Source: Eledone cirrhosa
Lineage: Eukaryota
DNA length: 64,000 bases
Assembly: GCA_964016885.1 (NCBI GenBank)
Contig: OZ024745.1
Span: forward strand, 84,320,001 to 84,384,000
Direction of reading: 5' to 3'
The first letter of the stretch is position 1. Every line of letters starts with the position of its first letter. Positions 1 through 64,000 of this stretch are shown piece after piece. The notes under the pieces are model-generated. The model ran no database searches, had not been told where the DNA came from, and saw only the letters and a program-made list of their open reading frames with translations. The position numbers and the translations under genes were made by a program.

Positions 1-2067
1 AGAAACAGGTTTAGTGCTCTGTGGAGAGTCAGAGGAGAGAGAGATTGGATGGACTGAGGAGAGTGTGACGAGGAGGTACGGGCACTTCACCAATGCAGTG
101 GCGGAAGCAAGTGAAACCCTGGTGCCGAGGAAAAAGAACAAAGGGAAGCACGTCAGCTCTGCAAACCCAAAAGTGTGTGCAGCCAGAGAACACCTGAAAG
201 CTGCCAGGGACCAATTCTATGCTGATCCTACGGAGGAGAGGATGGAGACTGTGGAAGTGATGAGGGAAGAGCTCTGTACCGCTTACACTGAGGTCACAGA
301 GAAGGCACTGATAGAGAAGATCAGAAGTGTGGAGAGAGCGGTTGACAGATCTGGATGTGAGGAGAGCTGGATGATCATCAACGAGATCACAGGGAGGAAG
401 AGAAGATGTTCGAATCAGATCCAGGGAACGGGGCCCGAGGATAGGAAGAGGAAATGGCTAGACCATTTTAGGACCCTACTAGGAGAGCCACCCTCCACAG
501 CCCAGAGCACTGGGGAGATCAGGCGGCTGTTTGAGGAACTGGATGTTGAGTCAGAGCCCTTCATCAGAGAGGAGCTTCAGAGAGCCAAGAAGAGGATCAA
601 GGAGGGCAAGGCTCATGGAGAAGATGGAGTGGCATCAGAGGTGATGAAGAGGTGTGATTCTGATGATATCATCCTGGAGTTCTGTAACGGTCACTGGAGA
701 AAGGAGTTGCCCCGAATCAGTGGAGGATCAGTAACATCGTCCCAGTGCCAAAGAAGGGAGATCTCTCTAACACCAACAACTACCGGAGGATCTCACTGAC
801 GTCACTGTGGCAAAGACCCTCAACAGGATGATTCTTAACAGGATCCAGCCTGAGATGGAGAAGAAGCTCAGGGACAACCAGAACGGCTTCAGAGAGGGTA
901 GATCAACCACCAGTCACATCCTGATGCTGAGGAGGATATTAGAGTGAGCTAGAGCAAAGTGCCTTCCTGCGGTCATGGTTTTAATTGACTTTATGAAGGC
1001 CTTTGATTCTGTGGACCGTTACTGCCTGATGAAGATCTTACAGGCTTATGGAATCCCCAAGAAGATAGTGGACCTGATATCACTGCTCTACACCAACACC
1101 AAAGCCCAAGTCATTACACCTGATGGGATAAAAGAGTTCTTTGAGATACTGGCTGGAGTGCTCCAGGGAGAAACATTGGCTCCCTACCCTTTTATCATCG
1201 TAGTGGACTATTGTAAGCGCCTTGCACTGGAGAAACACGAGGACTCTGGGTTTACTGTAGCACCGGCTCAGAGCAGGAGAGTTAGGGCGAAAAAGGTATC
1301 GGATGCTGAATTTGCCGACGACATAGTTTTGGTGACAAATACAGTGAAGGAGGCAGAGGATTTGATGCGGGAGGTTGAGACTGTGTCGATGAGTGTGGGG
1401 CTGAGAATGAATGAGACTAAAACAAAATATCTGGTAGAGAATGTTGAGAAGCCAGAAGGGATCACTAATGTAGGCGGGAAGAAGCTGGAATTGGTTGAGG
1501 ACTTCCTGTATTTGGGAGCAAAGATTGGGAATACGGAAGATGATGTGGTTGAGAGGAAGAGCAAGGCCTGGGCGGCGTGCCACAGCTTGAGATCGGTGTG
1601 GAAGTCGGACCTTCGTAGAGACCTGAAAATCCGCCTCTTCATTGCTGTAGTGGAGTCTGTGCTGCTGTATGGGTCTGAGACTTGGACACTGACCAAGAAA
1701 CTCACTCAGATGGTGGATGGGTGCTACACGAGAATGCTGAGGATGGCTCTGAACATTAATCAGTATACACTAAGGATGAAATACTCAGAGCTGTATGGGA
1801 GCATCCCAAATGTCAGCTCAAAAGTGACACAGAGGAGACTGAGATTAGCTGGACATGCTCACCGACATCCAGAGTTGACATTGCACTCAGTGCTCCTTTG
1901 GGAGCCCCTACATGGACACACTAGAAGAGGAAGACCAAGGTTAACGTATGTTGATGCCCTAAGGACAGACACTGGTCTGTTGGAGACGCAGGACATGGCA
2001 GCGATAATGAGGGACAGAGACCGCTGGAGAGAACTCGTCCATGGATCTCGGGAATTTTACCCGCCTT

Positions 2068-2069
<2 letters not shown>
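1..2069 (+). mobile_element. RTE-clade non-LTR retrotransposon, disrupted RT ORF, 5' end outside window
   Basis: ORFs 14-799 and 975-2069 plus a shifted frame near 690-810 (IVPVPKKGDLSNTNNYRRISL). RT motifs LIDFMKAFDSV, GVLQGETLAP, EFADD, FLYLG; RTE C-terminus LLYGSETW...RRGRP...DRDRWR. Frameshifts and a TGA near 945. The stop runs straight into (TA)n. Confidence 0.92.
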
Positions 2070-2103
<34 letters not shown>

Positions 2104-2108
<5 letters not shown>

Positions 2109-2626
2109 TAAACGGAAAAGAAAATGCTGACAAATTGTTCCCAGTGAAAAATAGTTTAATTAGGAATAAGTAAAAATTAGTAATAGTATTGGTTAGTATT
2201 CAGTTTTGGTTTTAAGTTTTACCGGTTGCGCATTTCTAATGCTTTTCAAAAATAATTTTGAGATAGAGCGCCCGTGATGTTTGCTCTAATCTGATTAGAT
2301 TTGGAAATTCTACCTGTTTTATGTGAAAAAAATTGCTCCAGATGTATTAAAATAAGTTTCGCGCCAATTCCTGTTGCAAAAACTCTTGTGGTCAAAACAA
2401 TTTTGATTGGTCGGTAGAGGTCATGTGAATGTTAAAAATTGATTTTGCGCCAAATGTAGGTTTGTGTCGGCTGATTGAGAAGTCACTGAAAAATAAGTTT
2501 TTCAAAACAAATATGTGTGTGTGTGTGTGTGTGTAGTAGTAGTAAAGAGGTTCGTTGTTGTGATAATGGTCAGCAGGGATGTGTGTGCGAACCGCAGCCT
2601 GTTGACAGTTAAAATGCCTATTAAGA

Positions 2627-2695
<69 letters not shown>

Positions 2696-3189
2696 CAGAT
2701 GTCTATAGATATAAACGTGCCGACACACACACATACATTAACGTACACATGCATTGCACACTGATGGGCATATACATATTTGTACACAAGTATTCCAATA
2801 CGGCAAGGCCTAATGGATTCCCCTTGCAGTACGTACAATCTGGACACTCACACACACCTTGGTATTATGCCAATACTATATATCATTTCACACCTTTTAT
2901 TATTAAGGTTTTTGATGTTCTATTGAGAGAATCGTTTTTACTGAAAATATCGAATAATGTACACCATTTTTACCAGTATCACAAAATTACTGGTCCACCC
3001 ACACACATATATACACACACACATACACACGCGTACATTAACATACAAAGAGACATACACACACACACACACACACACACTTCTCCGTATAAGACAAGAG
3101 CTGAAAAATATCTTTTAACATGTTAAAATATGCCCCACACACGTACAGACACATTCCTACTGACCATCCCTCTACCACGAATTACTCTG

Positions 3190-3224
<35 letters not shown>

Positions 3225-3725
3225 TCTTAATAGGCATTTGAACTGTCAACAGGCTGCGGTTCGCACACACATCCCTGCTGACCATTATCACAACAACGAA
3301 CCTCTTTACTACTACTACACACACACACACACACATATTTGTTTTGAAAGACTTATTTTTCAGTGACTTCTCAATCAGCCGACACAAACCTACATTTGGC
3401 GCAAAATCAATTTTTAACATTCACATGACCTCTACCGACCAATCAAAATTGTTTTGACCACAAGAATTTTTGCAACACGAATTGGCGCGAAACTTAGTTT
3501 TTTCACATAAAACAGGTAGAATTTCCAAAACTAATCAGATTAGCGCAAACATCACGGGCGCTCTATCTCAAAATTATTTTTGAAAAGCATTAGAAATGCG
3601 CAACCGGTAAAACTTAAAACCAAAGCTGAATACTAACCAATACTATTACTAATTTTTACTTATTCCTAATTAAACTATTTTTCACTGGGAACAATTTGTC
3701 AGTATTTTCTTTTCCGTTTACCAAT
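2104..3725. repeat. Foldback element: inverted arms 2104-2699 and 3186-3725 around a ~490-bp spacer, between (TA)n tracts
   Basis: ATTGGTAAACGGAAAAGAAAAT at 2104 is the reverse complement of ATTTTCTTTTCCGTTTACCAAT ending 3725; arms colinear; one-sided extension 3726-3762. Confidence 0.92.
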
Positions 3726-3759
3726 CTATCATAACTCGTGTGTTACACCCCTATTCTTT

Positions 3760-3791
<32 letters not shown>

Positions 3792-3868
3792 ACGAAGGAA
3801 ATGTGGTAAGGAACCAGGTGGACCATAACGCACCAAAGTACTCAATACTTAGGGTAGTAGAGTGGGTA

Positions 3869-4008
3869 ATAGGAACGAGTAGGACCCCTACGGCTGAGCT
3901 CAAGCCGTCTCGACGGCTAATTCTGGACTAAAAAAAATGAATTTTTTTTTTTAGTCCAGAATTAGCCGTCGAAACGGCTTGAGCTCAGCCGTCGGGGTCC
4001 TACTCGTT

Positions 4009-4013
<5 letters not shown>
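3869..4013. repeat. Short foldback (~70-bp arms) between (TA)n tracts
   Basis: AGGAACGAGTAGGACCCC...GGACTAAAAAAAA mirrored by TTTTTTTTAGTCC...GGGGTCCTACTCGTTCCT; one-sided extension 3791-3868. Confidence 0.9.
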
Positions 4014-4059
<46 letters not shown>

Positions 4060-4061
<2 letters not shown>

Positions 4062-4624
4062 AAAAAATGAAATTTCATTTCTCACTCTTAGTACGGCTGA
4101 TACTTAAATATAAGTATGTATACGTACATACATATATGTATACAGACGTACAGTAGTATGTATATATATACATACATGCACATATATATATATGTACGTA
4201 TGAGTTTACCGAACATTTATTATAATGCTCGGTTTCTTTGTAAACAAACAGTCCGAATTATTAGCCGTACAGTGTTCGGCAACAATCGTTGCCCTTTTGT
4301 TCAACACTGACAAAGGAACGATGAACTAGTTTCTAGCTTATTAGCTATCATCAGCACCGTATACCTTCCTGTCAGTCGTTTGAACGTTTGAAAGTATATA
4401 CTTTCCTTATGCATATTAACGGCTGAGCAGCCTAATTTGCATATCGAGTGAGTTAGTTCGCCGGGTGTACCGAAAACGATAAATGGAAAAAATGAAATCG
4501 TTTACAAACAAACCGTTCGGTAAATGTTCGTAAACCCATACGTACATATATATATGTGTGCATGTATGTATGTATATACATACTACTGTACGTCTGTATA
4601 CATATATGTATGTACGTATATATA

Positions 4625-4630
<6 letters not shown>
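4060..4630 (-). mobile_element. Dispersed copy of the 429-bp hammerhead monomer: full monomer on - (4060-4497) plus inverted partial copy (4500-4630), inside (TA)n
   Basis: Clear homology to the 52818-62575 array unit; terminal redundancy GGAAAAAATGAAA at both monomer ends. Confidence 0.92.
4318..4360 (-). ncRNA. Type I hammerhead ribozyme
   Basis: Minus strand: acggtg CTGATGA tagct-aata-agcta GAAA ctag TT catcgt; stems I and II pair, stem III palindromic. Confidence 0.88.
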
Positions 4631-4691
<61 letters not shown>

Positions 4692-5133
4692 GTAATCTGA
4701 GTGTTTCGAATATTAATAATAACATTCGATTCGTTTGCAATTATGCAAACAAACCTCAATTTTATAGCCATGTCAATAGAATGAACCCTTCATTCTTGCT
4801 CTTGTGTTGGCATGCGAACTCTAATGTTTCTGGTATCATCCTTCATCACTGTTCACCTGCCAAACTGTCAGAGCTAGTGAAAATATATGCTCTTTTCAAA
4901 AATACACAGTGACTGATCGGCCTGATTTGCATATTAGCAGACTGGCTGATCAGTCAGATCTTCATATTAGTAGATCCACTGATCAGCCAGATTTGTATAT
5001 CAGCAGACTGGCCAGTCAGTTTCCTGTATAAGAGCGATAAATGACCTGCTTTGCCAAATTCAAATAAAAAAAAATTTCGTTCTACATGGCTGAATACAAT
5101 AAATATAATCTGAGTTTTTCGAATATTAATAAT

Positions 5134-5321
5134 TGTTTCTACGTTTGGCACAAGGCCAGCAATTATCCAAGTGTATTACTGGTACTTTATTTTATCGACC
5201 CCGTAAGGATGAAAGGCAAAGTTAATCTCGGCGGGATTTGAACTCAGACCATAAAGGGCCGTAACTCTTTGCTACACAGAATGGTGTCCGACCCTCTACT
5301 GATACTGCCAATCCACCGCCC
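5134..5321 (-). mobile_element. tRNA-derived SINE with 16-bp TSD
   Basis: A-box-like TGGCAGTATC, B box GAGTTCAAATCC, core ACTTTGCCTTTCATCCTTACGGGGTCGATAAAATAAAGTACCAG; TSD TTCGAATATTAATAAT at 5118-5133 and 5322-5337. Confidence 0.92.
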
Positions 5322-5564
5322 TTCGAATATTAATAATGACATTCGATTCGTTTGCAATTATGCAAACAGGCCTCAATTTTATAGCCCCCGCTGGAGATTT
5401 TTTCCCTTCGATTTTTATGGAATTTAAACCATAGGTAAATGACAAGTTATGATGCCTATTCACAAAAGTTTTGAACTGATATTTTGAAAACAATATTTAC
5501 AAGAAACAAAATAAGAATAAGATTTGATAATCTAATTTTGATTTGATATATTACAAAAAATAAT

Positions 5565-5749
5565 TGTTTCTACTTTAGGCACAAGGCCAGCAATTACCAG
5601 TGCATTACTGGTACTTTATTTTATCGACCCCGTAAGGATGAAAGGCAAAGTCAATCTCGGCGGGATTTGAACTCAGATGGTAAAGGGACGTAACTATGCT
5701 GGAAAGCATGGCGTCCGACCCTCTACCGATACTGCCAATCCACCGCCCT
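5565..5749 (-). mobile_element. tRNA-derived SINE with 16-bp TSD
   Basis: Same family; TSD TATTACAAAAAATAAT at 5549-5564 and 5750-5765. Confidence 0.92.
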
Positions 5750-6799
5750 TATTACAAAAAATAATGTTTTCCAATTTTTCATGCATTACATTTTACATTG
5801 AGTAATATTGAAATGCAGAGTTTTTCTCCATAAATTATATCACTAATTTAAAATCAATCATCATTTTCTTACAAAAAAAAATGTGTGAAACGCAGCAAAG
5901 CGCTGGTAATTCGGCTAGTATATATATATATATTGGGAAATAGGTGAGATCCTTTGTACAGTTAGGTATATTTGAAAAAAAGGAAAAGAATGACTTCACT
6001 TGTATTCTTAAAAAATTTTTATTTAATTTTATATTATAATATTATGAGTTGGTAAATCTAGTAAGTTCTTTGTTAACTTCGGTGGGAAGAATTTGTAGAT
6101 TCCTGGTTAACTCGTCCGTGGCGATTGACAAACTGAGATCAGGTTGTGTTGAAATGTGTGACTATATATAAGAGAGATTTGGATGTGTTTGGGGTGTCGG
6201 GTGTGGTGTTAATGCGTGTTGATGATGATGAAGGTCCGGAGGAATTAAAGCATACATACACACACACGTACACACACACACACACATAAACACACACACA
6301 TACAGACACTCAGAAAATGGTGAGGTTGCAAGATAAAGGTGTTTGAGAAGGTGGCTGTAAACATCCTCTCCTGCTGGTTTTATTTCATTAGCTGACCTTT
6401 GATGAATATATAATGGCATAGCTGAATCAACTCTTCCAAATCCATGTTGATCAGAGGTAAATAATGTATTGGAGATCGAGTGACTCAACTTCAAGCGATT
6501 AGCGATATGTATATTGTGTTTGTGTGAAGGCATGCATGTATCAGTATGTGTATATTTGTGTATGTATGTGTCTGTGATAGTGCCAAAGAGAAAAAAGGAA
6601 AAGGTCAGAAAGATAAGCTGAACAAGAGGAAGGAGAGTAAAACAATATATATTAGGTTAAAGATACATGAATTGAATTGCCGTACGAGAATTTAATTGAA
6701 ATTTACTTCTGAGGTGGAGAAGAAAGAAAAACTAGATGCAATTTTAGCGGCTATCAAAGAATTATTCATAACTGCATTTTTATATGGAAAGATTTATCA

Positions 6800-9755
6800 G
6801 CCCGAGTAGTTAGAGTGCTAGAATCGCTCCCGTCAGTTGTCAAGTCATAGCGAGTTAAACGTCGAGCGGGGTAACATCGCCCCTCCCACACCTATTGCAA
6901 ACAACAGCGCCTCATTGGGCAGTATCGCCAACAGCAGCACCAACAACAAAACAACGACAATAGCAACACCAACAACCGCAGCAAAAACGACAACAACACC
7001 AACAACAATAGCAACAATGACAACACCAACAACAACATGAACAACGACAACACTATCAGCAACAATGAAAAGCAGCAAAACAGCAGCACTAAAAAGAACA
7101 ACAACAGCAGCAACAACAACATGAACAGGATGACCTTCTCAACCACAGCGGCAAAGAGTCAGTGGTATAATTTTAATATTTCATAGGGAGAAGAAACTTT
7201 ATTGTTGTATCAGATGAAAGAATGGTATTTAACTAATGTATTGGTACGCGATCGGGCCCACCCACAGCCCCGGCGGACAGAATGGAGAAGGCGTTTCCCC
7301 GGAGGACGGCAAGGGAGACGCGCTGGAAAAGCCACTCCAACTCGCGGGGCTCATACCTGTGGCTGGCCAGCTCAGCGCTTATGGTGGAGAGTAAGGAGGT
7401 AGCCCTGGGGCCGAGGACACCAGAAGTTTCCACTGCCAGGGGAACGACCGCAAACCTATCGGAGAGCGACCGGTATTTGAGGAGTTTGGCCCCCTCAGCC
7501 CAACGTGCAGCAGAACCTGGGTCAGTTGCAGACTGCACCAGGTTGCGGCTGCAGAAAGTGTCGGTGCAAGTGGCATCCCAGACGAGGGGTTTGCCACCGC
7601 GGAACGGGAAGATGGTCATGCCATCTGGCCTTTTGCCGTCCCCTCGATCCAGCTCCACAGATTTAACAGAAAAAAAATGAACGTTTGGCCCAGGCGGAAA
7701 TATTTATAACTAGAGAAAAGACCAGGGCCAACTTAAACGTCCCGGCAGAGGTGATGGCAGCAAAGAAGATGAGAATACTGAAATATAGATGCATTTCAGT
7801 AAAATCTCGAAAAGCCCGTTGCACTGTTTTGTTTGTGGTGATGCAAGACACCTGCAAGCCTTTTGCCCCCTGCTGAAGACTACAGGCGGCTACAAACCTC
7901 CGTTACTGCCAAGACCGGTGCTGGGACAAAATACAACACCAGCAGCAAGCAGCAGCAGCAACAGTAAAGGAAACAGCACCACCAGCAACAACACCGACAA
8001 GGACCTTTAAAAGCACCCATGGAGTCGTCCAAACAAGCTCTCCATCTCCTCTTCTTTCAAACACACAGACATAGACCAATTGTTACACTTCCGTAAACAC
8101 ACGACCACTCCCCTCTGACACAGAGTCCCCAAGCACCATACTCAAGGGAAGATGAGGGGGAAATCCAAAAAGCAAAAATAACAAAAATGAAAACACAAAA
8201 AAAAAACAGTTCATCTTCACACACACCAACAACCACACTAAATACACCCATAACAAACACAGACACACCTATAACACCAACACTACAGCCGTCAACAAAA
8301 GCACAGCCACCAACAACAACACCGACGCAACCACATATCATGCCCCCCAAAAGAAAACACACGCAGACACGAACAACGACAGAAATACCCAAATTCATTT
8401 AACTAAGAAAGGCCAACAAAAGACTTATGGTCTTTGTAACACGAAATCAAGACATTGAGAAAGAGGGGAAGATTTTTAGCTCCTGCACCTTCCAAGTGCC
8501 CCAAACACTGCTGATGGTACGGATGTCAATAAACACCTACAAAAATATTACGGAGAGCTTCTCCGACTACATGGGAACCCCTAATGTGAAACCACGAGAA
8601 GGCTTTTAAAGGGGTTCCCAGTGGAAACCCCACCAACCATGGAGGTTGAAACACCCGACATCTACAAGCCCCTACGAGGTAAGTAAACTTTTCCTCTTTC
8701 TTTTAGCCTACCAACATGCCATTCCTCAGAGTAGGATCTCCTTGAAAAGTTCTACTGCATCTATCAGCAGAACTGTAGGTATTCTGCCTAAATGGTGAAT
8801 ATGTGTGATCGCCGTTTGTGAGACGAGCCTTTCCATAGCTCGTCTTTTTGACTGAGCTGCAGTCCTGTGTCAAGAAGAAACCGGGACTGGGCACCTGGTA
8901 TCTGGAATGTTGTCTGGTGCTCACTGCCCTCTACCAGGCGGACAATATGGTCAGTGGAACTTTCACTCTCGAGTTCTAAGAGGATTAGTGGTGGGCAAGT
9001 ACGACGACGCACTCGGAGAGGCTCTTGACGTCGACTAAGTCGAACTGACGAGGCTGTTCTGGAGGACTTTCGAGTCGGTGACTGGATAACTTCCAGAAAT
9101 ACCTCGTTTAGCAGTGATACAGGGGGGCACTGCCGGTTCAAGATAAACACTACAGGCACAGAAGTGCTATCAGCCGGACCTGCTCGAGATGCACGCAGAA
9201 CGACGAAACTGTTCTGCACGCACTCGTCCATTGTCCGTGCATTGCTGACTTGTGGAGAAATGTCAAACAGCTGTCGTCGCGTGTAGAACGGATCCGACTA
9301 TCGACCGAGTCTATAGTAAAGATAGCCTCGTCGCCTTCTTTTGACCGGGGAGGACAGGCAATTTTCCTCTGTCTGGTAGAGGTAGGGAAAGAGGTTGTGT
9401 GGTGGACCAGGTTGAAAGGGCTGAAGACAGCCACTTTTCTCTTCGGCCAATCGCTCATAAAGTTTTTCAATTTTCACTTGGAAAGGAAGGTGAGGGTGGA
9501 GAGAGAAATGTTACCCCCCACCCCAGTTCATTTGCTAAAAGATGGGTGAATGTCGGGTAGTTCAGGATTGGTTGGGTACCTGATTCGCCTCTGGATGGTT
9601 ATAACCCCTTATTGGGGAATTTTCATTGTTGTATTTTTCTTGTTATTTTGACATTGTTATTTATATTGTTTACACGTTTATTTATGTAAAAGCCGCACTG
9701 TCCCTGTCTCTGTATTGTACTCTATATGTCGGCCCTTGTCGCCAATAAATGAAAC
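6800..9755 (+). mobile_element. Internally deleted L1/Tx1-like LINE (ORF1 zinc knuckle plus ORF2 C-terminus)
   Basis: CCHC knuckle CFVCGDARHLQAFC near 7825-7867. Frame from 9118 reads YRGALPVQD...TCSRCTQNDETVLHALVHCPCIADLW (zf-RVT-like), continuing into ORF 9250-9549. T-rich 3' UTR and AATAAA near 9744. No APE/RT core seen; 5' boundary approximate. Confidence 0.72.
7160..7660 (-). mobile_element. 3' fragment of a CRE-like non-LTR retrotransposon (restriction-like endonuclease domain)
   Basis: ORF 7233-7658: DGKRPDGMTIFPFRGGKPLVWDATCTDT...AKLLKY...PLAVETSGVLGP...LFQRVSLAVLRGNA, the RPD/D...K..KY/E signature of RLE domains. Confidence 0.85.
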
Positions 9756-9757
9756 AC

Positions 9758-9975
9758 GGGTAGTGAATTGGCAGTATCGGTAGAGCGCCAGACACCATGC
9801 TTCGTTGCATAGAGCTATGGTCCTTTACATTCTGAGTTCAAATCCCGCCGAGGTTAGCTTTGCCTTTTATCCTTACGGGGTCGATAAATAAAACACCAGA
9901 AATACACTGGGGTCGATTTAATAGACTTCCCCGCCCTTCAAATTGCTGGCCTTGTGCCTAAATCAGAAATCATTA
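9758..9975 (+). mobile_element. tRNA-derived SINE
   Basis: TGGCAGTATCGG, GAGTTCAAATCCCGCCGAGG and family core. Confidence 0.9.
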
Positions 9976-10247
9976 TTATTCTTATTATTATATAATTGAC
10001 TGTCGAATTGGGGTACCCGCTACCAGTGATAAGTGTTTAAAAAATATATAATTTGTTAAATTACTGAATGTGCGGCATCCGCTTTACATTTATTTCGCTG
10101 AATATAGAACAACTCAGTTTTCCAGACGTTCCACCATACTTGAAAAACCAAACAGTTCGAAGCTATTTCCTATATGGCAAATATAGTGCATCGTCTAAGT
10201 AACGTAAATAATATGCTGTATTTTCAATAGTTTAATACATTATTTAT

Positions 10248-10432
10248 GCGGTGGATTGGCAGTATCGGTAGAGGGTCGGACGCCATGCTTTGCAGCAAAG
10301 AGTTACGGCCCTTTATGGTTTGAGTTCAAATCCCGCCGAGGTTAACTTTGCCTTTCAGCATTACGGGGTCGATAAAGTACCAGTAATACACTGGAATAAT
10401 TGCTGGCCTTGTGCCAAAAGTAGAAACAATTA
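10248..10432 (+). mobile_element. tRNA-derived SINE
   Basis: Same family motifs. Confidence 0.9.
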
Positions 10433-10520
10433 TTTATATACTGTTCTATATTTTTGAGACGAGTAATTATTTACATTATATACATTGGACGGATAGTTGT
10501 CCTCATCTTGTTTTGTTGTT

Positions 10521-10566
10521 AACACAACGTTTCGGTTGATATACTCTCCAGTCTTCATCAGGTGTT
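10521..10566 (-). ncRNA. Minimal type I hammerhead ribozyme
   Basis: Minus strand: aacac CTGATGA agactg-gagagtatat-caacc GAAA cg TT gtgtt; stem I 5 bp, stem II partly decayed. Confidence 0.7.
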
Positions 10567-10792
10567 GTTATTATTAGCGTTTGTTCAGGTCACTGCCTAG
10601 AGTTGTACTCGGAATCTTGAGGTTGTAGCCCGCTTTTTAAGTGTAGCCACTTTTTTTTCTTCTTCTCGAGAAAACAAAAAATTCACGAGAAGAAGAAAGA
10701 AAAGGTGATTAAAAAGCGGGCTACTAACCTCAAGATTCCGAGTACAATTCTAGGCAGTAACCTGAACAAACGTTAATAACAACATCACTGGG

Positions 10793-10837
10793 ACACCTGA
10801 TGAAGGCTGGAGAGTACATCAGCCGAAACGTTGTATT
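10793..10837 (+). ncRNA. Minimal type I hammerhead ribozyme
   Basis: acac CTGATGA a-ggctg-gagagtacat-cagcc GAAA cg TT gtatt; stem II 5 bp, stem I partly decayed. Confidence 0.72.
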
Positions 10838-11408
10838 AACAGCAAAACAAGATGAGGACACCTATCCGTCCAATGTATATAATTATGTATGTGTGTGTGA
10901 GCGTGTGTGCTCGTGTGTGTTAATATCCTGTGCATGTTCGCATGATTAAGAGAAGCCATCACATTCCAAGTTACTGTCCGCATCCAATAGATTCTAATCT
11001 GTAATATGAGACGGTTCTCATATTCTGGAAAGAGTTACCACTCTGTCATAAGAACATCAAATAATCATGCATGGCCAGATATTGAAATAGCCTATTTACT
11101 CCGCCATCTTGAATTATTATATAGCCGGGATGCATAGCATATTATATTTCTATGAAAGACAATGTTGTACAGAAAACACAATGGAGTGGCGTTTGACAGA
11201 AAGCCTGCTGCAATGTTTGTGCATACAATAATGTACACATACACAGATCATAGAATATTGCAGGCGCACATTCACACTATACGATAATACATACATACAC
11301 GCATACACATACATCACACAATAACGCGCATACACATACGCGCACCACACAATAAAGCGCACATACACACACACTGACAATAGTCAACAGAGAGTAAGTT
11401 CCAGTGAT

Positions 11409-11471
<63 letters not shown>

Positions 11472-11474
<3 letters not shown>

Positions 11475-11569
11475 GGTGTCCCAAATATTGTATACATACT
11501 TTGATTACCTGTAAAAGCAATATTTATTAGAATGCTGATGAAGCGTGTATACATTTTTGGGGACATCTG
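11472..11569. mobile_element. Tc1/mariner-type MITE (~100 bp)
   Basis: Imperfect TIRs AGGGTGTCCCAAATATTGTATAC / GTATACATTTTTGGGGACATCTG in TA context; partial second copy near 63130-63205. Confidence 0.65.
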
Positions 11570-11695
11570 TATATATATATATATAGTAATAATAATAAAT
11601 TTGAAGACTAAAATCCAAAGAGGGCTCGATAAGGATAAATATATATCAGATATATAAGAACCGTAGAGTAAATATTTATTAAAATAACAGATTAA

Positions 11696-11746
11696 AGTTT
11701 AAGCAAAGAATCGCTGCTTTCACCCTTAACGGGTTCTTCTGAAACT
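11696..11746 (-). ncRNA. Hammerhead ribozyme with full stem III and one core substitution (CAGAAGA)
   Basis: Minus strand: agttt CAGAAGA accc-gttaa-gggt GAAA gca-gcgattctt-tgc TT aaact; all three stems pair. Confidence 0.65.
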
Positions 11747-12349
11747 AAAAAAGTCAATCTGTGAACGCAGAAGTAAATATTTCAAAAACCGTTGCAACCG
11801 AAAGAAGACAGGAAGACGATACTTTGGTTCGTGGAAACGTTCCCTGGCAAAGAACGGGAAAAAAACGAAGATAATGCGTCATTATTTGGTGCAGTGAAAA
11901 AACGCGAAGACAAAACCACGTTTATCGTATAAATGAAGTCGTAGACTAATATTCTATTAGGTGGTTCATGGAGACGTTCTCTGGCAATGAACGGAAAAAA
12001 CGATAATACGTCATTATGTGGAGCAATGAAAACAATTACACGCAAAGACAAAACCACGTATAACTGAAGTCGTAGACTAAAATTCTATTTAGGAAACCGA
12101 ATGATTCTCGGCTTCAGAGTTAAGAATAAAGTAAATAAAATACAGAGGTTATTGAAATCATTTATATACATACACACATCCATATACGTACATACACAAG
12201 CATACGCGAAACCACTCCCCATGGGTATGCAAATACAAGCACGTACACACAAAGAAAAACACATACACACGCACATACAGAACCCAGACAACGCCTGTGC
12301 CGCACACATACGAACGTATACACCAAATACACATGAAAAAATAAATAAA

Positions 12350-12400
<51 letters not shown>

Positions 12401-12408
<8 letters not shown>

Positions 12409-12648
12409 TAAGATCAAAAGATGGTTAAAAGAGTTCCATGTATTTTATTATGCGCATTTCAAAAACAAATATCATCATGCAATAATATTTGTGTTTTCAT
12501 CAGATAAAATAGGAAGACATGATATGAAGGTTAAAAAACACTTGTGAATAGTGCAGTTTTAAATCAACATATGATGATATTTGTTTTTGAAATGCGCATA
12601 ATAAAATACATGGAACTCTTTTAACCATCTTTTGTTCTTATATATTAT
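12401..12648. repeat. Foldback (~78-bp arms) between (TA)n tracts, containing a hammerhead
   Basis: 12401-12478 mirrored by 12571-12648; extension to ~12732. Confidence 0.85.
12442..12510 (-). ncRNA. Type I hammerhead ribozyme
   Basis: Minus strand: attttat CTGATGA aaacacaaatatta-ttgcatga-tgatatttgttttt GAAA tgcgca TA ataaaat; 7-bp stem I, long stem II, palindromic stem III. Confidence 0.88.
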
Positions 12649-12734
12649 GTATACTCCAGTCCTACAAACTGTAGAGTGCTTCTTATCCGATATCTGCATT
12701 GCTTTATTGTACTACAATAAAACTCACCTCCTAC

Positions 12735-12766
<32 letters not shown>

Positions 12767-12882
12767 GTGTGTGTGTGTGTGCTTGTATACATAATTAAAT
12801 AAACGTATATAAATATACACACATAAATACGTATACAACGCGCGCGCACACACAGCCACATGTAAAGACATATGTTCGCAGA

Positions 12883-13010
12883 CGTACGTCAACCAAAACA
12901 CAAAGTACACATATACACACACCCTACATACGGGACTTTTGCGTTTGTGTGAGTATACGTACGTATGTAGGGTGTGTTATATATGTGTACTTTCTGTTTG
13001 GTTGACGTAC
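12883..13010. repeat. Small imperfect inverted repeat (~50-bp arms)
   Basis: CGTACGTCAACCAAAAC...CACCCTACATACG mirrored by CGTATGTAGGGTG...GTTTGGTTGACGTACG. Confidence 0.75.
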
Positions 13011-14437
13011 GAATATTCATTCCAGTTATATACTTATTTTGTTGAACTCTAATTATTGAAAAGCGAAGTTAACGTTTTTGTAAAAAAAAAAAAATGTACG
13101 ATGTCAGAAAATGTAAACACATGCACAAAGACACATACACACATACACACACATACATGCGCAAAGACACATACACACATACACATATGCACATACACAT
13201 ATACGCGGGGGTGGACACACACTCATATACGCGCACGCACACATGCACACGCATGAACATAGACACACAAATACACACATTCACATACACAAACACTGTG
13301 ACATATTTTGCAATATGTGCAGTATATTTTTGCTATAATTATAGGGAAACAAACTCAATATTCAGGTTAGAAGATTTTAACTTTTACTTTTAGTTATTTA
13401 GAACCTGCTTTATATAACGAATTTCATCAATAAGAACCATAAACATTTAAATGTCACAAAGCTATAAAATACAAATCAATGTTTTTCACGTACGAACGGT
13501 TATAACCAAAGAATTCTAATAATATATGAATTATATGACATAGAAAGCTTTCAAAATTTCCATATTTTTAAACATTATTGACATTTGAATTTGAAGTTTT
13601 ATAATATAAAATTTGAAATAACGATCGATATTGTAATCAAATAAATATATTTGGTTCAACTGGCATATGATAAAGTTCAATTAGATTAGATAAATTTAAA
13701 ATAAAGAAAGAAAGGAAAAATTGGGGAAGGAAGAAAGAAAGAAACAAACAAAGAAACAAAGAAAGAAAGAAAGAAGTGTACATTGACATTCATACCTATC
13801 CACTTTCATGTAGATAGAATACATAGTTTCAACAGGGATGAAACAAATCGAAATATTTTTTCATATAAAATAATCCATATCGTATACATTTTTAATAGCT
13901 CTAACTGTTTCTAACTTGTTCTGGTTACCATTTCTTTTCAGATAAATGATGACAGGCATTAAGCTAACTCAGTAAATGAAAAGGCAAGCTGTAATTGTTG
14001 CTTTAAATACTGAACACGGTGATTTAGCGGTTGCTTGCTCCCTGAAAGTTGCACGGTCGTGGGTCTCCAAGAACAACTCAGGTGAAGATCCACCAGAGTC
14101 TTTTAGAGTCGTCTCCACTTGGCAGGCTTGACTCACTGGGTTCATAGAGACACACTTCAGTAGAATATCGTTCAAACATGTTTTAAAAACATGTAAACAA
14201 AGTTGTTGTATACAGATATTAACTCATCAATCCCATTGTCCTAATAATTATAGCATACATATGTCTTTTACTGTTATGTCCTTCTTACAGTTGTTTTACG
14301 GCATCCCTCTCCCTCTTTGTTCATTCTCTTATACTGTCCATTTTTCTCACTTTCTCTCTCCTTCATTGATTTTCTTTGTCATCTTCTAATTTTCCAACAT
14401 CAGAGATGTAATGTACATAACATTATTAAGAATAATA

Positions 14438-14910
14438 ATTGTTTCTACTTTTGGCACAAGGCCAGCAATTAATCCAGTGTATTACTGGTACTTTATTTTA
14501 TCGACCCCGTAAGGATGAAAGGCAAAGTTAACCTCGGCGGGATTTGAACTCAGTCCGTAAAGGGATGTAACCGATACTGCCAATCAATTATTAATAATAA
14601 TAATCCTGCCGAGGTTAACTCTGCCTTTCATCCTTACGGGGTCGATAAAATAAAGTACCAGTAATGCACTGATATAATTGCTGGCCTTGTGCCAAAAGTA
14701 GAAACAATTATTAATAATAATAATGGTTTCTGATTTAGGCATAAGGCCAGCAATTTTAGGGGAAGCGAAAATTGATTAAATCGACCTCATTCGTGCTTTA
14801 TTTTATCAACCCATTAAGGATAAAAGACAAAGCTAACCTCGGCGGGATTTGAACTGAGGGCGGAGATAGTCGGAATGAATAATGCAAAGCCTCCTACCCG
14901 ACGTTCTAAT
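14438..14910. mobile_element. Cluster of three SINE copies in alternating orientation (- 14438-14585, + 14607-14710, - 14724-14910)
   Basis: Family core found three times; neighbours are mutually inverted. Confidence 0.88.
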
Positions 14911-16199
14911 AACAAATCTATTTTAGCAGAGCGTTCTAAAGTTTGTATCTTTCTCAGACATACTATCATGTAGTGCAGATTGGCTTCAAACAGAAATCTA
15001 ATACCGTACTATGTAATTAGTTCGGTATTCTGCTATCTTAGATTCTTATTTTAATCTCGACAGAAAGCTATATTATGTTGTAATCACCTTCTGAAGTTAA
15101 TAAAATATACATTATAACTATTTTTTGAATTGGCAAATATTACATCCAATCATATTTTATAGTAATAACTCGTTTCTTTAGTCTGAAGTAATAAAGTTCG
15201 ATTAAATATTACACTAGGTGATTGCATTATTGTTACAATTTCTTCAAAATAATCATAGTAAATTATTTAAGCAACTAATTACTCTCAGCAACGATATTTT
15301 AAATAGATTTATCAGAGGCTGGGAGGGGGGGGGACACCACCTTTAATATTTGCTTGTTTTCCTAAATGGGTGATATCGATGAGATTAATGTTTAGACTGA
15401 AAATCCATATGTACGACCGGGGGTAGGTAAGGATTGTAATTCTGTGCAGGAATTATTTGGGGGAAATAGAGTAGGAAGGCAGAAATCGGAAGACGTGTGT
15501 GAAGGGTGAGTCTTGTAATTCAGAGAAACATCGGTTATTATCGTGCAGTAGAAACAGTTACAAAGTTCGTCTGTAACAGTGCATCTATGAATCAGTAGTG
15601 AAGCGTGTTAGTAGGTGAATCTTTGTTATTGAATCACATTCATATGTAACTGTATTTCCGTAGATTGTGAGCCCTAAATAATGTGGATCTTAACTGAACT
15701 TTGTAGAGAGTCAAGAATGTATCAAGATTTTTGTTTTTTTCATGTCTTAAACAGAAAACTTAGTTGGCTTTGGGAAAGAATTTGAATAATATTATACATA
15801 TGGAAGCGCCATAAGACATTAAAATAGATTGGAGATATTTGGTATCTGTGTGGACAGTTCAGGGTTCGAATTGAGTATGTTCAGATGTAGAGATGGTGCG
15901 GCATAAAGATTGTTTACTTTATATGTTTAATGTTTTGTCCTGTTGTTAAAAGAGACGTAACCATTGAATGATATTATTGAGGTCTCTGTGTATAGAGGTA
16001 GGACAAATCTAAAATTACGTTAAAGAGGAGTGTTATGCAATATCGTCTACATTATAATGTTTGTGGTTTAGTGGTGACATGCCATTAACAAGTTTATATT
16101 AAATATATATGAAATGTGTGTATGTCATTTGTGTGTGCATGTACATGTGCGGTAGTGTTTTTGTGTCTTTCTTTCTTTCGTGTGAGACAGCAATCACGT

Positions 16200-16560
16200 G
16201 GCATTCCACAGACACTGCAACCAGCTCACGGTAGTGGGATTATTGTGCGTGAGGTCCACAAGCTCAGGTGGGAGGAGATCCGGGCACTCACTCAGTATGT
16301 GTCTGCAGTCTGTTCTAGCAAGCCACACTGGCAAGCAGCTGATGGCTGAAACCACCAGTGATTCATGGTTGCATTGAATCGGCCGACCCCTCTGCGTGGC
16401 CGATTAAGGGACACCCACTCCATCCGAGAAAGGTTAACGACTGGTGGGAGAGTTGTATTGGGGCTGACGTTTAATTGGACCGATAGAGATGTCTGTTGCA
16501 TGCTGAAATTTTAGTTTTGCAACTGCGTGACGAGGGAAAAGGTGACGTGACATCAAGCGA
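16200..16560 (-). mobile_element. 3' fragment of an Ingi/Vingi-like LINE
   Basis: LPPVVNLSRMEWVSLNRPRRGVGRFNATMNHWWFQPSAACQCGLLEQTAD then (shifted frame) HILSECP, matching the W..LNR.R.G.GR...C.CG...QT..HI...CP C-terminus. Confidence 0.7.
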
Positions 16561-17524
16561 TGTTGGTTTAGTAGCCAATCAACTGGTTTTTGTATGATTA
16601 TAGCTCTGTGTATATGTGTATGAGCTGTGTGATCTACTATACATATGTTTGGGTGTGTGTATGTATGTATGTGTGAGAGAGAGAGAGAGAGAGAGGGGGA
16701 GAGAGTAGCAACATAAAAAAAAACTAATGTTAATCTGAGGAACTTTTATTTCCTTCATCTAAAATTGTTTGTATACTTAATAACTTCAGAGATCATTTCT
16801 CGCCTGAACATAAGCGCAAGGAGCTGGAGATAAACAATGATATTTATATTTATTTTACAATCATCAAGTGAAGACAGTCGGTAAATAGAATTGGTAAAGT
16901 ATAGGCTACTACTATCGGATGACTAAATAGTATTCAGAAAATGGCTAAATGGATATTCAGCATGATGACAGTAGAGAATAAGACAAATTTAAACACGTTG
17001 TCATTCATACAACGATAAGGATAGAATTATGGTTGGCCCTAGAGAACCTTTTATTCGAAGATTTTTTATATATTCTATTGACTTGTCACCAGCAGTCACT
17101 TCAGTATCAGATATTGAATAGAGACGGAAAGGTCACAAAACTGAGATTAACAGACATTCAGCAGCAAAATTGAGCATTTAAAAGTTCATTCAAGTTTAGA
17201 ACGAAGACATCCACCTTATTTCCCTTCAATTTCATCTGCTGTTCATGCTCATTCGAATCTTTTTTATTACACTGAACAACAACAATGTTGTCACAAGTGT
17301 TATAAATGTACTTTTGAATGCTGAATATAAATTGGGAATCAGATTTTTCCTACCAGATTTAGTTTCGTATGATACTACCTTCTGCAGTTAGAATAATCTC
17401 TGGATAAAATAATAATATTTTACATTAAATGTATTATTTTTATAATTAAAGATCTGGAAATCAATTTATATGTTATATCAATTTTGGTGTAACAAGTAAT
17501 TCCTTTAGAGAGATGTCCTGATAA

Positions 17525-17710
17525 TGCTTTCTACATTTGGCACAAGGCCAGCATTTTTTTTTTTTTGTGGCGATTAAATTGACCACTGTTGTGGCGATTA
17601 AATTGACCTACTGTTGCTTTATTTTATCGACCCCGTAAGGATGAAAGGCAAAGCTAACTTCGGTGGGATTTGAACTCAGAACGCAAAAGGCTCTATACTG
17701 CAAAGCTATG
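17525..17710 (-). mobile_element. tRNA-derived SINE, degraded, with an internal ~24-bp duplication
   Basis: Family core; TGTGGCGATTAAATTGACC occurs twice. Confidence 0.8.
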
Positions 17711-18118
17711 CTAACAGTATATATTTGGTCGGAGCAGCAGAAATATGTTTACAACTATTCAGAATATGAGCTTAGTCTATCTGCTTGTGAATGCCACATT
17801 GGTAAGAGCTGGTTTGTTCTTCTCCAACCAAGGTACATTTTATTTTAAACTAATGTTACGTCGTTTACATAAAATTTTAATAAATACAATAAATATACGG
17901 ATCTTTAAAATATTTCACTCGTGACACACGAAGAATGTGATCGTTTTTGTTCCCCAGTATCATCTTAGAATTATTCTTTTTTTTCTTTTCAATATGATTT
18001 TTGCGTGTTAAAAATAATGTGCTTAAGGCATTTTATTTTCATCGAACTTTATTTCAATTTAACAACTTTGAGAATCCTGTTTATAGAACGCTTATAAACG
18101 TGATCAGCAAATATATTA

Positions 18119-18179
<61 letters not shown>

Positions 18180-18223
18180 AAGTTAAATAAAAGTCAAATG
18201 ATTAAAATTTAGCTTCGTTTATT

Positions 18224-18278
18224 ACTGCTATATATATTTCAGTGACAGCCATCTTTGGCTGTGACCTCTTCAGGCAGT
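18224..18278 (-). ncRNA. Type I hammerhead ribozyme (mirror of 20416-20470)
   Basis: Reverse complement of the copy at 20416-20470. Confidence 0.88.
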
Positions 18279-20415
18279 TTGAATTAGTATGGTATAGACA
18301 AGTACATATGTTGTTTAGGTGTATGATATTGTCAATACTCTGATATGCCCAGTTCCTTGCTGGGTTGTTAATTCACTGGGGAACTGGAGTCATATGAATT
18401 CAAACAAACGAATTTTCGTGTCACAGGTCCCCTTCTCCTCTCATTGGTCAGTTATTAGTGTTGTCATTGTTGGAGTTAGCTTAAAAATTGATAAAATGGT
18501 AGAAGGGACAAGGTGTTGAAGGAACAAAATATCAAAAAATGTGTCAAACTTCCCATTGTTCAGTTCTGAGAGCATTCCTCAGTCAGAAGTCTATAGAATT
18601 CTTTCTGGGGTGAGGCTCCCTGTAGTGTTTATGCCTGCTATTGTTCAGTACATTTGACCCCCACCATTATTTTGGTACTGTTGTTGTTGTAGTGGTCAGC
18701 TTATATCTTGCTGCTGCTAACAATTTAGAAGTATTCAGTTTGTGTTTTCTCTTCATCCCACCCGCCACCATCGTAGTGGTGGTGGCGGGGGGGGGGTTAT
18801 TTCATGTATATGAAGAAATATAAGGCAATAAATGAAGAAAACAGAAGATAAATAAATAATATAATAAAATAATTAATATAATTTGTGTAATTTGAAAATA
18901 AATAAATAAATAGAGAATAAAGAATAAAGAGTAAATGAGAGATTGGTGAAAAAGTAATGATAATGTATATGGAGAAGTGAGAAATAATGTAGGATAAAGT
19001 GTGTGTGTGTGTGTGCTATAACCAATCTCAAGGTCAGAATATGTTGGATAGATTGGTATGATACAAGATGTTAAGATGAGATATTCAATGTGTTTGTGTT
19101 ATAATCTATCTCAACTTAAAATAAATATAAGGTTATACAGTGAAGAGGGCAGAAAACAAATAACAAATTAATATAGAGAAATCAAGATTTAAGATTGGAA
19201 CTTTAAAGTCAGAAATCTGGTAAATTAAAAGTGTTTGTGTTATAGATGTTGGCCAGATTATTATGGCTGTGTCCGATTCAGTCTCTAGGCTATCATGGTG
19301 TCTGCTCCGCCTGGGTTGTTCCCTATGGCTTGAGGGGAGTTCACAACCTAGGGTGTTGTAATTTTCCATATAGCTTGAAGGAGGAGCAGACACCATGATA
19401 GCCTAGAGACTGAATCGGACACAGCCATAATAATCTGGCCAACATCTATAACACAAACACTTTTAATTTACCAGATTTCTGACTTTAAAGTTCCAATCTT
19501 AAATCTTGATTTCTCTATATTAATTTGTTATTTGTTTTCTGCCCTCTTCACTGTATAACCTTATATTTATTTTAAGTTGAGATAGATTATAACACAAACA
19601 CATTGAATATCTCATCTTAACATCTTGTATCATACCAATCTATCCAACATATTCTGACCTTGAGATTGGTTATAGCACACACACACACACACTTTATCCT
19701 ACATTATTTCTCACTTCTCCATATACATTATCATTACTTTTTCACCAATCTCTCATTTACTCTTTATTCTTTATTCTCTATTTATTTATTTATTTTCAAA
19801 TTACACAAATTATATTAATTATTTTATTATATTATTTATTTATCTTCTGTTTTCTTCATTTATTGCCTTATATTTCTTCATATACATGAAATAACCCCCC
19901 CCCCCCCGCCACCACCACTACGATGGTGGCGGGTGGGATGAAGAGAAAACACAAACTGAATACTTCTAAATTGTTAGCAGCAGCAAGATATAAGCTGACC
20001 ACTACAACAACAACAGTACCAAAATAATGGTGGGGGTCAAATGTACTGAACAATAGCAGGCATAAACACTACAGGGAGCCTCACCCCAGAAAGAATTCTA
20101 TAGACTTCTGACTGAGGAATGCTCTCAGAACTGAACAATGGGAAGTTTGACACATTTTTTGATATTTTGTTCCTTCAACACCTTGTCCCTTCTACCATTT
20201 TATCAATTTTTAAGCTAACTCCAACAATGACAACACTAATAACTGACCAATGAGAGGAGAAGGGGACCTGTGACACGAAAATTCGTTTGTTTGAATTCAT
20301 ATGACTCCAGTTCCCCAGTGAATTAACAACCCAGCAAGGAACTGGGCATATCAGAGTATTGACAATATCATACACCTAAACAACATATGTACTTGTCTAT
20401 ACCATACTAATTCAA

Positions 20416-20470
20416 ACTGCCTGAAGAGGTCACAGCCAAAGATGGCTGTCACTGAAATATATATAGCAGT
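20416..20470 (+). ncRNA. Type I hammerhead ribozyme
   Basis: actgc CTGAAGA ggtcacagcc-aaagat-ggctgtcact GAAA tatata TA gcagt. Confidence 0.88.
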
Positions 20471-20616
20471 AATAAACGAAGCTAAATTTTAATCATTTGA
20501 CTTTTATTTAACTTTATTTTACACTACTCCGGAATAACCAAACCAACCTGCGTACTTCGTCGAGTGCTCCAGCCTGCATACTGAGGTGTTGGTATGCAAC
20601 CAACATAAACTCAAAA

Positions 20617-20651
<35 letters not shown>

Positions 20652-20735
20652 TGCTCACGCTCTCTCTCTGTCTCTCTCTCTCTCTCGACCTCTAGTCCTC
20701 TCTTTCTTGCTCTCGCTTTCTCTCTCTCGCTCCCC

Positions 20736-20766
<31 letters not shown>

Positions 20767-23700
20767 AAGGCTTTTAAATACTTATAATGAATAGATGGCT
20801 TTAAATGTGTACATGTGAATGCTCAAACTAACTTAATTAATGCGTTAATTATATTGATATGTTGTAATTACACGATTTTATTATAAGACATAAGTATCAG
20901 ATATCTTCTGTCATTCTCGGTTATAGACACAGACAGCGACATCACTTTTATATTGTAAAGATTAGAATTGGCTGAAATAACGCTGTGTTGTGAACTTTAA
21001 GCAAAGGAAGCATCCATTAATTATTGCCTGTCTTACTGATAAATGTAGATTGCTGTACCAAGAAATGGAATCAATTTAGAGACAGTTCGATACGATTAGG
21101 AAATGGGACTTAACCATAGACTGTATATAACCGTAGTTAGATAATATGGATGGTTTAACCATTCCATCATTCTGTGTCCACATGATAAAGATAAAAACAA
21201 AGCCATTCTTCTTCTTCACCCACTTATTCGTGAGATGGTCATGGGGCAGTTTCCTCAAACACTCATTCCAGCGGGTCCTCTCAAAAGCAACCGTCTCCAA
21301 ACAAGACCAGCTAATGGAATAAAGCCATGAAACTCAAAAACAGGATCAGCACACAGAAAACTGAGTTTAGATGCAACGAAGGAGAACAAACTCTACAACC
21401 AAGAGAGTCAATGTATCTAACTAAGCAGGTTATCAGAAGGTACCTATAATAATGAAATTGTTGATAGAAAGTAATTTGTTGAACAAAAGATTAAAAAAGA
21501 AGAATGAAAAAGGTAAAGGGGGAATGGGGCAGACTCTACCCCCCACGGTATATCCGAGCTATACCACGCGGAAAACAGCCAGCGATATTCGTTACATCGT
21601 CCATTCCACCTCCAAGAGGCTCATTCCTCAGGGGGGTTGATCTGCTCCTGACTTTGCTGGGGTAAAAATGGCAGTCCGGAGACCAACGACACTGGAACTC
21701 TCGACTGCAACCGACATGAAAATGGAGTGGTCGGTTAAGACCCGGTATTTGGATTTCTAAAATATATTATATAAAGTTTTGAAGTCCTGCCTATATATAC
21801 ATATGTATATATAGAATTTCTTAAGTAGATATCGTATCTTAATTATTCGTATCAAGTTATTGCTAAAACTTTAGCGAGCAAAATATTTGCAGATATACAA
21901 TGAAAAACTGAAAACGATTTTATTTTTGGTTTGTCTAAGATGACTGCCTATTATAGACATTCAGAATGATAAAATATAGAATTCCTACAAATGATGCAAT
22001 AATAATTACAAACATAATTATAAAAGCTTATAACTTGTCACTATCCATATATACTCACTCCAATCTAACGTTGTTCTAAATATTATATACTGTACCACCG
22101 TTTACCAAAATCATGAAAGATCTGGCACAATAGAATCAATATTTATTTATAAGAATGTGTTGTTTCACTGACGATAATGATGTTGGTGTTAATACTAGCT
22201 GTAACAACAGTAGAGGTTATGATGAAGTTTATAGTGGTGATTGTTACATTAAAGAACATATAGATATATGAAATATTTAAGATGTAATAAACACGGAATA
22301 TTGCCATTAGTAATACAGTCTCAATGTTGTTGTTTGTCCCACCACCATCGCCAGGTCAGCCCTAATTTAGCAGGCCTATGATCAAAAGCATTCCAACCGT
22401 GACTCATCTGTCTTTTACCAACGTGCAGGGAACTCAGATCTATATTAATTATCTAATGCGACCATTGGCTCGAATGTGGTCTAGTATGGTATAGAAGTGA
22501 TATGAAGTGATTATGGAATAATGCATTGGATAATGTCGTCCCTGCTAATTTAAGATTTTCAAGGAGGTCAGGGACAGTACGTTTCAGATGACTTCATCTC
22601 TGTTCATCTTCGTGTACTATCATTTTATGCTTATGCACATGTACTTGCTTTATACCTTAACTCACAATCTTGTATGTCATATAAGATTAAATAGGCCTAA
22701 CTCTTAACTTGAGTTTTGTGTTGTTTTTAACTTTGATTCTAGTTTTATATCGCTCACAAATGTTAAAATGGATTCTATTATAATTCTATTGTATCTTGCC
22801 TTTGTGAATGGACAAACGTGTTGGATATTTTCAGAATAACACGTCACATAACATTTTGCTTCTTTCTTCTTTAGTATTCATGTTCTTTATAAAGCAATAA
22901 AAATATTCTCAGAATGCAAAAGTTTAAAACTTGTTGAAATTTATAACTTAATTTTATCTGTCTTTAAATTCTCATTGAAAAATATAGAAAATAAAGAACA
23001 CATTGTTTTCAATAATAATAAAAATTGTCACCGAAAATAAACGTTATATTTTGGATCAGGTGTTTTATGGATTCATTAATAAACAATTGTTTTTGTTTGT
23101 TTGTTTTTTGTTTCCATAATGGATAGCTTTAAAAAAAATAAGGGTCAGTCTATAATATTGTATAGTTAATAGGATTCTTTTGGTTGTCTTTATTTAGTTA
23201 GTTTATTTTTCTTAGAAATTGGATTGCTGGTTTTTCATTTGTTAATGAAAATATAGAATTAGAAATTTCATTATGTTCCACTAGATATACTCTGGTCAAA
23301 CGTTATATATATGTAGTGTGCGTGTGTGTTTGTTATTTGTCCACGTGAAGCTAAGAGAATATCTGTGTGTATACATAAATTTAAGAGATAGTGTGTGTGT
23401 GTGCGCGCGTGCACCGTTTGTGTGTGTGTTTGTTATAAGTACGAAGCCGTAAGGATATGTGTGTGTATATAAGTTTATGATGGTGTGTGCGTGTGTTAGT
23501 TGTTGGTCTGTACAGAGATTGAGGGTAAGTGTAGTGTTGTGTGCGTGTTCAAGCTGTAAGAGTGTTTCTGACCGTAACAGAGACATAGGAAAGAACATTA
23601 GGGGGGGTGCATGCAGATGTGTGACAGCGGATGAGGTAGGGGTAAGTGCGAGCTTATGTGTGCAAGGTTAGATATATATGTATATATATATTTATTTACG

Positions 23701-23790
23701 TAAAGCATGGAGCGTATGTACATAAACACGTACGCACCGCACTGTACTATGGCAGTATTTTGTTAGCTCAATGTACAAGAACAGAGCCGT

Positions 23791-24149
<359 letters not shown>

Positions 24150-25944
24150 TGATGGTAACTAAGATGCTTCCATAGGCGGTATGCCGGTTGAGTACTCTAT
24201 GCTCTTGCAGAGCAGAGTATGATAGAATCTCCAAGAGATAGTCAGACTGAAGGATGATGCGGTCAACCTGAAATCGGAAATAATCATGACGTGCAGACAC
24301 CAGAGAAGGTGCACACTCTCCGCATGGAATCCATCGGGCAGCCCAAACTAAAGGCATGCGGGGAAGCGCACGACGGCCAGAGTGGCGAAACGGGTTCAAG
24401 GAATCAGACACCATACCCTGTTGATTATATATGCCCCGTGGGGTAAGCCGACATAACCCAGGATGCCTACCCGACTCTGCACGTCACCCTAGGCAACAAC
24501 ATCGCCTGAGCCGGGACAGGTTGACCCGGATTCCATTGATATTTAGTCAAGTGCCTCACACCAATAAGGCACTGTACCTCACCCACAGTGACATCCTCCA
24601 GTATGGCCTGTCCACGCACCCCCTGCATGTGTATCTTTTCAGTAGAGAGTACATACTCTCCACGCATTCCATTTTGTAACACCTAATGTATTTTTCGTAT
24701 ACAGACACACGTGTGTATCTCATACTTCTCTTGTGTACTATCTCATATGCATACACATTTCTTCTTTTTTATATATATTCTGCACGCATTTTCTATGTAC
24801 GGTCTGCGCATACTACTTACTGTAATACCATGAACGCACATTATGTGACTTTGCGTGAGGATTCCATACGTGGTTTGATCCACGTTCGCAACGTAACAAC
24901 ATCTCTGTAGGCACATATAACAAGGTGCATCCTTTCATGTATAGCCCACTGTGTATCTTTATGTGCCGTTATATGTATATTTTTTAAATATATATATATA
25001 TGTATTTTTTTATATATGTACATATTTATAACAAGATGTATCCTTTCATGTATGGCCCATTGTGTATCTTTATATGACTTTGTGTGTATATTCTTTTCAT
25101 GTATATATATTTTTTTTATGCGTGCGTGGGTGTGTATATGAATATGCGCATATTTGTAAGAGTGTATATGCGCCAGTGTGTGTGTACAAGCACCCGTGTA
25201 GGGAAAGGGCTTGTTTGTGTATATATGTGTGTTTGCGCGCGAGTGTGTATCTGTGTGTGTATATATGTATATGGGTACGTGTATATGTGTGTGTGGGGGG
25301 GTGGAGGGGGTGGGTCTATCTATATGTATGTACGTGTTTGTGTGTACGGGTATATATACGCGTGTGTAAGCACATGTATGTGTGTGTGTGTTGATGTATA
25401 TAGGCATGTGGGTATGTGTCTGTGTGTGTACGTGCCTCTCTGGATGCATGTATGCGTATATTTATGTTCTCCTTAAATGTGTGTATAGCGAGCGACTTTG
25501 CGTATGACTGTCATTATCTCTTTACTTGTGTGTGGTGTGTGTGTGTATGTGTGTGTGTGCGTGCGCGCGCGCGTGGATGTGTGAACAACCAAACACAGCA
25601 GTAATTTGTGTAGCAGACATGGGACAGCTAACGCCCTAATGGTCAGCGAACTGGTACCTGTGGTCAGAATTATGATGACGTCGATAACCAGCGGCTAATC
25701 ACAGGACACGCGAAGAGGATGAAGTTTTTGACTGTACTGGCCCAGAGGGTCAGATACCCCAGTGAGAGAATATGCTCCGAAATCATTAGACGTGTCCGTC
25801 GAACCTGCGGGTCCAGAATCAGACAGATCCACACAATGATCGCGTCTCGAGCTGTCCGCCGGGGAATCAATTGTAACACACAATAAATTGAGTTCAGATG
25901 CATCACTGATTTTTCGTTTTCTATTCTATATATGGCGGAGTTGA

Positions 25945-27407
25945 GGACTATCAACTTTCAACTTCTCCATGGTCAATCCTGGAAAAGCGAGGCACAAGTA
26001 AGGAAAGCAGCCACCATCCTTGTCCAGAGCTTTGCTGAACTGTTTGATGAAGCTGAGCTTGATCAGCAGTGGTGGCAGAATATCCAATCTCTGTCCACCA
26101 GAGGGTTGCTTATGATATTCCTTGCTCTGCAAGGCACCAATTCCTCCCGTACAGGCCAGTCCTTCTTCGTGTAATGCTGAACTTAGTCCCTACTGTCCAG
26201 CATGCACAAAAAGCACGGGTACCTGGTGAACCCGGACTGTTGTCCCAATAAAAGGTTCACAATCTTCAGGTCAACATAAATCAACCACTCATGCTGATCA
26301 TAATGAATTTTCTCGAGTACGTACTTCACCGCTTCGTACTTCTCCTTCAGTATAGTCGAGTGAGCGAGGGGAACAGAGGGAAACTGGTTGCCATTGTGCA
26401 GCAGAACACATTTCAGAGATCGCTTGGTGCTGTCAATGAACAGTCTCCAATCTTCGGGTTAGTACTGTGGCTCTCCAAGCTTGCGCAGAAGCTGCGCAAT
26501 ATTTGTACAGTACCACCAAGTCCTTCTCTTTAGAGAAAAAACGGGGGCACTCTTGATGTAAGTTGCTGTAGAAGGTGATGCGAGCACTGTCAATCAGGAT
26601 GCCAACAGTTCGGCAGAGGACTTTGACAAGCTGAGATCGTGAACTAGATCATATAGCTCCTTTTGGGGAAAAAGAATGTGGGGTATCATCGTCAAGAACG
26701 ACTTCTGTTTCTTCATTTTCTTCAACACCGGAGGAATCTTCGTCACTAATGCCAGGAGGTTCTCCAAAGACAGGTACTGGAATTTCATCACAATGAGCTA
26801 CAGGACGACGTGCTGATTCAAGATCAGGATACTTGAGGCTGCTCCGGTTCTTTCTGTTGATCCCAGTCAAATCAATAGCGCTCCCTCCAAACCATGGGAA
26901 TTCCAAACTTCAGGTAACTCTTCTTGCCCTTGGTCCAACGACGCAGATACTCGGTGCATGTCTTGTGTACCTATGTGGTGCCCAAGCTTTATCCTGGTCA
27001 CCAGGTTTCATACCAAAATAAGCACGCTTTATGAAACTTGTGACTGGATTTCTGTTAGGACCAACTGTGTATTCGTCGCAGATGTAGCAGAATAGATCGG
27101 GCTTATTTTTGCAAGATCTTTTGACCGAATCCATTTCATTCACCTGCAAAAGAAAAATACCAGTTGGTCAAAAATTGGCGCATGTAAATTATTCAGAATT
27201 CGTTTATTTAAAGAACTACGAAAGAATTTGGCATCATATAAATAGAAAATATCCGTAAACAAAATCATTTAAAAAAACCATCATGTAGTGACACATCAAA
27301 ACGTTGACCTGGTTGAGCAAAACCAATGTGAATTTTGGATTCAGCACATCAAAGTTGTCCTAAATCAGCTAAAAAGACTTAGACAATAAATTTGGTGTAG
27401 ACCAGTG
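25945..27407 (-). mobile_element. Chapaev3-like (CMC) DNA transposon: decayed transposase, one terminus present
   Basis: Fragments SCKNKPDLFCYICDEY...YFGMKPGDQDKAWAPH; SLKYPDLESARRPVAH; ELYDLVHDLSLSKSSAELLAS; ILPPLLIKL..IKQFSKALDKDGGCF. Terminus reads CACTG on - at 27407, flanked by TAA. Family assignment is from recalled motifs. Confidence 0.75.
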
Positions 27408-28900
27408 TAATTATTAGTAATTCTAACACGTGTTTCGATACATTACTTAATATAATATTCAATGATAGGTTTATGAAAAGTGAATTATTATACATACTTT
27501 AATTTTGTTAGGGGATGAAAAACATAAAGTAATTCGTGAAAACGAAGAGGTTCATTGGTAAGAACGACAGCAAAGGTATTTGAAGCTAGGATAACAGGAA
27601 TTGAAAATTAATATTTTGAAACAATCTTTTTATAGCAAGACCATTGTTAATTCTATTAACAAATTTTGTAGACTCATCAACAGCATAAGCGTTTGTTTTG
27701 TAGTGTTAGATTGAAATCTAACAATATTAGATAGAATATGCGCAATAAATTGAAAGCCTACTAAATGTTCATTAAATATTAAATATTAGACATGTAATCC
27801 GAGGTTTCAAGACATTGAAAGTAATGATGGTCAGGTGCTGTAAAATATAGTGGAATTGTGATTAATATTTCAACTTAAAGTGTATAAAGTGGTAAAAAAA
27901 AACATGAACTGGCAAATCTGGTGACTATGATGAATAACTATAATGTTGTGGCGAAATAGGCAAAGAATTGGCAGAGCTGTAAAGGCGTTGAATAAAATAC
28001 TCGGTGGTATTTGTTCAGGATATTTGTACCCCGAATTCAAATCCTACCTAGATTAACTTTACCTTTCATTCTTTCGAATCCGATAAAATATCTTCTATTA
28101 CAGTGCGGTGGACTGGTTGAAATATTAGAGAATCTGAAAAGCTTTGTGTTCTGGATTCAAATCTCACTCTGTGATAGATTTAATCTGTAGACTGATAGTA
28201 GTAAACTTGCAAACATTAGGACGATGTCTCCGGTTTGAGGACAACCTTCTCCCACCAGTATCAGAGGTTTGAAATCTGTTACGAGTACTGTTCTTCCCAA
28301 TTAAACAATAAAAAGGAATATGTCCAGTACATCCGGTAAATGCACCATATTTCAATTTTTATTTTTTTTAAATGTGGTCTTCCTTGTCTTCACGAAAAAA
28401 AGATTTTATTTAAATAAATCATCAGACGTCCATTAATTTGTAACTATCTGTAATTTGCAATAAATTATTCTTATTATATGATTTCTGAAACATTTCGAAA
28501 ATTTAATGATTGTCCAGATCTAAATTTGCCAAAAGTTATGTATTCAATTACCGTTAGCTGATGGAAAACAAATACAGAAGTTCGAGAAATCGAAGATACA
28601 CAGCTACCTATTCTTAAAACAATAATGATTTCTCACGTTAAGACAAACGTACACATTGCAAAAGAGGTCGATTGAATTGTTTCCAGTATATGATTGGTAC
28701 TTCTATCATCCACCCGCAGATATAGAAACAAAAGATTCAGCTTGAAGAGATATAAAACACCGAACGCAGAGAGATAGGGTCTGCTGTATTTGTCCCCTCC
28801 CTTTATTTTATATTATACCTAGTACGTCACCAGTTGTTTTATGGACGGAATAAGTAATATTCCGTTTCTGCACAAAATTGTAAGAAAGCTAGTTGTGAAT

Positions 28901-29017
<117 letters not shown>

Positions 29018-29377
29018 ACTTTTGATGCTCGCATGACTACAGGTTCTGTTTGAGCATGTTCCGTGAATGTCATCATCTTATATATATATATAAATGGTAT
29101 TAAGAATACACTTCATATCAAACACTGAGCTTAAAGCAAGCGATTAAATTTTAAAAACATTTTGTTGATGGAGTTTTTTGACCGTGCAAAATTATATGTT
29201 GGGGTACAAATTATTACATTATTACTATTTACAACGCTATTAATTATTTTTCCTTATGCAGTTGGAATAATATCCGTTGTAAGACTTGTAGGAGCGTAAA
29301 TTATAAAAGGCAGCAGCAAGTAGGTTTGGATAAAAAGCATTACTTATCTATTATTTACAATGTTATTATTAGTATTA

Positions 29378-29600
29378 GAGGGCAGTGGATTGGCAGTATC
29401 GGTAGAACGTCGGACACCATGCTTTGCAGCATAGAGTTACGATCCTTTATGGTCTGAGTTCAAATCCCGCCGAGGTTAACTTTGCCTTTCATCCTTATGG
29501 GGTCGATAAAATAAAGTACCAGTCACGCACTTGAGTCGATTTAATCGACTTTCCCCTCCCCCAAAATTGTTGGCCTTGTGCCTATATAAGAAGCCATTAT
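29378..29600 (+). mobile_element. tRNA-derived SINE, full length
   Basis: A/B boxes and family core. Confidence 0.9.
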
Positions 29601-29731
29601 ATTGTTAGAATAAAATTTGTGGTTACATTTGTATGTGTGGAAATTACTTCAGCAGCAATAGCAAGCAGTCAACATTTTATACAAACAATGAATATATATA
29701 TATACGTAGCATAAGTAAAATTAATATGTAC

Positions 29732-29763
<32 letters not shown>

Positions 29764-29890
29764 AGAGGTTATATTTAATTTGTTGGGATACAACAAGAAA
29801 AATAGGAGACTCCAAAACAGGAGACTCCAACCGTGAAGGTTGCATTTTTCAGGGTATGTCAATATTTATTTATAAAACTAATCTATATTA

Positions 29891-29956
29891 TATTTTATCT
29901 GGTGAAAGCGCACCATAATCTGCCTTGGTGGTCCTTGAAATATGTATAATGAAATA
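29891..29956 (+). ncRNA. Hammerhead ribozyme relic with one core substitution (CTGGTGA)
   Basis: tattttat CTGGTGA aagcg-cacca...tggtg-gtcctt GAAA tatgta TA atgaaata; 8-bp stem I; lies in a ~230-bp insert between microsatellites. Confidence 0.62.
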
Positions 29957-29994
29957 AATATGGTTTTATAAATATAGTTTCCATTTGTTAATAT

Positions 29995-30032
<38 letters not shown>

Positions 30033-31929
30033 CTGATAACATAAAGAACAGTAACTACAAAATACCGTAAGGTATTTTGTCTGACATGTTAACCCCTCAG
30101 ATAATCCAAATACTGCAAGTCATTTTATCACACTGTCTTCCTTAAAATATTGATCATGTGTAAGCACCAAATATAATTAAACGTATTTGGATCCAATATT
30201 ACTAAATGTAATTATTTCCTAAATGCAGCAATCTCAATAATTGTGAAATGATGATGGTGGTGGTGGTGTGTGTGTGAGGATGACGACGACAAAGACGGCG
30301 CGACAACCATTAAGTTGTGGTGACGAACAAGCTAAAATTACACCTATGCATTGCAGGTAGTCTTTTAATGACAAATACGGTAAGGTTTCCATATGTAATA
30401 TTGAGAGTTAAATTTTTTCCATCAACTGCAACTTTCTAAGCTGTTTAAATAATAAGGGAAGTTACAAATATGATGAAGAGAGACACCAGTTGACTCAAAT
30501 GTTAACTGATTTCTTATATTTATTTTGTATTATCCTCGTGGCTATTTAAAGTGTAGCGTTAAATAACCTGTATATTGATGGAGAGTGTATACACCACCAA
30601 TACAGAATGGAAGGAAACTACAAGAAAGCCAATTGACATGTTAGAAACAGTAGTCATATCTCCTTCAAATCACATCCTACGTCTTAATATTAGATAACAT
30701 ATTCTTTGATATAGAGGCTGCCTTAGAGTTAAGCAAAAACAAAAACGAAAAGATTGAAGCTGAATTAAAATCACGAAGAAGTATTTTTTCCTAACCATTG
30801 AAGAGGTCTTTACATTTCAATGATCGGCGAGCATATCAAAAAAAAAACAAAATTTATTTTTATTTACAACGCATTGAATAATTGTTGAATAATGACATTT
30901 TAATGCCTTTGAAATGTGCATAACGGAACAATAGAGTAGAATAAGCTGATGTTGAATATGTGATACTGTCCTTTTCTATATAAGTATATAAACATATATC
31001 GTGCGTATTATTACGGTTGATTATCTTCGAACAACGTCGATATCTGTCTTGCTTTATAACGTCAACTTCAATAAAAACCGAAACAAGAGAAGATAGAGAA
31101 CGTGGAACAGAAATAAATTGTAATCATCACCGTTGTTGTTATTGTTGTTGTTTAGCCCCAGGTCAGATTGAATCAAGCAGAAATATAATCAAATCTATTC
31201 CATTAGTGTATATCCTATATTTAAACTTTCAGGAGAAAATCCATAATTTAATGTGTCCATTTTTTTAAAGACGGCGAGAGGTGAAATAAGAGATATGTGT
31301 CTACTGTTTCTAAAAGATTGACCAATCACGTACAGAAGCCGCCTTCATTGGCATGTAATGTAAAGTTTCTTACTAGTCACAAATGGCGACAAACAAGCAA
31401 TGTGAATTGATTATTCAATTGTTCGAGAATTCGCTCTTTTACTTAACCTACCTATCAGTAAAAGACTAATGATGCTATTAATGCAAGTACTGAAGAGGAC
31501 TAAATTATATACCATGAAACACATACATACACACATACACACACACATACATATACATATGCACATTCACGCACATACATGCACATACACACTTATACGG
31601 AATTAACCATATACACATAGACACATACACGCACATATATGAATGGAGGAACTACGTCGTTTCCGACGAGGAATGCTCCAGTTGATTCAATCAACGAAAC
31701 TGCCTACTCGTGAAATTGACGTCATTTTTGCCCAATGAGGACCTTAGCGACGTGAAATAAAGTGCATTGTTCAAGGGCAAAATGCACCACATGGGACGAT
31801 AATGAGCTGAAAATCCTAACCACTAAGCCAGACGACTTCACGCATACACACACACACACACACACACACATACACATACATAAATACACATACATACACA
31901 CATATGCACACTTTATTATACATGCGTAT

Positions 31930-32638
31930 TTATGTGTGTGTGGTGTGTGTGTGGTGTGTGTGTGGTGTATGAGCACTCATGTGTGCGTACTTGTGCATGT
32001 GTGAGTACGTGTGAGTTTTTGCGGTGCGTGCGAATGTGCATGTGTATGTGTATGTGTGTATGTGTATGCGTGTGCATGTTTATGTGTGTGTAGGTGTATG
32101 TATGCGTATCTGTGCGTGTATGTGTGTATGTGTGTATGTGTACGTGTGAGTTTGTGCGTGTATGTGTATGTTTGTGTGTATATATGTGGTTGTGCGTGTC
32201 CGTATATGTATGTGTGTGTAGCTGTATGTATGTGTATGTGCGCGTGCATGTGTGTATGTGTGCGTGTGAGTTTGTGCGTGTGTAGGTGTATGTATATGTG
32301 TGCGTATGCGTGTATGTGTGTATGTGTACATGTGAGTTTGTGCGTGTGTATATGCATGTGTGTGTTTGTGTGTATATGTATGCGTGTGTGTGTTTGTATG
32401 TATATGTGTGCGTATGCGTGCCTGTGCGTGTGCGTATGTTTGTGCGTGTGCGTATGCGTGTGTGTGTTTGTGCGTGTGCGTGTGCGTGCGTGCATGCGTG
32501 TGTGTGTGTATATGTGTGCATATGCGTGCGTGTGCGTGGGCGTGTGTGTGTGTTTGTGCGTGTGCGTGTGTGTGTGTTTGTGCATGTGTGTGTGTGTGTG
32601 TCTTTGTGCGTGTGTGTGTATATGTGTGTGTGTGTATA

Positions 32639-32669
<31 letters not shown>

Positions 32670-32685
32670 ATGTGTGTGTGTTTGC
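31930..32685. repeat. Degenerate (TG)n/(TGTA/TGCG) microsatellite tract
   Basis: Direct inspection. Confidence 0.95.
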
Positions 32686-32944
32686 TTCAGACACGACATC
32701 AGAAGCAATTAGTCAATCAATGAATACAGAGTGTTATTCATTGGAAAAGGAGTGGCTGAAACGTTTTGCTGACTATCATTGCCGTTAGTAACGCTACTAA
32801 TTACAGCTCATCGGAGATTATCATGGCGTGATGACTGGATTTTCACAAATTTCAGCCTAAATAAAATAAATACTTTCTGCAAGTTAACAAAATAACTTTT
32901 TCTCTTTATATCTGAAAAGTGTTCGAATATCATATTTGAGTCTG

Positions 32945-33230
32945 GAGATGTGTGGCCTCATGGTAAGGATGTTGGACTTGCGATCATAATGTCGTTGGTT
33001 CGATTCCTTGACTAGATCGTTGTGTGTTGTGTTCTTGAGCAAACACTTTATTTCACGTTGCTCCAGTTTACTCAGCTGAAAATGAGTACCAGCAATAGCT
33101 GGGGGTTTAAACCTGCGATGGACTGGCGTTCTGACCAAGGGGGAGTCGTGTACTCTCAGTCACTTAACACCATAGAAACCACGGTAAGCACCGGCCTGAT
33201 GAGCCTCCGAGCTCGAGACAAACTTTAGAC
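32945..33230 (+). mobile_element. Second tRNA-derived SINE family
   Basis: A box TGGCCTCATGG, B box GGTTCGATTCC, then GTGTTCTTGAGCAAACACTTTATTTCACG; related decayed copy on - at ~31640-31840. Confidence 0.75.
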
Positions 33231-33309
33231 TTCTTTTTTTAGATAATTGAGTTTATTCTTCACGATCACTCATACCAAAGATTATTGCATTATTTTACTA
33301 ACCAACCGT

Positions 33310-33427
33310 CTGAGTTCAAATCCCGCCGAGGTTAACTTTGCCTTTCATCCTTACGGGGTCGATAAAATAAAGTACCAGTAATGTACTGGTTAATTTCTGG
33401 CCTTGTGCCTAAAGTAGAAACAATTAT
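33310..33427 (+). mobile_element. 5'-truncated SINE
   Basis: Starts at the B box; family core. Confidence 0.88.
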
Positions 33428-33479
33428 TTTACTAACCAACAAGGTCACCCCATCTGCTAGAAATAGTAGCTAGAACTCC

Positions 33480-34430
33480 TGCAAATCATACTGTGTGAAT
33501 TTATATTTAATTGTTCGGGTGACCATGAAAGGACAAGTGTCGGAGCACAGAAATGGACAGGTATGTATGTTAGCAGCAATGCACTTTGATATATTTCTCT
33601 TGTGTTTCATCAGGCTTCTCCACAAGGAAACAAAGGAGAGTAGCGATGTGGCAATAGACTTGATGGCAACCACCAAACGGGTCCAAGAGCTGTAAAATGC
33701 AAACAACTGTGTTCTTGGGGCTTCCTATTCAGGAGGATCTTCAGACTGTCTTTGACTTAGCCGTGGAAACAAAAATTATGTGACTTTCAACATAATCAAA
33801 ACAAAAGTTATCTGTTAATGGTGCGTCAATGTCAACTCACTTTACTCATCTTCATAGTTCATGATGAACAGTTGCCATCTTTCAAATATCTTGGTGGGTG
33901 GGGCATTCTTTCTGGTGATGGTAACATCATAATGATATTTTGGGTGGCATTGACATCAACTGCCTATGGGATATTCGGTAAAATGTCTTTCAGGACAGGA
34001 ATCTCCGTCCTTCCGAAACATTGGTCATATACTGAGCAGTCTGTAACACTATCTTTCTCCACAGTTTTGGAAATTGAGTGCGCTTCAGTCATTACATTAA
34101 ATCGTTAGAGTGATTTCATATAAACTGCATCCAGCATACTCTGTGAATTACTTGTAATGTGAGTGTCTCACACGGAAATACCAACTACAGAAGTATTGAC
34201 GCCATGATCACTGAGTACCAGCTAAAGTGGCTGAGACAGGTGATGAATGTGTTCCTGTATTGATTGCTCCACTCAGTGGTATGTTGTCAGCTACACGATG
34301 GTTGATGCTTGCTGGGAAACCGAAGAAGCAGTATGAGAATCAGATGAAAAGCACTTTGAGGAAATGCAAAATCAGATCCAAGAAGTTCGAAGTTCGAAGA
34401 TGTAGCTACTGATTGCATATCATGTCTGAA
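33480..34430 (+). mobile_element. Old RTE/BovB-like LINE remnant
   Basis: Fragments FKYLG..ILSGDGNI...STAYG and GKPKKQYENQMKSTLRKCKI resemble the RTE RT thumb and C-terminus; heavily decayed. Confidence 0.55.
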
Positions 34431-34672
34431 GCAACATTTCGTCAGATCTTCGTAGGTTTGCAAATGGTTGACCAATAATGTACAAGAAATCACGAGAATT
34501 GTACAATATCTGTGAGCAGAGGAAAAAAGAAGGAAAGAAACAAATGACAACTTTTCAAATAATATAAAACGAAAGAATATTAATATCTTACATAATACAG
34601 CTTCAGTGGCAAGTTGTTTGTTAATTCTATTAGAGTCTGATTCTAGCATGATGACAGCCTGTAACCTTAAAT

Positions 34673-34843
34673 AATTGTTTCTACTTTTGGCACAAGGCCA
34701 GCAATTATCCCAGTGTATTACTGGTACTTTATTTAATCGACCCCGTAAGGATGAAAGGCAAAGTTAACTTCGGTGGGATTTGAACTCAGAATGACAAGGG
34801 CCGTAACTCTATGCTTGGCGTCCGACCCTCTACCGATACTGCC
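34673..34843 (-). mobile_element. tRNA-derived SINE
   Basis: Family core. Confidence 0.9.
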
Positions 34844-34903
34844 AAAATGTTATGTAATATGCTTTTAGTAATTATATATGTACATATATATATGTTATAT
34901 ATG

Positions 34904-35086
<183 letters not shown>

Positions 35087-35100
35087 TTTTTTTTTTTTTT

Positions 35101-36123
35101 ATATATGATAAACACGAAATGTGTTCATATTGCAACAGACAAAGTTAGCCATTAATGAAATAAACTAATTAAAGTAAATACAATTTGTCTGTCTCGATAT
35201 AAGTCAATAAAGACAAGCTTATATTGGCAACAGCCATGATTCCTGGACATATTTAAATTTCGAAATTCAAACCTGTTCTGCAGACGAATTTGAACCTCGA
35301 AACCCAAATAAGTTTCGCAACGGTAGAATGTGAATTGAAAAATAAAGAGAATCAAAATGGAGTTGAAATAAAAGAGTGAAATACCCATATCAACAGGAAT
35401 CCAGTAAAATTAGTCTATCTCACATCAAAAATTTTGCAGGTCTGACTACACGTGTGCATGCAACCCAAAACTAGCTATCCGGCATTCACGGTGCTAGAAA
35501 TAACAGCCGCTTATGCAGGATTAAGGATCAGCTCATACAATAAAGGAGCTATACATTATATTATATTTTGAGAATAAACTCTCAGTCGTTTACAATAATT
35601 AAGCTCCAGGAAGGGGCTCTTCCGAGCAGTTACATTTAAAATATATGATAAACACGAAATGTGTTCATATTGCAACAGACAAAGTTAGCCATTAATGAAA
35701 TAAACTAATTAAAGTAAATACAATTTGTCTGTCTCGATATAAGTCAATAAAGACAAGCTTATATTGGCAACAGCCATGATTCCTGGACATATTTAAATTT
35801 CGAAATTCAAACCTGTTCTGCAGACGAATTTGAACCTCGAAACCCAAATAAGTTTCGCAACGGTGGAATGTGAATTGAAAAATAAAGAGAATCGAAATGG
35901 AGTTGAAATAAAAGAGTGAAATATAAGCTTGTCTTTATTGACTTATATCGAGACAGACAAATTGTATTTACTTTAATTAGTTTATTTCATTAATGGCTAA
36001 CTTTGTCTGTTGCAATATGAACATATTTCGTGTTTATCATATATTTTAAATGTAACTGCTCGGAAGAGCCCCTTCCTGGAGCTTAATTATTGTAAACGAC
36101 TGAGAGTTTATTCTCAAAATATA

Positions 36124-36130
<7 letters not shown>
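35101..36130. repeat. Partial tandem (540-bp period) plus terminal inversion, between (TA)n tracts
   Basis: 35101-35383 repeated at 35641-35923; 35922-36130 is the reverse complement of ~35556-35763. Confidence 0.92.
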
Positions 36131-36162
<32 letters not shown>

Positions 36163-36221
36163 CAAGGCTCTGATACCATCAACACCATAAACACAGAGCT
36201 GCCATATCTAAGAACGGACTA

Positions 36222-36277
36222 ACTGCCTGATGAGGTCATAGCCTTTCAATGGGCATCATCGAAATATATATAGCAGT
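36222..36277 (+). ncRNA. Type I hammerhead ribozyme related to 20416-20470
   Basis: actgc CTGATGA ggtcatagcc-tttcaat-gggcatcatc GAAA tatata TA gcagt, in a ~165-bp insert between (TA)n tracts. Confidence 0.85.
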
Positions 36278-36318
36278 AAATAAAGGATTATGAGTTCATG
36301 CAATTGACTTATGTTTCG

Positions 36319-36367
<49 letters not shown>

Positions 36368-36872
36368 TAAAATAACAAGAAAATCGGAATGTAAGTAAAT
36401 GGACTTACATAAAGATAGTAAAAGACCGATTCCTAAATACAATACAGCTGTTTCATGGTCTAAGAGAAATAGTGCCATAACTAATATACACAAATAAATA
36501 AATAAATCATTATTAAATTATAGGCACCATTAAGACATCGGGCTCATCGTCACCACAACCAACCATCATAGATTCAACACAAAGTGTAAAAGCACGAGTG
36601 GACGACGTTCAAGTATAGAGATAGAGAGAGGCCAACTGGATTGGTAGGAGAAGAAGCAGTATGTTAGGTCTAGTAAGTTAGCTTAACTAAATTTTTAATG
36701 TAAGGAGTAGAATTACATATATAAAAATGTTTATCAATACATAAAATATTAATCATACTGTCTGGCAAATACCTAGGCCAACAGGGGTACCAAAGATAGG
36801 TCACTGTTAGAATCTTAAGCCAGCTCTACTAAATTAAACTTTAAAAAAATTATTTTAGGAACAGTAACACAA

Positions 36873-36994
<122 letters not shown>

Positions 36995-37027
36995 TTGTGT
37001 TACTGTTCCTAAAATAATATATATATA

Positions 37028-37080
<53 letters not shown>

Positions 37081-37532
37081 CGGCGATGAATTAGTTTTGC
37101 GAGGTTTTTTATATGAAATCGTGTGTCGAAACAAATATTGTTATACTTGGGGAGGGTCATATTTGTGTAATATTGCCAGAATTAATAACAGAACACACTC
37201 ACTGTTTGGTTGGTTTTCGCTTTTCGCTGCTGTGTCTTTTATATCGGTAATCTAATTTATTCGGTCCTCAATGTTGCCATTGACTGACCGACGGTCAAAA
37301 ATAATACAGATACAATATAGACACAAACACATATATATAGTTTATCAAAGTTCTTTCGTTGCACATCTGCAACATCGTCAGTGGTGCTATTGTTTCCTCC
37401 CGTTACATTGTATGTCTACGCCATTTTTATTTAGTCTGTCTATATATTTATTTATTTGTTTGTTTGTTTGTTTATTTTATTTTGTCTTCTTTGCGCATGC
37501 GTTTGCGTGTGTGTATAGTGTTTTGTTTGATG

Positions 37533-37795
37533 TGTACTTGCAGAAACATGACAACAACATACATAGGCGAGACAGCTCGTAGCATAGGTGAAAGGATAGA
37601 CCAACACTGGGGAACTAAAAGGACGAAAAAACGGGTCAGTATACGAACATGCCAGACAACAACACGACGGTAACATAGACAACATAGAAATTAGAATAAT
37701 ATATAAACATAGAAATGACCCAGCAGATAGGCAAATCAGAGAGGCCAGTGAAATAGAACTTAGAAGGCCAAGACAGAAAGAATGAATGGAATAAC
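37533..37795 (+). pseudogene. Penelope GIY-YIG endonuclease fragment (frameshifted)
   Basis: CTCRNMTTTYIGETARSIGERIDQH, then in a shifted frame EHARQQHDGNIDNIEIRIIYKHRNDPADRQIREASEIELRRP, then RKNEW. Confidence 0.88.
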
Positions 37796-38096
37796 AACAA
37801 CACCCAAACAAACAACACTGACCTAAGAGAAGTATAAATAAATAAATAAATAGATAAATAAATAAATAAATACATACACAAGTACAATAACAACAAACAC
37901 ATATAAACACACACTAGTAAAGATAGAATACATAGAATACAATCACGAACACACATCAAACAAAACACTATACACACACGCAAACGCATGCGCAAAGAAG
38001 ACAAAATAAAATAAACAAACAAACAAATAAATAAATATATAGACAGACTAAATAAAAATGGCGTAGACATACAATGTAACGGGAGGAAACAATAGC

Positions 38097-38138
38097 ACCA
38101 CTGACGATGTTGCAGATGTGCAACGAAAGAACTTTGAT
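38097..38138 (+). ncRNA. Hammerhead-like motif (mirror copy 37344-37385 on -)
   Basis: acca CTGACGA t-gttgca-gatg-tgcaac GAAA gaac TT tgat; core and stem II good, stem I weak. Confidence 0.62.
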
Positions 38139-38339
38139 AAAATATATATATGTGTTTGTGTCTATATTATATCTGTATTATTTTTGACCGTCGGTCAGTC
38201 AATGGCAATATTGAGGACCGAATAAATTAGATTACCGATATAAAAGACACAGAAGCGAAAAGCGAAAACCAACCAAACAGTGAGTGTGTTCTGTTATTAA
38301 TTTAGGCAATATTACACAAATATGACCCTCCCCAAGTAT

Positions 38340-38391
<52 letters not shown>

Positions 38392-38974
38392 AATATTTTC
38401 GAAACACCGAGTGGGTTTGAAATTATTAGAAATGTAAGCTATCGCCGTATTTGGACTAAAGAAATTATTCCGGCCCCCTTCTAGCTTTACATCGCCAGGA
38501 ATTTAAAGGATTTTATTACAACAAAATCAAAAGTATTGATTTCAAAAATTCCTGGCGAAGTAAAGCTAGAAGGGGGCTGGAATGATTTATCATTGACAAT
38601 CAAAGCGACGTCAGAAAATGTATTTTCTTATAATTACATTCATTTCCGTTTAGCAAAAACAGATAGCCTGAAAATGAATTGAAAATGTAATTAGTTTTAT
38701 AATGGTTATTATCATTTTAAAATTAAAATAACTTGGTTAAAAATAAGATTACTATAGTATTCTCTATTCTTCGAGGAGTATGGTTTCAATGTGTACACGC
38801 AATCTTCAAACACACACACACACACACACACACATACATGAAACACGTGCAGACAAACCCCCCTCATAAATATATATATATACAGTATATATATATATAA
38901 CTTTTTTTTTAGGATCAATAATACAAACATTTTTTTAAGGAACAGTAATACAAATTAATATATATATATATTAA

Positions 38975-39009
<35 letters not shown>

Positions 39010-39041
39010 ATTTAAATGGATACAGTTCAGTTAAAAGGAAT

Positions 39042-39162
39042 TTATTGACACGTGTTTCAATAACAGTTATATAACCTAAAAACAGCTGCTATCTACAAAG
39101 TATTAATTATGCAGACACTCAATATTTCAATGTTATTATCAACTATCATTTCATCAGAATAA
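39042..39162 (-). ncRNA. Type I hammerhead ribozyme with a long loop II insert
   Basis: Minus strand: ttatt CTGATGA aatgatagtt-(~70 nt)-aactgttatt GAAA cacgtg TC aataa; GUC cleavage triplet. Confidence 0.82.
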
Positions 39163-39504
39163 TCTCATTGAGAACTTGTTCTTTCTCAGCTGAGCTGTTG
39201 TGCGTGCTAGAGAACGGATAGTGATATGACTACAAGATATGGTGATTAGTTGTGACATCCGTGGGCTCCTGCCAAACGAATAGACAACCCAGAACCAAAC
39301 AACGGTCAATTACTAGGGGACAAGAAACAATAGATAACATTTTTGGCTCTCAGGAAAACTCTCAAAACCCAGTGTGTAGTTGTAGAAGATATATGCCATG
39401 TTTCGTCCTATGAGATTTCTATAATTATTTTCATTTCTTCAGAAATTCTACTGTTTTGAAACAATTCTCGATTCTTTTGTTCAATAGAATTTTGCTGATT
39501 GTAT

Positions 39505-40572
39505 ATATGTATCTTGTTGTTTCTATATCTGTATCTTCCTGTTTGTATATCTGTATCTTCTTGTTTCTATATCTATATCTTCTTATTTCTATATCTATGT
39601 CTTCCTGTTTGTATATCTGTATCTTCTTGTTTCTATATCTATATCTTCTTGTTTGTATATCTGTATCTTCTTGTTTCTATATCTGTATCTTCTTATTTCT
39701 ATATCTATATCTTCTTGTTTCTATATCTATATCTTCTTATTTCTATATCTATATCTTCCTGTTTCTATATCTTCCCGTTTGTATATCTGTATCTTCTTAT
39801 TTCTATATCTATATCTTCTTGTTTCTATATCTATATCTTCTTGTTTCTATATCTGTATCTTCCTGTTTCTATATCTATATCTTCTTGTTTCTATATCTGT
39901 ATCTTCTTGTTTGTATATCTGTATCTTCTTGTTTCTATATCTATATCTTCTTGTTTGTATATCTGTATCTTCTTGTTTCTATATCTATATCTTCTTATTT
40001 CTATATCTGTATCTTCTTGTTTCTATATCTATATCTTCTTATTTCTATATCTATATCTTCCTGTTTCTATATCTATATTTCCTGTTTCTATATCTATATC
40101 TTCTTGTTTCTATATCTGTATCTTCCTGTTTGTATATCTATATCTTCCTGTTTCTATATCTATATCTTCTTATTTCTATATCTATATCTTCTTATTTCTA
40201 TATCTGTATCTTCTTATTTCTATATCTGTATCTTCTTGTTTCTATATCTATATCTTCTTATTTCTATATCTATATCTTCCTGTTTGTATATCTATATCTT
40301 CCTCTTTCTATATCTGTATCTTCTTGTTTCTATATCTATATCTTCCTGTTTCTATATCTATATCTTCTTATTTCTATATCTATATCTTCTTATTTCTATA
40401 TCTATATCTTCTTATTTCTATATCTATATCTTCTTATTTCTATATCTATATCTTCCTATTTGTATATCTATATCTTCGTGTTTCTATATCTATATCTTCT
40501 TATTTCTATATCTATATCTTCTTATTTCTATATCTGTATCTTCTTATTTCTATATCTATATCTTCTTGTTTG
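39505..40572. repeat. 22-bp minisatellite (GTTTCTATATCTATATCTTCTT), roughly 48 copies
   Basis: Direct inspection; 22-aa periodicity in the three stop-free frames. Confidence 0.95.
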
Positions 40573-40957
40573 TATGTTGACACTTATATTAACGTTTGAA
40601 AAGTCTGAGGAATATGTAATTTAGAAGCAATTTCACGTACAATATGATATTCCTGATAAATTGACACAATGATTCTCCAAACTTCATTTGAAATTCTGAT
40701 TCTCAGGTTGACCATGCCTGGTGTTAATAATACCGTTGATAAACACTTAATTTAAGTTGACAATAAACAAATTAATGTTAAAGGCGACATCGAAATCGAC
40801 GATGACGGAATGAAATTTGGTGATGACGTAATTGAGAAAGACGATAACGTAATTGAGATTGGCGATAACGAGATTGGGGTTGATAATGGGAAATTTGAAG
40901 AAGAAACTACATATGTGTTTCCAACCTTTGCTAACAAGGAAAATGGAAGTTAAATGT

Positions 40958-40990
<33 letters not shown>

Positions 40991-41155
40991 GGAGGAGGAG
41001 GAGGAGGATATACGAATGTATGTATATATCTGTTTGTTTTTTCTTTTATATTCTATTATAATATACGGCTCAGAAATATCTCTTTCTTAGAGCTATTTTG
41101 TTGTAAGAGACTATTTTGAGTTCCTAACTCAATATATACATTTAATATATATATA

Positions 41156-43819
41156 TCTATATATATATAAAACGGTAGATGTCTGTCTGTGTGTGTGTAT
41201 GATTTTTATGCATTTCCACATTTCTCTACCGATTTTGATGATTTTTTTTCCAATGTGCTCCAAATTTACCAAGTCAGGTCAACGCGTAATAATGTTTGTC
41301 AAAGATTTCCTGCTTCTATGAAAAAAAATCGATAAAACTAAATACATGCTGTAACCCTCTCTCTTACACGCTTCATTCCTCTCACTACTACCATCAAAAT
41401 ATATGAAACTACATACATGTTGCAACTCTCTTTAAAAAGGTTCATCCTTTCCTCTACTCCATCCTCAATCTCCTCTTCAACTCTCTTTAAAAGATTTATC
41501 ACTCTCTCTACTCCCCCCTCAATCTCTTCTGCAACTCTCTTTAAAAGGTTACTGCCTCCGTCTACTACTCTATCACCATTACAATTTAGAACAACGACAA
41601 AACTTCTTTTGAAGGAACGCGACACAAACTTTGAAACCTAAGCAACACAACAGCCATAGCTTTACTCTCTCCGTCGCTCTTCTCTCTATATATAATAGAT
41701 CATTCCCCCCTATTCGTTCGGGAACGCGAAAAAAACTTTGATAACTAAGCAACACATCATTTTATACAACAACAAACAGTCATAACGACACTCATACATC
41801 AAATATCAAAATTTAAAAAGCCGATAACACTAAATACATACTGCCCTCTCAACGTTACATTTTACTCACTTACATTTTACATCAAATAACAAATATTCAA
41901 AAGCAACAGATGAATTTATAAAACAACAAACGTAACAATAACGACGCTTAAGCATTTATTTACATGATTCTCAACAAAGACATATTTTATTGTTGTCCTT
42001 TTTGTAATTTTCTTTCTTTGTTTTTCTCAATATGAGACAAAAAATTAATGGGAACTTTTTTCACGGGATTCTATTCAAAGTCGGGACAATTATTGCTTTT
42101 GGTCAGGAGAAGGTCATGAAGCAAAAAAAATTCCAATCAATCAACAATAGGGGCAAAAATCGATCATGATCATTCCCCCTCTTTATAATTTAACTGCTTT
42201 ACTCTCTCTGTCGCTCTTCACTCCCTATATGACAACACAGCAGAGAGAGAAACAATGTATATGATCAAATGGAGCGTTCCGTATATTCCCCCTCTCTATA
42301 ATTTAACTGCTTTACTCTCTCTGTCGCTCTTCACTCCCTATATGACAACACTGCAGTGGAGCGTTCCGTATTGACATACGGCTTATCTGGGGCATTTTCA
42401 ATCGGCGTATTGCAAATATCAACCCACAAAATAACACTTCATATAACAGATTAATGTTATAGACATATGAATCGGAATGTAACCCGTGAACTTTTTCCTG
42501 GGCAAAATTATTCGAACAGACATGACCTCATTGCCAGAGTGTTCAGACTGAAACTGGTTAAACTCATGGCTTTAATCAAAAAGGTCAGGTATTTGGAGCT
42601 GTAAAATGTGACATGTTCACCGTCGAATGGCAAAAACGAGGGCTGCTACATGCTCATATTTTGATTTGGTTAGCTGATAAAATCAATTCAAATGCCATAG
42701 ACAGCTTCATTTCTGGCTGAAATCCCTAACCCAGCAACTGACCAGGAATTACATGACATCGTCAAAGGTAACATGATTCATGGTCCGTGTGCGTCGGGTC
42801 CTAATGAGCATCACACGTGTCTGAAAGGGGGGGGGTCGTGCAGTAAGGGATACCCCAAATAATTTGTTGACCAGACTCAGACTGGTGGCGACGGGTACCC
42901 CCTGTACAGGCGGAGACGGCCCGAGAACGGTGGCTTCACCACAACAGTAAGGGGAAGTCAAGTCGACAATAGATGGGTGGTCCTTTACTGCCCGCTTCTC
43001 TTGAAGATGTTCAACGCCCACATCAACGTTGAGTTTTGCAACTACGTCAAGTCGATAAAATACATATGCAAATATGTAAATAAGGGCTCTGATGCCGCAA
43101 TGTTCGCATTTCAATCTGAAAATAGCATGGACGAGGTCACAGAATACCTGGCGGGGCGGTACATCAGTAGCAATGAAGCTTTTTGGCGCCTATTTGGTTT
43201 ACCCCTACACCAACGTCACCCCGGCATCGTACAGCTTGCGGTACATTTGGAAAATGGGCAAAGGGTTTACTTTACGGACCAAACCGCCGCCAAGTTGGCC
43301 GCCGATCCGAAAGAGACCACTCTGATGGGTTTCTTCAAACTTTGCCAGTTCGATACATTTGCGCAAACAATTGTGTACTCCCAGGTTCCATCCTACTTTA
43401 TATGGTCGAAAAACACTTGGGTGCGAAGAAAGTCAGGTAAGGCTGCTGAAAGACATCCTGGTGTAAAATTTGACAGCTTGGAAGGGTTTACACTGTGCCC
43501 CCAAGTCAGCATGAGTGCTTTCATCTCCGCCTTCTTCTGCATGAAGTTGTAGGCCCACAAAGTTTTCAGGACATCAAAACTGTTGATGGAGAAATATGTG
43601 ATACGTACCGGCAAGCCTGCTTTAAGCGTGGTCTTTTGGAAGATGATTCGCAATGGGATTCCATTTTAGCAGAGGGTGCTTTGTTGAAATCACCTAAATG
43701 TCTACGGGAACTCTTTGCTATTTTGCTTCAAAAGTGTGAATTGGGTGATCCCAAATCTTTAAGGGTCAAGTACAGAGACTTCATGTCTGAGGACTTCCTG
43801 CGCCGGGCAGAACTGCTAG
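41156..43819 (+). mobile_element. Internally deleted Helitron with Rep-domain pseudogene (~42420-43800)
   Basis: 5' A|TCTATATATATAAAA...GTCTGTCTGTGTG and 3' GCGCCGGGCAGAACTGCTAG|T. Rep motifs RHDLIARVF, VEWQKRGLLHAHILIWL (HUH), MIHGPC, FNAHINVEFC..VKSIKYICKYVNKG, GRYISSNEAFWR, VHLENGQ. No helicase domain. Confidence 0.88.
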
Positions 43820-43999
43820 TATATATATAGGTGGGAGTATAAATATTCGCATATGTCTAAGTATACATATATACATATATATATATTATTAGAAATGGAA
43901 GCTATCGCCGTATTTTGACTAAAGAAATTAAAGAAATTATTTAGCCTGATAGTGGGGTTAAGAACCGTCGGAGAAATGGAAAATGATGAGTATTGACGT

Positions 44000-44591
<592 letters not shown>

Positions 44592-44593
44592 AT

Positions 44594-44611
44594 TGGTGAC
44601 CCGAACGTGAA
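44594..44611 (+). promoter_or_regulatory. Primer binding site, tRNA-Trp-like
   Basis: TGGTGACCCGAACGTGA two bases after the LTR, close to the complement of the tRNA-Trp 3' end (TGGTGACCCCGACGTGA). Confidence 0.78.
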
Positions 44612-44650
44612 TCGAACGCGCAACCAGACAGCACCTAAGAAAATATCAAC

Positions 44651-47600
44651 ATGGACATGTCACAAACGACAGAGGCCGAGATTTCAGAGCTGCGGGCTAT
44701 GATCAGAGAGCGGGCTGGTCAAATTAAAGCCCTCTCGAATCAAGTAGAGAACTTGACTTTTCAAATACACCGGCGACGCAGCAACAGTCGATCCAAGCCT
44801 TTTCACAGTCGAAGATCCAGTAGTCCCAGTCAAAATCGTGTGCCTGGCAACCTCTGCTGGTATCACACAAATTTCGGCGCACAGGCATTTAAGTGCAAAG
44901 CCCTGTGCTCTTTCCGGAATGCCACCCAGGGCCTGGCGACGACGTTCACCCCTGGTACTGAAAAGAAAATTCGTCTATTTTTTATTAACGACCAGGCGAC
45001 AGGCATCCGTTACCTCGTGGATACAGAAGCCCAGGTTAGTGTTATTCCTGTTTCACTAATCTCGGGCAAAAGACACCCAACCCCGTCCTTTCTGCAGGCA
45101 GTGAACCAATCGTCAATTCCGACTTTCGGGGAGAAGTCTCTGACCCTCAATTTAGGCCTGAGGCGGCATTATCAATGGGTGTTTGTCGTGGCAGACCTGC
45201 CGACCCCTATCCTAGGAGCCGATTTTCTCCACCACTTCAACCTTCTGGTGGATATGAAGAACCGGAGGCTTATTGATACCACCACAAACCTCACTGTGAG
45301 AGGTATATTTACCACGAATCCACAGTGGGCCCTGTAATTTCCCAGTCAGAGCCTTCGCGGTACAACGGCATTCTCCAGAAATACCCAGACATCACTCGCC
45401 CGGTATTTAAGGATGGTCCTATTAAGCATAGTGTCACGCACCACATCGAGACAAAGGGACCACCCACAGCTGCCCGACCAAGGAGACTGCCTCCAGACCG
45501 ATTGAGAATCGCCAAGCAGGAGTTCCAACACATGCTGGACCTCGGAATCATTCGCCCTTCCTCCTAGCAACTGGTCTGCACCCCTACACCTTGTTCCAAA
45601 AAAAAAACGAGAATAATTGGCGACCATGTGGGGATTATCGTGCACTTAACAATTCTACAGTGCCCGATAATTACCCTTTACCTCACCTGCACGATTTTTC
45701 CGCCTCTCTGCAAGGCGCACGTATCTTTTCCAAGGTAGATTTGGTGCGTGCATATAACCAGATACCTATGGAGCCTGCAGACATTCCGAAGACCGCAGTC
45801 ACAACACCGTTCGGTTTATTCGAATTTCTGCGAATGCCGTTCGGTCTGCGCAACGCTGCACAAACTTTTCAGCAGTTTATTGACACCGTGTTACGCGGTC
45901 TACCCTTCGTATATGCGTATATTGAAGACGTGCTGGTAGCAAGTACTTCCGAGCATGAACATGAGAAGCACTTAGATCTCCTTTTCCAACATTTGGCTGA
46001 GTACGGTATCATCATCAACCCTAGCAAGTGCCTTCTCGGCGTTCCTTCACTGTCCTTTCTCGGGCACATCATCGATAAAGACGGCATTCGTCCACTTCCC
46101 GAGAAAGTAGAAGCTATCCGCAGTTTTCCCGCACCTACATCACTTCGGAAACAGCGTGAATTCCTCGGTCTGGTGAATTTTTATAGGCGGTTTATCCCTC
46201 ATTGTTCCGACGCAGCCAGACTCCTCACGGACCTTCTTCGTAACCGGACTCGCAAAAACGAAGAGATCACTCTAAACGAGGAAGAATTAACATCTTTTAA
46301 CCGCCTGAAGGAAATGTTGGCAAACGCTTCCATGCTCGTTTTCCCCAGGTCTGGCGCTCCCCTTTCGCTGCTAGTGGACGCATCAGACACGGGGGTTGGA
46401 GGCGTTCTACATGTCGACGGCGTGTGGCAACATGTCGACAGCGTGTGGCAAGCCTCGTCCTTCTTTTCTAAGCGGTTGCAACCGGCAGAAACGAAATACA
46501 GTACCTTTGGCCGCGAACTCTTGGCAACCTATCTTTCGGTTTAGAATTTTCGGCACATGCTCGAAGGATCAGATTTCGTGATCTACACGGACCATAAACC
46601 ATTAATTTATGCGTTCCGTACTAAACCTGATCGACATTCACCGAGAGAACTCCGACACCTGGATTTTGTCTCCCAATATTCAACTGATATTCGGCATATC
46701 AAGGGATCAGACAACGTAGCAGCCGACGCCCTGTCCCGAATCCAGCTGAACGCAATACATGTGCATTCAGGCATCGACCTTCAACAGATCGCAGCTGAAC
46801 AAGAGACTGACGAAGAGTTTATCAAGCTCCGAGATTCGCCATCCCTCAAGTTTCAGCAAGTTCCCATTCCTTCTTCTCCGGGACAAATTTGGTGCGACCT
46901 TTCTACCGGTCATGAACAACCGTACGTACCACAGATGCATCGTCGACAAGTTTTTTCTGCTTTACACTGCTTGTCTCATCCGGGAATCCGGGCTACACAG
47001 AAACTCATCTCTGCTCGTGGTGTGTGGACTAACATTAACAAGGACGTGCGCGACTGGTCCAGGAGCTGCATTGCCTGCCAGAAAGCCAAAGTCCACAGAC
47101 ACATCAAAACTCCACTCGGCACATTCGCGCAACCTGATGCACGTTTTCATCATGTGCATATCGACTTCGTCGGACCGCTACCACCATCACAGAACTACAC
47201 ACATTTGCTCACCTGCATAGATCGATTTTCTCGTTGGCCTGAGGCTTTTCCCATAAATGATACCTCAGCGGAAACAGTCGCTAAAACTTTGGTTTTACAC
47301 TGGGTATCACGTTATGGCGCCCCAGCGAAGATAACAACGGACAGAGGACGCCAATTTGACTCCCACCTCTTCAGGGAACTGACTCGCCTGTTAGGATGTA
47401 AACACATCCGCACGACAGCTTATCACCCGCAAGCTAATGGTCTCGTGGAAAGATCCCATCGTCAATTGAAAGCTGCAATAAAAGCATATCCAGACAAGAC
47501 CCACTGGTTTGAATACCTACCACTCATCCTTCTGGGCATTCGATCCACCGTTAAAGAGGAATTCGGACACACACCTGCAGAATTAGTGTACGGCGCACCA

Positions 47601-48061
47601 CCCTGGTCCTACCTGGTCAGATGGTTGCTCCCATCTCTCCTCAGGATGTTCCAGACCCAGGATCATACGTACACCGTCTTCGACAATATATGTCTCACCT
47701 TGCTCCTGCAAGCACCCGTCAACAGAACACAGCCACACACGTACCTTCAGACATTAAAGATTGGACACACGTTTTCGTTCGAAACGACACCATCTCAGCT
47801 CATCTCCGACCTCCATATTCTGGCCCTTATCGTGTTCTAAAAAAATATCCGAAATATTTTATTCTCGATCTAGATGGTAAACAGAATTCTGTCAGCGTGG
47901 ACAGATTAAAAAAAGCCATCATGGATACTGTTACAGTCTCTACACCAGAAACTCCAACAGATTGCTGTCCCAGCGAGCCACCTGTTTCATCTCCAGTCAC
48001 GAGAAGCGGACGACGCGTCCATTGGCCCGCCAAGTTGGCACAATATGTGAATTACCGGTAA
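44651..48061 (+). pseudogene. gag-pol pseudogene (Gag C-terminus, protease, RT, RNase H, integrase)
   Basis: CWYHTNFGAQAFKCKALC; protease LVDTEAQVS (DTG altered); [31 protein letters not shown] (YIDD altered); [12 protein letters not shown]; IN H..SHPG...[40 protein letters not shown]. Stops and frameshifts near 45320, 45567, 46544, 47600. Confidence 0.95.
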
Positions 48062-48234
48062 CCACAAGTGAGTTTCTTAATCATTCTTCGTGCAAAACAT
48101 TTCCATTTTTCTTGTGTTTAGTATTTCTAGTTTCAAATACAATGAACTTTCTGCTTGAACAATTGCAATTTTTAGTGACCATGTGCTCATGTCACGAAGA
48201 ACATTATTTATAATGAACATTATTTATTACATAC

Positions 48235-48419
48235 AGGGCGGTGAATTGGCAGTATCGGTAGAGAGTTGGATTATGCTTTCCAGCATAGTTACGTCCCTTT
48301 ACGATCTGAGTTCAATTCCCGCCGAGGTTAACTTTGCCTTTCATCCTTACGGGGTCGATAAAATAAAGTACCAGTAATGTACTGGGATAAGTGCTGGCCT
48401 GTGCCAAAAAGTAGAAACA
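48235..48419 (+). mobile_element. SINE inserted in the Gypsy 3' region, 16-bp TSD
   Basis: TSD ATTATTTATTACATAC at 48219-48234 and 48420-48435. Confidence 0.92.
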
Positions 48420-49190
48420 ATTATTTATTACATACTCTATTTAAGAACAAACATTGTGTATATCATTGTGTATAACATTTTTTTTTCTTCACTCTCTTGT
48501 TTTGCAAAAATTTATATTTTTCTTGTTCTGTAACATTGATTGTGTAATTGCCATAATTTTTATATACATACAAGGCGTGTACATATCCTATTTTTCATGC
48601 ACACTCCAAAACCACGTTTGTTTCACCTTTTAGTTCATACACTGAGCAATAGATATTTGTGTCCCTCTAACTCTTACACTACAAAATGTTTTCTCTTTGA
48701 TCACGCATTTCACAAATCACAGCCTCAAAACACTGGCCTTCTTTTTTCACGTACACATTCACTCAATAGCTCGAGAATGCCTCGCTATTTTTTTTACCAC
48801 ATGCATTCGCTCAAGTCATATGCTGTGGAGCAAACTGTTACTTTTAGGCAGCATGCTTACGGCCATTCAGTTCACGCATAAGGTTATCTTCACTGCCCAG
48901 TTAGACTGTTTGTCACGCAATTCACAGGCAGCTCAACCCAAATTGCAACAGGCACATTCATCACGCCTGCATAAATCTGGTCAAAATCATTTCATAGTTT
49001 ATTTCTTTTTTCTCTTCCTGACACACACATCTTGCCATATCATCTCTACATCGACTCTGTCCTGTACTCGATGATCACAAAATTTCACAACGCGCTGGAC
49101 ACTCCTGGGGCTATTGTCATGACAATTACTGGCCCATAACTATACGATATTTCGCTCTTTTGTTGTACAAAAGATCTGGCAGGGGGATAA

Positions 49191-50636
<1,446 letters not shown>

Positions 50637-50839
50637 GTGTGTGTGTATATATACATATATATATACATATATATATATATTTATATATATACCTATATAT
50701 CTACATCAACATATATAGAAAACACACACACGTATATATATATATATACATAATTCTACATCATATCTACATAAATATCTACATAAATATCTACATAAAT
50801 ATATATATATATAGACAACACAGACGTATATATATATAC

Positions 50840-50878
<39 letters not shown>

Positions 50879-50906
50879 GATAGATAGAGAGAGAGAGAGA
50901 GAGAGC

Positions 50907-50969
<63 letters not shown>

Positions 50970-51099
50970 GTTTAAATGAAGAAGCATTAGGAAAATTAAA
51001 TATTGTGTGCTTCCTACCGCAAATGACCATAACAAGAGTCGATCATAATAAAGAGACAGGCGCACGGGTACTTAACACGTTTCCTCAACCACTATTTAT

Positions 51100-51237
51100 A
51101 ATTGTTTCTACTTTTGGCACAAGGCCAGCAATTATCCCAGTGCATTACTGGTACTTTATTTTATCGACCCCGTATGGAGGAAAGGCAAAGTTAACCTAGT
51201 CGGGATTTGAACTCAGAATGGCAAGGGCCGTAACTCT
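51100..51237 (-). mobile_element. 5'-truncated SINE
   Basis: Family core. Confidence 0.88.
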
Positions 51238-51362
51238 ATTTATAATGAGTGGCTATTAGTAAAGTCATCAGCATTGGGACGCGCACATTTCATATGTACA
51301 CTTGTATATATATACGCACACATATATATATATATAAACACACATTTATATATATGCATGTG

Positions 51363-51420
<58 letters not shown>

Positions 51421-51489
51421 TGATATATATATATATACACACATTTATATATATGTATGTGTATACACACATTTATATATATGTATGTG

Positions 51490-51526
<37 letters not shown>

Positions 51527-51578
51527 TTTATATATATGTATGTGTATTATATATCTATATATATATGTATATATATAT

Positions 51579-51672
<94 letters not shown>

Positions 51673-51768
51673 CATATATAGATATATAATACACATACAT
51701 ATATATAAATGTGTGCGTATATATATATATATATATATAATACACATACATATATATAAATACATTCA

Positions 51769-51803
<35 letters not shown>

Positions 51804-51805
51804 AA

Positions 51806-51954
51806 ATTATTTCTGAAGACGGCATATATATGTGTTTGGTATGTATATTTAATTTTGATAGTTTGTATAATTTTGTATAATTTTGTACATAGATCTGTTG
51901 AATATGCATGCCAATTCTAACACATATATATCCTAGAAACGATCGTTAAATAAT
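51806..51954 (+). ncRNA. Type I hammerhead ribozyme with a very long stem II
   Basis: attattt CTGAAGA cggc-atatatatgtgtt-tggtatgtatatt...aatatgcatgcca-attct-aacacatatatat-ccta GAAA cgatcg TT aaataat; insert between (TA)n tracts. Confidence 0.8.
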
Positions 51955-52148
51955 GAACTTTTTTGTTTAATATAAGGAACTGTTTCATTGTTTTTCATTA
52001 TTTTTTTAATATTTTATCTTGACTCTGTATTCCGTTTATCTTTCACCGAAAGTGATTTTTCATTGCATCTCTTCTTTCCATGATATCCGGATTACATTGA
52101 GTTCTTCATACGGATTGGACACTACCGTAAACTCTTGGTAGATTTATC

Positions 52149-52299
<151 letters not shown>

Positions 52300-52387
52300 T
52301 TATATATATTTATATATTTATATATTTATATATCTGAAAGACGGAAAATAAGAAAATTATAAAAATTAGATTATGTACTAAAATTTC

Positions 52388-52470
52388 ACTCCAACTAATT
52401 AGTTTCTGAAAGGGAATAAACATGGTTTCCGAATGGAACACGTGGGGAAGGCCTTTCGTCATCAGGAAGT
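52388..52470 (-). ncRNA. Type I hammerhead ribozyme
   Basis: Minus strand: acttc CTGATGA c-gaaagg-(~35 nt)-cctttc-a GAAA ctaattag TT ggagt; palindromic stem III. Confidence 0.8.
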
Positions 52471-52817
52471 CTATTCTCGGCAAAGTTCCCAGGCGATGCG
52501 TGGACACAGGGAACTTATACAAAAATAATTCAGTGGATGGAAAAAAGCAAGCGTGGACTAAATTCCAAGACATTGACAAAATCACTGCCTACTTGGTCGG
52601 TGGCAAATTCAAAAGAATCAATCACGTGACATCGAGGTTAATCAGTGAGGAGTGGGGTGTTAAGAAGACAGTCGAGTAGGTATGCATCTGTATATATATG
52701 TTGGTAGATATACTAATTCTTTATAATTATCTCCAAATTATTTTGTTGAGCAAACATTTGCCAAAACTTTACTATAGTTCATAGTAATAGTTCGGCTACT
52801 GTCTTCTTAACGCCCAC

Positions 52818-53464
52818 TGTACGTATGGATTCACCGAACATTTATTATAATGCTCCATATGTTTGTAAGCAAACATCCCTATTAAGATGTAGTGTCCAGC
52901 AACCATCGTTGCTCGTTTGTTCAACACTGAGCAAGGAACGCTGTAGTAGTTTCAAACTTCTTAGCTATCGTCATCAACGTATACCTTCCTGCCAGATTGT
53001 TGAACGTATATACTTACCTTATACATATTAACGACTGAGTAGCCCAATTTGCATATCGAGTGGGTTAATCGGCCGGCTGCATCGAAAACGATAAACGGAA
53101 ATACTGAATAGAAATTTCATTTCCCACTATTAGTACGGCTGTTACTTAAATATAAGTATGTATGCGTACATACATATATGTATACAGACGTACAGTAGTA
53201 TGTATATATATATACATGCATGCACACATATATATATGTACGTATGGATTCACCGAACATTTATTATGATGCTAGGTGTGTTTGTAAATAAACATCCCGT
53301 ATTAAGTCGTAGTGTCTAGCAACCACCGTTGCTCGTTTGTTCAACACTGACACAGGAACGCTATACTAGTTTCAAGCTTATTAGCTATCGTCAGCAACGT
53401 ATACCATCCTGCCAGATGATTGAACATCCGAAAGTATATACATTCATTATGCATATTAACGGCT
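52818..53464 (-). repeat. Inverted ~1.5 monomers of the 429-bp unit at the array's left edge
   Basis: Reverse complement of the unit; intact core TCGTCAG at 53388-53394, decayed core near 52968. Confidence 0.92.
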
Positions 53465-53477
53465 TAATAAGGGATGG

Positions 53478-56400
53478 TTGTCAGTGTTGAACAAACGAGC
53501 AACGGTGGTTGCTAGACACTACGGCTTAATACGGGATGTTTGTTTACAAACACACCGAGCATTATAATAAATGCTCGGTGAATCCATACGTACATATATA
53601 TATGTGTGCATGTATATATATATATATACATACTACTGTACGTCTTTATACATATATGTATCTACGTATACATACTTATATTTAAGTAACAGCCGTACTA
53701 AGAGTGGGAAATGAAATTTAGTTTCACTTTTTCCGTTTATCGTTTTCGGTGCACCCGGCCGATTAACCCACTCGATATGCAAATAGGGCTACTCGGCCGT
53801 TAATATGCATAAGGAAAGTATATACTTTCGGATGTTCAATCATCTGGCAGGATGGTATACGTTGCTGACGATAGCTAATAAGCTTGAAACTAGTACAGCG
53901 TCCCTTTGTCAGTGTTGAACAAATGAGCAACGGTGGTTGCTAGACACTACGGCTTAATACGGGATGTTTGTTTACAAACACACCGAGCATTATAATAAAT
54001 GCTCGGTGAATCCATACGTACATATATATATGTGTGCATGTATATATATATATATATACATACTACTGTACGTCTGTATACATATATGTATGTACGTATA
54101 CATACTTATATATAAGTAACAGCCGTACTAAGAGTGGGAAATGAAATTTGGTTTCATTTTTCCGTTTATCGTTTTCGGTGCACTCGGTCGATTAACCCAC
54201 TTGATATGCAAATTGGGCTACTCAGCCGTTAATATGCATAAGGAACGTATATTATTTCGGACGTTCAATCAGCTGGCAGGATGGTATACGTTGCTGACGA
54301 TAGCTAATAAGCTTGAAACTAGTACAGCGTCCCTTTGTCAGTGTTGAACAAATGAGCAACGGTGGTTGCTAGACACTACGGCTTAATACGGGATGTTTGT
54401 TTACAAACACACTGAGAATTATAATAAATGTTCAGTGAATCAGCACGTACTTATATATATATGCCTGCATGTATGTATATATATAGACATACTACTGTGC
54501 GTCTGTATACATATATGTATGTACGTATACATACTTATATTTAAGTAACTGCCGTACTAAGAGTGGGAAATGAAATTTCGTTTCTTTTTTCCGTTTATCG
54601 TTTTCGGTGCACTCGGCCGATTAACCCACTTGATATGCAAATTAGGCTACTCAACCGTTAATATGCATAAGGAAACTATATACTTTCGGACATTCAATCA
54701 TCTGGCAGGAAGGTATACGTGCTAACGATAGCTAATAAGCTTGAAACTAGTACAGCGTTCCTTTGTCAGTGTTGAACAAACGAGCGACGGTGGTTTGCTA
54801 GACACTACAGCTTAATACGGGATGTTTGTTTACAAACACACCGAGCTTTATGATAAATGTTCGGTGAATCCATACGTACATATATATATATGTGTGCATG
54901 TATGTATATATACATACATACTACTGTACGTCTGTATACATATATGTATTTACATATACATACTTATAATTAAGTAACAGCCGTACTAAGAGTGGGAAAT
55001 GAAATTTTGTTTCTTTTTTCCGTTTATCGTTTTCGGTGCACTCGGTCGATTAACCCACTTGATATGCACATTAGGCTACTCAACCGTTAATATGCATAAG
55101 GAACTATATACTTTCGGACGTTCAATCATCTGGCAGGATGGTATACGTTGCTGAAGATAGCTAATAAGCTTGAAACTAGTACAGCGTTCCTTTGTCAGTG
55201 TTGAACAAACGAGCGACGGTGGTTTGCTAGACACTACAGCTTAATACGGGATGTTTGTTTACAAACACACCGAGCTTTATAATAAATGTTCGGTGAATCC
55301 ATACGTATATATGTGTGTGCATGTATGTATATATACATACATACTACTGTACGTCTGTATACATATATGTATGTACGTATACATACTTATATTTAAGTAA
55401 CAGCCGTACTAAGAGTGGGAAATGAAATTTCGTTTCTTTTTTCCGTTTATCGTTTTCGGTGCACTCGGCCGATTAACCCACTTGATATGCAAATTAGGCT
55501 ACTCAACCGTTAATATGCATAAGGAAACTATATACTTTCGGACGTTCAATCATATGCCAGGAAGGTATACGTTGCTGACGATAGGTAATAAGCTTGAAAC
55601 TAGTACAGCGTTCCTTTGTCAGTGTTGAACAAACGAGCAACGGTGGTTGCTAGACACTACGGCTTAATACGGGATGTTTGTTTACAAACACAGCGAGTAT
55701 TATAATAAATGTTCGGTGAATCCATACGTAAATATATATATATATGTGTGCATGTATGTATATATATATACATTCTACTGTACGTCTGTATACATATATG
55801 TATGTACGTATACATACTTATCTTTAAGTAACAGTCGTAATAAGAGTGGGAAATTAAATTTAGTTTAATTTTTTCAATTTATCGTTTTCGGTGCACCCGG
55901 CCGATTAACCCACTCGATGTGCAAATTAGGCTACTCAGCCGTTAATATGCATAAGGAAACTATATACTTTCGGACGTTCAATCATCTGGCAGGAAGGTAT
56001 ACGTGCTAACGATAGCTAATAAGCTTGAAACTAGTACAGCGTTCCTTTGTCAGTGTTGAACAAACGAGCAACGGTGGTTACTTGACACTGCGGCTTAATA
56101 CGGGATGTTTATTCACAAACACAGCGAGCATTATGATAAATGTTCGGTCAATCCATACGTACGTATATATATATGTGTGCATGTATGTATATATATATAC
56201 ATACTACTGTGCGTCTGTATACATATATGTATGTACGTATACATACTTATATTTAAGTAACAGCCGTACTAAGAGTGGGAAATGAAATTTGGTTTCATTT
56301 TTCCGTTTATCGTTTTCGGTGCACTCGGTCGATTAACCCACTTGATATGCAAATTGAGCTACTCAGCCGTTAATATGAATAAGGAAACTATATGCTTTCG

Positions 56401-59400
56401 GACGTTCAATCATCTGGCAGGATGGTATAGGTTGCTGACGATAGCTAATAAGCTTGAAACTAGTGCAGCGTTTCTTTGTCAGTGTCGAACAAACGAGCAA
56501 CGTTGGTTGCTAGACACAACGGCTTAATACGGGATGTTTGTTTAAAAACACACCGAGCATTAAAATAAATGCTCGGTGAATCCATACGTACATATATACG
56601 TGTGAATGTATGTATACATATATATACATACTACTGTACGTCTGTATGCATATATATATGTACGTATACATACTTATATTTAAGTAACAGCCGTACTAAG
56701 AGTGGGAAATGAAATTTGGTTTCATTTTTCCGTTTATCGTTTTCGGTGCACTCGGTCGATTAACCCACTTGATATGCAAATTGAGCTACTCAAACGTTAA
56801 AATGCATAAGGAAACTATATGCTTTCGGACGTTCAATCATCTGGCAGGATGGTATACGTTGCTGACGATAGCTAGTAAACTTGAAACCAGTGCAGCGTTC
56901 CTTTATCAGTGTTGAACAAATGAGCAACGGTGGTTGCTAGACACTACGGCTTAATACGGGATGTTTGTTTACAAACACACCGAGCATTATAATAAATGCT
57001 TGGTGAATCCATACGTACATATATATATGTGTGCATGTATTTATATATATATACATACTACTGTACGTATGTATACATATATGTTTGTATCTATACATAC
57101 TTATATTTAAGTAGCAGCCGTACTAAGCGTGGGAAATGAAATTTCGTTTCATTTTTCCGTTTATCAATTTCGGTGCACTCGGTCGATTAACCCACTTGAT
57201 ATGCAAATTGGGCTACTCAGCCGATAATATGCATAGGGAAAGTATATACTTTCGGACGTTCAATCATCTGGCAGGAATGTATAGGTTGCTGACGATAGCT
57301 AATAAGCTAGAAACTAGTACAGCGTTCCTTTGTCAGTGTTGAACAAACGAGCAACGGTGGTTTGCTAGACACTACAGCTTAATACGGGATGTTTGTTTAC
57401 AAACACACCGAGCTTTATAATAAATGTTCGGTGAATCCATACGTACATATATATATATGTGTGCATGTATGTATATATACATACATACTACTGTACGTCT
57501 GTATACATATATGTATGTACGTATACATACTCATACTTAAGTAACAGCCGTACAAAGAGTGGGAAATGAAATTTCGTTTCATTTTTCCGTTTATCAATTT
57601 CGGTGCACTCGGTCGATTAACCCACTTGATATGCAAATTGAGCTACTCAGCCGTTAATATGCATAAGGAAAGTATATACTTTCGGACGTTCAATCATCTG
57701 GTAGGATGGTATACTTTGCTGACGATAGCTAATAAGCTTGAAACTAGTACAGCGTTCCTTTGTCAGTGTTGAACAAACAAGCAACGGTGGTTACTAGACA
57801 CTGCGGTTTAATACGGGATGTTTGTTTACAAACACAGCGAGCATTATAATAAATGTTCGGTGAATCCATACGTACATATATATATATGTGTGCATGTATA
57901 TATATATATATACATACTAATGTGCGTCTGTATACATATATGTATGTACGTATACATACTTATATTTAAGTAACCGACGTACTAAGAGTGGGAAATGAAA
58001 TTTCGTTTCATTTTTTCCGTTTATCGTTTTCGGTGCACCCGGCCGAGTAACCCAGTCGATATGAAAATTGGGCTACTCTGCCGTTAATATGCATAAGGAA
58101 ACTATATACTTTCGGACGTTCAATTATCTGGCAGGAAGGTATACGTTGCTGACAATAGCTAATAAGCTTGAAACTAGTACAGCGTTCCTTTGTCAGTGTT
58201 GAACAAACGAGCAACGGTGGTTTGCTAGACACTACGGCTGAATACGGGATGTTTGTTTACAAACACACCGAGCTTTATAATAAATGTTCGGTGAATCCAT
58301 ACGTACATCTATATATGTGTGCATGTATGTATAAATATATATATATATACATACTATTATACGTCTGTATACATATACATACGTATACATACTTATATTT
58401 AAGTAACAGCCGTACTATGAGTGGGAAATGAAATTTCGCTCCATTTTTTCCGTTTATCGTTTTCGGTGTAACCGGCCGATTAACCCACTCAATATAAAAA
58501 TTGGGCTACTCAGCCGTTAATATGCATAAGGAAAGTATATACTTTCAGACGTTCAATCACCTGGCAGGAAAGTATACGTTGCTGACGATAGCTAATAAGC
58601 TTAAACTAGTACAGCGTTCCTTTGTCAGTGTTGAACAAACGAGCAACGGTGGGTTGTTGGACACTACGGCTTAATACGGAAAGTTGGTTTACAAACACGC
58701 CGAGCATTATAATAAATGTTCGGTGAATCCATAGGTACATATATATATATGTGTGCATGTATGTATATATATATATATATACTACTGTACGTCTGTATAC
58801 ATATATGTAGCTACATATGCATACTTCTATTTAAGTAACAGCCGTACTAAGAGTGGGAAATGAAATTTAGTTTAATTTTTTCAGTTTATCGTTTTCGGTG
58901 CACCCGGCCGATTAACCCACTCGATATGCAAATTAGGCTACTCAGCCATTAATATGCATATGCAAACTATATACTTTCGGACGTTCAATCATCTGGCAGG
59001 AAGGTATAAGTGCTAACTATAGCTAATAAGCTTGCAACTAGTACAGCGTTCCTTCGTCAGTGTTGAACAAACGAGCCACGGAGGTTTGCTAGACACTACA
59101 GCTTAATACGGGATGTTTGTTTACAAACACACCGAGCTTTATGATAAATGTTCGGTGAATCCATACGTACATATATATATTTGTGTGCATGTATGTATAT
59201 ATACATACATACTACTGTACGTCTGCATACATATATGTATGTACGTATACATACTTATATTTATGTAACAGCCGTACTAAGAGTGGGAAATGAAATTTCG
59301 TTTCTTTTTTCAGTTTATCGTTTTCGGTGCACGCGGTCGATTAACCCACTTGATATGCAAATTGGGCTACTCAGCCCTTAATATGCATAAGGAAATTATA

Positions 59401-62400
59401 TACATTCGGAAGTTCAATCATCTGGCACGAAGGTATAGCTTGTTGACGATAGCTAATAAGCTTGAAACTAGTACAGCGTTCCTTTGTCAGTGTTGAACAA
59501 ACGAGCAACGGTGGTTTGCTAGACACTACAGCTTAATACGTGATGTTTGTTTACAAACACACCGAGCTTTATAATAAATGTTCGCTGAATCCATACGTAC
59601 ATATATATATATGTGTGCATGTATGTATATATATATATATATACTACTGTACGTCTGTATACATATATGTAGCTACATATGCATACTTCTATTTAAGTAA
59701 CAGCCGTACTAAGAGTGGGAAATGAAATTTAGTTTAATTTTTTCAGTTTATCGTTTTCGGTGCACCCGGCCGATTAACCCACTCGATATGCAAATTAGGC
59801 TACTCAGCCATTAATATGCATAAGCAAACTATATACTTTCGGACGTTCAATCATCTGGCAGGAAGGTATACGTGCTAACTATAGCTAATAAGCTTGCAAC
59901 TAGTACAGCGTTCCTTCGTCAGTGTTGAACAAACGAGCCACGGAGGTTTGCTAGACACTACAGCTTAATACGGGATGTTTGTTTACAAACACACCGAGCT
60001 TTATAATAAATGTTCGGTGAATCCATACGTACATATATATATATGTGTGCATGTATGTATATATACATACATACTACTGTACGTCTGTATACATATATGT
60101 ATGTACGTATACATACTTATATTTAAGTAACAGGCGTACAAAGAGTGGGAAATGAAATTTCGTTACATTTTTTCCTTTTATCGTTTTCAGTGCACCCGGC
60201 CGATTAACCCACTCGATATGCAAATTGGGCTACTCTGCCGTTAATATGCATAAGGAAAGTATATACTTTCGGACGTTCAATTATCTGGCAGGAAGGTATA
60301 CGTTGCTGACGATAGCTAATAAGCTTGAAACTAGTACAGCGTTCCTTTGTCAGTGTTGAACATACGAGCAACGGTGGTTGCTAGACACTACGGCGTAATA
60401 CGGGATGTCTGTTTACAAACACACCGAGAATTATAATAAATGTTCGGTCAATCCATACGTACATATATATATATGTGTGCATGTATGTATATATATATAC
60501 ATACTACTGTACGTCTATATACATATATGTATGTACGTATACATACTTATATTTAGGTAACATCCGTAATAAGAGTGGGAAATGAAATTTCGTTTCATTT
60601 TTCCGTTTATCGTTTTCGGTACACCCGCCGATTAACCCACTCGATATGTAAATTGGGCTACTCTGCCGTTAATATGCATAAGGAAAGTATATACTTTCGG
60701 ACGTTCAATCATCTGGTAGGATGGTATACTTTGCTGACGATAGCTAATAAGCTTGAAACTAGTACAGCGTTCCTTCGTCAGTGTTGAACAAACGAGCCAC
60801 GGAGGTTTGCTAGACACTACAGCTTAATACGGGATGTTTGTTTACAAACACACCGAGCTTTATGATAAATGTTCGGTGAATCCATACGTACATATATATA
60901 TTTGTGTGCATGTATGTATATATACATACATACTACTGTACGTCTGTATACATATATGTATGTACGTATACATACTTATATTTAAGTAACAGCCGTACTA
61001 AGAGTGGGAAATGAAATTTCGTTTCTTTTTTCAGTTTATCGTTTTCGGTGCACGCGGTCGATTAACCCACTTGATATGCAAATTGGGCTACTCAGCCCTT
61101 AATATGCATAAGGAAAGTATATACATTCGGAAGTTCAATCATCTGGCACGAAGGTATAGCTTGTTGACGATAGCTAATAAGCTTGAAACTAGTACAGCGT
61201 TCCTTTGTCAGTGTTGAACAAACGAGCAACGGTGGTTGCTAGACACTACGGCTTAATACGGGATGTTTGTTTAAAAACACACAGAGAATTATAATAAATG
61301 TTCGGTGAATCCATACGTACACATATATATGTGTGCATGTATGTATATATATATACATACTACTGTGCGTCTGTATACATATATGTATGTACGTATACAT
61401 ACTTATATTTAAGTAACAGCCGTACTAAGAGTGGGAAATGAAATTTCGTTTCTTTTTTCCGTTTATCGTTTTCGGTGCACTCGGTCGATTAACCCACTTG
61501 ATATGCAAATTAGGCTACTCAACCGTTAATATGCATAAGGAACTATATGCTTTCGGACGTTCAATCATCTGGCAGGATGGTATACGTTGCTGACGATAGC
61601 TAATAAGCTTGAAACTAGTACAGTGTTCCTTTGTCAGTGTTGAACAAACGAGCAACGGTGGTTGCTAGACACTAGGGCTTAATACGGGATGTTTCTTTAC
61701 AAACACACCGTGCATTATAATAAATGCTTGGTGAATCCATACGTACATATATATATGTGTGCATGTATGTATATATATATACATACTACTGTACGTCTGT
61801 ATACATATATGTTTGTATCTATACATACTTATATTTAAGTAGCAGCCGTACTAAGCGTGGGAAATGAAATTTCGTTTCTTTTTTCCGTTTATCGTTTTCG
61901 GTGCACTCGGTCGATTAACCCACTTGATATGCAAATTAGGCTACTCAACCGTTAATATGCATAGGGAAAGTATATACTTTCGGACGTTCAATCATCTGGC
62001 AGGAAGGTATAGGTTGCTGACGATAGCTAATAAGCTAGAAACTAGTACAGCCTTCCTTTGTCAGTGTTGAACAAACGAGCAACGGTGGTTTGCTAGACAC
62101 TACAGCTTAATACGGGATGTTTGTTTACAAACACACCGAGCTTTATAATAAATGTTCGGTGAATCCATACGTACATATATATATATATGTGCATGTATGT
62201 ATATATACATACATACTACTGTACGTCTGTATACATATATGTATGTACGTATACATACTTATATTTAAGTAACAGGCGTACAAAGAGTGGGAAATGAAAT
62301 TTCGTTACATTTTTCCTTTTATCGTTTTCAGTGCACCCGGCCGATTAACCCACTCGATATGCAAATTGGGCTACTCTGCCGTTAATATGCATAAGGAAAG

Positions 62401-62575
62401 TATATACTTTCGGACGTTCAATTATCTGGCAGGAAGGTATACGTTGCTGACGATAGCTAATAAGCTTGAAACTAGTACAGCGTTCCTTTGTCAGTGTTGA
62501 ACATACGAGCAACGGTGGTTGCTAGACACTACGGCGTAATACGGGATGTCTGTTTACAAACACACCGAGAATTAT
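53478..62575 (+). repeat. Head-to-tail array of ~21 monomers of ~429 bp, one hammerhead position per monomer (retrozyme/satellite-like)
   Basis: Cores near 53865, 54294, 54722, 55151, 55575, 56006, 56435, 56862, 57289, 57719, 58149, 58582, 59013, 59444, 59875, 60306, 60734, 61164, 61590, 62017, 62447; mean spacing ~429. Confidence 0.96.
53859..53901 (+). ncRNA. Representative array hammerhead ribozyme (type I)
   Basis: acgttg CTGACGA t-agct-aata-agct-t GAAA ctag TA cagcgt; stem I can extend via ctggca/tgtcag across an internal bulge; GUA cleavage triplet. Confidence 0.9.
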
Positions 62576-62576
62576 C

Positions 62577-62631
62577 TGTTAGAACACGAAAAGTGTGAAA
62601 CAACAGAATGTTCACTTTTCGTGTTCTAACA
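62577..62631. repeat. Perfect 19-bp inverted repeat directly after the array end
   Basis: TGTTAGAACACGAAAAGTG (62577-62595) / CACTTTTCGTGTTCTAACA (62613-62631). Confidence 0.9.
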
Positions 62632-64000
62632 TATATGCGTAGCTTCTTAAAAAATTTTTCGGGGATAGCCGTGGTGGTGGTGATCGTATGTCATTGGCTA
62701 ATTTTCAACCAATCAGAGTACCTCTCTCTATATCTCTTCCACTGTTACTTACGCCTGTTTCTCTCTATCTGTTCCGTCTCTATATATATCTCTTACTCTT
62801 TCGCTTTGCACTCCTCCCCTTCAATACCATCTCTCCCCCTCTCTATATATTTGTTACTCTATCGCTGCACGCTCCTCTCCTTCAATATATCAATTACACA
62901 CGCTTTACACTCCTTTATCCCCAGCGCCCCTATATATACCCCCCCCCATCTCCCGCATCTATATTTTAATGTACCGTTGCACCGTGAATATATGTGTCTA
63001 TATATATATACATATATATTGTATATACACATTCATGTATGTGTATACACACTCATGTATGTATATACACTGGTTTTATGTGTGTATTGTAAATTTGTAC
63101 TGTTAAAACACGAAACTAACATTCGATTGACACTTTGAGTACCTGTACAGGCAATAGTTATTAGAATGCTGTTGAAGTGTGTATATATTTTTGGGGGACA
63201 TCCTGTATATACACACATTATATATAATACAATAAACAGATAAATACACACATATATATATGAGCTTATTTAATTATAAATATTGTGAATTTTTAACTCA
63301 GTTCAATTATATATATAAATGGTTTCTACAGGACTAGAACTGTTTCATTCGAAAGAAATCATCATAATATTGAGAGTGGGGACTAGATAAAATATTTCAA
63401 ATCAAATGTGTATAAGTTATAAGTTAAAATGTATAAATAGAGACGATAGTGGAGGTATATCTGTTTAGTGGAACAGTAGACGATAGAATTAAATACAGAC
63501 GATAATCTCCCTTTAATGAAACAGCAGACGATAGAATTAAGGCAATTTAAATTTTAAGCATTTGCATTTTTGCCTTTCATCGTTACGGGGTCGATAAAAT
63601 AAAGTACCAGTAATACACTGTCAATAGACGACTTTCAAATTGAATTGTTGGTTCCATTTCTTTAGTATTTTCAATTGTAGTTATCTACTTAAAAAGCGTT
63701 ACACGGTTAGAGACATAATTCGTAAGTTATATCTTCCCTATTAAACCATTGCATTATTTCGCCTACAATAGAACAAAAATGAAATGTTCTTTAAAGAAAC
63801 AGGAATATAACTTTATAAAAAAAAAAGTTGCATCCGCTTCTTTTATCATTGATAATTTTTTCGTTTTAATATTAATTGTTTTTTGTAGTTGTTTATATTA
63901 AAAATCTTACTGTAATATTTACTTAAACGAAGGCAAACATCTAAACTTATAGATTAATCTTGAGCGAAGGACTAGATAAATCTCTCTCCCTCTCTCTCTC

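Follow-up and report, generated by a model that had tools for sequence, protein, structure and literature searches.

Does a single hammerhead-bearing repeat unit, lying some distance from a tandem array of related units, reveal how such units move and whether their ribozyme is under selection? The unit occupies positions 4060–4630 of the window, the whole 64,000-nt stretch of DNA that was analysed (G000:C5:84,320,001-84,384,000; assembly size 3.0 Gb). A sequence-only reading had described it as a single diverged monomer with terminal redundancy between (TA)n tracts, and had taken it to indicate retro-mobility and selection on ribozyme structure. Its setting is as that reading had it: the copy lies on the minus strand, 48 kb from the array (start 52818) and between one (TA)n tract at 4011–4059, the target at the main arm's 3′-end, and another at 4630–4688, at the 3′-end of an inverted arm. 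The monomer itself spans only 4060–4499 (minus strand), a main arm that goes once round a 425-bp unit (subfamily A), overlaps itself by 16 nt and is 5′-truncated within the tail of the preceding turn; the remaining 4500–4630 (plus strand) is a second arm, inverted, 5′-truncated and head to head with the first, that ends without a tail at the other of the family's two fixed ends. The 3′ tail of the main arm (4058–4108, minus strand), ~50 nt of the next unit's start, marks the first of these ends. The terminal redundancy is real, a 16-nt overlap at 4483–4498 (minus strand) that directly matches 4058–4073; its letters recur in every array unit as internal unit sequence, which rules out a target-site duplication, and since 3′-ends in the family are fixed while 5′-ends are scattered, it is best read as the tail overlapping the arm's chance stopping point. 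No open reading frame of ≥150 aa covers the focal copy or the array, and GC content is 33–37% in 2-kb bins around the copy. A candidate octamer, ATGCAAAT (4435–4442, minus strand), is present in all three subfamily consensuses and intact in 27/29 subfamily A and 14/16 subfamily B copies; it is a possible internal promoter element.

Within the main arm, a type I hammerhead with an extended helix I is called at 4307–4377 (minus strand). As Rfam returned no hits at gathering thresholds, the evidence for it is the match to the consensus pattern together with the predicted fold; helices I–III and the 11 core bases are supported by the pattern and by pair counts. On the minus strand, helix I pairs 4360–4355 with 4323–4318, the core comprises 4354–4348 and 4333–4330, helix II spans 4347–4334, and helix III, of 2 bp, lies in the palindromic ACUAGU at 4330–4325. 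The predicted cut falls after U17 of a GUU triplet (4324), and GUU triplets are cut more slowly than GUA or GUC. Compared against shuffled sequences, the focal ribozyme folds well (z −3.28) and that of an array unit weakly (z −1.32, 20/200 shuffles as good); helix III is absent from the minimum-energy folds of both. The letters previously reported are correct: helix I reads ACGGTG/CATCGT in the focal copy versus ACGTTG/CAGCGT in the array, N7 is T versus C, the cleavage base H17 is T versus A, pair 10.1-11.1 at the base of stem II is T-A versus T.T, and all 11 invariant core bases of the focal copy are intact. Most of these differences are subfamily states, the closed stem II being the exception.

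Genome-wide searches place the copy in a retrozyme family that is real, mobile and very abundant. A 30-place type I core pattern had 27,265 exact matches in the genome and none in a reversed control, so chance does not account for them, and searching by DNA similarity yielded 3,495 first-look candidates, among which 40 scored places across many contigs were 94–100% identical. The description as a lone diverged copy consequently falls away: the copy is dispersed, has two arms and is an unremarkable representative of a minor subfamily (A, ~915 core matches). The family comprises at least four subfamilies, with young copies among them and unit lengths of 425–502 bp. In a tree of 59 rows, midpoint-rooted, with six disputed ribozyme positions masked and truncated copies left out, the focal copy falls in clade A (100/96) and four sampled array units in clade B, the array type (subfamily B) also being found dispersed. 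In a second organism (run X4), 4,383 contigs match window positions 4200–4500, with depth highest over the ribozyme and subfamily-A-like states dominating; only 47, 9 and 4 contigs match in runs X5, X8 and X9. The family either predates or crossed the split from the second organism.

To describe how copies are inserted, we mapped the first 100 pattern matches on contig C1 (its first 21 Mb), which resolve into 57 sites, 29 of them with units in both orientations; no LTR-like layout was seen among the mapped sites. Their 3′-ends fall at two fixed points, either the unit end or ~50–59 nt into the next unit (a tail), and are followed by TA after 38/42 tail ends and 11/13 no-tail ends (49/55 in all), compared to 134/1,140 random flank positions. 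Their 5′-ends are scattered, with 3/68 within 10 nt of the cut site in a sample in which core-less copies are under-represented. Among head-to-head pairs, 28/32 combine one tail end with one no-tail end (p = 2e-5; 102 loci, of which 8 are without a call, the end-caller missing some subfamily-C tails), and the focal copy likewise has one arm of each kind. Because the paired arms end at two different fixed sites, this pattern suggests double priming on one RNA, and we regard the two-fixed-end rule as the part of the family most worth following. At site 20, nine tandem units differ by 0.4%, against a median of 6.0% to other sites, and at site 8 seven rare variants are common to both arms; a homogeneous multimer template would also fit, since the nearest units at other sites (0.6%) are almost as close to those of site 20 as these are to one another. 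Retro-mobility, as originally proposed, is thus borne out by thousands of dispersed copies, 5′-truncation, inversions, fixed 3′-ends and TA targets, although the argument draws on the genome-wide pattern and not on the focal copy, whose subfamily is not that of the array.

The genome also holds candidate enzymes. A search for GIY-YIG endonuclease domains gave 10,596 first-look candidates, of which 150 were scored; each of three tested frames encodes an intact reverse transcriptase (RT) with a C-terminal GIY-YIG domain, 14 of the 20 longest frames contain a Neptune-type Cys linker, and several Penelope-like families end on (TA)n. The retrozyme unit is not itself an autonomous Penelope-like member, because an RT + GIY-YIG frame is absent from it. 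Among 50 GIY-YIG loci (30 + 20), none was an autonomous element with the focal unit as its terminal repeat; the unit is present in two of them, behind a (TA)n tract in both. Conversely, a tblastn search of 20 frames against 130 unit-bearing sequences gave 15 hits, all to neighbouring Penelope-like copies; the six inspected are separate insertions, with a TA tract between them and the unit in five cases and additional sequence too in the sixth (L004).

The reading that we favour, and consider probable, is that the family is a non-coding hammerhead repeat placed in TA microsatellites by a Neptune-type RT + GIY-YIG endonuclease acting in trans; we infer mobilisation in trans because such frames exist in the genome while none of the 50 loci owns the unit. 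By analogy with described retrozymes (PMC7229834, PMC4209133), tandem source loci would be transcribed, with the candidate octamer as a start; hammerheads, probably paired as dimers by way of their palindromic helix III, would release unit-length RNA, which would likely be circularised. The borrowed enzyme would then nick (TA)n and prime cDNA from each DNA end at its own fixed site, the two sites lying ~55 nt apart; synthesis of either cDNA would break off at a random point, and the two would be joined head to head. A single template, likely a circle, would fit both the near-identical young tandems and the rare variants common to both arms, and conservation of the ribozyme would be confined to the few source loci making the transposing RNA, with inserted copies left to drift. 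More tentatively, the Neptune-type enzyme may prime one circular RNA at two sites from both TA-cut ends and roll round it. If true, one mechanism would account for the tail at a single end, the inversion of head-to-head arms, the overlap of the termini and arrays that are tandem from the outset, the seed of the ~60-kb satellite included, and Penelope-type integration would become directly testable in this family.

The sequence-only reading had seen in helix I a pair flipped from U-G to G-U by two changes. Pair I.3 is U-G at 25 of the 57 C1 sites, G-U at 23, A-U at 5, U.U at 2 and C-G at 1, with one deletion artefact. On the phylogeny, U-G is found within clade B alone (except for the one C-G copy), G-U occurs in several other clades, and a U.U copy (L107) is the sister of clade B. 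The flip is one event between source lineages, likely in the array lineage and through a mismatch, and the tree favours the reverse of the direction proposed, G-U to U-G, an order that depends on the midpoint root. What looks like a neat compensatory change on comparing two copies may thus go back to a single ancestral event between subfamilies and not to selection on the copy. Covariation, offered earlier as the check on structural selection, was scored across 26 distinct ribozymes: pairing is present in 97% of cells and the covariation score exceeds 500/500 shuffles, in a control that ignores relatedness, with a core pattern that fixed helices II and III and with 9/34 distinct C1 sequences, those with broken arms, left out of the set. 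Change on both sides of a pair is seen in only 2/22 pairs, a number matched by 269/500 shuffles. In the second organism, position 1.3 shifts to C in 59% and 2.3 to A in 40%, complementary but unphased shares.

Between the consensuses of subfamilies A and B, 2/35 core and stem positions differ versus 29/263 others, a non-significant difference; when subfamily C is included the proportions become 2/35 versus 64/258 (p = 0.009), subfamily C having been found by a pattern that fixes 23 of those 35 positions. Core positions are identical in the three consensuses, partly through the same ascertainment. Inserted copies showed no sign of selection on the ribozyme by a singleton test: in subfamily A singleton mutations fall at 11/899 ribozyme versus 71/6,739 other sites (p = 0.61), and the inside–outside comparison gave p = 0.83 for dispersed subfamily B copies and p = 0.49 for the array. 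The full closure of stem II, correctly observed as T-A against T.T in the array, is a rare state and not a conserved one, since pair 10.1-11.1 is U.U at 53/57 C1 sites and, within subfamily A, C.A in 98/100 and closed in 2/100 of the first listed matches; C.A also stands at the stem II base in 23/29 best hits of the focal copy, in which closure is one of nine private changes from the subfamily majority in 298 nt. Structural constraint on the ribozyme is likely in the source lineages, and selection on its structure, claimed at first for the unit in general, is plausible for those lineages only.

An unlikely alternative is that uncut linear multimers are moved by Penelope machinery, the hammerhead being weak or vestigial and its apparent conservation a product of youth and ascertainment. 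The weak helix II base (U.U or C.A), the 2-bp helix III, the GUU triplet of subfamily A and 5′-ends that are not concentrated around the cut site, in the under-sampled set given above, are all compatible with such a history, as is the retention of all 11 core bases in only 13/22 array units; in Xenopus, 8/9 retrozyme dimers did not cleave in the available account of that work (bioRxiv 10.64898/2026.07.22.740005). The alternative sits poorly with a pair I.3 that switches between G-U, U-G and A-U with only two U.U among 57 sites, with the complementary, unphased shifts of partner letters in the second organism, and with the lack of core differences among three consensuses against 64/258 elsewhere, ascertainment contributing to the last.

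Copies could also be 5′-truncated pseudo-LTRs from an autonomous Penelope-like element that has so far escaped detection, a possibility that we consider quite improbable. Their end structure is that of Penelope-like elements, and a coding element has left a fold-back 3′ fragment of this kind nearby, at 2106–3762. In the mapped loci, however, the sequence upstream of the unit is a further unit, an arm in inverted orientation or flank unrelated to it; pure-unit tandems reach nine units at young sites, and no TA-free junction with a coding body occurs in the 130 unit-bearing sequences or the 50 GIY-YIG loci.

As for the nearby array, it opens with an inverted start arm (52818–53477, minus strand, ~1.5 units of subfamily B), the same type of inversion as in the focal insertion, and continues as 429-bp subfamily B units (53478–62575, plus strand). 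Interrupted at 62575, it resumes near C5:84,386,100 and ends at a no-tail site and (TA)n near G000:C5:84,433,785, for a total of ~60 kb, of which the part beyond the window is traced by two fetched stretches and by match positions, with continuity assumed between them. Its units differ by 7.3% among themselves and by 7.5% from dispersed copies, so the array is not homogenised; four apparent G.G units are misaligned one-base deletions and were excluded from mismatch counts. Over 298 nt the focal copy is 95.0–97.0% identical to its 29 dispersed best hits versus 80.5–85.3% to 22 array units, which sets it in a separate subfamily. No collinear homology was found between the flanks of the focal copy (1–4010 and 4691–12000) and those of the array (45001–52817 and 62576–64000), only 14 scattered matches of 36–217 bp on both strands, with none from the left flank. 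Segmental duplication, which would have undermined the earlier argument for mobility, is hence excluded as the source of the copy, and clade and identity likewise exclude descent from the array. That the monomer came from the array, or with it by segmental duplication or DNA recombination, its own ribozyme being under selection, is accordingly very improbable, for although the family recurs within 48 kb and the predicted fold of the focal ribozyme is stronger than that of the array, the flanks, clade and identities disagree and stem II closure is just one of the nine private changes.

The window contains several further repeats. The fragment at 2106–3762, (TA)n-bounded and made of an inverted part (2106–2693) and a direct part (2698–3762), derives from a coding Penelope-like family (L127; 86–92% identical) and contains a decayed U3-A8-type hammerhead near 3583–3610. 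Between TA tracts at 3791–4013 lies a short fold-back element, a palindrome (3869–4013) with ~80 nt on one side, with a tail on one arm as in retrozyme insertions; copies of it stand in at least 14 of the fetched loci, frequently directly after a retrozyme end (L004, L014, L022). Together with the monomer, these form three Penelope-style insertions at successive TA tracts. Elsewhere in the genome, several Neptune-type families (L121, L124, L085 and relatives) have intact frames of up to 938 aa between stops and carry hammerheads themselves, in which helix III is palindromic (CCGG or GTAC); two families have the U3-A8 core variant. Other hammerhead-core matches in the window (10569, 10789, 18281, 20413, 36219, 37389 and 38093) belong to other repeat families, several as opposite-strand pairs. 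Named by eye, a 373-aa non-LTR reverse transcriptase frame (948–2069) ends at a (TA)n tract and Gypsy-like LTR retrotransposon frames (protease, RT, integrase) span 44639–48061; a 33-bp triple repeat at 4913–5012 contains octamer-like ATTTGCAT sites.

In its sequence-level features the family is one of animal non-LTR retrozymes. Like those described in the available text of Cervera and de la Pena (2020; PMC7229834), it is a short AT-rich tandem repeat whose every unit bears a type I hammerhead; it lacks an ORF, has copy numbers in the tens of thousands and co-exists with Penelope-like elements. Its U.U helix II base is also described there for axolotl HHR_Amex2. Its units, at 425–502 bp, are at or above the 150–450 bp range given there; cleavage and circles are shown for those retrozymes, whereas the Eledone family is known here from its DNA, and the text available to us makes no mention of TA targeting or two-armed insertions. 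With known minimal hammerheads it shares a short helix III, a palindromic loop, proposed action as dimers and close opposite-strand pairs, differing in a canonical 6-bp helix I with distal extension in place of 4–5 bp. Li, Clavereau and Pollet (2026; bioRxiv 10.64898/2026.07.22.740005), in the part available, argue that retrozymes of the non-LTR kind are non-autonomous Penelope derivatives, and their retrozymes likewise occur as dispersed monomers, read as offspring of active loci, beside multimer arrays. Of the at least two consecutive intact units by which they define an active locus, the focal copy, a solo monomer with a single ribozyme, has one, and the array and many other sites have two or more. 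Their Xenopus retrozymes are tied by homology to named pLTRs, whereas no parent pLTR was found here, and their sampling as described is without molluscs. EN+ Penelope-like elements of the Neptune clade, as described in the accessible portion of PMC8557442, show the same 5′-truncation, partial tandems, adjacent inverted 5′-truncated copy, tail at one end only and microsatellite bias; unlike them, the present unit has no RT or endonuclease and forms tandems of pure units, with a tail of ~50–59 nt versus 30–40 bp. In searches of the open literature, we found no paper on this family or on two-site priming.

The value of the family lies in what it may reveal about movement. Its more than 27,000 ribozyme cores form a large data set on how non-coding hammerhead repeats move, and they bear on how Penelope-type enzymes make tandem and inverted insertions, a question open in the literature, in which an in vitro system for Penelope-type integration has been called for (Craig et al. 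2021, PMC8557442, as far as its available text goes). Furthermore, the family shows a route from a two-armed insertion to a satellite.

Follow-up and report, generated by a model that had tools for sequence, protein, structure and literature searches.

An octopod hammerhead satellite as one locus of a dispersed retrozyme family with Penelope-type insertion ends

How does a long tandem array of hammerhead-bearing units come to stand in an octopod genome, and which enzyme brought it there? Tandem hammerhead repeats occur in newt satellite 2 and schistosome SM-alpha, where stem III is short and palindromic and acts as a dimer. Likened by description, the octopus array resembles both in its tandem hammerheads and its palindromic stem III, while host and unit differ. 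For animal retrozymes, the mover enzyme and the standing of circular RNAs as real templates are both stated as open in the literature; the octopus family offers a countable genomic answer on the mover enzyme.

In the window (the whole 64,000-nucleotide stretch of DNA analysed), Tandem Repeats Finder detects a repeat of period 429, with 21.2 copies and 91% matches, at 53478–62575. A preliminary description had taken 52818–62575 as one 9.7-kb tandem repeat; the periodicity stands for the direct arm, whereas 52818–53464 is an inverted arm and the array continues past 62575.

52152–52817, no strand assigned: left flank, a (TA)n run (52152–52333) and then a different repeated element (52334–52817)
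52818–53464, minus: inverted arm of 1.5 units that meets the direct arm head-to-head and has its outer end at unit position 127
53478–62575, plus: direct arm, made of 21.2 units of about 429 bp and running past the window end
53896–54324, plus: one monomer of 429 nt between successive predicted cuts, 37% GC, the reference for unit positions
54014–54100, plus: internal AT-rich microsatellite hairpin (unit about 119–205)
62576–64000, no strand assigned: an unrelated insertion of 3,521 bp, of which the first 1.4 kb lie here; it breaks into the array at unit position 98
4070–4634, no strand assigned: second, dispersed copy of the family, with a minus arm (4070–4497) and a plus arm (4500–4634)

The 21 direct units and the inverted arm contain one type I hammerhead position per unit, and unit-to-unit length variation comes from the microsatellite hairpin. 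No reverse transcriptase (RT) or GIY-YIG reading frame was found inside the unit, the longest ATG-initiated frame in the direct arm being 81 aa. Outside the window the array resumes behind the 3,521-bp interruption at the same unit position and stops about 50 kb further on, giving a total of about 61 kb; 130 full plus-strand units were counted in 134 kb of sequence.

The structure of the first hammerhead is as follows:

53844–53912, plus: first type I hammerhead, core from 53865, predicted cut after 53895
53859–53864/53896–53901, plus: proximal stem I, extended to 53844/53912
53873–53876/53881–53884, plus: stem II, over a U.U base
53889–53894, plus: palindromic stem III, ACTAGT

The motif had been said to recur at the same position in every unit, and it does so at all 23 positions, although only 12 are complete. 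The 11 core bases are kept at 14 of the 23, and at 12 of 23 the cleavable base 17 is retained as well, which completes the core CUGANGA / GAAA / UH in a three-way junction closed by stem I. The inverted arm holds two hammerhead positions, with predicted cuts after 53364 (core intact) and after 52944 (decayed). In the alignment 91.6% of helix cells are paired, against 27–48% when it is slid. The earlier description holds for stems I and II, for the palindrome and for the extendable stem I, except that the base of stem II is not G-C: it is U.U in 18 of the 20 distinct rows and U-A in two, in place of the G10.1-C11.1 pair that is highly conserved in hammerheads (PMC4209133). A U.U under helix II is likewise present in the axolotl HHR_Amex2 (PMC7229834, partial text), the nearest tested design, whose monomer cuts only 22%; eight of nine Xenopus dimers showed no cleavage in vitro.

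Both members of one stem I pair vary, a covariation limited to that pair among rows mostly picked by the core pattern. The 6-bp stem III duplex is predicted at −4.8 kcal/mol, and 74-nt folds were no better than shuffles in three of four cases. The self-complementary blocks noted earlier are present (a 16-mer in 8 exact copies, 10-mers in 14–15), and circular folds of whole units gave z-scores of −6.8 and −4.0 for the plus strand but −8.7 and −2.9 for the minus; the folds of the first unit and of a dispersed multimer (L156, G000:C1:50.60 Mb) contain stems I and II of the ribozyme, whereas that of the unit at 57320 does not. An Rfam scan, proposed at the outset as a check, returned nothing at gathering score across the window and no hammerhead family among the 150 of 162 matches listed for 52.5–56.5 kb. 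When a 101-nt stretch was scanned alone, Hammerhead_HH9 was the best of three matches and aligned over the whole model at 15.8 bits (E 0.11), far under its gathering score of 52. Matches to miRNA families on the AT hairpin were rejected as compositional.

The genome-wide copy number proved large: a 30-nt core pattern has 24,753 exact matches and its reversed control none, so the hammerhead core exceeds chance. Dispersed loci range from monomer to multimer with units of 420–540 bp, and the array is one locus of this dispersed, non-coding, non-LTR retrozyme family. In subfamily B, found through 11,820 matches to a non-core pattern, the core is present in 27 of 30 matches while unit identity falls to 43–62% at positions 31–120. 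That the core and helices are retained between subfamilies as the remaining unit drifts points to constraint on the ribozyme, and young copies probably carry an active one, as judged from sequence. The expectation that the core would be better conserved than the rest of the unit is borne out at this level, between subfamilies, and not within the array.

The element class is already known, a mollusc included (PMC7229834; bioRxiv 10.64898/2026.07.22.740005; both partial text), and the octopus family is a new member. Like the metazoan non-LTR retrozymes in the available part of PMC7229834, it is built of non-coding units, in tandem and each a few hundred bp long, with GC below 45% and one type I hammerhead each, in dimers to long multimers and, less clearly, with a self-paired predicted circle; a mussel retrozyme of 350–390 bp is among the cases tested there. 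It differs from those retrozymes in its 420–540-bp unit with an internal AT microsatellite and in its octopod host. The cephalopod host supposed earlier holds; Repbase or Dfam might already contain the family, and the supplement of PMC7229834 might include cephalopod examples. Four runs of unrecorded kind yielded contigs alone: 7,142 in X1, and, at low depth, one from organism B and four from organism C, too thin a basis for a claim about other species; a depth peak over the core in X5 was set aside.

What moves the family can be read from the ends of its dispersed copies, which fall at two fixed places in the unit:

54107–54114, plus: start site 1 (unit about 212–219), where dispersed arms have a fixed 3' end, within a small hairpin's loop; putative start of reverse transcription
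54115–54169, plus: 55-nt 'tail' between the two fixed ends, including a purine/pyrimidine hairpin
54169, plus: start site 2 (unit 274)

Among 143 arms in 86 loci, 123 stop at site 1 (53) or site 2 (70), within end windows that cover about a tenth of the unit, and (TA)n adjoins 112 of these 123; in the 19 loci that were new to this count, 27 of 33 arms fit the two sites. The 86 loci include 48 head-to-head pairs, of which 36 are classifiable, and 35 of these 36 use one site each (p about 1e-9). Exact junctions of site 2 with (TA)n number 5,752 genome-wide, against 5 for the control. The second copy in the window repeats the pattern, its minus arm ending near site 2 and containing a hammerhead with an intact core (predicted cut after 4324), its plus arm stopping at site 1, and (TA)n following both. 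Start site 1, followed by (TA)n, is likewise where the large array has its far end (G000:C5:84433788, outside the window); on the other side, the repeated element of the left flank masks where the inverted arm originally ended. Since the ends sit inside (TA)n, no target-site duplication is legible. The 5' ends are scattered over unit positions 4–416, and among these 114 ends there is no pile-up at the predicted cut site, apparent position-1 starts extending into the core; this fits circular templates and, equally, uncut linear RNA.

An inverted 5'-truncated copy, a tail at one end only and a (TA)n bias are the published signature of Penelope-like elements (PLEs) (PMC8557442, PMC3846280; partial texts), which has been explained by a pair of internal RT start sites together with cleavage on both strands (PMC11167929). 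Because the arm ends, the site pairing, the one-sided tail and the (TA)n junctions match this signature, the family has very probably spread by PLE machinery. A non-autonomous hammerhead retrozyme mobilised by a Penelope-type RT had been proposed by analogy; the PLE part is now supported by insertion anatomy. The resemblance to insertions of endonuclease-bearing (EN+) PLEs of Neptune type (PMC8557442 and PMC3846280, partial texts; PMC11167929) extends to the two internal 3' ends, the AT-rich or (TA)n target and a hammerhead upstream of the ends. In contrast to these PLEs, the octopus element has no ORF, its tail measures 55 nt against 30–40, the repeated unit is the whole element, and its arms reach many units.

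PLEs are named only as strong candidates in the available part of PMC7229834, whereas the octopus insertion ends display the PLE tail and inverted arm. Li, Clavereau and Pollet (bioRxiv 10.64898/2026.07.22.740005, partial text) reach the same conclusion, that animal retrozymes depend on PLEs, and describe a similar landscape of dispersed monomers and clustered multimers with satellite-like local growth. Their evidence is co-occurrence and similarity to pseudo-LTRs (pLTRs), mainly in vertebrates, whereas ours is insertion anatomy, with pLTR homology not found in 46 loci; the words 'tail', mollusc and cephalopod are absent from the available part of that preprint. Until now the link to PLEs has mainly been a proposal, not a reading of insertion sites, and the anatomy of retrozyme ends is what the present analysis adds.

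Possible partners exist in the same genome, where 10,597 GIY-YIG candidates were found and 150 of them scored. Open frames of 938 and 1096 aa combine an RT, a C-terminal GIY-YIG region and a Cx4CxxC linker and are of Neptune type. A 3' hammerhead-like motif with a palindromic stem III is present at 23 of 46 PLE loci; two PLE families share the U.U under stem II, and one family has two ends about 68 nt apart, inserted into (TA)n.

The best overall explanation, which we favour with some reserve, is a non-autonomous, non-coding retrozyme that parasitises an endonuclease-bearing PLE, most likely of Neptune type. Tandem copies would be transcribed, and their hammerheads, which probably pair by way of palindromic stem III, would release monomers (dimers in the case of a damaged ribozyme), to be ligated into circles. 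The PLE protein would make cuts in the two strands of a (TA)n run in the genome, and for each strand cDNA would begin at its own fixed place in the unit, 219 or 274 nt downstream from the cut site. Copying would continue across the ribozyme junction, over a length of one to ten units or more, and the two cDNAs would be joined head-to-head at variable points. The window array may have started as such an insertion, as its inverted arm suggests, together with a far end that lies in (TA)n at site 1.

Unit patterns in the multimers bear on the template. Among 12 loci with at least three full units, five show 0–3 substitutions between neighbours, two alternate in an ABAB pattern and five are heterogeneous, the short multimers L033, L160, L162 and L173 being of the last kind. 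L156 has seven full units with 0–1 differences over both arms. In both ABAB loci, of which one was picked for its alternating spacing, a helix pair is broken in every other ribozyme; a damaged helix among 13–16 differences is not rare by chance. Homogeneous and ABAB multimers are what rolling-circle copying of monomer or dimer circles would give, and circles have been demonstrated for coral, mussel and axolotl retrozymes (PMC7229834, partial text). A circular template is, on balance, the reading we prefer. More tentatively, at somewhat less than even confidence, a Neptune-type PLE enzyme may reverse-transcribe ribozyme-made monomer and dimer circles by rolling circle from the two fixed sites, one per target strand, its longest products seeding satellite DNA of tens of kb. 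If so, ABAB insertions with damaged second ribozymes would be direct footprints of dimer circles, and hence of cleavage in vivo.

PLE-driven insertion could instead start from linear, uncut read-through transcripts of tandem loci, with no circle needed and the hammerhead a weak or protein-assisted part of a PLE-type 3' signal. All the end evidence fits this equally well, as does the weak base of stem II. An anole PLE provides a precedent, cleavage being dispensable there, unprocessed RNA the main template, and no reads ending at the cut site (PMC11167929). Homogeneous or ABAB multimers would then copy homogeneous or two-unit source arrays, and the four heterogeneous multimers named above are what the transcript of an aged array should yield. 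Against it stand the retention of core and helices between subfamilies, the circles known from other animals, and L156 and the 9-unit ABAB locus, which are simpler to derive from circles; we consider linear templates unlikely, though they are the strongest of the competing explanations.

The unit could also be the pLTR, or 3' end, of an autonomous PLE family, its copies being 5'-truncated stumps and tandem pLTRs. Its hammerhead design, two ends and (TA)n junction do match the pLTRs of PLEs in this genome, the 46 PLE places examined stand against over 10,000 candidates, and of 57 retrozyme families in Xenopus 24 correspond to known elements, PLE ends in almost every case. Yet arms of up to 16 kb in the loci examined are made of the unit alone, and where a retrozyme copy lies near a PLE frame, as three do, it is an insertion of its own, behind the PLE's own end and (TA)n or other repeats. 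A pLTR origin is improbable. As a point against the favoured explanation, no autonomous PLE with sequence matching the unit was found in 46 loci, out of over 10,000 candidates, only the ribozyme design being common. A relaxed core pattern gave 12 matches, mostly mutated copies of the retrozyme family, and no matched autonomous PLE; two of the 12 carry the stem II of a PLE family with a 3' hammerhead-like motif.

Ordinary satellite DNA spread at the DNA level, with a chance or fossil hammerhead-like motif, would suit the higher-order repeats, the unit divergence, the neutral core decay and the sub-threshold Rfam score. For the family this reading is scarcely credible and is largely refuted by end mapping: unequal crossover does not scatter copies by the tens of thousands, with their 3' ends fixed, their 5' ends variable and the tail on one side. 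It covers only the later history of the window locus.

That later history is legible in the large array, in which 20 near-identical pairs at lag 12 mark higher-order repeats and units diverge by about 8%. Core positions have decayed by 3.4%, against 2.7% at the median site and a mean of 5.0%, and are thus no better kept than the median site. Because of the higher-order repeats and the neutral decay of its ribozyme, the array is seen to have grown by DNA-level duplication after insertion; the label 'RNA-amplified' given to it earlier fits the dispersed family instead. The window array would thus have aged and expanded as satellite DNA via multi-unit block duplication, and the family shows one route from retrotransposed RNA to a satellite array of about 61 kb. 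It also provides a test bed for circle templates: predictions exist for two cDNA start sites and for the target, a young unit and open PLE frames are present in the genome, and alternate ribozymes are damaged in natural multimers. Beside the array, the repeated element at 52334–52817 has a hammerhead-like core of its own (52465, minus).

The interval 52818..62575 was proposed in the preliminary description to be a tandem array belonging to an RNA-amplified retrozyme family. A period-429 array is present (53478-62575; 21.2 copies in the window, matches 91%), but the interval opens with an arm in the opposite orientation and the array runs on past 62575.

Elements at the array and a second copy of the family (window coordinates unless stated)
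4070-4634: second family copy, with the complete insertion pattern
52334-52817: repeat of another kind, carrying a separate hammerhead-like core at 52465 (minus strand) and with one end at (TA)n
52818-53464: inverted arm, 1.5 units, the first ~650 bp of the interval; opposite to the direct arm and facing away from it
62576 onward, continuing at G000:C5:84384001-84386096 on the same contig: unrelated 3,521-bp insertion, splitting an array unit at position 98 (position 1 is window 53896, immediately 3' of the predicted cut)

Past this insertion the array continues outside the window and stops at G000:C5:84433788, measuring ~61 kb overall; the 134 kb of sequence examined include 130 full units on the plus strand. 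Its far end lies in (TA)n at site 1, the first of two fixed 3' ends of arms located 55 nt apart in the unit, and a different repeat covers the outer terminus of its inverted arm. Because units differ by 8% on average, distant units are as close as neighbouring ones, and near-identical blocks recur (sizes 12, 4, 6 and others), the array is old and was enlarged through DNA-level duplication; amplification through RNA is supported by the dispersed copies with PLE-type ends, not by the growth of this array. Other long heterogeneous arrays of the family lie at locus L173 and at loci L157-L158 (G000:C1:53.354-53.370 Mb; ~34 units, inverted arm terminating at site 2). The 3,521-bp insertion contains an internal inverted repeat of 212 bp and can be read as Helitron-like, starting with TC and ending with CTAG between A and T, which we take to be the Helitron end signature. 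The element at 52334-52817 is related to sequences at seven or more other loci and is probably another non-coding PLE-dependent family.

The family is dispersed through the genome: a 30-nt core pattern gave 24,753 matches (12,715 forward, 12,038 reverse; control, 0), answering the question of copy number raised at the outset. Arms of at least 60 bp and clear of the locus edge were mapped at 86 loci (55 by position along contig C1, counting from its start, 12 top BLAST matches and 19 of a young variant), one of which yielded none. Among 143 arm 3' ends, 53 fell at site 1 (unit ~205-222), 70 at site 2 (~254-276) and 20 elsewhere, and (TA)n adjoins 112 of the 123 site-ended arms. Of 48 head-to-head pairs, 35 have one end per site (binomial p about 1e-9), one has both at site 2 and 12 include an unclassified end. 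The bins were defined after inspection of earlier loci; 19 newly examined loci then gave 27 fitting arms out of 33. Across the whole genome there are 5,752 exact site-2/(TA)n junctions (control, 5), and 7,037 instances of the read-through form. The 5' ends are spread across unit positions 4-416 (114 ends, mostly at core-selected loci, which biases the test), and among 30 matches selected by a non-core pattern none terminates at the cut site. At locus L130 (G000:C1:19.62 Mb), two head-to-head insertions separated by 2.6 kb are almost identical and share their breakpoints, the mark of a later segmental duplication.

Published PLE insertions comprise a 5'-truncated inverted copy and a tail of 30-40 bp at one end only, Neptune and Naiad favouring (TA)n (PMC8557442; PMC3846280); pLTRs are reported to act in trans (PMC3846280). 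The inverted 5'-truncated arms, one-sided tail and (TA)n ends of the retrozyme match these features, and its insertion anatomy is therefore the PLE signature, in support of the suggested mobilization by a Penelope-type RT. The PLE tail has been explained through two internal RT start sites, and both target strands were shown to be cut and extended (PMC11167929); in the Eledone family, each target strand would prime at one of the two sites. A GIY-YIG search of the genome returned 10,597 candidate matches, 150 of which were scored, and 16 longer PLE loci contain open frames, the largest 938 and 1096 aa, that include RT, the GIY-YIG region and the Cx4CxxC linker, a mark of Neptune/Nematis types (PMC8557442; PMC3846280). 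Of 46 PLE loci, 23 carry on the 3' side a hammerhead-like motif whose stem III is palindromic (one further match was judged spurious); two PLE families likewise have U.U beneath stem II, and in one family two ends ~68 nt apart both enter (TA)n. Apart from retrozyme copies inserted nearby, none of the 46 loci shares sequence with the unit. At least four young Neptune-type families have long open frames (L101, G000:C1:145.87 Mb; L103, C1:83.81 Mb; L104; L107), and in two families the ribozyme core has U3 and A8 instead of C3 and G8.

The order of units within insertions bears on the form of the template. Among 12 loci with at least three full units on one strand, five have near-identical neighbours (0-3 substitutions), five are heterogeneous (L162 in part through unrelated neighbours) and two are ABAB. 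At L156, seven units across both arms show 0-1 substitutions between neighbours. L224, selected for its alternating spacing, has nine units and terminates at the two sites (2 and 1), neighbours being 13 substitutions apart and alternate units 0 over most of the locus. Every second ribozyme but the last has lost the stem II basal pair at L224, and every second one carries a stem I mismatch at L127. If cleavage of a transcript were confined to its intact ribozymes, a dimer circle would result, and with it an ABAB pattern with alternate damaged ribozymes. A two-unit array transcribed as linear RNA would leave an identical pattern, and uncut RNA was the main template of the anole PLE (PMC11167929). 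Two ABAB cases are a small number; on balance we lean slightly towards a circular template.

The hammerhead-like motif occupies the identical location in every unit. Of its 23 positions in the interval, 14 retain the 11 core bases, and 12 of these have a cleavable base 17 as well. An alignment of 22 copies, 20 of them distinct and 16 selected through a core pattern, confirmed the proposed stems: a type I topology with a proximal stem I of 6 bp extended via a bulge, stem II of 4 bp above U.U, and stem III of 1-2 pairs closed by a palindrome, such that two copies could form a 6-bp duplex. In this alignment 91.6% of cells pair, against 27-48% with slid structures, and a single stem I pair changes on both sides (U-G, G-U, A-U, C-G). 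The suggested Rfam scan produced no match at gathering score; the best match to the motif alone, to Hammerhead_HH9, spans the full model but is weak (15.8 bits, E 0.11). Canonical animal hammerheads have helices of 6 bp, 4 bp and 1-2 bp plus a palindromic loop, work as dimers, and include a G10.1-C11.1 pair termed highly conserved (PMC4209133). This pair is absent from the Eledone motif, where stem II has U.U at its base in 18 of 20 distinct copies. Axolotl HHR_Amex2, which shares the U.U, shows 22% cleavage as a monomer and much more as a dimer (PMC7229834), making self-cleavage plausible by analogy despite the missing pair.

Preferential conservation of the core had also been predicted. It is retained between subfamilies: subfamily B, which has a longer unit (466 to ~540 bp) and for which a non-core pattern gave 11,820 matches, diverges to 43-62% identity at positions 31-120, while 27 of its first 30 matches have the core, one has a single change and two are truncated before it. 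Within the window's array, the core is not preserved; it is intact in 93 of 130 units, and across 74 distinct unit types its substitution is 3.4% per site, the remaining sites having a median of 2.7% and a mean of 5.0%.

Non-LTR retrozymes have been described, circles having been demonstrated for those of coral, mussel and axolotl; PLEs were proposed as strong candidates for retrozyme mobilization (PMC7229834; PMC7761336). In vertebrates the link was argued from co-occurrence and pLTR similarity (bioRxiv 10.64898/2026.07.22.740005); the accessible text of that preprint uses neither tails nor molluscs, whereas the Eledone family is read from insertion anatomy. The accessible text of a giant squid paper counts 235 Hammerhead_1 matches without analysis. 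The literature covered, mostly outside subscription papers and Repbase, describes no octopus retrozyme and no PLE tails on retrozyme insertions. Through insertion features that can be counted, this family connects a retrozyme with PLE machinery, and it renders the circle hypothesis testable.

Other features of the window
948-2069, 42863-43552 and 44639-47840: open frames that by their motifs resemble, respectively, a LINE RT, part of a Helitron helicase and the protease/RT/integrase of an LTR retrotransposon
10561/10797, 18273/20421, 23882/23962 and 36227: further hammerhead-like motifs
37135-38347 and 49878-50636: opposite-strand pairs of hammerhead-like cores
39502-40575: 22-bp minisatellite, 49 copies, matches 90%

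The hammerhead-like cores listed here occur in opposite-strand pairs and look like ordinary PLE stumps from other families; two lie within confirmed inverted arms. Elsewhere in the genome, molluscan hemocyanin domains gave 39 matches. One hemocyanin unit reached 855 bits against PDB 1js8 (octopus), 738 against chain C of 4yd9 (squid) and no more than 514 against the best units of 3j32 and 8trz (gastropod), so that an octopod is the most likely host. Several hemocyanin gene copies lie at G000:C1:173.7-173.9 Mb (three in tandem), C26:21.9-22.0 Mb (an inverted pair) and on C27.
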